Assembly (NCBI GenBank): GCA_964458565.1
Contig: CAYWJO010000035.1
Span: forward strand, 1-36,714
Source: an uncultured archaeon
GTDB lineage: Archaea; Asgardarchaeota; Thorarchaeia; Thorarchaeales; Thorarchaeaceae
Length of the DNA: 36,714 bases
Reading direction: 5' to 3'
The notes below the pieces were generated by a model, which saw only the letters and a program-made list of their open reading frames with translations, searched no databases and was not told where the DNA came from. The first letter of the stretch is position 1. Every line of letters starts with the position of its first letter. This document shows, piece by piece, positions 1 to 36,714 of the stretch. The translations under genes were made by a program, and so were the position numbers.

Positions 1-583
1 TGATATCAGGGCCACCTGTATCGATAGTTGGAGGCAAATCCATCATCGTTGCACTAGCGATATTGACAATCGATGCAAATGTGAGTACCTCATTGAATGG
101 ACCATTGAAGTTTAGAATTCCCCCTTGCCAGGCTGAGAGAGGCGATTCCTCTTGGGTCATAATGAGAATAAAAGTGTCAAGATTAATTGATACATCGATA
201 GTATAATCATCTGGAGGGTTATCTCCGAAATATATCGCAAGAGAATCATCAGAAACAACGAACCATAGATACTCATCTTCATCCAAATCAATGAGAACAA
301 CAGCATCCCAGTCCTGAACCAGTTCGTGGACATCGGGACTATTGTCTGCGATATATTGCATCAAGGTTACGAACTTTGGCATGTCGTCCATAGTATAATT
401 ACTGCCTAGTAGTTTGTCTTTCAATTCGGACTTGATATCCTTGATGTAAGCAGGGGCATCGTCCAAGTTGAATGGCGCGCCTTCCTCCTGTGATGTAAAG
501 AGATTCATAACAAGAAAGATCGTGGGTATTGTTATCGCAAGAATAATACCGATGGTAACTGCGACTTTCACTCGTTTTCTCAT
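1..583 (-). CDS. Membrane-anchored protein with SCP2 (sterol carrier protein-2)-like domain; 3' end runs off the window
   Basis: Not in the ORF track (truncated). Manual translation from ATG at 583 gives MRKRVKVAVTIGIILAITIPTIFLVMNLF (basic N-terminus + TM), then LWFVVSDDSLAIYFGDNPPDDYTIDVSINLDTFILIMTQEESPLSAWQGGILNFNGPFNEVLTF, which matches the SCP2 pattern. Frame is open to position 1. Confidence 0.65.
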   Translation of the reverse strand, partial: MRKRVKVAVTIGIILAITIPTIFLVMNLFTSQEEGAPFNLDDAPAYIKDIKSELKDKLLGSNYTMDDMPKFVTLMQYIADNSPDVHELVQDWDAVVLIDLDEDEYLWFVVSDDSLAIYFGDNPPDDYTIDVSINLDTFILIMTQEESPLSAWQGGILNFNGPFNEVLTFASIVNIASATMMDLPPTIDTGGPDI

Positions 584-704
584 GGGTCCATCAGACTTTG
601 CAATGTATATGTAGTTTATGAATGTTTTAACTATGCCATTCTCATGTAGAGCGAGAGTTTATCACAAATCATAACCGATTGTTATAACACAGGATTGCTT
701 AGAT

Positions 705-1583
705 GTGTCTAGGATGAGATTTGAATATAAGAAGCTAGATCTCAATGTTTTGAAAGACTTGGAAAAGGGCTATGCTGAACTTCCAGACGGATTTGTTCAT
801 TTTGAATTCGCTGGGATGGGCGACGGACCTGTTGTTGTACTGATCCACGGACTCTCGGTTTCCTCCTTCATCTGGAATCACACCTACGAATATCTAAGAG
901 ATGAGGGTTATCGGGTATTGAGGTATGATCTATATGGAAGAGGTTATTCTCAGAGGCTGGAGAAGGAGTATCACAAGGAGGTTTTCCGCAATCAGTTATC
1001 TCAGTTGTTGGACTATTTGGAGCTCAGTTATGAACGGCTGATTCTCGTAGGCCAGTCCATGGGTGGCGTAGTAGCTGCGGATTATTGTCTAGAACATAGT
1101 TTCGAAGTGGAGAAATTGGTATTAATAGATACAGCAGGACTTCCAGAGAAGTCCAATCCCGTTCAAAAGATACTAAAAGTTCCATTTCTCGGAAAGCGAA
1201 TATTCAAGTCACTCGGAATGAAAATAATACTCGATAACGCAACAGCATCACTATATGACCACAAACGATTTCCAGAATATAAAGATCTCTTCCTAGAACA
1301 GGCTCAATATGAAGGATACTCTCATGCAATATTGTCTTCACTGGTCAATATGCCAATGCAGTCGATGGTACCTGATTTTGAGAGGCTTGCGGCATTACAA
1401 ATTCCCACCCTCATATTATGGGGAGAGAATGATCCAATAATTAATCCCTCCATTGGTCATATGTTGAAGGAAGTCATACCACATGCAGAATTTCATCTCA
1501 TCAAGGAATCAGGTCATCATCCGCACTATGAACAATCAAGCTTGGTGAATCCTATTCTTAGGTCTTTTTTGAATTCCAAATAG
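705..1583 (+). CDS. Alpha/beta fold hydrolase
   Basis: LIHG oxyanion motif, YDLYGRGYS, nucleophile elbow GQSMGG, WGEND acid, GHHPH histidine. Confidence 0.92.
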   Translation: MSRMRFEYKKLDLNVLKDLEKGYAELPDGFVHFEFAGMGDGPVVVLIHGLSVSSFIWNHTYEYLRDEGYRVLRYDLYGRGYSQRLEKEYHKEVFRNQLSQLLDYLELSYERLILVGQSMGGVVAADYCLEHSFEVEKLVLIDTAGLPEKSNPVQKILKVPFLGKRIFKSLGMKIILDNATASLYDHKRFPEYKDLFLEQAQYEGYSHAILSSLVNMPMQSMVPDFERLAALQIPTLILWGENDPIINPSIGHMLKEVIPHAEFHLIKESGHHPHYEQSSLVNPILRSFLNSK

Positions 1584-1600
1584 AACTGTGTCCAGCTATT

Positions 1601-2734
1601 CTATAATTCGTATCCAAATTTGGATGCAGTATCTTGTGTAATTCGAATAATAGCATCCTGCTCCTCTTCTGAGTATTTTGTCCTATAATAAGATGGAGCA
1701 CGCAATGTTTGCACATAGTGGGCTTTGATACTCCTGAATTTATCAGGATCTAGACCCAGGTGAGATACAATCTCATCGATTTGCTCAGATGGAGATTTGC
1801 ATAGGTCTTCATATCTGACAACTAGAGCTGCCTTTGCAATTCTTGGGTTTTTCTCTAGGTGTTCATGCATAAGAGAGTAAATCGCAGCCCAATAGACTGC
1901 CCATCCTTGAGCATATGTTTCACTGCTCTCCCAGAGCTCCCGTATCTTGAGGACCACATCATTGTCTGCAGGATTTATACAGACACGACCTGTCCCAAAT
2001 TCACGATGACCGATTACTTTAGTCCAGTCTAGTAACCGGGGATCATTGCCCTCTAATTCCGCGAACAGCTTGTCCTGTTTCGAGAGAGAAGCAATGTGAT
2101 TGAAGGGGTTTCTTATCATGAGTATGAATCGAGCATCTGGAAACATCTTCAGAATATATGCCATCCTTGTGACGTTGTAATTATTTTTAGCAACATACCT
2201 AGTTGCGTGTTGATATGCAATCAATTTCTTGAGGTGTTCCCTATAGAATAGTTCGAATTTCTGATTCGAAATGGATTCATCAAGCACATTTGAAAGTGAT
2301 TCATCCATTGCATTATTGAAATATTTCTGCCAGAAGATTTCTTCAACTGCCTCAGGACTGTCCCTAGTAACAACGAGACCATCCTTATGCATTCGCTCTG
2401 TAGGTTTTGTCATTATGGGGAGATAGTCTGCTATCTTTGCCACTATTCGAGGAGTATATGGAAGAACCATGTGCATATATTGATGGGTAGCAACATCTGG
2501 ATGTTGGCTCAACATTTCTAACATTACAGTAGTTCCAGCGCGAGCCATTCCTGTGATATACGTGGGTCGATCTATAGTAGTTCGCTCAATCCTCTTCTTC
2601 ATTACGGTGGATTCAAGTCTATTGAGTGCGTTCCCAAGAAAGGGATACGAAGACACTAGTTTTGCTATGAAGTACATGGGAGTCGGAAATTCAAATTGAG
2701 CGTGCTCGCTCTTGGTGGTTCTTTTGATTTTCAT
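1601..2734 (-). CDS. PAPS-dependent sulfotransferase family protein
   Basis: 5'-PSB loop YITGMARAGTT, 3'-PB motif MIRNPFNHIAS, VRYEDL; last gene of the sat/cysC cluster. Confidence 0.9.
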   Translation of the reverse strand: MKIKRTTKSEHAQFEFPTPMYFIAKLVSSYPFLGNALNRLESTVMKKRIERTTIDRPTYITGMARAGTTVMLEMLSQHPDVATHQYMHMVLPYTPRIVAKIADYLPIMTKPTERMHKDGLVVTRDSPEAVEEIFWQKYFNNAMDESLSNVLDESISNQKFELFYREHLKKLIAYQHATRYVAKNNYNVTRMAYILKMFPDARFILMIRNPFNHIASLSKQDKLFAELEGNDPRLLDWTKVIGHREFGTGRVCINPADNDVVLKIRELWESSETYAQGWAVYWAAIYSLMHEHLEKNPRIAKAALVVRYEDLCKSPSEQIDEIVSHLGLDPDKFRSIKAHYVQTLRAPSYYRTKYSEEEQDAIIRITQDTASKFGYEL

Positions 2735-2760
2735 GTCAAATCTACATCCTCTGAGCTACA

Positions 2761-3582
2761 TCATAATGTCGCGGACATTTTCTCGAAGAATTCATCCTTT
2801 GCATTCGAGTCAAAGAAAGCAAGGAACCAAGGAAGTCTACCAAAGTCTTTGTTATAGGTAACAGGATTTCCTTCTAGATCGGTGCATATCCCCCCAGACT
2901 CCTCAACAATGACTTGGGGAATACCAAAGTCATGTGGACTTGCCATGCGATACAGGAGGACCTTGGCACGACCTTCTGCAATGGCAATCATGCCATGATG
3001 TGCTCCCATGGTATTGAATGGTTCGAGACTCATTTTGGTTACTATCCCCACGAGATTTTCCGCTCTCTTTTGAATGTACGCCTTTGTGGGAGGTTCATTC
3101 CTTGTAAAAGAGAGAGATTGCCCCAGAGCAGTTCTCATAGATATACCCGACCCTCGTGCTGCCATATAGATATGGTCCAGTGCTGGAAAATAGATCACGC
3201 TTGCAATGAACTCTTCATTCCTTGAGAATGCGGCTCCAATTGAGAACCCATCGTTTCCACGTATATAGGAAAGAGTACCATCAAGGGGATCCAGGTGATA
3301 ACAGAGAGAATTCTGATTCTGTTCGAACACCTTGACTCGTGGAGTGTTCTCTTCGGCGTTGACACAGGTATCTGGAAATTGGTCAAGGAGAATTGCAAGA
3401 GCGACTTCCTGCACCAAATCATCTGCCGATGTATGTGCCGTTGATGTTTCATCAGCGGTTCCCTCTGGGAGGTCTGATTTCTTTGGCTGATTACTTATAC
3501 TACCACGTAGAGAATTAAGAATGATACCCCCTGGTATCACTGTACGTAACAAAATTTCAAGCAATTCATCCTGTGAAACCAT
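2761..3582 (-). CDS. Inositol monophosphatase family / CysQ-like PAP 3'-phosphatase
   Basis: AEE, LDPLDGTLSY and HD..PQVIVEESGG motifs of the FIG superfamily. PAP-phosphatase role is inferred from context. Confidence 0.8.
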   Translation of the reverse strand: MVSQDELLEILLRTVIPGGIILNSLRGSISNQPKKSDLPEGTADETSTAHTSADDLVQEVALAILLDQFPDTCVNAEENTPRVKVFEQNQNSLCYHLDPLDGTLSYIRGNDGFSIGAAFSRNEEFIASVIYFPALDHIYMAARGSGISMRTALGQSLSFTRNEPPTKAYIQKRAENLVGIVTKMSLEPFNTMGAHHGMIAIAEGRAKVLLYRMASPHDFGIPQVIVEESGGICTDLEGNPVTYNKDFGRLPWFLAFFDSNAKDEFFEKMSATL

Positions 3583-3610
3583 TGAATATCCCCCATGGTA
3601 TTTTATGTTG

Positions 3611-4138
3611 CTAACTGCTCAGATAACCCAATTCTCTAGCTTTACTCAGTATTTTCTCAAATGATTCATCTTCAGATTCCTTGTCTGTTTCAACGATCAA
3701 GTCTGGAGTTAGAGGTTCCTCGTAAGGATCATCAATTCCAGTGAATTGCTTAATTTCTCCAGCAAGCGCTTTTTTGTATAGACCCTTGGGATCACGTTCG
3801 ATACAAACATCTAATGGAGCACTGACAAAGACTTCCATCATATTCTGAATCTCGCCTTTTGCATAAGCTCTAGTTTCTCTATAGGGGGAGATTAGGGCAA
3901 CGATTACTATAACACCATTTCTAGCTAATAGTTTCGTACAAAAAATGACACGTCTATTGTGTTCATTTCGATCCTCCTTTGAGAATCCGAGGTCTCTACT
4001 CAGACCCTTTCTAATCGCATCCCCATCCATCGATTCGATGTATCGTTTATCTTTGAAGTATTCCTTTAGTTTCTCTGCTATTGTTGTTTTGCCAGAACCC
4101 GAGAGTCCTGTCAGCCAAATACAAAATCCCTTTTCCAA
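3611..4138 (-). CDS. cysC: Adenylyl-sulfate (APS) kinase
   Basis: WLTGLSGSGKTT, DGD.IR, LGFSKEDR, ISPY, RDPKGLYKKA, FTGIDDPYEEP; TTG start. Confidence 0.97.
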   Translation of the reverse strand: MEKGFCIWLTGLSGSGKTTIAEKLKEYFKDKRYIESMDGDAIRKGLSRDLGFSKEDRNEHNRRVIFCTKLLARNGVIVIVALISPYRETRAYAKGEIQNMMEVFVSAPLDVCIERDPKGLYKKALAGEIKQFTGIDDPYEEPLTPDLIVETDKESEDESFEKILSKARELGYLSS

Positions 4139-4141
4139 ATT

Positions 4142-5521
4142 TTATTCACTCCGTATTGCTTTTCCTTTCATGCGTTTTGGTATTTCTGCACCAATAAACT
4201 CCAATACAGTTGGTGCGATGTCTAGGATGTTCCTAGCTTTCTCTTTGCCCCCAATCCTATCAGGAAATCTGATTACATAGATACCATCCCAGTCATGAAT
4301 GGCGTCATCAGGACCGGTATCATTTTCTGACAGATACATGGATGAGTGGCCCATGCTACCTGCAGCCCTCCAATATAGATCATCGAAGTATACAAGCAAG
4401 TCAGGATAGTAACCATTACACTCACTGTATGCTTCTTCGGGTTTTTCAATACGAGTCGCCCATACTTCACCGTTTGGTCCTCGTATTGTATTCAATTCAT
4501 CAATCAGTTCATTTCTGAAACTCTCATATTCTAAGGCGTTGATTGTACCACTTTTTTCATAACCTTCCACATTGATGAAGATTGTAGCGCAATATCCACC
4601 CCATGCCCAGGCCTTAGTATTAGCCCAATCGACATCAATTTCCGTCAGTGGGACAGGTTTTGATGGAAATTCACGCACCTTCAAAAGACCCTTCTCATAC
4701 AACCATTGATTGATACAAAAGGCACCTTTCATTCCCTTAGCACCGTGATCAGAAGCAAGTACGAATATCGCATCATCTGGTACTAATCGAAGAATCTCTC
4801 CTAATTGTTTGTCTAGCAATCTATAATAATCAATGAAAGCAGGGCTAAGCTCATCATCGTATGTATACAGATGGTGAGATGTATCATAATATCTCCAAAA
4901 GGCATGATGCAATCGATCTGAGCCAATCTCCACCATCGCGAAGAAGTCCCATGGCTCCTTTTCAAGGATGTGTAAAATGGCTAGATGACGCATCTCGGTC
5001 ATCTTAACCAGATTATCCAAAGCTGTTTTCTTGTCCTCTGTACGAAACATGATATCAACAGTGTAGTCTGTAATCTGTTTGATAGTTTCAGCAAATCCCT
5101 TCGGATGTGTTTGAACATCATCAATATCAGGAGTCAATATTCCAGAAACACTGATTCCATTCACCTTCGGGGGAGGATAGGAAGGTGGGATTCCAACGAT
5201 TGCCACCTTGCCACCCATGCTCCCAACTATATCCCATAGTTTTGGAGTCGTGATAGATTGTGAACTAGGAATCCATACTCCTGTGTAATTTCCAGGAATT
5301 CTATGTCTAAATCCATAGAGACCAAGTTGACCTGGATCTTGTCCTGTCATCATACACATCCAGGCTGGAATCGTTACAGGAGGTCGGCAACTTCGGAGAG
5401 GTCCATGATAGCTCTCCTTTATCAGCTTCTGTAAGTTTGGCATATGCGGCAATAGATCATTGAATGCGAGCTTTGGAGGTACGCCATCCCATCCAATGAT
5501 GATGACTTTTTTCATCACCAT
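4142..5521 (-). CDS. Alkaline phosphatase superfamily (type I phosphodiesterase/NPP-like) protein
   Basis: IIGWDG, PPVTIPAW..MMTG..PG.LG, DRLHH, SDHG, C-terminal H..DG and ILDIAPT motifs. Confidence 0.88.
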   Translation of the reverse strand: MVMKKVIIIGWDGVPPKLAFNDLLPHMPNLQKLIKESYHGPLRSCRPPVTIPAWMCMMTGQDPGQLGLYGFRHRIPGNYTGVWIPSSQSITTPKLWDIVGSMGGKVAIVGIPPSYPPPKVNGISVSGILTPDIDDVQTHPKGFAETIKQITDYTVDIMFRTEDKKTALDNLVKMTEMRHLAILHILEKEPWDFFAMVEIGSDRLHHAFWRYYDTSHHLYTYDDELSPAFIDYYRLLDKQLGEILRLVPDDAIFVLASDHGAKGMKGAFCINQWLYEKGLLKVREFPSKPVPLTEIDVDWANTKAWAWGGYCATIFINVEGYEKSGTINALEYESFRNELIDELNTIRGPNGEVWATRIEKPEEAYSECNGYYPDLLVYFDDLYWRAAGSMGHSSMYLSENDTGPDDAIHDWDGIYVIRFPDRIGGKEKARNILDIAPTVLEFIGAEIPKRMKGKAIRSE

Positions 5522-5527
5522 GCAACC

Positions 5528-6673
5528 TCAAGTTACAAAGGGATTACCAAATTTGAGGATCGTCTTTGAGACCTCTTCACGCATCATGTCAACAGGTGGT
5601 ACTTCCCCATTCGCCAACATCTCTCGTATCTTTTTACCTGCAAAGTTCACATGATCCTCCCCACCGTGAGGACAGATCTTATCGTTTGCAATACTATTGC
5701 ATTTCTTGCAGAAGAAGAAAGAACGGAAGAAAACAGGCGTAATCCCCATATCAGGATAATTATCGAAGATGAATTGAGCATCAAATGGTCCGTAGAAGTC
5801 TCCAACGCCAGCATGGTCGCGTCCAACAATGAAATGAGTACATCCAAAGTTCTTACGCATGATTGCATGGTGAATTGCTTCTCTAGGTCCACCATACCGC
5901 ATTTCGGTGTGAAGTACAGCCATTGTTGAGTGTTTACTCAGGTAGTAGTTTTGCATCAATACTTTGTATGATTCGAGAATTACTTCATCAGTGAAGTCTC
6001 CAACCTTTTTCTTGCCAATCAATGGATTGATGAAGATTCCATCAACTATAGACAGTGCGGTCTTCTGAACATATTCATGACCAAGATGGGGAGGATTCCT
6101 TGTCTGGAATGCAACAACAGTTCTCCAACCCTTTTCCTTGAATAGAATCCGAGTTTCTTTTGGATATAGTGTATAGTCAGGGTATGGATTACCCATGTCA
6201 GCAATCATCCGGACTCGGCCACCAAGTAGTTTCTTTTCCATATTATTGATTTTTTCAACACCTGGATGACTTGAGTCATTTGTGAGAAATACAGACTCAA
6301 CGAACTGTTGAGGATTGTATTCATAGATGTCTTCAAGCTCAAGCACAGCAAGAGGCTTACCGTTGTAAGACAACCCAATCATGTCACCATCTGTAATCCC
6401 AGTCAGTTTCGCTGGATTGACATCAAAGACTATTGGGATTGTCCAAGGAGTATCATCAGGAAGTCTTCCGTGTTCCAGAACAGCTTCAAACTCTTCACGG
6501 GTCAAAAAGCCTTCGAGTGGGCTGAAGATACCATGTGCTATGTTATTGATCTCCTGAGCTATTTCTTGACTTATATCAAGAGTAACATAATCTTGAAAGC
6601 TGTCTGTAATTCTTTGGCTTTCCTTTTCGCTGACGAATCTGTCAACTAGTTTTCCACCATGTGGTTGTATCAT
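5528..6673 (-). CDS. sat: Sulfate adenylyltransferase (ATP sulfurylase)
   Basis: PHGGKLV, AFQTRNPPHLGHEY, YGGPREA.HHA..RKNFGCTHFIVGRDHAGVG, CxxC...CPH zinc site. Confidence 0.98.
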   Translation of the reverse strand: MIQPHGGKLVDRFVSEKESQRITDSFQDYVTLDISQEIAQEINNIAHGIFSPLEGFLTREEFEAVLEHGRLPDDTPWTIPIVFDVNPAKLTGITDGDMIGLSYNGKPLAVLELEDIYEYNPQQFVESVFLTNDSSHPGVEKINNMEKKLLGGRVRMIADMGNPYPDYTLYPKETRILFKEKGWRTVVAFQTRNPPHLGHEYVQKTALSIVDGIFINPLIGKKKVGDFTDEVILESYKVLMQNYYLSKHSTMAVLHTEMRYGGPREAIHHAIMRKNFGCTHFIVGRDHAGVGDFYGPFDAQFIFDNYPDMGITPVFFRSFFFCKKCNSIANDKICPHGGEDHVNFAGKKIREMLANGEVPPVDMMREEVSKTILKFGNPFVT

Positions 6674-6685
6674 ATTATATTCCTC

Positions 6686-6922
6686 CTACTCCAAATATCC
6701 CAAAGACCTTAACCGAGCTTTAACTTTTTCCTCGTCCTTCTTTGAGAATGGGTCTTCAGTTTGATTCCCATCCTCGTTTGCAATTAGCTCTCTTAGAATA
6801 TAAGCGACATAGCTAGACACTGAAGTAAAACCAGTTCCTTCAATGCGCTTCTGAACTTTATTGAACAACGGAATAGGAATTGATACCGTTGTGAACTTAC
6901 CCTTTGTTTTCTCGTCTGGCAA
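6686..6922 (-). CDS. Ribbon-helix-helix (CopG-like) transcriptional regulator, ~78 aa
   Basis: TTVSIP..L..KVQKRIEGTGFTSVSSYV.YILRE and C-terminal EEKVKARLRSLGYL. Start reassigned to TTG at 6922, which has a GGAG SD upstream and avoids the overlap with the next gene. Confidence 0.85.
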   Translation of the reverse strand: MPDEKTKGKFTTVSIPIPLFNKVQKRIEGTGFTSVSSYVAYILRELIANEDGNQTEDPFSKKDEEKVKARLRSLGYLE

Positions 6923-6941
6923 TTCTGTTGACTCCTTATAA

Positions 6942-7706
6942 TCACACCATAAATACAACCCAGAGGAGCGTAAATATACCAATGGCAAATGTGGAAAATG
7001 CAACAATTCTCTTGATCAACGGTTGATCAAGCTTGGCTGTTGTCAGTGCAGATAATGGAGCAGCAATCAAAGCACCAATAGTTATTGCAACTGTTTCTAG
7101 AAATAGAGTGGGACCAAGTAATAGAAAATAGATTGCGATACCAAAAGCACAGATAACTGCTTCAACCAGTGCAGTAATTGCCAGAGCAGCTCGTGGTGGA
7201 ATACCACTCAAAATCTGGCCTGAATTTGTGACTGGCCCATATCCTCCACCAGATATGCCCTTGTTGAATGCTGCAACCACTCCGATCAGTCCCAAACGCG
7301 TCCTAGAATATTGGATTTCGCGATTACCGTTAAGGATCATAATCAATCCCATGAGCATTACTACAATTGCGATATAGGACTTTACAATTATCTCTGGTAG
7401 ATTGATATTAGCAAAAGTCGCTACAATAACTCCGAAGATTCCCGTAATCACGAAAATTACGAATGCGGTTTTTTCCTTTTCCTGATTCATAATGTCCATG
7501 TTTTGGAATCGATGATGAAATGCAGCTGCAACTGACGCAGATATGAACTGACTAAACAAAATTACTGGAACCAATATTATTGGACTATACCCAAGAACTA
7601 TCAATACTGGAGATAATGTTGTACCATATCCCATTCCTAGTGCTGCCGCAGCGTATTCTGCGAGAAATGCAATAACTAGGAGCAGTACAAGCAGTTCTGT
7701 CGTCAC
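6942..7706 (-). CDS. TauE/SafE (TSUP) family sulfur-compound transporter
   Basis: LGMGYGTTLSPVL, FNKGISGGGYGP, ~8 TM segments; probable GTG start at 7706. Confidence 0.88.
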   Translation of the reverse strand: MTTELLVLLLVIAFLAEYAAAALGMGYGTTLSPVLIVLGYSPIILVPVILFSQFISASVAAAFHHRFQNMDIMNQEKEKTAFVIFVITGIFGVIVATFANINLPEIIVKSYIAIVVMLMGLIMILNGNREIQYSRTRLGLIGVVAAFNKGISGGGYGPVTNSGQILSGIPPRAALAITALVEAVICAFGIAIYFLLLGPTLFLETVAITIGALIAAPLSALTTAKLDQPLIKRIVAFSTFAIGIFTLLWVVFMV

Positions 7707-7769
7707 TCGAATTCTACACATCCTCTTAATCAAATATGGTATGGTATGATTCGTTATCTCGCTGACGTC

Positions 7770-7784
7770 AATTATATATAATTA
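7770..7784. promoter_or_regulatory. Palindromic box AATTATATATAATT upstream of the TSUP-RHH-sat operon
   Basis: 14-bp perfect palindrome; member of the TAATTA-N4-TAATTA family also at 8152, 8180, 9307 and 9339. Confidence 0.55.
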
Positions 7785-7970
7785 AAGGTTACTAATTGGA
7801 AAATAAAGCATTCATCTGGAATAAAGTGGGTATATTTGTGTGCCAAAATATAGACCATATTAAATCTATTCATTTTGTCTGATAGTTTCAACATGTTACA
7901 CATGATGAATATCAAGGGATATGCAGCCAATCCCAAGCGATATGTGGTTTTATACAAACTAGCATGGATA

Positions 7971-8102
7971 CTATGTTATAGAGATGCTGATTACCCTAAT
8001 TGACATCATTATCAAATCTGTCGATAAGCTAGCTATTAGTATGAAAATCATGATCAACATCAACAAGAAGTTTATTCCAAGCAATATATCAAATCGATTC
8101 AA
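7971..8102 (-). CDS. Possible small hydrophobic protein (43 aa) or gene remnant
   Basis: Manual translation from TTG at 8102: MNRFDILLGINFLLMLIMIFILIASLSTDLIMMSIRVISISIT. It lies just downstream of the 8152-8195 double box. AT-rich DNA can give such ORFs by chance. Confidence 0.3.
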   Translation of the reverse strand: MNRFDILLGINFLLMLIMIFILIASLSTDLIMMSIRVISISIT

Positions 8103-8150
8103 TTATTTCACATCCTGCTAGATGAAATCGCGTTTTCCCAAGACCTGATT

Positions 8151-8195
8151 TTAATTATATATAATTAATACATAAGTACTAATTAAATATAATTA
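8151..8195. promoter_or_regulatory. Pair of TAATTA-N4-TAATTA boxes
   Basis: TTAATTATATATAATTAA (8151-8168, perfect palindrome) and TAATTAAATATAATTA (8180-8195). Confidence 0.6.
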
Positions 8196-8396
8196 TATGA
8201 GTTTCCTTCAGCTGTCGAATCGTTTCAGGCTCAATTGAGTATATCGGATATTCCAGATTCTTCTAAGTCACGTTTCAAATAGAGAATTCAGCATAGAATT
8301 AGCACATTCAATATGATAAAGATAGAAGTAATGAAATTACAATTTCAATATAATAACAAATACTCCTATCTTTCATGCACCTATTAACACCTCTAA

Positions 8397-9155
8397 TTAA
8401 CCTATAATCAATCTGATTATTGTATACAAACCAATCATCAGAGTCCCAATTCCGACTAGGTGTCGGAGTTTCTTGTGTTTTACCTTACTGACTCCTAGCG
8501 CAGAAAGGGGTGTAGCTAATATCGCACCTAAACATATAGACACAGTGACAGATACGATTACGAAATTCCCCGATATGGCATATGTGATTAGACCAAAGAC
8601 ACAGGTTGCTGCTTCTGCTATACTTGTAACTGCTACTGAAGCTTTACTATCTAATCCACTAAGAAGCTGACCAGATACAACAATTGGACCATATCCACCT
8701 CCAGAAATCCCTTTGTTAAATGCGGATAGAAGACCTAAACCCCACAAACGATCTTTTCTAAAAGAAGTTTCTCCATTTCGCGTTAGGATAACCAGAAAAG
8801 CCATGGCGATGACTAACACTGCTATGTATGTCTTGACTATAATGGATGGTAAAGAGACGCTTAATAATACTGCAAACACGGATCCAAAAAGCCCTGTGAT
8901 AATCAGAATCTTAAGTGAAATCCTTGGTTTTTCGTCATTCCTTATGTCGACATTCTTGAATGTCTGATGGAAAAAGCCACCAGTAAATCCTGTGAAGATT
9001 TCACTTAGTAGAATCGCGGGAACTACTAACAAGGGTTCAAATCCGGATAATATTAACAAAGGAGAAAGGACAGTTCCAAAGCCGCCTCCTATTGTCGAAT
9101 CAACAAACTCCATTATGAAAGCTGCTACAATAACCCAAACGATTAGTTCAATCAT
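8397..9155 (-). CDS. TauE/SafE (TSUP) family transporter (paralog of 6942..7706)
   Basis: EFVDSTIGGGFGTVLSPLL, FNKGISGGGYGP; probable start at ATG 9155 (MIELIV). Confidence 0.88.
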   Translation of the reverse strand: MIELIVWVIVAAFIMEFVDSTIGGGFGTVLSPLLILSGFEPLLVVPAILLSEIFTGFTGGFFHQTFKNVDIRNDEKPRISLKILIITGLFGSVFAVLLSVSLPSIIVKTYIAVLVIAMAFLVILTRNGETSFRKDRLWGLGLLSAFNKGISGGGYGPIVVSGQLLSGLDSKASVAVTSIAEAATCVFGLITYAISGNFVIVSVTVSICLGAILATPLSALGVSKVKHKKLRHLVGIGTLMIGLYTIIRLIIG

Positions 9156-9302
9156 ATCACGTCCCCTCATATACGGTCAAATGCTTCAACGACAGGTTTT
9201 TGCATATCAGGAATATGTGACGAGTTTTCCGTATTCGTAGCTAAACAAAAATTGACTTGCATCATGTTTTGATTCACCAGGTGTAATATCATAGAACCGA
9301 GT

Positions 9303-9358
9303 CGTGTAATTATATTTAATTATAAAATCACAAAGGTCTAATTAAATGTAATTACACG
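9303..9358. promoter_or_regulatory. 20-bp inverted repeat built from two TAATTA-N4-TAATTA boxes
   Basis: CGTGTAATTATATTTAATTA (9303-9322) versus the reverse complement of TAATTAAATGTAATTACACG (9339-9358): 19/20 match, 16-bp spacer. Confidence 0.65.
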
Positions 9359-9440
9359 GTCATCACTTTATTCGTGATATATTGGTGAATAGCCCTTCCA
9401 ATAACATGAAGTCAATAAGCAGATAGATAGCAATAACAGA

Positions 9441-10298
9441 TTAAGTCAGAAGAAATGCTTGGATGAATGAAAATATCGCAGCTGTAATGACAACAATCCC
9501 AATGACAAATCTCAGACTTCTCTCAGATATGCGCTGTGCGATTCTAACACCTATTACGCAGCTCAAAATTGCAATTAGAGAATAGAAGAATATCCAAAAC
9601 CAGATTGTAACAACAAACTCCAGAAGTATAAGATATACCATGACAGTTATTGAGAGCATGATTGAAGTAGATATCATCGCTGTACCTACTGCTCGTAATG
9701 TGGGATAACCTAACAATATGATCAATATGATCACTATGTTCATAGCACCACCAATCGCAATTATTCCAGTAATAAGTCCTTGAAAAGCGCAGAATACAAA
9801 TACGAATAGCCCTCTCTGCTTCTCAGTTAAATTTTGATGCCATCGTTCACGTTTTGCAGGAGGCTGAACCTCTAATGGTGTAGGAGTAAGTGCATTTGGT
9901 CCATTTTTGGTTCGTACAGCTTGGATTATGAAAAGTGCCCCCAATATTAGATTGATAATTCCTGATCCACCCTTGAAAGCATCGGGAAACTGTAATAACA
10001 ATGGAAATGCTATTGCAGCGGCAATAAAAGCTACAGCTCCCGAAATTGCGCCCAATTTGAGCCCATAGTTAATTTCGATTTCGATCTTAGTCTTCTGTTT
10101 GTAGAAGATGGCTAGAAAAGTTGCTAGAACTAAGTCGATACACATACTTGCTAATAGAGATTCATGAAGAGAGAATCCACCGAACACGAAAAAAAGTGGA
10201 ACAATCAAAGGCCAAGCTGTAAGACCTATGACACTTGCTCCCAATCCAATAAGTATCCCAATTGGTATGCCAAGAACAAGAAGTAAGAGGGGGTCCAT
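9441..10298 (-). CDS. TauE/SafE (TSUP) family transporter (divergent)
   Basis: Two hydrophobic halves, G.ITGIIAIGGA...LLGY..LRAVGT motif; probable start at ATG 10298 (MDPLLL). Confidence 0.8.
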   Translation of the reverse strand: MDPLLLLVLGIPIGILIGLGASVIGLTAWPLIVPLFFVFGGFSLHESLLASMCIDLVLATFLAIFYKQKTKIEIEINYGLKLGAISGAVAFIAAAIAFPLLLQFPDAFKGGSGIINLILGALFIIQAVRTKNGPNALTPTPLEVQPPAKRERWHQNLTEKQRGLFVFVFCAFQGLITGIIAIGGAMNIVIILIILLGYPTLRAVGTAMISTSIMLSITVMVYLILLEFVVTIWFWIFFYSLIAILSCVIGVRIAQRISERSLRFVIGIVVITAAIFSFIQAFLLT

Positions 10299-10459
10299 AA
10301 GGCCTTGAATCCATGTGAGGCTAATATGTGTACCTCTCGAGGGGTGAAAATGCCTGAATAGTAAATGTGTGTACATGTTGTTATCTTGCGTAATCCTTTT
10401 ATCTGAGCGGAGGAGGATACGAGTCAGTTCCATTTAGATTCAGAGGTAGTGGACACAAA

Positions 10460-10789
10460 ATGGGCAAAGAAAAAATCATTGGTGCGCTCATATTCTTATT
10501 CGCGCTATTACTCCTCCTGTACTACACTTGGGGACTAGTAATTCTTCAAATGTTCCCTGATATTGGTGTCGGGATCAACACAACCTTTGGTGAAGGATCT
10601 TTCCTAGCCAATTTACTTAATCCATCTTGGGGATTCCTTGTAATCCTACCAATATGGCTTGGTGTTTTGCTAATCTCAATCATTGCCATGTGGATTGGTT
10701 GGACTATGATTACAACTCCAGCACCAGAGCCATTAGAGGATTTTGACTTTGATGAAGAGAAAGTCGCCGAAGACACGCCCAAAGAATAA
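10460..10789 (+). CDS. Small two-TM protein, DPM2-like archaeal family
   Basis: IG.LI......L.YYTW...(loop)...P...LVILP...MWIGWTMITTPAPEP pattern, resembling eukaryotic DPM2 and a conserved archaeal family. Confidence 0.6.
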   Translation: MGKEKIIGALIFLFALLLLLYYTWGLVILQMFPDIGVGINTTFGEGSFLANLLNPSWGFLVILPIWLGVLLISIIAMWIGWTMITTPAPEPLEDFDFDEEKVAEDTPKE

Positions 10790-10816
10790 TCGAGTCACCA
10801 GATAATTACAAAGCGA

Positions 10817-10860
10817 TGGGTCCTTGAAGGACCCAACTATCTACTTTTAGTTCTTATTTT
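10817..10860 (+). terminator. Hairpin plus T-rich tract after the DPM2-like gene
   Basis: TGGGTCCTT-G-AAGGACCCA (10817-10835) followed by CTTTTAGTTCTTATTTT. Confidence 0.6.
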
Positions 10861-11031
10861 GATAAAAGGTCATACTAGCTCGATTCAATGCCATTTCAGT
10901 GGTCAGTTCTGTATTAATATGACTGCGAATATCATTCATACCAAATAATTCCCCCATGACTCTCAACTACTCATTATGTTCCTAGCTCATGACTTAAGAG
11001 TAATTGTCTAGATTTTGAGATAGATTCAGCT

Positions 11032-11592
11032 ATGCCAATATTCCAACAAAACGCAGACAAAAGATACAAACAGGCGGCACGAAAGCTTGCTGAGGGACAA
11101 ATCGAAGAAGCGATTGAACAGTTGGACTCATTGCTAGAGGATGAGCCAAATCATCATAATGCGCTAGTCACCTTAGCAATAAGCCTGCTTGAGGTTCAAG
11201 AAAATCTCGATAAGTGCGACCAAAGAACCGTGAGAGCTTTTGAATTGTTGGACATGGCGGCTGAACTTAATCCTGAAGACCCGGTTCCTATCTTCAACAA
11301 AGCAGTCTGCTTGAGGAAATTGGGACTTCTAGATGATGCACTCGCAACTTTCGAAGAAGTATTATCTCTTGAAGAAAGGCATACTCTTTCCATCCTACAC
11401 ATGGCTGAGATCAATTACGAGCTGCAACGATGGGAGAAAGCAGTTGATCTAGCCAGACTTGCATTGATTCGAGACCCAGGTATCGAAGATGCCTTATTTT
11501 GGGTGAAAGATGCAATGATCAAAGGTGGAATAATTGAAGACGACCTCAACTTAGCCAAGGACAAACTTCCATCGAGACCTCCTTCAGGATAA
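11032..11592 (+). CDS. Tetratricopeptide repeat protein
   Basis: Repeated TPR-like helices (A.ELNPEDP...FNKAVCLRKLG..DDAL..FEEVL). Confidence 0.85.
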   Translation: MPIFQQNADKRYKQAARKLAEGQIEEAIEQLDSLLEDEPNHHNALVTLAISLLEVQENLDKCDQRTVRAFELLDMAAELNPEDPVPIFNKAVCLRKLGLLDDALATFEEVLSLEERHTLSILHMAEINYELQRWEKAVDLARLALIRDPGIEDALFWVKDAMIKGGIIEDDLNLAKDKLPSRPPSG

Positions 11593-11701
11593 ATTAATGG
11601 ATTTTCAATGGTCGCTACGTAATGCTTAAATGCTCAACTGAGCGGGTGGAATCGATTCTGTTAAGGCAGAACCATCTCTAACTAGTATACTCGGTGATTA
11701 C

Positions 11702-12112
11702 ATGTCATCTAAAGCAGCACCAATGTATCGCGGTCATAAGCTCGAAGACTTAGCTAAAATGAGTATGGATGAGCTTATTGAACTGCTTCCAACCCGTAGA
11801 AGACGCACTCTCAAACGAGGTTTGCCTTCAAGACAAAAGAAGCTTCTAACCAAGATGAGAGAGGCTCGCAAAGCTCTTCGTAAGGGTAAGGAAGTAGTTG
11901 TCAAGACTCACTGCCGTGATATGGTTATTCTTCCAGAGATGGTCGACCTTACCGTGGCTGTTCATAATGGCAAAGAATTCCAACGCTTCAAAGTCATCCC
12001 TCAGATGATTGGGCATGTGTTGGGCGAGTTCAGTGTGACGACTCGTCAAGTCAAGCATGGTAATCCAGGAATCGGAGCAACAAAGAGCTCTGCTTACGTC
12101 CCATTGAAGTAA
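11702..12112 (+). CDS. rps19: 30S ribosomal protein uS19 (archaeal S19 / eukaryotic S15)
   Basis: YRG..LE.L, RRRRTLKRG, KTHCRDMVILPEMV, HNGKEF, MIGHVLGEFS, VKHGNPGIGATKSS.YVPLK; GGTGA SD upstream. Confidence 0.98.
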   Translation: MSSKAAPMYRGHKLEDLAKMSMDELIELLPTRRRRTLKRGLPSRQKKLLTKMREARKALRKGKEVVVKTHCRDMVILPEMVDLTVAVHNGKEFQRFKVIPQMIGHVLGEFSVTTRQVKHGNPGIGATKSSAYVPLK

Positions 12113-12125
12113 TGGATTATTTGTT

Positions 12126-12170
12126 GAAGAAAAGGACTAATTATAGTCCTCTTCCTCATCATCCTTTTAT
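12126..12170. terminator. Hairpin/pyrimidine tract between convergent rps19 and the SBBP gene
   Basis: AGGACTA-ATTA-TAGTCCT stem-loop followed by CTTCCTCATCATCCTTTT. Confidence 0.55.
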
Positions 12171-15056
12171 CTAAGCAGTATCAACAACAGCGGTTCGCTT
12201 CATGCGATTCCGTATGTATCGAAGCCCTGCAAGAAATACACCAACAGCTGCTCCAATTTGTCCTAGCAAAATAACTAATTGAAGGACATCCAATGATGAA
12301 ATCACGGTATATGTACTAGTTGAAGACACAGCCCAATTACCTTCGCCATCAACCGCGAACACCTTGTATTGAACTGAAACACCTACATTCTGAGGCGAGA
12401 TTCCTGCAGTCCAATGAACTCCCTCTTGTGCCATAGTCACATTAGTCCAAGTACTTCCTCCATCAACTGAATATGATAATTTTGCCTGTGCTACGCCACT
12501 ATCATCGGTAATCGTAGCCGTAACAACAACAGAGTCCACCTCGGTTACTTCGGTTGACGGATCACGCGAAGTGACTATGTTGGGACCTGTATTATCCGCT
12601 GGAATTGTCGTATATGATCTAGTTGAGGAATAAACCTCATTGTTTGAAGTGTCGGTTGCCATAATTCTGTACTCTACAAGATTTCCAACAGCATAAGTTG
12701 GTATCACTCCGGTCCAGTTGTCAGCTAGAATGTTAATCATCGGGACATTCACCCAATTTTCATCATTTCTATGTTGAAGAGTCACTGTGTCAACATCTAC
12801 ATTATCTGTCACTATGGCACTGATAGTAACCTCATCTTCTTCAGTCGGTTCTAAGATATCACGCTCTACTGAACTGATTATAGGAGATATCATATCATTG
12901 GAAAAGCGTGCCAGGAAGGCATCCAAATCTCCATTATGAGATGAGTCATATGGAGGGTTTCCCATTATCGGGAAATCTGATGAATTCGTTTGTCCACAGA
13001 AAATAAGATCCATATCACTATCAAAGCCACATCCAATTCTCATTCTGTCATTTTCGCTTCCACCGAAGTATGTTGAATAAAGGAGTTCAGTGCAATCGTA
13101 GCTGATCTTTGAAATAAAACAATCAGTATTACCCCCATTAAAGGAGGAATCATATGCATTCATTACAGGGAAATCCTCAGATGATGTGGTTCCTGAGATA
13201 AGAATATTGGCTTGACTGTCGAGGAGAATACCTGTCACTTGTTCATCACCGGATCCTCCAATATATGTTGCGAATTCCAGAGTTGTGCCTTGTGGACTTA
13301 ATTTGGCAACAAAGCCATCTGCACCAAGATCCTCTGTATCCCCACCACCACCACTACTGGTATATCCAAAAACTCCTGGGGTTGTTGGGAACCCAGCCCC
13401 AGCCTCTCCTACAATGTATACTGCCCCATTGTAGTCTATTGCCATTCCAAATGCTCGATCGATAGCGTTACCCCCGATGTATGTGGAGAAATACATTGTT
13501 GTGGCAAACGTGTTTATTCTCATAACAAAGCAATCATATTGGTCTGTTGATTCAGGTTGAACAACACCATCAGTGACTGGAAAATTATCCGAGTCTGTAT
13601 AACCTGCGATATACAGGAATTCATTGTCATAGGGGTCGGTGTACAATTCAATCGCATATGCGGTATCATCCAAGCTACCATTCATTACAAATGACCAGTG
13701 AATAAAATCTCCATTAACATTCAAGGCGAATGCAAAACCGTCCCGGTCAGATGCACCAGGACTACACGGATTTTTAAAACCATTTACAATTGGGAAATCA
13801 TTGGATTCTGTAAATCCGGTAACGAAAACATGTGCGCCATCGATACCAATGGGTTTTAGCTCAAGATTAATTGCAACATCATCCGCAGAGCCTCCAACAA
13901 ATGTTGAATAGACAAGCGTATTGCCACTTGGGGTGAACCTGAGTACCACAACGTCAATTGCCCCGTTGGAACTCTCATTAAACGCACCTGTAGTTACAGG
14001 AAAGTCCGGAGAATTTGAATATCCAGTGACGTAGATGTTGTTATTAGGATCAACATCTACGTCAGTTGCCATATCTAGATTGATTCCACCAACATATGTA
14101 ACAAAGAGTATATTGCCGCCCCTATCGAACTTTGCAATAAAGATGTCTCTGAAGCCCCCAAATGTTTCATTGTAACCAGCAAGAAATGGGAAATCTGAAG
14201 ACTCGGTCCAACCCACCATAATTATATCATCATTAGCATCGATTACTAGTTCAAAACCTACATCTTCATTGGATCCACCGAGATATGTGGAGAAGAGAAG
14301 CGGGTCGATAACAAGCTTCTTTGTAGTATCAAAGTCACCAAGTTCAAAGCCATAATGGTTAGAATCAATGTGTTTAAAGTTGGCATCAATGGTTATGTCA
14401 TCTTGGAATACAAGTAACTCATTATCTGTGAGCACAGCCTTTTCACTTACTATCGTGATAGATTCATCGTTAATTTCAAGAGCGTCATGACCGATAACAT
14501 GGACTTTGATTAAAGATGGATCTGAACCTGGATAAACATGAAACTCGTACTTTGCCCCTCGTTCTGTACCTACATACACCAGATCTATGCCAGACCATAG
14601 GTTTCTATAGATGGCTCCTTCGTAAACTCTGACATCAGTGAATGTGCCACGATCACCCAAGAAGTAATTTGTATATTGACTAGATGGATTCAATCCAGCT
14701 GGTTTTACTCCTTTTGCATCCTCAAAGATTAATGTGATACCTTCTTTTGAGCCTTCCAACCAAAGAAGTATTTTATCTTCTGCAAAACCAATCATTCCAT
14801 CCGGGATGTGTCCATAGTATAACACCTCGGAATTATCGATTTGTCCTAAATTCTCATAGAAATGGCCCAATACATCTTGATTTTCCGAAGTCATTTTCTG
14901 CTGGACATCAGGTAATATTGCATCAGAGTCATTTTCTGCTAAGCGAGAACCCGACGTAGTTAGCGCTGACGGAATTATCAAACACATGGTCAATAGATTC
15001 ATCGTCAATGTTACAAGAAAAGCTATTTTTACAAACCCGGATGGCTTCATCTTCAA
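12171..15056 (-). CDS. Large cell-surface protein: signal peptide, SBBP (beta-propeller) repeats, two Ig-like domains, C-terminal TM anchor
   Basis: FYENLGQ N-domain, IDPLLFSTYLGGSNED, repeated (Y/F)ST(Y/F).GG..D...G.T.S.DFP units, two P.I....V.A..TD...V..V.L.Y modules, TM + RYIRNRMKR tail. Confidence 0.85.
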   Translation of the reverse strand: MKMKPSGFVKIAFLVTLTMNLLTMCLIIPSALTTSGSRLAENDSDAILPDVQQKMTSENQDVLGHFYENLGQIDNSEVLYYGHIPDGMIGFAEDKILLWLEGSKEGITLIFEDAKGVKPAGLNPSSQYTNYFLGDRGTFTDVRVYEGAIYRNLWSGIDLVYVGTERGAKYEFHVYPGSDPSLIKVHVIGHDALEINDESITIVSEKAVLTDNELLVFQDDITIDANFKHIDSNHYGFELGDFDTTKKLVIDPLLFSTYLGGSNEDVGFELVIDANDDIIMVGWTESSDFPFLAGYNETFGGFRDIFIAKFDRGGNILFVTYVGGINLDMATDVDVDPNNNIYVTGYSNSPDFPVTTGAFNESSNGAIDVVVLRFTPSGNTLVYSTFVGGSADDVAINLELKPIGIDGAHVFVTGFTESNDFPIVNGFKNPCSPGASDRDGFAFALNVNGDFIHWSFVMNGSLDDTAYAIELYTDPYDNEFLYIAGYTDSDNFPVTDGVVQPESTDQYDCFVMRINTFATTMYFSTYIGGNAIDRAFGMAIDYNGAVYIVGEAGAGFPTTPGVFGYTSSGGGGDTEDLGADGFVAKLSPQGTTLEFATYIGGSGDEQVTGILLDSQANILISGTTSSEDFPVMNAYDSSFNGGNTDCFISKISYDCTELLYSTYFGGSENDRMRIGCGFDSDMDLIFCGQTNSSDFPIMGNPPYDSSHNGDLDAFLARFSNDMISPIISSVERDILEPTEEDEVTISAIVTDNVDVDTVTLQHRNDENWVNVPMINILADNWTGVIPTYAVGNLVEYRIMATDTSNNEVYSSTRSYTTIPADNTGPNIVTSRDPSTEVTEVDSVVVTATITDDSGVAQAKLSYSVDGGSTWTNVTMAQEGVHWTAGISPQNVGVSVQYKVFAVDGEGNWAVSSTSTYTVISSLDVLQLVILLGQIGAAVGVFLAGLRYIRNRMKRTAVVDTA

Positions 15057-15192
15057 TCCTCTCTTTTTGCATCCTACGTTCTCTTCGTTGAGGAATATAA
15101 CTATCTGCGAATTGAGTTCCCTTGAGCATCAAACCACGATATTATCATAACCGCAGTGTCTTCGAGGATATAAATTCATTGATGTTGTGAAG

Positions 15193-15273
15193 AGTGTGAC
15201 GCCTCGTCAAGTCAAGCACGGAAACCCGGGAGTAGGAGCGACCAAAAGTTCTGTGTATGTTCCACTGAAGTAA
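15193..15273 (+). repeat. Diverged copy of the last 27 codons of rps19 (12032-12112)
   Basis: Translates SVTPRQVKHGNPGVGATKSSVYVPLK* versus resident SVTTRQVKHGNPGIGATKSSAYVPLK*. Manual count: 65/81 nt identical, 11 synonymous and 3 non-synonymous codon changes. Confidence 0.97.
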
Positions 15274-15407
15274 TGAGTGTTTTATCTTTGAGAAGGGTCA
15301 TTATGCATCCTTTTCTATTCTCTTTGTTTTAAGTAATGCTCATCACGACTTGGCTGTTTAGCAAAATAACGTAAATAATATAATGATAAGTTGATATAAT
15401 ATCGAAT

Positions 15408-15956
15408 ATGCATAGTGGGATACATTCGTTCGATATTGTCATGATTTTGTTAATTGTGTTTAGTGGGTTCAATTCAATATACACTGTGACAGGTGGTGAG
15501 GGTTTTATAGAAGCTACCGTAAAACCGTATGATTATGGTGGTGGTCGACGTACTGCAGGTGTGGGAGACAGGTATACAGGAAGATTCTCTGCGAATAAGT
15601 TTCCGATTGATTTCTTCATCATCGATCCAGAAGATGTTGGACCAAACTGGAGCTACTCGATAGATGCAGCTTATGAAGTACAATCAGGAATGAATGGCAC
15701 ATTTTACTTTGTGGTGCCGTATCCAGGAGATTGGCTCTTCATGTGTTATAATCCCAATCCAGAAAAGCAGACTGTAAGAATAGAGTATATAATTCGCACC
15801 TTCAGTGATGATGTTCAGGTAGGTATGCAGGTTTTTCTCTTCGAAGCACTTGTAGTAGGAATTGGAATGGGATGTTGGAGATATACGAAGAGAAGGGTGA
15901 GAAGAGAAAGAGAGACGGATATATTCAGGGATCAGAAAGATTCTAACGATATATGA
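15408..15956 (+). CDS. Type I membrane protein with GOLD/emp24-like beta-sandwich
   Basis: N-terminal hydrophobic stretch, IDFFIIDP...GTFYFVVPYPGDWLFMCYNPN..KQTVRIEY, C-terminal TM and basic tail. Confidence 0.6.
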   Translation: MHSGIHSFDIVMILLIVFSGFNSIYTVTGGEGFIEATVKPYDYGGGRRTAGVGDRYTGRFSANKFPIDFFIIDPEDVGPNWSYSIDAAYEVQSGMNGTFYFVVPYPGDWLFMCYNPNPEKQTVRIEYIIRTFSDDVQVGMQVFLFEALVVGIGMGCWRYTKRRVRRERETDIFRDQKDSNDI

Positions 15957-16036
15957 AAACGCGATAAAACAAGTTACAAATCACCATCTAAGAATTGTAG
16001 GGATTTAAATCACAAGATTTCGCTAACGCCATGAAA

Positions 16037-16086
16037 CAGGTGAAGCACGGCAGCCCAGGTATTGGAGCAACAAAGAGCTCTGCTTA
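16037..16086 (+). repeat. Partial copy of the rps19 3' region (left half)
   Basis: Translates QVKHGSPGIGATKSSA. 16064-16086 is a 23-nt exact match to 12074-12096. Weak similarity may extend back to 16016 (DF vs EF). Confidence 0.93.
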
Positions 16087-16161
16087 ATAATTCCACTTTC
16101 CATTTTTTAAGGAAATTATTTAAACCACGATTCAATATTATATGGCTAAGTCCATTAGGAC

Positions 16162-18531
16162 TTGAATGTGGGTAAGGAGCATAAGAAGTTGTTAAAAAAC
16201 AAACTATCTCCCGTTTCTAGGAAGTGGTCATTTCGATTCTTTGTTTTTGTCATCATTTTGTTGGTGGCTGGAATCCAGACAGGACCCTTCCAAGAGGAAC
16301 CGCAGACTGAAATCTTTGTAGAAGAGTGTTCAAGGTCATTCACTCAGGATTCATTATGTATCACTTTGAAGATGAGTAGTAATGCAAAGACTGCTATTAC
16401 TACAAAGTGCAAACTAATAATCCCTATTGAATTCGTAGAGAGAATGAAGTCCGACGGAGTCTACGAAGAAACACCCTACATGCTGAAAGCGACGAAGGGT
16501 ATCGAGAGCAATTGGTTTACAATAGACAATGGTCAATCAAAAGAATGTGTCTTTGAAATTCCAGTGAAAACACCTTTCATTGAGAGCGAATGGTATGACC
16601 TGATTATTACTTGGAATTCTTGGCAATTTCCTTTTGGAATGACTACAAATACACGAACTATCAGGATTACACCTTTTGAGGAAGTTGAACCAGAACCTGA
16701 GATGGTGATGGATAACGGATTTAGTATAGCATACGATCCGGATGGTGAGCCCAGGTATCCCGATATCAGGGCTACTGCAGTATCTCTGGTATATTCATCG
16801 CTATACAAGGGTGATCAAGCTCACGCTAGGATTACTGTTCGTAACTATGGTACAGGTTCAGGTACTCCCTATCTGAATGTTCAAGTAAAAGAACTATCTG
16901 GACTTTACATTGGCTTTGACAGGGGAGTATGGTCAGCATATGGGAATGGTGTTTCCGGAGGTTCTACTGTATCTCCGGGATACTCTAAGACATATGATTT
17001 CTATTTTGGTCCGATTCTCTATGACAGCAATCGGGGAATCTGGGCACTCAATGGTCGAAGAAGCTATGTCGATGCCTCAGTACAGACCATGAGCTACAGA
17101 ATCGCAACAGTTCGCGTAAAGAGTTATTATGGTGGCTCATTCTGGGCTACAAGGGAAAACTCATTCACAACGGACTTCACAGTGAGTCAACATCCAACAA
17201 CTCCACGAATACTGACTGCTGTAGTTGATGATGAATACTTCACATACAATCCTGCTACCTTCTGTGAAGAGGCAGTGGACTTTCCCTTAAGGATAGGAAG
17301 CCCAACATATACCGGACCACAGACCACGTTTGAGGCTCTGTTTGGCTTGGACTTCAGGTTCTATGATGTAGGTGATTACGATTGGCCTTGGTACCAGACT
17401 TGGGATATCAATAACTGGGAGGCACTTCAAGTCACAAGATCGGCGCTAGGTGATCTTCTATCTCTGGGTTGTGATTGGGTGTCAGCAGGTGTGAATATCC
17501 AATCAAGTAGTATCGAAGACATGGCAGGTACTATGCGAGAAAATCATGGTTTTGACCTTGGTTTGGGACTATTCTATGCATATAATGGACCTCGTGGAAT
17601 GAGCTATCAAAATGGAAATTATCATGAAGTCATTGGTGCATGGAATTGGGACCATTACAAGGAGTGTCTTATTCATGAGATATGCCATGGCTTTAGTGCG
17701 CGTCATGGTGACCAGTACCCTACAAAATTTGGACCGTATGAAGATGGTCTCACATACGTCATGGGGGGTGGAGATGGCAATGATTTTAATTCATGGACTC
17801 CCTGTTGGAGAATGAATCCACAAGTGGAAACGGAAATCAATGGTGAAGGGCATCTGAGACAATACAATGGCGCAGCACCTCCAAGTGGTCTGTATGGATA
17901 TGGACAATGGAGATGCTATGCTCCCTTTGGTCTGGAAACTCCCCAGTATCAAATCTACAGGCTCTCAAGTTCCTCGTCCTATGTTCAGGGTAACGGAGGT
18001 TCTCTGTTTACACGATTCAATGTGATTGAAGGACACTTGGGATCACCTGATCCCGTCCCAACTTGGTGGCGAGTGACTGAGGTTGACGCAAATATCGTCT
18101 ATCCGAACGTTGCTTATTTCTACGTTGCATATCACATGCAATGGAGTTCTGATCATTGGCCAACAGGATTCTCTCCTGCAAATGGTATGGACTTCTGGTA
18201 TGATATTGAACTGTATCACTACGCTAAGCAGATAATCTCCTCAGTGACCAATGTCGACATAAAAATCAACTCCGGTCTCACTGGAACCGTGACTAACTAC
18301 TATTCCCGCAACTTTCTATCGAATAACCCTCAATCGGGATCTGGTGAAGATATCACAAATTGCTACAGGCAGTGGGGTCATGCAAGAATAAATCCTATCA
18401 ATATCGCTGATGCAGACGGTAATGTCTACTTCTTAGTAGGGTTCTATGATTGTTGGAGCTATGACTGGTTGCAGAGACTAGATGTTCATCCACAATTTAT
18501 GCAGTTTGAATACAACCTTGGTACGTGGTAA
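16162..18531 (+). CDS. Secreted/membrane-anchored metzincin-like zinc metalloprotease with CARDB-like domain
   Basis: N-terminal TM FFVFVIILLVAG; PDI...GD...ITVRNYG module; HEICHGFSARH zinc motif and downstream YVMG Met-turn. Exact start uncertain. Confidence 0.7.
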   Translation: MNVGKEHKKLLKNKLSPVSRKWSFRFFVFVIILLVAGIQTGPFQEEPQTEIFVEECSRSFTQDSLCITLKMSSNAKTAITTKCKLIIPIEFVERMKSDGVYEETPYMLKATKGIESNWFTIDNGQSKECVFEIPVKTPFIESEWYDLIITWNSWQFPFGMTTNTRTIRITPFEEVEPEPEMVMDNGFSIAYDPDGEPRYPDIRATAVSLVYSSLYKGDQAHARITVRNYGTGSGTPYLNVQVKELSGLYIGFDRGVWSAYGNGVSGGSTVSPGYSKTYDFYFGPILYDSNRGIWALNGRRSYVDASVQTMSYRIATVRVKSYYGGSFWATRENSFTTDFTVSQHPTTPRILTAVVDDEYFTYNPATFCEEAVDFPLRIGSPTYTGPQTTFEALFGLDFRFYDVGDYDWPWYQTWDINNWEALQVTRSALGDLLSLGCDWVSAGVNIQSSSIEDMAGTMRENHGFDLGLGLFYAYNGPRGMSYQNGNYHEVIGAWNWDHYKECLIHEICHGFSARHGDQYPTKFGPYEDGLTYVMGGGDGNDFNSWTPCWRMNPQVETEINGEGHLRQYNGAAPPSGLYGYGQWRCYAPFGLETPQYQIYRLSSSSSYVQGNGGSLFTRFNVIEGHLGSPDPVPTWWRVTEVDANIVYPNVAYFYVAYHMQWSSDHWPTGFSPANGMDFWYDIELYHYAKQIISSVTNVDIKINSGLTGTVTNYYSRNFLSNNPQSGSGEDITNCYRQWGHARINPINIADADGNVYFLVGFYDCWSYDWLQRLDVHPQFMQFEYNLGTW

Positions 18532-18544
18532 CGTTTTGACCTTA

Positions 18545-18587
18545 TGGACAGGCTAAATCTTATAGTCTGTCCAACTTTTTCTTTTTT
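18545..18587 (+). terminator. Hairpin plus T-tract after the metalloprotease gene
   Basis: TGGACAGGCTA-AATCTTA-TAGTCTGTCCA (one G-U pair on the + strand) then ACTTTTTCTTTTTT. Confidence 0.7.
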
Positions 18588-18642
18588 ACTCAAATCAAAA
18601 TGAAGAGGTCTTGTGATATCATTCAAGTGTATTATTTACATT

Positions 18643-18717
18643 CGTACCATTGAAGTAATGGATTTTTTTGAGAAGAAAAGGAGTAATCACAGTCCTCTTC
18701 CTCATTATCCATTTATC
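18643..18717 (+). repeat. Copy of the rps19 terminal codons plus downstream intergenic sequence (right half)
   Basis: Ungapped match to 12097-12171, 65/75 nt by manual count. It begins exactly where the 16037-16086 copy stops. Confidence 0.95.
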
Positions 18718-18821
18718 AAAGAATTAGTCTAAATAACAGATTTTACCAAAATTGTATCGTTCTACATAAATTGATTAAAGAGGTCATCTACATCTATGTT
18801 ATTATTAGCAGAGAGAGTGTG

Positions 18822-20618
18822 ATGAATGATGTGAGAAAATCAATTATTGATGGATTAGAATGGCCAACCGAAGAACTCAAGATGGCTGTCAAGAATCTTG
18901 ATAAGGGCAATAGAAGCAATATAGTAGAACTTGGAGATAATGTAATTGATATAACTGATGATTTCGAATCTAGATTTCTTTTGTTAATATTCATGCCTAG
19001 CATTAAACTGATCGGATTAGATCTATGGCTTGAAAGATGGAAGACTAAGAATTGGGGAGGTGTTTTTGCACGGGCTTTGAAAAGTAAATATGATGATCAC
19101 ATTTGTCTTCAATACATCTTTACTTATGCTAGGCAACTGACAATAATTAGTCCACTCTGGATGGTGCTCATCCCCGCGTTCCTGTCCCTTCTGGATTTAT
19201 TTGTGCTGAGTTATCCAGATACGGTTGTTGCATATCTTCCCCTGTTACTATATGGAGTGATACTCCATTTGGGAGACACTGTTTCTAGATTTCGTTTTAG
19301 AAGTAGTACAGTACTGATTTTCTTTTGGCTCCTCGAATTCATTAGAATTGATCCTTCCTTCGAGTATATCCCTTCCCTAATTATGGGATCATGCGCCTTG
19401 ATATCTGGAGTATTATGGACATATAACTTCATTTTGAAGCGGTCTGGAACCCCAGGTTCTCACTCAATGGATTATATTCCGGTCTTTATTTGGCTTCGTC
19501 ATCATGACATCTTGTATGGCAATTATCAATACTGGCATATGGAAAAAGCTAGTTGGGATGTGTTACATTACAAAGGAGTCGAACTGGATCGTGAACAAAT
19601 AGCTAAAAATGTTTGGAGATTGGTCACCGGGGACGAAAACTGGGACCCATTTTTGAAAGCGTTTGGAATGAATCGTTTGAAACTAGAGATAGATAATTCT
19701 TGGCATTCATTAACTCGTTCAAGGCATGTTGAGAACTATGAGATTAGTAAGGGGACACATGTATCAGACCGCATAACCACTTGGAGAGGTTTGTTGATAC
19801 GAACTCTAGTTGTGGCATGCTTTTTTGTGATAGCATGGGTTTCCTCAATCTTTGTAATCCCAGCATATCTCTACGCGTTCGTCGTATTATGGCTCATTGT
19901 TGAATTCTCACGTATTCGTTTCGATTTGTATGAAGAGCAATCTTCTACACTCGAGAAGATTCAGTGGCTATACACATTCAATCTCTTATCACTTCAGACA
20001 AGACATACGGAGATGATGATTGAGATATTTGAAGATGCATTGGAATGTAATGTGGAACACCTTGATGATGTCATGAAAAAACTAGAAGAATTCGAAACTG
20101 GATACTCAGCATTACAGGACATGGTCTATGATAAATACAAAATTGGACTCATGTACGGTTTGATGAGTATAAACTCAAAAATTCAGAATGCAGTTCCTTT
20201 ACAAGCTCACGTAAACAAAATTAGAAATTCATTGCATGAAAAAGCACAATCCACTCAAGATGACAGATATATAACTTTAGCAATGAAGTGTGAGAAGATC
20301 CATTCAGGAATAATAACACTTTACGGCCTTGCAAAACTAGGTAAAAAGAATGTAAATTTAGAAAAACCGATTGAAGAAATTGACAAACTATGGAAAAATC
20401 TTCAACTGACCTATATCAATGATGCACATTTGATAATTTTATGGAATTTAGGTTCATCACCTCTTGAAGAGAAGACCAAGAGTAGTGATGACTTTAGAGA
20501 GAACTTGAGAGATAGATGGGTTACACGTGAAAAGGAAGCTGAGAAAGCTCAGTTTTTAGTAAGGAAAAAAATACAAAATCCCTTTACTATGAAGTTTGAT
20601 TCATTCTTAGATGACTAG
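18822..20618 (+). CDS. Hypothetical multi-pass membrane protein with helical C-terminal region
   Basis: ~600-codon open frame with about 6 hydrophobic segments; no family recognised; start at 18819/18822 is more plausible than 18771. Confidence 0.7.
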   Translation: MNDVRKSIIDGLEWPTEELKMAVKNLDKGNRSNIVELGDNVIDITDDFESRFLLLIFMPSIKLIGLDLWLERWKTKNWGGVFARALKSKYDDHICLQYIFTYARQLTIISPLWMVLIPAFLSLLDLFVLSYPDTVVAYLPLLLYGVILHLGDTVSRFRFRSSTVLIFFWLLEFIRIDPSFEYIPSLIMGSCALISGVLWTYNFILKRSGTPGSHSMDYIPVFIWLRHHDILYGNYQYWHMEKASWDVLHYKGVELDREQIAKNVWRLVTGDENWDPFLKAFGMNRLKLEIDNSWHSLTRSRHVENYEISKGTHVSDRITTWRGLLIRTLVVACFFVIAWVSSIFVIPAYLYAFVVLWLIVEFSRIRFDLYEEQSSTLEKIQWLYTFNLLSLQTRHTEMMIEIFEDALECNVEHLDDVMKKLEEFETGYSALQDMVYDKYKIGLMYGLMSINSKIQNAVPLQAHVNKIRNSLHEKAQSTQDDRYITLAMKCEKIHSGIITLYGLAKLGKKNVNLEKPIEEIDKLWKNLQLTYINDAHLIILWNLGSSPLEEKTKSSDDFRENLRDRWVTREKEAEKAQFLVRKKIQNPFTMKFDSFLDD

Positions 20619-20715
20619 TGATATTAGCTAGAAAAGATATTGAATATTAGAAGAGAAACATAATCTACGTTATTAGAACCAGTTTTCACCCAGCGCTTAA
20701 AACAAATGGGGTGAA

Positions 20716-21045
20716 TCACATTGGTTTCATGTGGATGTTACTCATCAAACGGACGAAATCAAAATCGATATTCATCTCTCGCATTTTTTCAGGGTCAACA
20801 TGATAGAGGGGTTGTCTCATATCGTGAAGATTTGCCACACGTCTGCACAGGCGGTTATCGGTCAAATTCTTCAAGGCATTAGTAACAGTACGGGGAGACA
20901 ATCGAACATAGCCACGTATCTGTTTGGGAGTCATTGGACCTTGAGTAGCTAATTGATACAATACAACCAGAGCGCTCATTGGAAGAGAAGACAACTTCAT
21001 CACCTCTTTCATCAGTATTCGTTTTTGAATACGGCTTGGCAACAT
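20716..21045 (-). CDS. Small winged-helix (MarR/ArsR-like) regulator
   Basis: LPMSALVVLYQL...GPMTPKQI....LSPRTVTNALKNL....L..R..NLHDMRQ.LY; true start may be an internal Met. Confidence 0.8.
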   Translation of the reverse strand: MLPSRIQKRILMKEVMKLSSLPMSALVVLYQLATQGPMTPKQIRGYVRLSPRTVTNALKNLTDNRLCRRVANLHDMRQPLYHVDPEKMREMNIDFDFVRLMSNIHMKPM

Positions 21046-21208
21046 TTTATGGTCGATTTTGCCAGATAAACATACGGCAAATTACTAATAACTATTTTGC
21101 CATCAGCAATCATCGACTGAGTATGAGTCATGTTCAAAAAGAAGGGAGTACCGAACAAATTGAGGACGTGATATCCTGACAAGAAGAAGCAACGTTGACC
21201 GCAAGGAT

Positions 21209-22282
21209 TTGAGAATTCTTGCTGCATTGGACAGATTAGGAGGCAATGCATCAGCTCAGGAAATCAGCGACGAGATAGAAAAATCACACAAATTGAGGAT
21301 TCCAGCAAGGACTATCAGATACAGATTATCCATGATGATGGAGAGAGGGATATTACTTCCATCATTCTTACAGAGTCAAGAGAGGATAATCGGACTTGGT
21401 GAAAAAGTGATTATCGTCCAAGAACATGGGGGAATAAGTGAAGAACTCGAGAAAGTGATTGAGGCAATACCAATCTTTTACTGGTACGTTCCGACACATG
21501 GACACTACGACGGATATCTCATCCATGCAGTCTATGATACAAAGAATCCTAAATTGCACGAGATGATTTTGAAAAGGCTTCAGAAGAAACAACTCATCGA
21601 TAGTTATAGTGAGTTTGAGATTGTGGATTATGAGAGTAAAAGAGTAGATTTCACAAAATATGGACCTAGCGGCAGATGGTCGTGGGATTGGGAAAAATGG
21701 ATAAAGAATATCCCAACCAATATGGAATCTGAAGAGGGAAGTCCCCATAGTATGATAGCGGAATACAAGACCATTGATTGTGATGCAGCCGATATTGAAA
21801 TACTGAAGCAGCTGAAACTAGATCCCGAGGTTTCTATGACAACTCTCTCGCTGTTGTTAAACCAGTCAATCAACCAAGTGCGAGACAAGGTACAACGATT
21901 TCGTGATAATGGCGTAATTAGAGGATCAAAGAGAGCGTATGGTTTTGCGGGAGACCTGCTTTGGTTCTCAACATTCATTGAGATTGAGGAATCAGTCAAT
22001 GGAGTTTTGAAAAACTTCTACGACTTACCCTTCCCCGGGGTTGTACTTATGGAGAACCCAAAGAAATTCTGCTTCCGTTTCGGTCTGGAAACCACAGACC
22101 TGAAGAGATTTTTGGAAGGATTTAGACTCATGCGGGGGAAACTGAAATCTTACTTCTTCCAATTTCACCTTCCGGACAGAATAGAATCGAGCTATCAGGA
22201 CATCTTTTCATTATTTGATAGTACTAGTAATAGATGGAATATGCCATTGGATGAGTATCTCAAAATTATAGATCGATTCTGA
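21209..22282 (+). CDS. Lrp/AsnC-like regulator with two wHTH-containing halves
   Basis: N-terminal HTH (SAQEI...RTIRYRL..M.ERG) and second D..DIEILKQL..D...S...LS...VRDKVQRF...GVI unit; start may lie upstream. Confidence 0.75.
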   Translation: MRILAALDRLGGNASAQEISDEIEKSHKLRIPARTIRYRLSMMMERGILLPSFLQSQERIIGLGEKVIIVQEHGGISEELEKVIEAIPIFYWYVPTHGHYDGYLIHAVYDTKNPKLHEMILKRLQKKQLIDSYSEFEIVDYESKRVDFTKYGPSGRWSWDWEKWIKNIPTNMESEEGSPHSMIAEYKTIDCDAADIEILKQLKLDPEVSMTTLSLLLNQSINQVRDKVQRFRDNGVIRGSKRAYGFAGDLLWFSTFIEIEESVNGVLKNFYDLPFPGVVLMENPKKFCFRFGLETTDLKRFLEGFRLMRGKLKSYFFQFHLPDRIESSYQDIFSLFDSTSNRWNMPLDEYLKIIDRF

Positions 22283-22365
22283 TTAATATCTCAAGGCTAC
22301 AGAATGAATCCACAGATACGCTTTCTTGATTCAGATTCTGTCCAACCATTCTACGAATTTTGGAC

Positions 22366-22821
22366 TCAGAAATCCAAACGAATTGTTTCCCATCGGACCC
22401 TTCCGGCCTCAACTGCTTCTTTGATTTTTCTTTCTGTCTTATTGAGTGTTGCAGATCCGGTCTTGATATCTGCAAGTACAACAGTGATGGGTTCCTCGGA
22501 GTTTCCATCCTTCACAGCGGAGTATCCATCAAATATCAAATAGTCTATGGGAGCTCCAATGAAGCGAGCATCAGAAGGATCAAATGGAAACACATCACTA
22601 AGCAGCGGGACCATGTGTTCAGCTATTTTTCCCTTCAGAACATATCGACTCCTCTGAGCCGCATCTTTTCTCACGGATGATTCTTGTTCAGCCCAACTTG
22701 CCCGAAATTCTGCCTCCACCATTGAGATACGATGTCTAAGTCTTATACGCATCACTAGATATACCAAGACAGCAAATACAATACCTATTCCCAATCCAAG
22801 CAGTGTATCGGCGAATGCCAT
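22366..22821 (-). CDS. Holliday junction resolvase-like endonuclease (Endonuc_Holl type) with N-terminal TM
   Basis: R.DA..RSR..LKGKIAEH..P, ARFIGAPIDYLIFDG, DIKTG.A.L...ER.IKEAV..G.V.W. Confidence 0.85.
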   Translation of the reverse strand: MAFADTLLGLGIGIVFAVLVYLVMRIRLRHRISMVEAEFRASWAEQESSVRKDAAQRSRYVLKGKIAEHMVPLLSDVFPFDPSDARFIGAPIDYLIFDGYSAVKDGNSEEPITVVLADIKTGSATLNKTERKIKEAVEAGRVRWETIRLDF

Positions 22822-22908
22822 GACATAATAATGTGGTATTTAGAGAATATAATGTCCGGTAATCCCCAGGGATTATGTAAAAAAAGAAAAGAGAAGTAAA
22901 GGAATCCT

Positions 22909-23745
22909 TTACTTCACGTAGAAGGGTACACCAAGGTTATCAAACATCACTGGGCAGCTATCTGGCTGCTCTGCGATAACGTATGGACGACCTTCCCAGA
23001 AGGCATCCTGTAGATTATCGTAGGGACCGTTCAGAATAGTTTGGTCTACACAGTAATAGAAGAATAAAGTATTCTCCAATGCGGTGTAATCCCAACCATA
23101 TTGATCAGCCTCAGCAGCAGCGATGTATAAAACACCACTCCTTCGTTCATATGGCTGATCGAACATTCCACCACTGTGACAACTGCCATAGACAGCTGCG
23201 ATGTGGGTTGACTCAAATTGTGCAAATATACTTGCAACGTATGAATCTGTAACAGCTCGAAGATCCCAGGATACAAGACATTCGTCATATCCATCTGATT
23301 CAATATCAGTGTCCCAACTACCATCTTGAGTTCGTGAACCATGACCTGAGTAGAAGAAGACAACTTCTGAGTTTGGACCCTCTTTGGTAATGAGCCAATT
23401 AAGAGCCTCCTCAATATTTGCCTTTGAGGCTTGGTTATCAATAGCAAGAGCATAGTTGTAACCATATGATTCTAGAATAGCCTTCATCTCAAGTGCATCG
23501 TTATGTGGGTTCCAGAGATCTGATGATTTACCATCATAGTCTGATATACCAATGATGACTGCCCACTTATCTTGAGTACTCCATATATTGTAGGTCACTG
23601 GTTCTGGATCTGAAGTCCACCTTCCACCAGGGGTACCGCCAGGCATAATGAGATTTGAGTCATTAGTTGTAGCGATAACAATTGATGGAAAGAGAAGACC
23701 CATTGCAAGTGCTACTAAGAATACTGCTGCAAAAGCTCGTTTCAT
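22909..23745 (-). CDS. Secreted caspase-family (peptidase C14, metacaspase-like) protease
   Basis: Signal peptide; KWAVIIGISDY, NDA, FFYSGHG (catalytic His), DGYDECL, SCHSGG (catalytic Cys). Confidence 0.88.
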   Translation of the reverse strand: MKRAFAAVFLVALAMGLLFPSIVIATTNDSNLIMPGGTPGGRWTSDPEPVTYNIWSTQDKWAVIIGISDYDGKSSDLWNPHNDALEMKAILESYGYNYALAIDNQASKANIEEALNWLITKEGPNSEVVFFYSGHGSRTQDGSWDTDIESDGYDECLVSWDLRAVTDSYVASIFAQFESTHIAAVYGSCHSGGMFDQPYERRSGVLYIAAAEADQYGWDYTALENTLFFYYCVDQTILNGPYDNLQDAFWEGRPYVIAEQPDSCPVMFDNLGVPFYVK

Positions 23746-23885
23746 GGTAGTTCCTTCTCCCGGGTATTAACCACGGACGAATATTTTAGAAAAGAAAAAG
23801 ATACTTATAAATATCTTGCTTTTCTAATTCAAAGCATACTTATAAAGTGTATTTACATTTCTAAAAGAGTTCAACACGAGAATAG

Positions 23886-24362
23886 GTGGAGCATATGAGA
23901 ACTACGGAAATAAGATACCTACTTGTACTCGCACTGTCAATGGTTGTGCTAGTACCGATTGTAAGTGCACAACCGCGAATAGCGTCTGTAGAGTCAATAT
24001 ACATTGCAGATGCGTACTATGCAGATCTCGACGAAGATGGTTATGAAGATGATATCAAAATACTTCTTGAATTCAGCTTTGAGAGTATAGAACCGATACG
24101 TGTAGACCTCAATATCTGGGTAGAGTTGCCATCAGGATTGATGTACGCATTTCGTGTTTCGGTGTATAGAGCACCAGCTCAATCAACGCTAAATATTGAC
24201 TGTATCGACATGGCGACAGAGAGTGGCTGGTACACGGTGACAATGATAGCATCGGTAATGGGAACTGGTGCAGGAAGATTATTCATAACAGACCAGCTTG
24301 AGTTTGACCCTCCCACCGGTACAGGACCAGGAATTATACCAAAGGTTGATGCGTACTTCTGA
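23886..24362 (+). CDS. Hypothetical secreted beta-rich protein
   Basis: Signal peptide ending VSA-Q; DLDEDGYED Ca-binding-like loop; FDPP C-terminal motif. Confidence 0.7.
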   Translation: MEHMRTTEIRYLLVLALSMVVLVPIVSAQPRIASVESIYIADAYYADLDEDGYEDDIKILLEFSFESIEPIRVDLNIWVELPSGLMYAFRVSVYRAPAQSTLNIDCIDMATESGWYTVTMIASVMGTGAGRLFITDQLEFDPPTGTGPGIIPKVDAYF

Positions 24363-25485
24363 ACAAGAGGGTATCATTGAGGTGAATGCTGAAAAATTAG
24401 GTCTGCTCTTTGCATTACAAGAAAGTCCTACAGCATCTGCTGTTGCTCTCGCAAAGAAAATTAAGAAAACTCCACCTACAGCTAGAGCGTGGCTAGATGC
24501 CCTTAGTAAGGAGCAAGTCTATGGAGGAGTTCAAGCATCACTTCGTGTCAGACGTATCGGAATGGAAATGGATGATTTTCTACTAGATGTAGACTCGTAT
24601 GATGCTGTAAAAAAGATTGAACGATTTTGTGACGAGCATCCATACACATCATACCGTGCTCGTATTTTTGGAGGCTCAACTCAAGGTATTGTACTTCAAT
24701 TTAGGCAACCGGATCAAGCAAGAACGCATCTCATTGATGCTCTGAACGTAATGAAGAAACAGGGCATTGTAAAAGGCATCCGGGAACTACCGACTTTACG
24801 AGCTGAGTATGGTTCCACCTATACAAGACCGAGATTAGAAGCCTGGGACCCACAAAGGTTGGTCTGGAACTTCAATTGGGATGAATGGTGGGACAAAGCA
24901 CCCAAAAAACCTGAAACCATCCTTCCAGCTAAAGATGATCGAGGAGTGATTACGCTTGATGAACTTGATGTCAAACTGCTTGAAGAACTCACCAAGAATG
25001 CTCGTAGGAAAAATACAGAGATTATAGATGCAATGGGCCTTGAGAAGGACACAATGGGTGTGCAGCAATTGGTATCTCAGAAAATAAAGCGTCTGGAGGA
25101 AGAGGTTATCGAGTCTTATAGAGTATTCATTAATTGGACATACTTTGATGTTTACAACACCCCATTTGTGATTGCTAAAGCAGATGAGTCCTCTACGGAC
25201 CGCTTGATCTATCATCTTGCAACCAGTGATTTCCCATTTGGGTCAACAATAAGGAAGACCGAAGATGGGTTTGTCTGGTCAGCAAGACTACCCTCAGCCC
25301 ACCTTTCAGAGATGATTGCTTTGGTTTGGCAGATTTCCAAAAAGTATGAAGTTTTGATGTTTGATTACAAACATTCCGAGCTGTACGGACTCTGGGCTGA
25401 TACCTTTGATAAGACAAAAAATGAGTGGCGAACAGATAGAGCGTTTTGTTTTGATGCCCCCATGAAGAGTTTTGAACTGGTATAA
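24349..25485 (+). CDS. Lrp/AsnC-like regulator with two wHTH-containing halves (paralog of 21209..22282)
   Basis: N-terminal HTH, W.F.WDEW linker, LDELDVKLLEELTKNAR second HTH; start probably ATG 24349 or GTG 24382. Confidence 0.75.
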   Translation: MRTSEQEGIIEVNAEKLGLLFALQESPTASAVALAKKIKKTPPTARAWLDALSKEQVYGGVQASLRVRRIGMEMDDFLLDVDSYDAVKKIERFCDEHPYTSYRARIFGGSTQGIVLQFRQPDQARTHLIDALNVMKKQGIVKGIRELPTLRAEYGSTYTRPRLEAWDPQRLVWNFNWDEWWDKAPKKPETILPAKDDRGVITLDELDVKLLEELTKNARRKNTEIIDAMGLEKDTMGVQQLVSQKIKRLEEEVIESYRVFINWTYFDVYNTPFVIAKADESSTDRLIYHLATSDFPFGSTIRKTEDGFVWSARLPSAHLSEMIALVWQISKKYEVLMFDYKHSELYGLWADTFDKTKNEWRTDRAFCFDAPMKSFELV

Positions 25486-25550
25486 ATTTTGTAAAGATTG
25501 ATGCCACAATCTCTATTTGGGATGGGATATTAGCACATTTGGTTGAAAAG

Positions 25551-26594
25551 ATGACGTTGGATTCGTTTGACACGTTAAAGACTCTATGCGATTTAATAGG
25601 ACCTGTTGGAAGAGAATCACAGGTACAAGAAAAAGTGAAGGAGTATCTCGGTGCTTATTGTCCAGATATTTCACAGGATAAAATTGGCAACTTAACAGCA
25701 ACGCTCAAGGGTACAAGTAAAAAATACGCAATTGTTGCTCATGCAGATGAAGTTGGATTTCTTGTAAGTGGGATTAACGAGAATGGATTTATTCAGACGA
25801 AATGGAACACTGAAGGATATATGCCAGATTTACGATTATTACCAGGTCAACGAGTCCAAATCATGACCGATTCAGGATTAGTACCGGGTTGTTTTGCTGT
25901 TAAGACAGCTCACATCGCAGGTGCAGAAGGAAAAAATGTCATTCCTAAGTATGAAGAAATCTTCTTGGATGTAGGAGCAGATTCTGCTGATATGGTCACT
26001 GAGATGGGGATTAATATTGGGGATTCAGTCATTTATGATTCGTCACTTCAAAAGATTGGAAAATATGTTATTGGAAAGTCGATTGATGATCGAATTGGAA
26101 TTACAATGATGGTTCTGCTTGCTGAGAGATTATCCAAGATCTCAGAAGTTGAACGTCCTTCTGTCACGTTCATAAGTACAGTAATGGAGGAGATGGGAGC
26201 TAAAGGAGCTGCAGCCGTAGCACAGGGCTTGGATGTGGATGGAGTGATTATCGCAGAAGTTGGATTGGCAGATGATTACCCAGGAACATCAGGAGAAGCT
26301 GGAGTTTCATTAGGAATAGGTCCAGTTGTCGTTGTGAAAGACAACCAAATACACTATTCACATGAACAGAATCAGAAATTATTTGAAACTGCCAAAAGAA
26401 TGAATATTGAGATTCAACGAGCAGTCTATCATAATTATGCGACTGATGGAGCACAAATAGCGATTCAGGGTCAATTGGTTTCTGTTGTAGCAGTTCCATG
26501 TCGATATACACATAGTAGTTTTGAAATGATTGACATCAAGGACATGGAAAAATCAATTGATCTGATGTATGAGTTTCTCACTCAATCGCAGTGA
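25551..26594 (+). CDS. M42 family (TET-like) aminopeptidase
   Basis: AHADEVG, KSIDDRIG, EEMG.KGA, TDG, PCRYTHS..E. Confidence 0.92.
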   Translation: MTLDSFDTLKTLCDLIGPVGRESQVQEKVKEYLGAYCPDISQDKIGNLTATLKGTSKKYAIVAHADEVGFLVSGINENGFIQTKWNTEGYMPDLRLLPGQRVQIMTDSGLVPGCFAVKTAHIAGAEGKNVIPKYEEIFLDVGADSADMVTEMGINIGDSVIYDSSLQKIGKYVIGKSIDDRIGITMMVLLAERLSKISEVERPSVTFISTVMEEMGAKGAAAVAQGLDVDGVIIAEVGLADDYPGTSGEAGVSLGIGPVVVVKDNQIHYSHEQNQKLFETAKRMNIEIQRAVYHNYATDGAQIAIQGQLVSVVAVPCRYTHSSFEMIDIKDMEKSIDLMYEFLTQSQ

Positions 26595-26958
26595 CCTTAA
26601 CCTTCATACTCTCTCGGGATATGATCTTGACTCTTGCACCTTTAGGAATCTCCCCAATCTCACAACGTGCATCCCAGATCTCTTGGCCTACCTTAATCTT
26701 CCCAGTCTGAGGTGTAACGGTAACAGTTACCTGCCCCTCCATTCCTGCTAATTCGTATAGAGTAGAGAAGTCATCTTGTAGTGCAGGATAAATGATATAC
26801 CATTTCCCTGCAACGAAAATAGCTGATCCAATTAGTCCAACAACGATTGAGATTAAGACATAGTCAGGTGCAAATAAGGCAATCAATGCGATTGCTATCG
26901 GAACCAATACAAGCTCGTCGATTGTTATCAGTACGAATTTAACTCTTGGTGAAACCAT
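26578..26958 (-). CDS. NfeD family membrane protein (C-terminal OB fold)
   Basis: Two TM segments then L.G.EG.V...V.P.TG.IKV..E.W.A......I.KG..V.I. Confidence 0.85.
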   Translation of the reverse strand: MVSPRVKFVLITIDELVLVPIAIALIALFAPDYVLISIVVGLIGSAIFVAGKWYIIYPALQDDFSTLYELAGMEGQVTVTVTPQTGKIKVGQEIWDARCEIGEIPKGARVKIISRESMKVKVTAIE

Positions 26959-27086
26959 TCATTGTTCCTCACGTCTTACTTCACTCTCCTATTGTAATGA
27001 ATACGGAAAAAGGTTTGCAGACCTGAAATTGGTTAAACCAGCACGCTTTATAGAAAGAGAAACAGCGCTGCAAATAGAGGATACTA

Positions 27087-28211
27087 GTGAAAACTGAAAC
27101 AATCCAGATGACAGCAGGTGCTGCATTGTTATCTTCCTTCACCTACATACCCATTCTCGCGAAGGACACGTTAAGTGCGGATGAGTTTCTAATAACTATC
27201 CTCGTAGGTGCTTATGCCACTGCAGCCTTTGTATCAAGCTATATCTTTGGACGAGGAGGAGATATCTATGGAAGAAGAATTATCCTTCGACTAGGATTGT
27301 TACTATCAACAGTGACTTTTGCGTTGCTCATGGTTACATATACTATCGAAGTGCTTTTTGTGGTCAGAATTCTAAACGGGTTCTGTGCTGGAATCTATCC
27401 AGGGGCTCTTGCAGCCTATGCATATGATTCCGAGATGAAAATGGGGAGATTTGCATCATTTGGTGCACTCGGATGGGGATTTGGCACTCTTTTCGCAGGT
27501 TATGCAGCATCAATACAGATTCATCTAGCGTTTGCAGTATCTACACTGTTTCTATCCATCGCATTCATTAGTGCAATGACATTACCAACCATGAAACGTT
27601 CTTTCATCAAGGTGCCTTTATTTCCAATTGATACACTAAAGAGAAACTTCGCTGTATATCTAGCAATTCTTATCAGGCATAGCAGTGCGAATGCATTGTG
27701 GACACTTTGGAGCCCCTTTTTGATTAGTCTAGGAGCTGATACAGTCCAAATAGGAATCATCCAAGCGATGAATTCCATTGCTCAAGTCGTCTTTATGATA
27801 ACGATTATCGATAAATTCGATTACAAGAGGCTTGTACAAGTTGGTCTCATTACAACCTCAATTACATTCTCATATTTCCTCGTCGTGGCTCTATATTTGG
27901 ATTGGGTACAAATGATACCAGCACAGATACTTCTTGGGTTTTCATGGTCATGTCTATATGTGGGTGCTTTGAAGTTCGTAACAGAAAGAAATGTGGAAAC
28001 ATCTACAGCATCGGGTCTTCTCGTGTCTATGTTAAGTATAGCGGGAATCCTCGGTCCGATTATGGCTGCAGTCATTCGCATATTCACAATCAGTTACATT
28101 CCAATTATTTTGAATGTAGTAGTACTCTCTATGGTGGCGCTCTTCATATTCATTTACAATACTAGGAGAGATGAGGAAAGGCCACCTTATATCGAACACC
28201 TGTCTGATTAA
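27087..28211 (+). CDS. MFS transporter
   Basis: Motif A-like FGRGGDIYGRR, RILNG, ~12 TM segments. Confidence 0.9.
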   Translation: MKTETIQMTAGAALLSSFTYIPILAKDTLSADEFLITILVGAYATAAFVSSYIFGRGGDIYGRRIILRLGLLLSTVTFALLMVTYTIEVLFVVRILNGFCAGIYPGALAAYAYDSEMKMGRFASFGALGWGFGTLFAGYAASIQIHLAFAVSTLFLSIAFISAMTLPTMKRSFIKVPLFPIDTLKRNFAVYLAILIRHSSANALWTLWSPFLISLGADTVQIGIIQAMNSIAQVVFMITIIDKFDYKRLVQVGLITTSITFSYFLVVALYLDWVQMIPAQILLGFSWSCLYVGALKFVTERNVETSTASGLLVSMLSIAGILGPIMAAVIRIFTISYIPIILNVVVLSMVALFIFIYNTRRDEERPPYIEHLSD

Positions 28212-28218
28212 CATCCCT

Positions 28219-29403
28219 CTATCGTGTTCTAGCTGATGCAGTTTTCCTTCGCTTCTTAAGTTCGTCAATGTGTCGCCCATAATCAATTTGAGATACATGC
28301 GCAGCAGCGATTGGCAGCATTGCTATGAAGACAATGGCAAAACCCCAGACAACAGCTAGATCAACAAGAAAGGTTGAGTAGCTCCCATCTACAAACATAC
28401 CAATTAATGCACGATAGACATTCGAGATAGGAGAATAGGAGTCAACTACATCAAAACTCAACCCAACCAATTGCAGAGGTGCAATTCCACCTCCAATCAA
28501 CCAGTAGAATATGCCTGTGATAGCAGCAGTTGGAACAAGATACACAGAGTTTCTGAATACAGTACCGAGAAAAACTCCTACTGCTGAACATACAAATGCT
28601 AATCCGATTGAAAGTAGAAAATACGATGCAACGTCACCATTAGGCCAGATACCATATTGAAGTAATGATAGCCCAAGGAGTACAGGTACGGTAATGTAGC
28701 AGAGCGCGACTCCACTCAACATTTTACCTAGATAGATTGCATTCGGAGATTGATTCGATAATCGTATTTCATCGAATGTCTGTTGCTCGAACTCCTGTGT
28801 TACGGTAGATCCAGCAATGTATAGACTACTAAACATAATACTGTAAATTGAGATAGTCCAAGCCATGTATCCAAGCCGAGGATACGTATACTCTCTTGTT
28901 TGTTCGTATGCAAAGTCAACAAGTGCTTTATCACCAAGATATGTCTGATAGTAGATATCGAGCTTCCTAATGACTGGCATTCGGATATTCTTTGTTTGGT
29001 CTTCGTGCATGTTGTTCACTCTGATATGGATATTTGTTGATTGATTACCAGCCATCGCTTCTTCAAACCCATCAGGAATAGTGATGACGAGTAGAATATC
29101 ACCATTATCGAATGCAAGATCTGCTTCATCCGCACTGAGCTGCAAAAGATTGAGCCTTGGTGGTATCTCATCAGGCGCTCCCAGTGTGTCAATCAAAGAA
29201 TTAGTATAGAACCCTGGATTCTGTTCGTCTACTACAAGTGCAACATCGATTCCACTAGAGTATACACCTCCCATGAGTAGATTGAAAGCTATCCAGAACA
29301 TAATGGGTATAAGAATCACCAATAAGAGTTGACGTGGATGGCGTTTCCACACCTTCATCTCCTTCAAGAAAGTCGATTTCATAGTTCTCCAATATTGATT
29401 CAC
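28219..29403 (-). CDS. ABC-2 type exporter permease
   Basis: KE.K...R.P N-terminus, IPDGF extracellular domain, E.EQ.TF, 6 TM. Confidence 0.88.
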   Translation of the reverse strand: MNQYWRTMKSTFLKEMKVWKRHPRQLLLVILIPIMFWIAFNLLMGGVYSSGIDVALVVDEQNPGFYTNSLIDTLGAPDEIPPRLNLLQLSADEADLAFDNGDILLVITIPDGFEEAMAGNQSTNIHIRVNNMHEDQTKNIRMPVIRKLDIYYQTYLGDKALVDFAYEQTREYTYPRLGYMAWTISIYSIMFSSLYIAGSTVTQEFEQQTFDEIRLSNQSPNAIYLGKMLSGVALCYITVPVLLGLSLLQYGIWPNGDVASYFLLSIGLAFVCSAVGVFLGTVFRNSVYLVPTAAITGIFYWLIGGGIAPLQLVGLSFDVVDSYSPISNVYRALIGMFVDGSYSTFLVDLAVVWGFAIVFIAMLPIAAAHVSQIDYGRHIDELKKRRKTASARTR

Positions 29404-30533
29404 GAACCCTCAACCTCCTTGTTTGTAAGAAAAACTGCGATGATGGTTCCAATGAACCAAAATGCAAGAAGAATGACAGAGTTAAACAGAAGACCCTCAA
29501 CCGTATCAAAGAAATAAACACGATTCCACATAGCCATGCCATGAGTTGTTGGGAAGATATAGGTAGCATATCGAAAGGCTCTGGGGAGGAGTGCGACAGG
29601 AGCTATTCCACCACCCGCAAAAAATCCAATCACAGACAATAAGACACCTGCGAGTAATGCTTGTTCTTTGTTTTTAGTTAGTATACCGAATATTTCACCT
29701 ACAGGAACAAGTCCAATGATGGTGAGAAGCAAGATGATGAATAACACAAGCGGATTACCAGCAGGAAATACTCCGAACCAGAGTGTTATGACTGTAAATG
29801 TGATTAGGAGAACAAATAGTGTTCTTGGAATTGCAGCAAGAGTCCGCCCTAGTATGAGAGCAATCCGATTTGAGGGAGAATTAAGTTCATCATAGATCGC
29901 CTTTGTTTCGAACTGACCTGCAGTGAGTAATGCTTGACTTGCTAGTGTGCAGACAACGACTGAGAGAATGATGGCGGCACTTGCTGTATATGCAATGTTT
30001 GATGGAGTGTTCTCTAGATTCAGGGTTTCTTCCAATGCAATCTGCGCGTTTGATTGATCAAAATTAGGAGAGAATGCATCCTGATTGTATAGTAGCACAG
30101 CAACTTCTATACGATGAACGTAATTTTTTACAATGTCGTCATTCAGATTGTTAAGATGTAGAACAACATCGGCCTCAATCCCTGAAGTGAGATTTACTCC
30201 AAACCCATCAGGTATCAGGATATAAGCTATGAGACCTCCACTTGAAAGCAGACTAGAGGCCTCTGTTTGAGTGTAGCGTGTTATACGAAACCAAGTGTAA
30301 TTTGTTGTTGACTTCATCCCCTCTATTATTGCTGCCATTTCATCAGCTTGATAGGATTGATCCTCAACCACCAGCCCACAGACAAAAGATTCTCCGCCAC
30401 CGATTGAAGACCAAAGAATAGAATAGACCAAGAGAAAGACGAAAGGCACAATCAAAGATGGCCCGATAAAGCGAGGGTCTCTTCTTGCCAATCTTAGTTC
30501 CTTTCTGAGGACTGCAATAGTTTCTCTGAGCAT
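29400..30533 (-). CDS. ABC-2 type exporter permease
   Basis: RKELR..RRDP, IPDGF, P...LP...P.TH; 4-nt overlap with the next gene. Confidence 0.88.
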   Translation of the reverse strand: MLRETIAVLRKELRLARRDPRFIGPSLIVPFVFLLVYSILWSSIGGGESFVCGLVVEDQSYQADEMAAIIEGMKSTTNYTWFRITRYTQTEASSLLSSGGLIAYILIPDGFGVNLTSGIEADVVLHLNNLNDDIVKNYVHRIEVAVLLYNQDAFSPNFDQSNAQIALEETLNLENTPSNIAYTASAAIILSVVVCTLASQALLTAGQFETKAIYDELNSPSNRIALILGRTLAAIPRTLFVLLITFTVITLWFGVFPAGNPLVLFIILLLTIIGLVPVGEIFGILTKNKEQALLAGVLLSVIGFFAGGGIAPVALLPRAFRYATYIFPTTHGMAMWNRVYFFDTVEGLLFNSVILLAFWFIGTIIAVFLTNKEVEGS

Positions 30534-30534
30534 C

Positions 30535-31494
30535 TCAATCCCTCAGCTTTGAACCAGTAAGTGCCAGAAATACATCACCCAACGAAGGATCTCTCATAGA
30601 GGCCTGCTGAACATCTAGTCCTGCATCAACAAGTCGTGTAATGACTAAGGGTAAGTCCTTCTTTCCATCCTCCGTCTGTATCCACACTACAGCAGCCTTA
30701 TGGTCGAATCGCTGGAGCTTATCTATTCTGAGTGAAAGCTTGTTCTCAAACCAGCTGTCATCCATTGATTCCGATAGGTTCCCTAAATTGACTTCAATCA
30801 GGAACTTACCAACATGTTTCCGCTTGAGTTCATCAGGAGACCCTTCAGCAACGAGTTTTCCATGGTCAATAACAATCAATCGATCACCAAGAGCTTCCGC
30901 CTCATCCATGTAGTTAGTGCAAAATAGTACAGTTCGGCCCTCTTTCTTGAGTTTTCGAACCTGCTCCCAGATGAGATTCCTACTCTGGACATCAACCCCT
31001 AGAGACATCTCATCTAAAATTAACAGCTCTGAATCATGCATCATCGCTCTTACCAATGTTAGTCGCCTCTTCATCCCCCCGGAATACGTCTTTACCAAGT
31101 CATCCTTTCGGTGAGTGAGACCCGCTAGTTCAAGCATATCTGCAATCCTATCTTTCACAATATCCTTTGGAATACCGTACAGGTCAGCGTGATACTCTAA
31201 GGACTCCTGAGCTGTCAAATCATTATAGAGAGCGGTTTCTTGGGGCATGAAGCCAATCTTCTTTCTAATCTCACCCAGATTATCGGATACTTCAAGACCA
31301 TCCACTTTCACGATTCCGGATGTGGCTCTCAATATACCTGTAATGAGTTTTACAACCGTGGATTTACCAGCCCCATTGGGACCAAGGAGACCTAACACCT
31401 CACCACGCTTTACAGAAAATGATAGATTATCAATAGCCTTTATTTTCCCACCATAGTCATGGATCAAATTTTCAATCTCTACCATTTGGGGCAC
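30535..31494 (-). CDS. ABC exporter ATP-binding subunit (DrrA-like)
   Basis: GPNGAGKST, YSGGMKRR, LLILDE, C-terminal PSL.DVFL.LTG..LRD. Start is GTG 31494 (GGTGA SD) or ATG 31485. Confidence 0.93.
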   Translation of the reverse strand: MPQMVEIENLIHDYGGKIKAIDNLSFSVKRGEVLGLLGPNGAGKSTVVKLITGILRATSGIVKVDGLEVSDNLGEIRKKIGFMPQETALYNDLTAQESLEYHADLYGIPKDIVKDRIADMLELAGLTHRKDDLVKTYSGGMKRRLTLVRAMMHDSELLILDEMSLGVDVQSRNLIWEQVRKLKKEGRTVLFCTNYMDEAEALGDRLIVIDHGKLVAEGSPDELKRKHVGKFLIEVNLGNLSESMDDSWFENKLSLRIDKLQRFDHKAAVVWIQTEDGKKDLPLVITRLVDAGLDVQQASMRDPSLGDVFLALTGSKLRD

Positions 31495-31496
31495 TG

Positions 31497-31646
31497 CAAT
31501 CACCTTTGAGGTAACAAAGGAAACTGAATGATATAGGGTTGGTGTAACTCTCGAGGTTACACTCACTTGCAACTATGTCTTGGAAAGAGAACTGACTAGT
31601 GAATGCCAGAGCAATGTCCAAAATAGTGTAACCTCAAAAGTGACAA
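31497..31646. promoter_or_regulatory. Three copies of a 21-bp pseudo-palindromic operator-like box
   Basis: GTGTAAC-TCTCGAG-GTTACAC (31542-31562), GTGTAAC-CTCAAAA-GTGACAA (31626-31646), TTGTTAC-CTCAAAG-GTGATTG (minus strand, 31497-31517). Confidence 0.7.
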
Positions 31647-31683
31647 AGGATTCATGTATTTAGGTGTCATATGAATATATGAT

Positions 31684-32520
31684 GTGAATATCATGCAGAA
31701 TGATGATATCATAAAGGACCTCATGTGTCTAGGTCTTCACCGTAATGAAGCCAAAGCATACAAATCTCTAGTAACCCTTGGGAGTGCTTCTGCTCGAATC
31801 GTGGCAGAGGAGTCAGGAGTTCCCAGAAGCAAGGTCTATGAAGTCCTTTATTCTCTTGAGAACAAGGGTATGGTGAGAAGGGTAACAGGTACTGAACCAG
31901 CTGAGTTCACACCCATTGATCCAGAACAAGCAATAGACTATCTAGAGGAGATGATGAATCAGTCTGCAAAATCAGCAAAGGCTATTCTTAGTGAGTTAGC
32001 CAAGGATAAAGAATCAGATTTCGAAGAGATGGTCTGGACATTAACGGGTGACGAACAAATCAAGATGACAATAAGATCTGTAATAGCAAATGCTGAACGG
32101 GAGGTTTTCATTGCCACGAGAGACATTGGACTTCTGAAATCCCTGAAACCTTCAATGGCAAAAGCCAAACAAAGAGGAGTTGAAACTCAGCTTGTATCAG
32201 TTGGAAGCAGTCCCGAACTCTTTGAGGAGTTTAGACATTATCTCACATTCATCGATCTTGGAGATATGAGCTCGGAAGACCTGATAGAAACCTTGCAGAA
32301 AGTCATCAATGACCCATCTCTCGGGGCAACCGGATGGAATCCAAATGAGATGTCAATAATTGTTGTTGATAACAAAGAGAGTATTGGTCTATTCAAGAGT
32401 ATATCAGAAACAGTGAAACCATGGGCGCTTTACATCAGAAATCCGCTGATTGTGATATTCCAACGTCAGGTAATCATCTCGTTAATGGCTGCTATTGAGA
32501 GACTCTTTCTTAGCCAATGA
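31684..32520 (+). CDS. TrmB family transcriptional regulator
   Basis: LGL..NEAKAY.SL...G..SA..VA.ESGVPRSKVYEVL.SLE.KG.V; effector domain with I.NAE.EV.I. Confidence 0.93.
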   Translation: MNIMQNDDIIKDLMCLGLHRNEAKAYKSLVTLGSASARIVAEESGVPRSKVYEVLYSLENKGMVRRVTGTEPAEFTPIDPEQAIDYLEEMMNQSAKSAKAILSELAKDKESDFEEMVWTLTGDEQIKMTIRSVIANAEREVFIATRDIGLLKSLKPSMAKAKQRGVETQLVSVGSSPELFEEFRHYLTFIDLGDMSSEDLIETLQKVINDPSLGATGWNPNEMSIIVVDNKESIGLFKSISETVKPWALYIRNPLIVIFQRQVIISLMAAIERLFLSQ

Positions 32521-32631
32521 CTTAGATTTTGGGGTTTTGTAGGTCAACATATCCTACTGTTAATAGATGGTTCTCGGTAAACAGATTGATAACCTGTTTT
32601 TCGGTCTAGAGGGACATTCGGAGGAAACAAC

Positions 32632-33444
32632 ATGAAAGAACCTCTACTAAAAGACATCAGATGTCCTAAGTGCAAGAAGCGGTTGAAACTTGCAGAGATG
32701 TTTCAGCCTTTTGAAGAGATTGTAGAAACAACCCTTTTCTGCGACAAGGGACATACCTGGCCGGTTCAAAATGGGATTCCCTCACTCGTATTTCCACCAA
32801 TCACTGCAGAGGATATGAAGTGGATAAAAGAGTATGATGAGATGGCAGAGAACTATGATGAGACGGTGAAGCAGTATGATGAATGGCTCGGTACAAATCT
32901 GATGAAAGAGAGAGAGGCTTTCACACAGTTCATCACGATTGAGGGACCTGCCAGGATAATTGATGTCAGTGTAGGAACTGCAGCTAATTTTGAGGCACTT
33001 CATAATCATTTCAAGGGTAAACAGATGGGACGATTTGATTTGCATGGATTAGATGTGTCAACGGGAATGCTGAAGGTATCAAAGAGGAAAATGGAGGCGC
33101 TCAGCATTGATGTGTCGCTTATACATGGCAGTGTGTTCAATATTCCATATGAAGAGAACACGTTTGATATTGTCATTCATAGTGGAGGAATCAACACCTT
33201 TTCTGACATACCTAAAGCTCTCAAAGAGATGCTAAGAATTGTAAAACCAAAGGGATTTGTCATAGTCACTGATGAGGGACTATCACCAGAAGTCAGAAAC
33301 AGTCCTCGAGGACGAGAAATACTCAAAGCTAACAGTCTATTCGCAGCAAGACCACCTCTTGAACATGTACCCGATAACATCAAAGATCTGGAAGTCTCGT
33401 ATGTCCTAAATGGGACATTCTATCAAATGGTGTTCAGAAAGTAG
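32632..33444 (+). CDS. Class I SAM-dependent methyltransferase with N-terminal Trm112-like zinc ribbon
   Basis: CPKCK..L....L.C..GH.WP..NGIP; IIDVSVGTA motif I, GLDVS.GML, IPYEENTFD, L.EM.RIVKP.G; GGAGG SD. Confidence 0.9.
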   Translation: MKEPLLKDIRCPKCKKRLKLAEMFQPFEEIVETTLFCDKGHTWPVQNGIPSLVFPPITAEDMKWIKEYDEMAENYDETVKQYDEWLGTNLMKEREAFTQFITIEGPARIIDVSVGTAANFEALHNHFKGKQMGRFDLHGLDVSTGMLKVSKRKMEALSIDVSLIHGSVFNIPYEENTFDIVIHSGGINTFSDIPKALKEMLRIVKPKGFVIVTDEGLSPEVRNSPRGREILKANSLFAARPPLEHVPDNIKDLEVSYVLNGTFYQMVFRK

Positions 33445-33478
33445 AATTTGAGTTTTAAAAGGGATGAAAAAGAAGAGC

Positions 33479-33512
33479 CTGTGCTCACGTTGCCTCTAAC
33501 GCGAGCACATCT
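33479..33512 (-). repeat. 34-bp hairpin repeat, copy A (3' end of micropeptide operon A)
   Basis: 33/34 identical to 34181-34214. Minus-strand RNA UGUGCUCGCGUU-AGAGGC-AACGUGAGCACA (12 bp, one G-U), followed by a U-rich tract. Confidence 0.92.
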
Positions 33513-33601
33513 GTAAGTATAGTATCTTGAAGTTTGCCGCCTTGGTATCTTTCTCTTTGAGACTGTTCCTCAAGCTTCGAAGTCACGTCATTGTCAGTCA
33601 T
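33485..33601 (-). CDS. Micropeptide A4 (38 aa, acidic): MTDNDVTSKLEEQSQRERYQGGKLQDTILTDVLALEAT
   Basis: ATG after AAGGTAG-N6; same length and same DVLALEAT end as B4. Confidence 0.65.
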   Translation of the reverse strand: MTDNDVTSKLEEQSQRERYQGGKLQDTILTDVLALEAT

Positions 33602-33613
33602 GTTGATCTACCT

Positions 33614-33706
33614 TTAACGACGATATGTATATGCATGAGTAATAGCTCTTGTAGAGATCTTTCTACGCGGGGAGTACCTTCCGTTTTCGTTCTTTGCGAT
33701 TGCCAT
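33614..33706 (-). CDS. Micropeptide A3 (30 aa, basic): MAIAKNENGRYSPRRKISTRAITHAYTYRR
   Basis: GGAGGTG SD; clear paralog of B3. Confidence 0.82.
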   Translation of the reverse strand: MAIAKNENGRYSPRRKISTRAITHAYTYRR

Positions 33707-33724
33707 TTGTCTACACCTCCGTGT

Positions 33725-33841
33725 CTACATTTGCTTGTACATGTAGGCATGTACAAGAGCGTCGGTCGACTGGACCTTCGCCATCTTTTTGTTCATCTTC
33801 ACGTTGGATGAGTCTGCGCTTTCTTTAGCCAGAGCCATCAT
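33725..33841 (-). CDS. Micropeptide A2 (37-38 aa): (M)MALAKESADSSNVKMNKKMAKVQSTDALVHAYMYKQM
   Basis: AAGGAGG SD inside the end of A1, TAATG stop/start overlap; shares VKM..KMAKVQ.TDA with B2. Confidence 0.82.
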   Translation of the reverse strand: MMALAKESADSSNVKMNKKMAKVQSTDALVHAYMYKQM

Positions 33842-33948
33842 TATTTGCCTCCTTCATTGACGAATTCCATGTACAGGCTCTCATGGGTCATGAGTTGACG
33901 CCTGTTCAAGTCCTTCTTTCGTGAGGCTTTGTTTTCTGAGTCTGCCAT
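33841..33948 (-). CDS. Micropeptide A1 (35 aa): MADSENKASRKKDLNRRQLMTHESLYMEFVNEGGK
   Basis: GGTG SD; positional equivalent of B1 (MTHESLY vs MTNDALY). Confidence 0.72.
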   Translation of the reverse strand: MADSENKASRKKDLNRRQLMTHESLYMEFVNEGGK

Positions 33949-33971
33949 GCAAACACCGTACCTTATCATGT

Positions 33972-34028
33972 GCGGAATTCAATTCCGCTTGTTAATAATA
34001 TTACATCTTACATCTTAAATATTTATCG
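33972..34028 (-). promoter_or_regulatory. Putative promoter and 5' hairpin of operon A
   Basis: Minus-strand GATAAATATTTAAG (TATA-like, ~34015-34028), TGTAAGATGTAA downstream, perfect IR GCGGAATT-N-AATTCCGC at 33972-33988. Confidence 0.5.
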
Positions 34029-34180
34029 TTATTGTATTACTTTAATATAAAATATAATAAATTACAGGAAAATAGGCTGGTCAACAACAAAACTGCACCA
34101 AAAACGAATCTTACCTGAAAATTAGGCAAGAATTTAGAGAATAATTGTGTTAGGGAATCGAGTTTTCAAGAAAACAGGGA

Positions 34181-34214
34181 CTGTGCTCACGTTGCTTCTA
34201 ACGCGAGCACATCT
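34181..34214 (-). repeat. 34-bp hairpin repeat, copy B (3' end of micropeptide operon B)
   Basis: Single difference from copy A lies in the loop (and is synonymous, GAG/GAA); followed by CCCTGTTTTCTT. Confidence 0.92.
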
Positions 34215-34303
34215 TTTTCAAAGGTATGTCTAGATGAGATTTCACTGGATTCGTCCTCTATAGGTATTAATTCGGATGTTCTAAAGATTTTTTTCTCGCT
34301 CAT
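34187..34303 (-). CDS. Micropeptide B4 (38 aa, acidic): MSEKKIFRTSELIPIEDESSEISSRHTFEKDVLALEAT
   Basis: AGGTAG-N6-ATG as in A4 (alternative ATG at 34309). Confidence 0.65.
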   Translation of the reverse strand: MSEKKIFRTSELIPIEDESSEISSRHTFEKDVLALEAT

Positions 34304-34309
34304 CGTCAT

Positions 34310-34399
34310 CTACCTATACATATACGCATGCATGATTGCCTGTGTTGTAAACTTTCTGCGTGACTCGTATTTCCTGTCAGCTTTCTTTGAGAGTGCCAT
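34310..34399 (-). CDS. Micropeptide B3 (29 aa, basic): MALSKKADRKYESRRKFTTQAIMHAYMYR
   Basis: AGGAGGT SD in the last codons of B2; paralog of A3. Confidence 0.82.
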   Translation of the reverse strand: MALSKKADRKYESRRKFTTQAIMHAYMYR

Positions 34400-34407
34400 T
34401 TTGTTTC

Positions 34408-34515
34408 TTACCTCCTAAATTGATAGGCGTACCCGATAGCATCTGTAGCCTGGACTTTTGCCATCTTCGTGATCATCTTCACATCATTGGTTCGCTTGCC
34501 TTTTGCATGAGCCAT
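34408..34515 (-). CDS. Micropeptide B2 (35 aa, basic): MAHAKGKRTNDVKMITKMAKVQATDAIGYAYQFRR
   Basis: AGGAGG SD in the last codons of B1; paralog of A2. Confidence 0.82.
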   Translation of the reverse strand: MAHAKGKRTNDVKMITKMAKVQATDAIGYAYQFRR

Positions 34516-34521
34516 TTCTTT

Positions 34522-34632
34522 CTAGAGCCTCCTGTAGAGATAGGCATAGTAGAGGGCATCATTTGTCATCTGACGACCTTCTTTGAAGTACTTCCTCACT
34601 GGAGTTACTCTTGCTTGTACGTCTGTATGCAT
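34522..34632 (-). CDS. Micropeptide B1 (36 aa, basic): MHTDVQARVTPVRKYFKEGRQMTNDALYYAYLYRRL
   Basis: AAGGTG SD before ATG 34632 (the track ORF 34522..34704 is over-extended); carries the shared motif. Confidence 0.8.
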   Translation of the reverse strand: MHTDVQARVTPVRKYFKEGRQMTNDALYYAYLYRRL

Positions 34633-34658
34633 TGTTAGAACACCTTTAGGTTCGGAAT

Positions 34659-34738
34659 AATAGTTTGTATTGCAATCGTTTGCTATACAAACTATTCCAT
34701 TCACTATGTTACATTACACAATCGTATATAAGGTTTGC
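34659..34738 (-). promoter_or_regulatory. Putative promoter and 5' hairpin of operon B
   Basis: Minus-strand CAAACCTTATATA (BRE/TATA, TATA 34725-34731), TGTAATGTAA downstream, 17-bp stem with one mismatch at 34659-34696. Confidence 0.6.
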
Positions 34739-34843
34739 CCAACAAACCATTTCGGAAAATTGGTCAAAGTTCCCAATCATAAGCTTTAAAATGTATTTTG
34801 ACCCAAAATTATATGTAAATATATTATAGCAAGGGGTCGAAAT

Positions 34844-35653
34844 ATGGGTAAATCGATGATCTACGAAGATAATACGGATACATTCACGCCAATTAAACCC
34901 AATGAAGAGAAAAAAGAATTGGGACGTATTGTCACCATCACAAAAGAAGGAAAAGCCAAACCCAATGAAGTTGAGTTTGTTTTTGAACAAGAAAGAATCA
35001 ATGTGCTTGATGACCCCGTGAGGTTACAGATTCTGCAAATATTGAGAGATGGAATCGAAGACACTCAGACTACTGAGGAGTTCAAAGAGGAAACTGGTGA
35101 GAGGATAATTAGACAGAGAGTTGTAAGAAGGAACATCATGTCAGTTCTAGAGATTGTTGAAATGTCTGAGAAACTCGCAAAGAAAAAAGGAGATGATGAA
35201 CTCAAGCTCTCCAAGAACCAAATATACCATCATCTACCCATTCTTGAGGATCCTGGAAAATTCGTTGTTAAATATGCCACCGTTCAGAGAGGGAAGAGAT
35301 TCACAGACTATTATAGAAGGACAGCAGGGGGTTTTGTTCTCACTAGCGAACTGAGTGAACTGGATCATCAGACAATTCAGAAGAAATCAGCAGATTGGAT
35401 TGATCGAACCTCCAAGGTTTTTGACATCGATCTCACTGAAGAGCAGAAGAAGGAATTAGTTGAGTTACAGGTTGAAGCTATGAGATTTGAGTTTGAAAAT
35501 CGTAGTAGAATTGCAAGACTCATTCGTGGGGATGTAACGGACGACCACGTTCTAAGTATCTATGAGTGGCTAATCCACACATTTACCATTGGTAATCCGG
35601 AGTATATTAGAATCCAGAAAAAAATCAGATCGATTCTCTTTCCGAATGAATAA
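34844..35653 (+). CDS. ArsR-like winged-helix regulator, divergent from the micropeptide operons
   Basis: VLDDPVRLQILQIL, MSV.EI, SKNQIYHHL..L, YYRRTA. Confidence 0.8.
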   Translation: MGKSMIYEDNTDTFTPIKPNEEKKELGRIVTITKEGKAKPNEVEFVFEQERINVLDDPVRLQILQILRDGIEDTQTTEEFKEETGERIIRQRVVRRNIMSVLEIVEMSEKLAKKKGDDELKLSKNQIYHHLPILEDPGKFVVKYATVQRGKRFTDYYRRTAGGFVLTSELSELDHQTIQKKSADWIDRTSKVFDIDLTEEQKKELVELQVEAMRFEFENRSRIARLIRGDVTDDHVLSIYEWLIHTFTIGNPEYIRIQKKIRSILFPNE

Positions 35654-35890
35654 TTAGCAACTAGCACAGACATTTGTTTGAGTGTCTGCTACACCCTTAA
35701 TGGACCGAATTCTATCAACAACCAATGCACTGAGATCTTCATGTGTAGTACACACCACCTTGATGAGAATATCATATGCTCCGAAGATGACATATGCCTC
35801 AACGGTTTCTTCAATCTTCTCAATCTCAGCTAAAACATCGCGACTGTTTTCATTCGCAACATTGATCATAATGAATGCAGTTATTGGCAT
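35654..35890 (-). CDS. Stand-alone Lrp/AsnC ligand-binding (RAM) domain protein
   Basis: AFIMINV...V.EAY.IFGAYDILIKV......L...V..IR.I.GV.DT.T. Confidence 0.9.
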   Translation of the reverse strand: MPITAFIMINVANENSRDVLAEIEKIEETVEAYVIFGAYDILIKVVCTTHEDLSALVVDRIRSIKGVADTQTNVCASC

Positions 35891-35966
35891 TGAGAGTGGC
35901 CTCTAGATAGTAACCTAAGGGGAATTAACCTGTTAAACCTATTCCCTACCAATAAATAATTCGAAT

Positions 35967-36341
35967 TCAAAGAAACCCAATAAGCTTGATTGCAGCACGT
36001 GCAACATCGATTTTAGCTAGTTCCGGTACAGATTCGTTAATAGCTCTAGCGATAACCCATGATATGTTTTCAATTCGGCAAATAATGATATGGCCCTTAT
36101 TCTTTTCCGCTGCTCCAATGTAGAAGTCTTCCGATGATGCAACTCGGTGATAGGTAACATTGTCAACAGATAGAGTAGATGCAGCAGTCTTGGGAGCAGC
36201 GAGAATGTCCTTCACAGCCTTCACAAGATTCCAATTATTTGTCTGCCACAAAATCTCTTCCCCCTTACATACACCAAAGTGCTGTATTTTCGGATTATTA
36301 GCATAGAGCAATTGCCATTCTGTAGCTATGACATCTTCCAT
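35967..36341 (-). CDS. Asgard-type profilin-like protein
   Basis: ILWQTNNWNL, LSVDNVTY, KNKGHIIIC, terminal helix A..KL; size and motifs resemble Asgard profilins. Confidence 0.75.
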   Translation of the reverse strand: MEDVIATEWQLLYANNPKIQHFGVCKGEEILWQTNNWNLVKAVKDILAAPKTAASTLSVDNVTYHRVASSEDFYIGAAEKNKGHIIICRIENISWVIARAINESVPELAKIDVARAAIKLIGFL

Positions 36342-36416
36342 CAGAAATCACCATCAATCCATAAGGGACTCAGGGTAGTGATATCCTCACCACCCTAATA
36401 CAAACTCCATAGGGGG

Positions 36417-36714
36417 TTAAATTCGTCCCTTTAGGGACCTAGCCGCCCTATCAACATCCACATAGATCAAGTCGGGTTGTGCATCAGCTGCAGCCCATGC
36501 CACAACGAATTTTACAGCGTCAATTCTTGCTAGTAGAAGGATACCGTTTCCTTGAACATTTCTAGCAACTAGACTATCTGGCGTGGTCCGAATTGTGGAG
36601 TACTTAATCTGATTTTGAGTGACAGAAGATGCGCCTTGGGAAATAGCTGACACTAGTGATTGTGCTTCTGCTGTCAAGTCCCAGTTATTACTCTGCCAAA
36701 GTACCTGTCCTTCA
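36417..36714 (-). CDS. Asgard-type profilin-like protein (5' end outside the window)
   Basis: Frame is open to the window edge: EGQVLWQSNNWDL...QIKYSTIRTTPDSLVARNVQGNGILLLA...DRAARSLKGRI. Confidence 0.8.
   Translation of the reverse strand, partial: EGQVLWQSNNWDLTAEAQSLVSAISQGASSVTQNQIKYSTIRTTPDSLVARNVQGNGILLLARIDAVKFVVAWAAADAQPDLIYVDVDRAARSLKGRI

Follow-up and report, generated by a model that had tools for sequence, protein, structure and literature searches.

We found that the end of a ribosomal protein gene, rps19, anchors an array of accessory genes in a Thorarchaeota genome, in which the genes are separated from one another by displaced copies of the 3′ end of rps19 itself. The array lies within the window (the whole stretch of 36,714 nucleotides that was analysed), and we think it fairly probable that positions 12113 to ~20700 represent a tail-replacement cassette array of homing type, resembling the WHO elements at the FBA1 gene of yeasts and carrying nuclease-free cargo. 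The cassettes were probably added by a DNA-cutting homing enzyme rather than by an integrase.

There is just one S19 match in the genome (genome-wide search), the intact rps19 at 11702-12112, which is located outside the ribosomal-protein operon and 3′ of a conserved TPR gene; synteny clustering shows the upstream order f4-f10-TPR-rps19 to be kept across the family. Three stretches downstream repeat its end. Positions 12032-12135 are 75% identical to 15193-15296 over 104 nt (copy A), positions 12047-12096 are 84% identical to 16037-16086 (copy B), and positions 12097-12180 are 85% identical to 18643-18726 (copy C). Genome-wide blastn gives E values of 1e-8 to 1e-21 for the tail copies and detects one further copy, on contig C6. 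The copies are oriented as direct repeats 3′ of the full-length gene, with one gene between each pair of successive copies, and the first-pass annotation, which had placed tail copies between cargo genes at 15193, 16037, and 18643, the last with a hairpin, is confirmed in these positions. Hairpins follow three of the tails with z-scores from -2.8 to -4.2, and a weaker one follows copy A; the hairpin and trailer of the resident tail are seen again after copy C and after the contig C6 copy. Copy B ends with GCTTA, and the following reference base is the first of copy C (CGT). Since the two abut exactly in the reference, B and C are one copy, split by 16087-18642. No structured RNA or tRNA was found within the window (Rfam for RNA families).

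Table 1. Features of the rps19 locus and its cassette array (positions are those of the window)
Feature	Position	Strand	Basis
rps19 (uS19, 136 aa), intact, anchor gene	11702..12112	+	Pfam PF00203, E 1e-30
Swap zone, rps19 codons ~105-136, proposed to be replaced at each event	12014..12112	+	Mismatch profile; displaced-copy starts
Terminator-like hairpin and trailer of current rps19 tail	12113..12180	+	z -2.9
Cassette 1, newest: 961-aa surface protein, DUF7948 and SBBP beta-propeller repeats, signal peptide, C-terminal membrane anchor	12171..15056	-	Domain matches
Displaced tail A, full diverged copy of last ~80 nt: codons 111-136, stop, own weak hairpin	15193..15296	+	75% identity; 11 synonymous/3 non-synonymous
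Cassette 2: 182-aa membrane-anchored protein	15408..15956	+	GOLD/EMP24-like fold as a lead only
Displaced tail B, left part: codons ~116-132, ending 13 nt before stop	16037..16086	+	Repeat comparison; codon count
One-gene insert, 2556 bp, splitting displaced tail B/C; own terminator hairpin	16087..18642	+	Exact B/C junction
789-aa secreted or anchored protein, HEICH motif	16162-18531	+	Motif; weak Atlas leads
Displaced tail C, right part: last 13 coding nt, stop, hairpin, trailer	18643..18726	+	85% identity; z -2.8
Cassette 4: 598-615-aa multi-pass membrane protein	18771..20618	+	Contigs from other samples
MarR-like gene, first of conserved downstream flank (f40-f17-f2...), far edge of variable island	20716..21045	-	Synteny clustering; Pfam MarR match

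Compared with the resident tail, copy A has 11 synonymous and three non-synonymous codon differences over codons 111-136, the same count as was reported in the first pass. The combined B and C copy has seven synonymous and one non-synonymous, and the contig C6 copy has nine and none, giving a total of 27 synonymous versus four non-synonymous changes. Since the differences are mostly synonymous, the copies were once functional gene ends elsewhere, which upholds the earlier view that they evolved as such.

The source genome is a metagenome-assembled genome with 5% contamination, the contigs of relatives often break at the rps19 tail repeats, and for the copy A and copy B junctions no independent assembly was found (searches with the exact protein of cassette 2; two pattern scans of metagenomes). 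The array might in principle therefore be a chimera of strains joined at these repeats. However, the junction of rps19 with cassette 1 is reproduced in four other samples and the region 17290-21443 (insert end, copy C, and cassette 4) in three, both at 99.9-100%, making seven contigs from other samples in all. The copies, at 75-85% identity, are also too diverged to mislead an assembler, and long contigs of many genomes show this architecture too. The chance that the array is an assembly artefact is thus, in our judgment, very small.

The cargo of the window is varied. The protein of cassette 1, identified earlier as an SBBP surface protein, keeps this assignment and belongs to a family with many copies in this genome. 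A repeat on contig C1, detected by self-blast and considered as a further gene tail, is instead a longer non-coding repeat beside SBBP genes. For the 182-aa protein, which had been called a GOLD-like membrane protein, the membrane anchor stands, and the GOLD assignment is a lead only, drawn from an Atlas score of 0.92 to a cluster in which 19% of the members carry EMP24/GOLD. The metalloprotease proposed for the 789-aa protein likewise depends on its HEICH motif and weak Atlas leads. The 2556-bp insert that carries this gene has ends that are unique in the genome, at which no terminal repeats or target-site duplication were seen; its insertion between B and C is an event separate from tail replacement. 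The multi-pass membrane protein of cassette 4 has paralogues in this genome only (contigs C6 and C30, 24-26% identity). No displaced rps19 tail lies beyond it, and the gene represents the oldest cassette or else the one that formerly neighbored rps19.

Displaced rps19 tails are found in at least 14 Thorarchaeota genomes, with up to eight tails in one array. They lie 3′ of rps19 or at contig ends (G005, G020, G006, G008, G001, G002, G077, L069, L070, L072/G079 with eight tails, L075, L077, and L082), while none was detected in 45 loci from outside the Thorarchaeota (L087-L098 and L100-L132). The rps19 hotspot is a trait of the whole Thorarchaeota family. An empty site is seen in G019, where the conserved gene f3 is directly 3′ of rps19. 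The order of insertion is visible in a pair of relatives, and not in the window's own cassettes: locus L069 equals locus L070 plus one 1236-bp cassette, which sits between rps19 and the functional tail and trailer of L070, so the newest cassette adjoins rps19. In L075 the displaced fragment has 62% identity to the resident tail of its own locus and 83% to that of another lineage, and is therefore clearly foreign. These arrays and the L069/L070 pair bear out the earlier proposal of a repeatedly used hotspot at which a replacement end is supplied and the old end displaced, as well as its expectation that cargo and repeat number would vary among related genomes. Cassettes lie on either strand, with promoters and terminators of their own, and include surface proteins and transporters. 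In one relative, a whole his operon probably separates rps19 from a displaced tail, by a link that spans a contig break; the description of the units as envelope cassettes therefore fits the surface genes and fails as a restriction on cargo. In the genome under study the same architecture occurs at two other genes, etfA and a class-V aminotransferase gene.

The resident rps19 genes carry the mark of tail exchange as well. In 27 pairs of close relatives, mismatches occur at a rate of ~0.10 as far as nt 312, rising to 0.2-0.39 from nt 313 on. There is a breakpoint at codon ~105, beyond which divergence among close relatives increases two- to threefold and where the tail copies start (residues ~102-117 in related genomes and loci). 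The pair L084/L011 shares 94.4% identity in the first 324 nt versus 77.4% in the last 84, and the pair L077/L080 shares 89.8% in the 5′ part versus 59.5% in the tail. L010/L066 show the reverse pattern, with 89.5% in the 5′ part versus 97.6% in the tail. At third positions, mean identity drops from 0.47 in the 5′ part to 0.36 in the tail. The 5′ and 3′ parts of rps19 are thus a mosaic, with discordant histories and a discrete breakpoint.

No integrase was found in the window or at any rps19 locus examined. Matches to PF00589 or PF16795 are absent from the window, in agreement with the first-pass annotation, and the individually scanned cassette ORFs contain no integrase. The whole genome has a single match, on contig C53, and tblastn found no homologue of this tyrosine recombinase in ~100 loci. 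The PF00589 search was run on 24 relatives, and we state counts for 15 family genomes: Eight have no match, including the array-bearing G005 and G001, and none has a match on its rps19 contigs. Nor were tyrosine recombinases found beside the rps19 fragments. These results bear on a model in which a tyrosine or serine recombinase, supplied in trans or lost in the meantime, integrated the cassettes at a specific site: the rps19 tail would be attB, a circular cassette would carry the attP copy, and cassettes would accrete in tandem as at tRNA genes or integrons. The layout (restored end, displaced old end, tandem accretion) is indeed classic for integrative elements, and the tail copies begin at fairly regular positions on the left. 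Against this, besides the empty searches, the synonymous sites of the rps19 tail reveal no conserved DNA core, their diversity being slightly higher than in the rest of the gene; the TGACG-N3-CGTCA dyad of the window's repeat boundary is absent from the tails of other lineages; and no attC-like RNA or DNA family was detected (Rfam). Moreover, at least three unrelated genes of this genome share the architecture, and one recombinase could hardly serve all of them. We therefore consider site-specific integration very unlikely. The trans-acting recombinase, one of the two mechanisms offered in the first pass, is poorly supported given the lack of a conserved tail core and the many array genomes without a tyrosine recombinase match.

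A gene for a LAGLIDADG-fold nuclease recurs at this site in relatives. In G021/L052 and L079, a small gene (gene X) and a giant nuclease protein lie directly behind rps19 and convergent with it. A gene X homologue is directly behind rps19 in G001, and G006 has a decayed copy of gene X and the nuclease, followed by a degenerate displaced tail. In G077 both genes are within a 16-kb insert behind rps19 that is closed by a displaced tail; the nuclease there is 1242 aa long, with a C-terminal domain of ~360 aa. The genome under study has family members on contigs C25 and C77, and on C25 the order is aminotransferase gene, nuclease paralogue, two cargo genes, and a displaced 60-codon aminotransferase tail. 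The nuclease family is present in 15 of 24 family genomes, often in several copies, most of which lie elsewhere in the genomes, away from rps19. No nuclease gene or remnant is present in the window or in the arrays of L072, G005, and G020.

The family comprises about 300 clusters at 50% identity. Its members are stand-alone proteins whose N-terminal parts are long, variable, and rich in HTH motifs; they are associated with gene X and in some cases with a HerA-like ATPase, and no Pfam model matched them at threshold. The AlphaFold2 model of the conserved C-terminal domain (pLDDT 89, pTM 0.86) shows a LAGLIDADG fold, with two lobes of alpha-beta-beta-alpha-beta-beta-alpha topology and two LAGLIDADG helices ending in acidic residues. 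The top PDB matches of the model in Foldseek are all LAGLIDADG endonucleases (7qsu, 2dch, 1dq3, PI-SceI, I-OnuI, and I-DmoI, probability 1.0). Two LAGLIDADG-type motifs (SDGH and EDG) are kept, with D98/G99 and the EDG motif conserved across 45 sequences. We also considered LAGLIDADG enzymes of intein type (PF14528, in 60 family genomes) and rejected them as the engine: The best seven free-looking matches are all away from rps19 and the tail copies and resemble inteins within conserved proteins of ~1000 aa. An HMM built from the PF14528 matches finds nothing in the rps19 loci; the nucleases of interest here have diverged too far to be caught by the PF14528 model.

In the homing model that we favor, a stand-alone LAGLIDADG homing endonuclease probably starts each event by cutting sensitive alleles of the rps19 tail near codons 105-116. 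Homology-directed repair from the chromosome of another lineage would then copy in one block per event, consisting of a foreign version of the last ~28 rps19 codons, a terminator, and one cargo gene. rps19 would stay intact while its previous tail is pushed downstream as a dead copy, so that the newest cassette comes to adjoin the gene. The re-spelled incoming tail would be resistant to the nuclease, and the displaced tail would act as the right-hand homology arm, as in the yeast WHO elements at FBA1. Nuclease-free cassettes could spread if the DNA between the full and the displaced tail of the donor is copied along, or if the nuclease gene is lost later. For the window, we infer that the predicted nuclease took part in building the array, cutting rps19 at this genome's locus. 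The model leaves the split of copy B/C unexplained.

Ordinary homologous recombination among the tail copies would likewise give tail mosaicism and an ordered array. Short homology arms between lineages would then be provided by the conserved rps19 tail and the copies displaced from it; either a circle of one tail and one cargo gene would loop out and re-integrate in the Campbell manner, or a double crossover with linear DNA would take place, and the nucleases adjacent to rps19 would be just cargo. Every cassette is flanked by direct repeats on both sides, most arrays are without a nuclease gene, and the same layout is seen at several conserved genes of this genome. In addition, copy A and the resident tail differ at one base only in their first 26 nt, as a crossover tract would give. 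On the other hand, copies within an array are 70-90% identical over ~80 nt, which makes them a poor substrate for RadA-type recombination. Recombination of this kind also leaves unexplained the recurrence of a LAGLIDADG-fold nuclease behind rps19 in several genera, or between gene and displaced tail on contig C25, and the raised synonymous and amino acid diversity at the swap boundary. We judge nuclease-independent recombination rather unlikely. Homology-anchored uptake from relatives, the other mechanism suggested in the first pass, is the closer of the two. The evidence favors homology-directed repair, with the LAGLIDADG homing endonuclease that relatives carry at this site as its probable trigger.

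The recurrence at other genes raises a broader possibility, which we put forward tentatively: a general, integrase-free mode of gene capture in the Thorarchaeota. Stand-alone LAGLIDADG nucleases, diversifying and variable in their DNA-binding N-termini, would cut open essential or conserved genes (such as rps19, etfA, and the aminotransferase gene) at their ends, and repair would import a re-spelled end together with the adjacent cargo. The ends of housekeeping genes might thereby take on the role of integron-like platforms, exchanging genes for surface, defence, and metabolic functions among lineages, and cassettes without a nuclease would be mobilised in trans.

If the homing model is true, the closest prokaryotic relatives of eukaryotes acquire genes without integrase or transposase, and a selfish nuclease together with ordinary repair makes an essential gene's end the place where accessory genes stack up. 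WHO-type homing, to our knowledge known so far from a few yeasts only, would extend to archaea and be able to carry useful cargo; WHO elements are regarded as the source from which the HO endonuclease arose. The model would also explain the frequent breaks of Thorarchaeota MAG contigs at rps19 and other conserved gene ends, the differences in surface-protein repertoire between close lineages, and the discordant phylogeny of the 3′ and 5′ parts of rps19, which is relevant to marker-gene trees.

We found no published description of rps19 or gene-tail cassette arrays in Asgard archaea, but several known systems share parts of the design. In the mobile endonuclease ORFs (mORFs) of fungal mitochondria and in the SegF and MobE systems of T4-like phages (intronless homing), a homing nuclease is encoded by a free-standing gene next to a conserved one, and repair co-converts the flanking sequence; mORFs supply a replacement C-terminus for the host gene. 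These elements are not known to build long arrays of nuclease-free cargo cassettes. Tandem genomic islands at the 3′ ends of tRNA and tmRNA genes and additive flexible genomic islands resemble the arrays in that the end is restored, the old end displaced, and a hotspot filled. Such islands rely on element-borne integrases, whereas here none was found and the units are single genes. The integron-like accumulation proposed in the first pass holds in function and not otherwise: As in integrons, including those of archaea (Ghaly et al. 2022, PMC9668308), cassettes of one or two genes are stacked at a single fixed insertion point, newest first, each closed by a repeat. However, there is no IntI, attI, or attC, and the repeats here are formed by the coding end of a gene, copied in direct orientation.

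The closest likeness is to the WHO elements at the FBA1 gene of Torulaspora and Lachancea yeasts. On inserting, each of these elements gives an essential gene a new 3′ end and shifts the former one downstream (Coughlan et al. 2020, PMC7282813; bioRxiv 10.64898/2026.08.13.744650). WHO clusters are tandem, with the newest unit beside the full-length gene, a LAGLIDADG-fold enzyme and no integrase, and the displaced fragment as homology arm (PMC7282813). By analogy, the features of the WHO model appear to match the Thorarchaeota arrays point by point, including displaced direct 3′ copies, the newest unit beside the gene, and a more diverse 3′ part with a discrete breakpoint. The systems differ in that the host here is archaeal, without meiosis; the targets are rps19 and other genes; the units are mostly ordinary cargo without a nuclease gene or remnant; and the Thorarchaeota nuclease is not, like the WHO enzyme, an intein-zinc-finger fusion. 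A homing endonuclease gene within the unit, absent from the window, is found in G021, L079, and G077, as a remnant in G006, and at another gene of this same genome.

Only one ORF matches S19 in the 3.7-Mb MAG of 93 contigs that includes the window (as the entire 36.7-kb contig C35), and it is the archaeal uS19 gene of the window (PF00203, E 1e-30). The gene lies outside the ribosomal-protein operon and is preceded by a TPR gene, an order common to the whole family. In the operon itself, an unrelated 132-aa ORF occupies the usual rps19 slot, between uL22 and an ORF in the place expected for uL2; rps19 has been relocated to a different contig behind the TPR gene, and this arrangement is family-wide. 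The closed Thorarchaeota chromosome CP070658.1 has two full-length rps19 matches, 55 kb apart and in inverted orientation, which may reflect either a large inverted duplication or a feature of the assembly.

The three copies of the rps19 3' end ("tail") reported by the first-pass annotation were all recovered by repeat search, and a fifth rps19 tail lies on contig C6 of the same genome. At homologous codons, copy A differs from the resident tail by 11 synonymous and three nonsynonymous codons, as previously counted; copies B and C together differ by seven and one, and the C6 copy by nine and zero. These differences are mostly synonymous, so the copies accumulated them as working gene ends, as had been proposed for copy A, and not through decay following a local duplication. 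Sequence reading places the last base of copy B directly before the first base of copy C in the rps19 reference, so B and C together make up one displaced tail, interrupted by 2556 bp that contain one gene and its own terminator hairpin. This tail is broken 13 nt before the stop, and we saw no terminal repeats at the gene-sized insert. The split is unexplained by homing, plain recombination, site-specific recombinase, or chimera models. That the contig is an assembly chimera is unlikely, since two of its junction regions are reproduced at 99.9-100% in seven contigs from other samples; the A and B junctions fall outside this support.

Coordinates of rps19, its tail copies, cargo genes, and related features (identities of copies A-C from repeat search)
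Feature	Sequence	Positions	Details
rps19	window	11702-12112	intact
Cargo	window	12171-15056	961-aa SBBP/DUF7948 surface protein
Tail copy A	window	15193-15296	75% identity over 104 nt
Cargo	window		182-aa anchored protein
Tail copy B	window	16037-16086	84% identity
Cargo	window		789-aa secreted or anchored protein, HEICH motif
Tail copy C	window	18643-18726	85% identity
Cargo	window		multi-pass membrane protein, about 600 aa
ORF in rps19 slot	L160 (G000:C1:44848-48246)	799-1197	132 aa
Noncoding repeat	G000:C1	245977-246025, 249505-249583, 255024-255102, 13284-13350	four copies
Aminotransferase unit	L158 (G000:C25:28000-46000)	5142-10661	aminotransferase, LAGLIDADG-fold nuclease (8305-9423), GTPase/Schlafen-AlbA protein, 220-aa ORF, displaced tail (5142-5321)
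etfA unit	L032 (G000:C6:101000-116891)	~9900-13341, minus	intact etfB-etfA, 630-aa SBBP protein, rps19 tail + hairpin, displaced etfA tail
Second nuclease-family gene, with gene X homologue	L157 (G000:C77:1-8685)	6535-8683	472 aa, cut by contig end
Inverted copy of gene X 3' end	L157	6135-6256	123 nt
rps19 matches	G081 (CP070658.1)	1263512-1263919 (-), 1318584-1318991 (+)	full length

This genome encodes over a dozen SBBP/DUF7948 paralogues (contigs C1, C7, C39, C45, C46, C54, C64, and others), several of which adjoin other repeated gene-end fragments in a genome self-BLAST; paralogues of the HEICH protein adjoin SBBP paralogues on C64 and C1. A noncoding repeat of ~70-130 nt, starting AGGTACTGTGCGAGCC, stands beside SBBP-family surface-protein genes on C1 and may mark another cassette system.

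A search of 40 relatives with the S19 protein recovered rps19 3'-end fragments downstream of rps19 in two genomes (G005 and G020) and orphan fragments in three (G001 and, at contig ends, G002 and G008); rps19 itself is also frequently located at a contig end among relatives. Contigs named Thorarchaeota supplied further arrays: the contig of L072 carries eight fragments, six of them within 10 kb, whereas two are present in L069 and a single one in each of L070, L075, L077, and L082. Among 45 loci of other archaeal phyla, no such fragment was found. By synteny clustering, the left flank of rps19 is conserved, as is a downstream gene set at variable distance; at the "empty" site of G019, gene f3 lies directly 3' of rps19. 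The rps19 hotspot is a family trait, and the suggestion of a repeatedly used insertion site holds, relatives differing in both cargo and fragment number. The accompanying claim of envelope cassettes fits the surface and membrane proteins of the window but is too narrow for the relatives, where the units comprise one or two genes of varied function, including beta-helix/NosD-like and papain-like surface proteins, an ABC transporter pair, and a TPR-nitrilase. In G001, a complete hisGDCBHAFI operon lies immediately 5' of an orphan rps19 tail (L037/L047, contigs C11 and C33). It is probably inside the rps19 island, as suggested by a small-gene family (f6) that runs on both contigs, although this link spans a contig break.

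The order of insertion can be read from a before/after pair of loci, L070 and L069. In the latter, an additional 1236 bases that include one 368-aa ORF separate rps19 from its first displaced tail, and the trailer behind that tail is the one found behind the functional rps19 of L070. New units therefore enter beside rps19, pushing the old end outward. Identity between the two loci is 85% on the upstream side of the junction and 94% on the downstream side, as expected if the upstream flank had been co-converted from a more distant donor. Among 43 distinct Thorarchaeota rps19 genes, some pairs are close over the first 324 nt and strongly different over the last 84 nt (94.4% vs. 77.4% for L084/L011; 89.8% vs. 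59.5% for L077/L080), and one shows the reverse (89.5% vs. 97.6% for L010/L066). Across 27 close pairs, mismatches occur at a rate of about 0.10 through nt 312 and of 0.2-0.39 over the remainder of the gene, from nt 313 (codon 105) onward; displaced copies start in the same zone, at residues ~102-117. Some displaced tails are plainly of foreign origin: the fragment in L075 shares 62% identity with the resident tail but 83% with that of another lineage. Plain homologous recombination between tail copies, the main rival explanation, accounts for both layout and mosaicism, but its supposed substrates are poorly identical (70-90% over ~80 nt).

A trans-acting site-specific recombinase, raised by the first-pass annotation, is unlikely. 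Synonymous sites in the tail are unconstrained, and slightly more variable than in the rest of the gene, a pattern that speaks against a conserved core site for a recombinase. Eight of 15 family genomes (91-98% completeness), including the array-bearing G005 and G001, have no PF00589 match, and in the others no match lies on the rps19 contig. The window's genome has a single match, a tyrosine recombinase on contig C53 with no homologues in any fetched locus, and no match to an SSV-type integrase. Those cassette ORFs that were scanned one by one likewise contain no integrase or transposase domains, as had been noted for the window. The eight genomes raise the question of how chromosome dimers are resolved, or whether XerA is too diverged for the model.

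A different enzyme recurs at the rps19 site. In G077 (L054), a minus-strand operon 3.3 kb behind rps19 encodes a 1020-aa ATPase (weak HerA-like matches), a 1242-aa protein (weak HTH matches), and gene X (217 aa); because a displaced rps19 tail lies 16.2 kb downstream, the operon is inside a 16-kb insert bounded by rps19 and its old end. By tblastn, gene X lies directly behind rps19 and convergent to it in G021 (L052) and L079, along with the C-terminal region of the 1242-aa giant protein, the candidate homing nuclease; at this position G001 has a gene X homologue, and G006 a decayed version of gene X and the nuclease, behind which a degenerate displaced tail follows. The conserved C-terminal domain of ~360 aa, not recognized by Pfam, is shared by a protein family that forms about 300 clusters at 50% identity and whose members (330-1600 aa, with variable N termini) occur in 15 of 24 family genomes, often in multiple copies and mostly at loci other than rps19. 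Two LAGLIDADG-type motifs (SDGH and EDG) are conserved in an alignment of 45 members, and a PDB search with the AlphaFold2 model of the domain (pLDDT 89, pTM 0.86) returned as top matches solely LAGLIDADG homing endonucleases (TliVMA intein endonuclease, I-Tsp061I, PI-PfuI, PI-SceI, I-OnuI, and I-DmoI; all probability 1.0). Plain recombination leaves this recurrent nuclease unexplained.

The same architecture is found at other genes of the window's genome. One case, on contig C25, is a class-V aminotransferase gene with a stand-alone nuclease of this family (372 aa) immediately at its 3' end; the last 60 codons of the aminotransferase recur as the displaced tail (53% amino-acid identity, E 5e-19); this is a complete nuclease-bearing tail-replacement unit. 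The C6 unit, bounded by a displaced etfA tail (~130 nt, 69% nt identity), has no nuclease gene and includes an rps19 tail; thus, an rps19-tail-bearing cassette has been placed at a second anchor gene, etfA. Tail replacement is therefore general in this genome, and the mobility gene at such units, where present, is a LAGLIDADG-family nuclease. A second nuclease-family gene, on C77, is convergent, with its gene X homologue, to a two-component-system operon.

The window, with no nuclease gene or remnant, is a nuclease-free instance of a tail-replacement array. Systems of this kind are known from fungal mORFs and intronless homing in phages, besides the WHO elements of yeast. In the published model for WHO elements at FBA1, the 3' end of the gene is replaced and the displaced fragment serves as a homology arm; the newest unit is nearest the gene, the 3' part is hyperdiverse and discordant, and the enzyme is of LAGLIDADG type (PMC7282813). 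The rps19 arrays match every structural feature of this model, the candidate enzyme included, and this match is why we read the window as an array assembled through homology-directed repair that was probably begun by a LAGLIDADG-type nuclease predicted to cut rps19. The nuclease-free cargo cassettes would either have been carried over in the same copying or have remained once the nuclease gene was lost. In the literature searched, we found no archaeal counterpart in which ordinary cargo genes are stacked, so that the array works like an integron that lacks an integrase.

Follow-up and report, generated by a model that had tools for sequence, protein, structure and literature searches.

The window analysed here, a stretch of 36,714 nucleotides from the genome of an uncultured archaeon, contains on its minus strand eight ATG-started ORFs of 29 to 38 codons, four in each of two blocks and at the positions given in a preliminary description of this DNA. 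We denote the long-type basic peptide X, its short-type basic paralogue Y, and the last peptide of each block Z. These genes and the features surrounding them are:

32632-33444, plus strand: class I SAM methyltransferase gene with an N-terminal Trm112-like zinc ribbon (Pfam and NCBIfam), convergent
33480-33509, minus strand: terminator-like hairpin of block A, 12 pairs, including the A4 stop codon; T-run to about 33465
33948-33485, minus strand: block A, four ORFs (A1 to A4)
33485-33601, minus strand: A4, 38 aa, peptide Z
33614-33706, minus strand: A3, 30 aa, Y
33725-33841, minus strand: A2, 38 aa, X; its start overlaps the A1 stop codon (TAATG)
33841-33948, minus strand: A1, 35 aa, degenerate first gene
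33972-33988, no strand assigned: palindrome in the block A leader
33990-34100, minus strand: presumed promoter region of block A, AT-rich (GC 0.30-0.34), with a TAAGATG direct repeat
34109-34131, minus strand: second terminator-like hairpin with T-run, between the blocks
34182-34211, minus strand: terminator-like hairpin of block B, including the B4 stop codon; T-rich run then to about 34167
34632-34187, minus strand: block B, four ORFs (B1 to B4)
34187-34303, minus strand: B4, 38 aa, peptide Z with conserved C-terminal motif
34310-34399, minus strand: B3, 29 aa, Y
34408-34515, minus strand: B2, 35 aa, X
34522-34632, minus strand: B1, 36 aa, basic family member and extra first gene
34659-34696, no strand assigned: second palindrome O2, an inverted self-match within the predicted block B 5' leader that adds two half-site pairs of the GTTTG/CAAAC type
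34724-34731, minus strand: putative TATA box of the block B promoter
34732-34748, no strand assigned: operator-like palindrome O1 (GGTTTG-N5-CAAACC), adjoining the TATA box
34844-35653, plus strand: gene for an ArsR/PH1932-like winged-helix regulator of 269 aa, divergent from block B

A Shine-Dalgarno (SD)-like core, GGAGG or AGGT(G/A), stands 7 to 17 nt 5' of all eight starts, and intergenic distances range from -1 nt, at the A1/A2 overlap, to 18 nt, in agreement with the ribosome-binding sites and tight spacing first described. The cores sit within the last codons of the preceding genes, an arrangement indicative of coupling; their complementarity was judged against the canonical archaeal anti-SD sequence, since the 3' end of 16S rRNA was not located by simple patterns in the organism's own assembly. 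The earlier suspicion that terminal arginine codons are constrained as the SD of the next gene proved well founded: copies of the long peptide that lack a downstream small ORF end in Q-R rather than R-R, so the penultimate Arg codon reflects in part an SD constraint. B4 may begin instead at an alternative ATG (34309), 6 nt upstream, yielding 40 aa. B1 can be read in a GTG-extended form of 60 aa which, together with B2, is present in public protein sets; we prefer ATG 34632, with its AAGGTG SD, as the longer form would have its first codon close to where the transcript is predicted to start.

Peptides 1 to 3 of the blocks constitute one family of basic proteins with the C-terminus S-T-[D/E]-A-I-x-Y-A-Y-x-Y-R-R, and the N-terminus M-A-L-A-K-N is also conserved among aligned X peptides. 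Both the paralogy by position (A2 with B2, A3 with B3) and the common C-terminal motif, as previously proposed, hold in alignments; A1 is indeed degenerate, but has T-H-E-S-L-Y in common with the first ORF of a related locus (L010). The profile search of Asgard genomes suggested in the preliminary description places the family within narrow phylogenetic limits: a profile of the core peptides matched 72 of 85 genomes of one Thorarchaeota (Asgard) family and none of 315 genomes from 32 further families in the phylum. Several copies, many of them near-identical within a genome, are present in most genomes of this family, and none of the approximately 150 matches to this profile listed in relatives has an internal stop. 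In relatives the majority of copies are self-standing cassettes whose flanks are unrelated and which appear to have their own promoter and terminator. Metagenomic sequences matching a search pattern were, with one exception among 22, X-Y(-Z) operons, 19 of which included Z, while viral contigs gave no match to a single strict DNA pattern, a weak negative. Among 1.84 billion representative proteins we retrieved 36 small homologues, and those looked up were unnamed or annotated "hypothetical". None of the eight peptides matched Pfam or NCBIfam (E-values up to 10) or PADLOC or PHROGs (E-values up to 1), and the ESM Atlas gave no usable match, in keeping with the original view of the family as an unrecognised one. 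A literature search yielded no description of the family, two deep-sea antimicrobial-peptide surveys naming Asgard peptides only generically. The protein family itself is new.

Several signals at the codon level argue that these frames are translated. Homologous loci, whose comparison had been proposed earlier as a check, retain open frames and give pN/pS ratios well below 1, from 0.2 to 0.5 across comparisons (pooled, 0.24 for X/Y and 0.39 for Z; in metagenome operons, 0.54 for X, 0.30 for Y and 0.38 for Z), although the sequence pairs behind these values are not independent. The claim that amino acids are maintained across different codons is exemplified by A3 and a paralogue in its own genome, which agree at 22 of 28 residues, different codons specifying 14 of these. 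All 20 loci compared have an open Z frame; the other two frames are open in five and none of them respectively, and shuffled sequences in about 25% of cases. An opposing interpretation, that the ORFs are untranslated and the region specifies a structured non-coding RNA, or that plus-strand ORFs of 92 to 94 codons (33527-33811 and 34360-34638) are the real genes, could draw on the length of those ORFs and on the strong hairpins. Rfam gave no match in the region, however, the antisense frame is not conserved, ranging from 34 to 101 codons across loci, and the codon-level signals favour the minus-strand frames; we consider this interpretation almost certainly wrong. Open frames, conservation, pN/pS and the lack of a family match together uphold the initial proposal that the small proteins belong to a genuine polycistronic system and to an unrecognised family, and we are highly confident that the operon is real, coding and under selection. 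Transcription, translation and the transcript ends of both blocks we infer from sequence.

Peptide Z comprises a variable hydrophilic body and the end [E/D]-V-L-x-[L/W]-E-A-T. Its length of exactly 38 aa in both blocks is as first reported (allowing for the alternative start of B4), but acidity is not a general trait, the net charge ranging from -5 to +3 across 20 loci, and the notion of Z as an acidic partner of the basic peptides accordingly does not hold in general. The D-V-L-A-L-E-A-T end noted earlier is present, but its codons also supply an RNA hairpin with its 5' arm and loop, and its conservation at the peptide level is confounded by covariation of that structure. In this hairpin 76% of cells pair, as opposed to 50% or less in slid controls, and its 14 double-sided changes were equalled in one of 500 shuffles; pS in metagenome operons is lower in the Z motif codons (0.25 versus 0.48). 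The loop is conserved because it contains the E-A-T codons, in which only third positions vary. A 66-nt stretch including the block B hairpin (34157-34222) has a folding energy of -20.7 kcal/mol (z = -3.6). A G+C-rich stem, a T-run and compensatory changes, resembling the features of intrinsic terminators, occur at the ends of both blocks.

The protein encoded divergently from block B bears a distant resemblance to known regulator groups, scoring 25.7 bits against Pfam HTH_20 (cutoff 27), with a weak match to HTH_5, E = 2e-4 against the PH1932 regulator (PDB 1ULY) and E = 4e-7 against the helix-turn-helix part of Csa3; single-sequence AlphaFold2 gave a poor model (pLDDT 44.7). This gene is the divergent neighbour of the operon in 14 loci (11 related loci and three further genomes without a profile match), and the palindrome-plus-TATA unit is kept in 11 of 12 regulator-linked loci, synteny counts that, by kinship within one family, overstate independent support. 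The operator-plus-TATA unit is unique in its own genome. A strict operator pattern occurs at 20 sites in 61 genomes of the family and at none in a reversed control; by our reading, eight of these sites precede X/Y/Z operons, four precede X followed by a gene of the MFS transporter class and three lie directly before MFS genes, and an automated count places an X/Y-type ORF after 12 of the 20. The shorter form GTTTG-N5-CAAAC was rejected as a genome-wide motif, having only seven sites in the genome, near chance; the signal resides in the way these sites cluster around peptide loci and in the longer form that joins operator and TATA box. O2 has a predicted RNA folding energy of -18.1 kcal/mol (z = -5.8), and equivalent second sites lie 3' of the TATA box in five other loci (L030, L044, L056, L089 and L091). 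No operator is present at block A in this window; a 45-nt stretch of its presumed promoter region is 87% identical to the region upstream of an Lrp/AsnC-type gene on another contig (C13). We regard control of the operon by this regulator and operator as rather probable, with the divergent ArsR/PH1932-like protein a probable candidate for the repressor. The arrangement has a precedent in smtB-smtA of Synechococcus, where an ArsR/SmtB-type repressor gene is divergent from a small target gene and a palindromic operator overlaps the promoter. Here, similarly, a winged-helix gene (PH1932-like) is divergent from small-protein genes and a palindrome, the putative operator, abuts the promoter's TATA box; unlike the smtB-smtA case, the target peptides are devoid of metal-binding residues, and the regulator is extended at both termini and falls short of the Pfam cutoffs.

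One lineage-specific family of MFS transporters has the same operator in front of its genes in other genera. Elsewhere in the window's own genome, a DHA3-type MFS gene lies 6 nt beyond the Y stop codon of an X-Y pair (contig C45), and X is followed by an MFS gene, a hypothetical gene and a second MFS gene (C57); the same X/Y-MFS arrangements occur in L044, L055, L056 and L061. In such copies an MFS efflux gene occupies the place of Z after X and Y. Within the window neither block includes an MFS gene, and the closest genes of the MFS and ABC-2 types (27087-31572, with the ABC-2 exporter at 28219-31572) form separate units. As most copies in relatives are stand-alone cassettes, the transporter link is not obligatory and could represent co-regulation only. 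Neither the regulator, nor the operator, nor the association with MFS genes, nor the proposed origin of the block pair as a tandem duplicate of one ancestral operon figured in the preliminary description.

The convergent methyltransferase gene also accompanies the operon in eight related loci, but is absent from many stand-alone cassettes. Its product is a generic UbiE-type enzyme, with only distant proteobacterial matches in a search of genome contigs; assignment as the arsenite methyltransferase ArsM was rejected (39-43 bits against cutoffs of 240-575), catalytic cysteines being absent and the only cysteines being those of the N-terminal zinc ribbon.

The peptides themselves appear to be soluble, with GRAVY values of -0.4 to -1.3 and no membrane segments; X and Y have pI values of 9.5-11.4. 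AlphaFold2 predicted B2 (43 aligned sequences) as a single helix of residues 2-34 (pLDDT 75.8). Heptad spacing seen by eye in B2 is unsupported by column-averaged helical hydrophobic moments (approximately 0.1 at 100 degrees), and we rejected an amphipathic coiled coil for X; an HbYX proteasome-activator tail for Y, with a hydrophobic residue, Tyr and any third residue at the C-terminus, was likewise rejected, as it fits only five of 16 aligned Y peptides, and X ends in Y-R-R. Prediction of an A2+A3+A4 complex with alignments scored 0.05, evidence neither for nor against. With no membrane segment and a weak hydrophobic moment, the peptides give no clue as to the way in which contact with a transporter would be made.

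What such peptides might do can be weighed against several known systems. X and Y could be Arg/Tyr-rich nucleic-acid binders, acting as chromatin proteins, RNA chaperones or ligands of a hairpin, conceivably their own terminator, with Z as a modulator. Their basicity and marked hydrophilicity, the single long helix predicted for X and a Tyr/Arg-rich end suited to base stacking and phosphate contacts would all fit, as would the self-contained, multi-copy cassettes, suggestive of an abundant product, and the conserved hairpin and loop in the same transcript. In lambda N with boxB, and in HIV Tat and Rev, short basic helical Arg-rich peptides bind hairpins, an aromatic residue being important; the archaeal peptides are also short, basic and, by prediction, helical, and have a conserved hairpin in their own transcript, but they bear no sequence relation to these, and the hairpin looks like an ordinary terminator whose loop conservation is accounted for by the E-A-T codons. 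As no nucleic-acid-binding family shows homology to the peptides, and as this role would leave unexplained both the operator common to MFS genes and the X-Y-MFS operons, we think it rather unlikely. Export of X and Y as leaderless signals or antimicrobials, with MFS proteins for export or immunity and the regulator as part of a peptide-sensing circuit, appears less likely still. The tandem, tightly spaced paralogous genes without leaders recall leaderless bacteriocin operons of Firmicutes (aureocin A70, garvicin KS, enterocin L50), whose two to four paralogous genes, each of about 30-45 codons, lie in tandem; the operonic MFS efflux genes of some copies and the divergent regulator are also compatible with export. 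Those bacteriocins are hydrophobic or amphipathic and membrane-active, however, and are encoded alongside ABC exporter and immunity genes, whereas the thorarchaeal peptides are strongly hydrophilic and weakly amphipathic, belong to an archaeal family with many copies per genome, and have no linked ABC exporter, protease or immunity genes in the operon or beside the stand-alone cassettes, some copies preceding MFS genes instead. MFS pumps are not known to export peptides of 30 aa, and selection is purifying rather than diversifying, with many near-identical copies per genome.

Action in cis, through ribosome stalling on the C-terminal segment of leader peptides that control downstream translation or termination, is suggested by the C-terminal conservation, by the Z stop codon lying inside a terminator-like hairpin, and by X/Y directly preceding Mef/EntS-like (DHA3) MFS genes in some copies, much as the ermC and mef(E)/mel leaders attenuate resistance and efflux genes. 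A candidate target gene lies directly downstream only in the copies at C45, C57, L044, L055, L056 and L061, however; beyond the window blocks and most other copies stand just a terminator and genes that are convergent or unrelated, conservation extends to the N-terminus M-A-L-A-K-N, and three to four consecutive coupled ORFs are atypical of attenuators, which makes this very unlikely. The suggestion, made in the preliminary description, that the peptides are RiPP-like precursors with a Tyr-rich core would require that the neighbouring methyltransferase, or enzymes from other loci, modify them. The Tyr-rich C-terminus and the methyltransferase in eight loci are in its favour, but Pfam found neither a radical-SAM, YcaO, lanthipeptide or P450 gene nor a protease or dedicated exporter gene among the window genes scanned (21209-36713) or linked to other copies, the methyltransferase is generic, convergent and often absent, and conservation of the whole peptide, including both ends of X, gives no division into leader and core; we dismiss it as highly improbable. 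It is also unlikely that X, Y and Z bind the ArsR-like regulator as anti- or co-repressors, or bind their own terminator hairpin, and so set expression of the MFS regulon; if true, this would be an Asgard-specific, peptide-based feedback or signalling circuit with no described archaeal counterpart.

A known functional parallel is provided by peptides of fewer than 50 aa that are co-made or co-controlled with a transporter and act in trans, namely SgrT with PtsG, MntS with MntP, MgtS with MgtA/PitA and AcrZ with AcrB (PMC10710835). X and Y likewise come under the same operator as MFS transporters and, in several genomes, belong to the same operon; the thorarchaeal peptides differ in being unrelated in sequence to these proteins, soluble, basic, multi-copy and organised in sets of three to four, and any contact of theirs with a transporter is putative. 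The interpretation we favour, to which we give belief and doubt in roughly equal measure, is a duplicated, regulator-linked micropeptide operon encoding soluble, trans-acting peptides of a transport-linked regulon. The two blocks would be tandem duplicates of a single ancestral regulator-linked Thorarchaeota operon, each a short transcription unit of translationally coupled soluble microproteins in the order X-like first peptide, X, Y and Z. Block B would retain the ancestral promoter, with O1 at the position of the TFB-recognition element, against the TATA box, and O2 in the leader, and the conserved hairpin and U-run containing the Z stop codon would probably end and stabilise the mRNA. The peptides are most likely, as we infer, soluble microproteins that act in trans within a regulon linked to transport and controlled by a repressor, where they may serve as small binding proteins; a trans-acting role tied specifically to the transporters we offer only tentatively, gene order suggesting it, and consider doubtful.

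The Thorarchaeota, archaea related to the ancestor of eukaryotes, are uncultured, and to our knowledge almost nothing is known of their regulation or small proteins. The family described here, typically encoded in operons of three to four genes and represented in this window by a duplicated variant with four genes per block, is maintained in multiple copies, under purifying selection, in nearly every genome searched of one thorarchaeal family, and is mostly missed by gene callers. The hairpin that would end the operon also encodes the conserved tail of its last peptide. The window presents a concrete, testable candidate circuit, comprising a regulator gene, an operator at the TATA box, a coupled operon of three to four genes and an MFS family under the same operator, and the locus thereby supplies experimenters with defined DNA, RNA and peptides for establishing the function of the family.

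All eight ATG-started ORFs that the preliminary description had assigned to two blocks were found on the minus strand (33485-34632), each start having an SD-like core (GGAGG or AGGT(G/A)) 7-17 nt to its 5' side, with consecutive ORFs of a block closely spaced, at most 18 nt apart and at the tightest overlapping by 1 nt. For genes 2-4 of both blocks this core lies within the last codons of the preceding gene, and blocks A and B align gene for gene. The C-terminal motif described earlier is common to B1, B2, B3, A2 and A3, and is degenerate in A1. Below, X denotes the long basic peptide (B2, A2), Y its short basic paralogue (B3, A3) and Z peptide 4 (B4, A4).

Micropeptide ORFs and neighbouring genes in the window
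34632-34522, minus strand, B1, 36 aa
34515-34408, minus strand, B2, 35 aa
34399-34310, minus strand, B3, 29 aa
34303-34187, minus strand, B4, 38 aa (40 aa with ATG 34309 as start)
33948-33841, minus strand, A1, 35 aa
33841-33725, minus strand, A2, 38 aa
33706-33614, minus strand, A3, 30 aa
33601-33485, minus strand, A4, 38 aa
31684-32520, TrmB-family regulator gene
32632-33444, UbiE-type methyltransferase gene with Trm112-like N-terminus, convergent to block A
34844-35653, winged-helix protein gene, 269 aa, divergent, beyond block B

These ORFs constitute a selected, coupled micropeptide operon. Pooled pN/pS among close relatives was 0.24 for X/Y and 0.39 for Z, and among metagenome operons 0.54 for X, 0.30 for Y and 0.38 for Z (0.41 for the variable Z body), values that are descriptive, the pairs being non-independent. 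A3 and its paralogue on contig C7 of the same genome share 22/28 residues, 14 of them encoded by different codons, with synonymous sites saturated; this, with the pN/pS range of 0.24-0.54, bears out the earlier proposal of selection on the peptides. The Z frame is open in 20/20 loci, the other two frames in 5/20 and 0/20 and shuffles in ~25%, a count partly biased by ascertainment because Z was found by its ORF. Long plus-strand ORFs in the window were rejected as genes and are taken as shadows, since the antisense open frame varies among loci from 34 to 101 codons.

A covarying terminator-like hairpin, with a T-run after it, spans the last nine Z codons, the stop codon and 5-7 nt beyond. Across 20 aligned loci, base pairing was present in 76% of cells, versus 26-50% with a slid partner, and two-sided changes occurred in 14 cells, equalled by 1/500 shuffles. 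Changes in the 3' arm fall mostly at third codon positions (columns 27 and 30); some lack matched compensation, 24/80 cells being unpaired at these two pairs, and in a few loci another hairpin takes this position. Synonymous change is lower in the motif codons (0.25 vs 0.48). Because the hairpin covaries, changes favour third positions and synonymous change falls in motif codons, we read the Z tail as probably under dual constraint, a real peptide end and an RNA terminator or stabiliser overwritten on each other. An Rfam search of 32500-35500 gave no match.

In the window the order is TrmB regulator, methyltransferase, block A, block B and divergent winged-helix gene. Relatives hold one operon between the same two neighbours (regulator in 11 loci, methyltransferase in 8), so that the two blocks represent a lineage-specific tandem duplication, in which the ancestral promoter stayed with block B and the ancestral downstream neighbour with block A. 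Elsewhere in the window are an efflux-gene-rich neighbourhood just before the TrmB regulator gene (27087-31572: one MFS_1 gene, a pair of ABC-2 permease genes and a gene for a DrrA-like ABC ATPase), a 278-aa ORF with a caspase domain (22909-23745; Peptidase_C14, E=5e-21) and a partial ORF (36417-36713) whose weak, below-cutoff Profilin match (E=1.2e-3) fits an Asgard genome.

The divergent ArsR/PH1932-like gene and the palindrome GGTTTG-N5-CAAACC make up a conserved regulator-and-operator unit. The palindrome lies directly against the TATA box of the ancestral promoter in 11/12 loci (here 34748-34724), and often a second palindrome follows downstream (here 34696-34659). Occurring once in its own genome, the palindrome-TATA unit in strict form was found at 20 sites in 61 family genomes and at none in a reversed control. 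By reading of the listing, eight of the 20 precede X/Y/Z operons, four an X gene and then an MFS transporter gene, and three that same MFS family directly (15/20 together); a scripted count placed an X/Y-type ORF downstream of 12/20. The palindrome occupies the place of the TFB-recognition element, where a bound protein would block initiation; we infer that this protein is the neighbouring regulator, an ArsR-like repressor.

The region upstream of block A differs from that of block B and is AT-rich. Its 45-nt segment 33990-34034 matches C13:42877-42921 (L002 ~1500-1545), upstream of an Lrp/AsnC-type regulator gene, at 87% identity, and both contain a TAAGATG direct repeat that may be a control site common to the two. 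GTGAC repeats with a TATA box represent a second type of control and occur at exactly three sites in the genome, each ending 32 nt 5' of an X-type gene. On contig C32, a paralogue of the ArsR-like regulator (31707-32432; 39% identity) has a similar N6-spaced palindrome upstream; beside it, two tRNA-3'-end-like repeats ~1.1 kb apart (~30450, ~31560) could mark an integration site.

Further copies and GTGAC-type promoters in the same genome
C7:100497-100835, X, Y, Z and hairpin
C45:25430-25638, X and Y
C57:317-418 and C26:26243-26350, X only
C7:100421, C45:25354 and C57:241 (L042, L039, L040), promoters with TATA box, GTCACA-N3-TGTGAC palindrome and a further two GTGAC half-sites

A profile built from seven core peptides matched 32/36 genomes of the same taxonomic family and 0/24 outside it in a first sample, and 72/85 genomes of the family versus 0/315 from 32 other families across the phylum. 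No listed match contains an internal stop, and most lie within stop-to-stop frames of ~30-45 codons. Because three genomes lacking a profile match still carry divergent versions beside the regulator gene, the family appears close to universal in the lineage. Among 1.84 billion representative proteins the profile found only 36 matches, all clearly of this family (35 of 29-60 aa, one of 88 aa); ten protein clusters looked up were unnamed or "hypothetical protein". A strict DNA pattern retrieved 22 metagenome contigs, 21 with an X-Y operon and 19 of these also with Z. The related genome G009 holds a ~410-bp X-Y-Z cassette in five copies, 88-98% identical, with unrelated flanks (L017, L046-L049). 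Several matches in other genomes fall at contig ends, which suggests that cassette repeats break assemblies.

The micropeptides co-occur with MFS genes. On C45, X-Y is followed 6 nt on by a DHA3-type (Mef/EntS-like) MFS gene, on C57 X precedes two MFS_1 genes, and both arrangements recur in other genera (L044, L055, L056, L061). In several genera, GTGGTCAC-type repeats, which resemble the GTGAC promoter motif and are related to it, cluster between micropeptide and MFS genes (L055 600-680, L061 830-940, L044 4100-4180).

The peptides are all hydrophilic (GRAVY -0.4 to -1.3), with a pI of 9.5-11.4 in the X and Y types; that X and Y bind nucleic acids is unlikely. Peptide 4, initially called acidic, is so in the window (B4 pI 4.7, A4 4.3) and not in general (net charge -5 to +3). 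B2 was modelled as a single helix (AlphaFold2, 43 sequences; pLDDT 75.8), and this predicted helix has no clear amphipathicity; we consider export of X and Y as signals or antimicrobials quite improbable. That the small ORFs are leader peptides controlling downstream genes, as the MFS arrangements might be read, is very doubtful; most other copies are stand-alone cassettes. Barely credible is the reading as RiPP precursors. None of the peptides matched a curated family in Pfam, NCBIfam, PADLOC or PHROGs.

Literature searches likewise found no description of this micropeptide family, in keeping with the initial impression of an unrecognised one, and the closest known systems resemble the operon by functional analogy only; we regard both the protein family and the operon as new. 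MFS linkage and the shared operator are the only functional association found. Taking transporter-modulating small proteins (PMC10710835) as the analogy, we infer that the peptides may be trans-acting binders within a transport- or stress-linked regulon.
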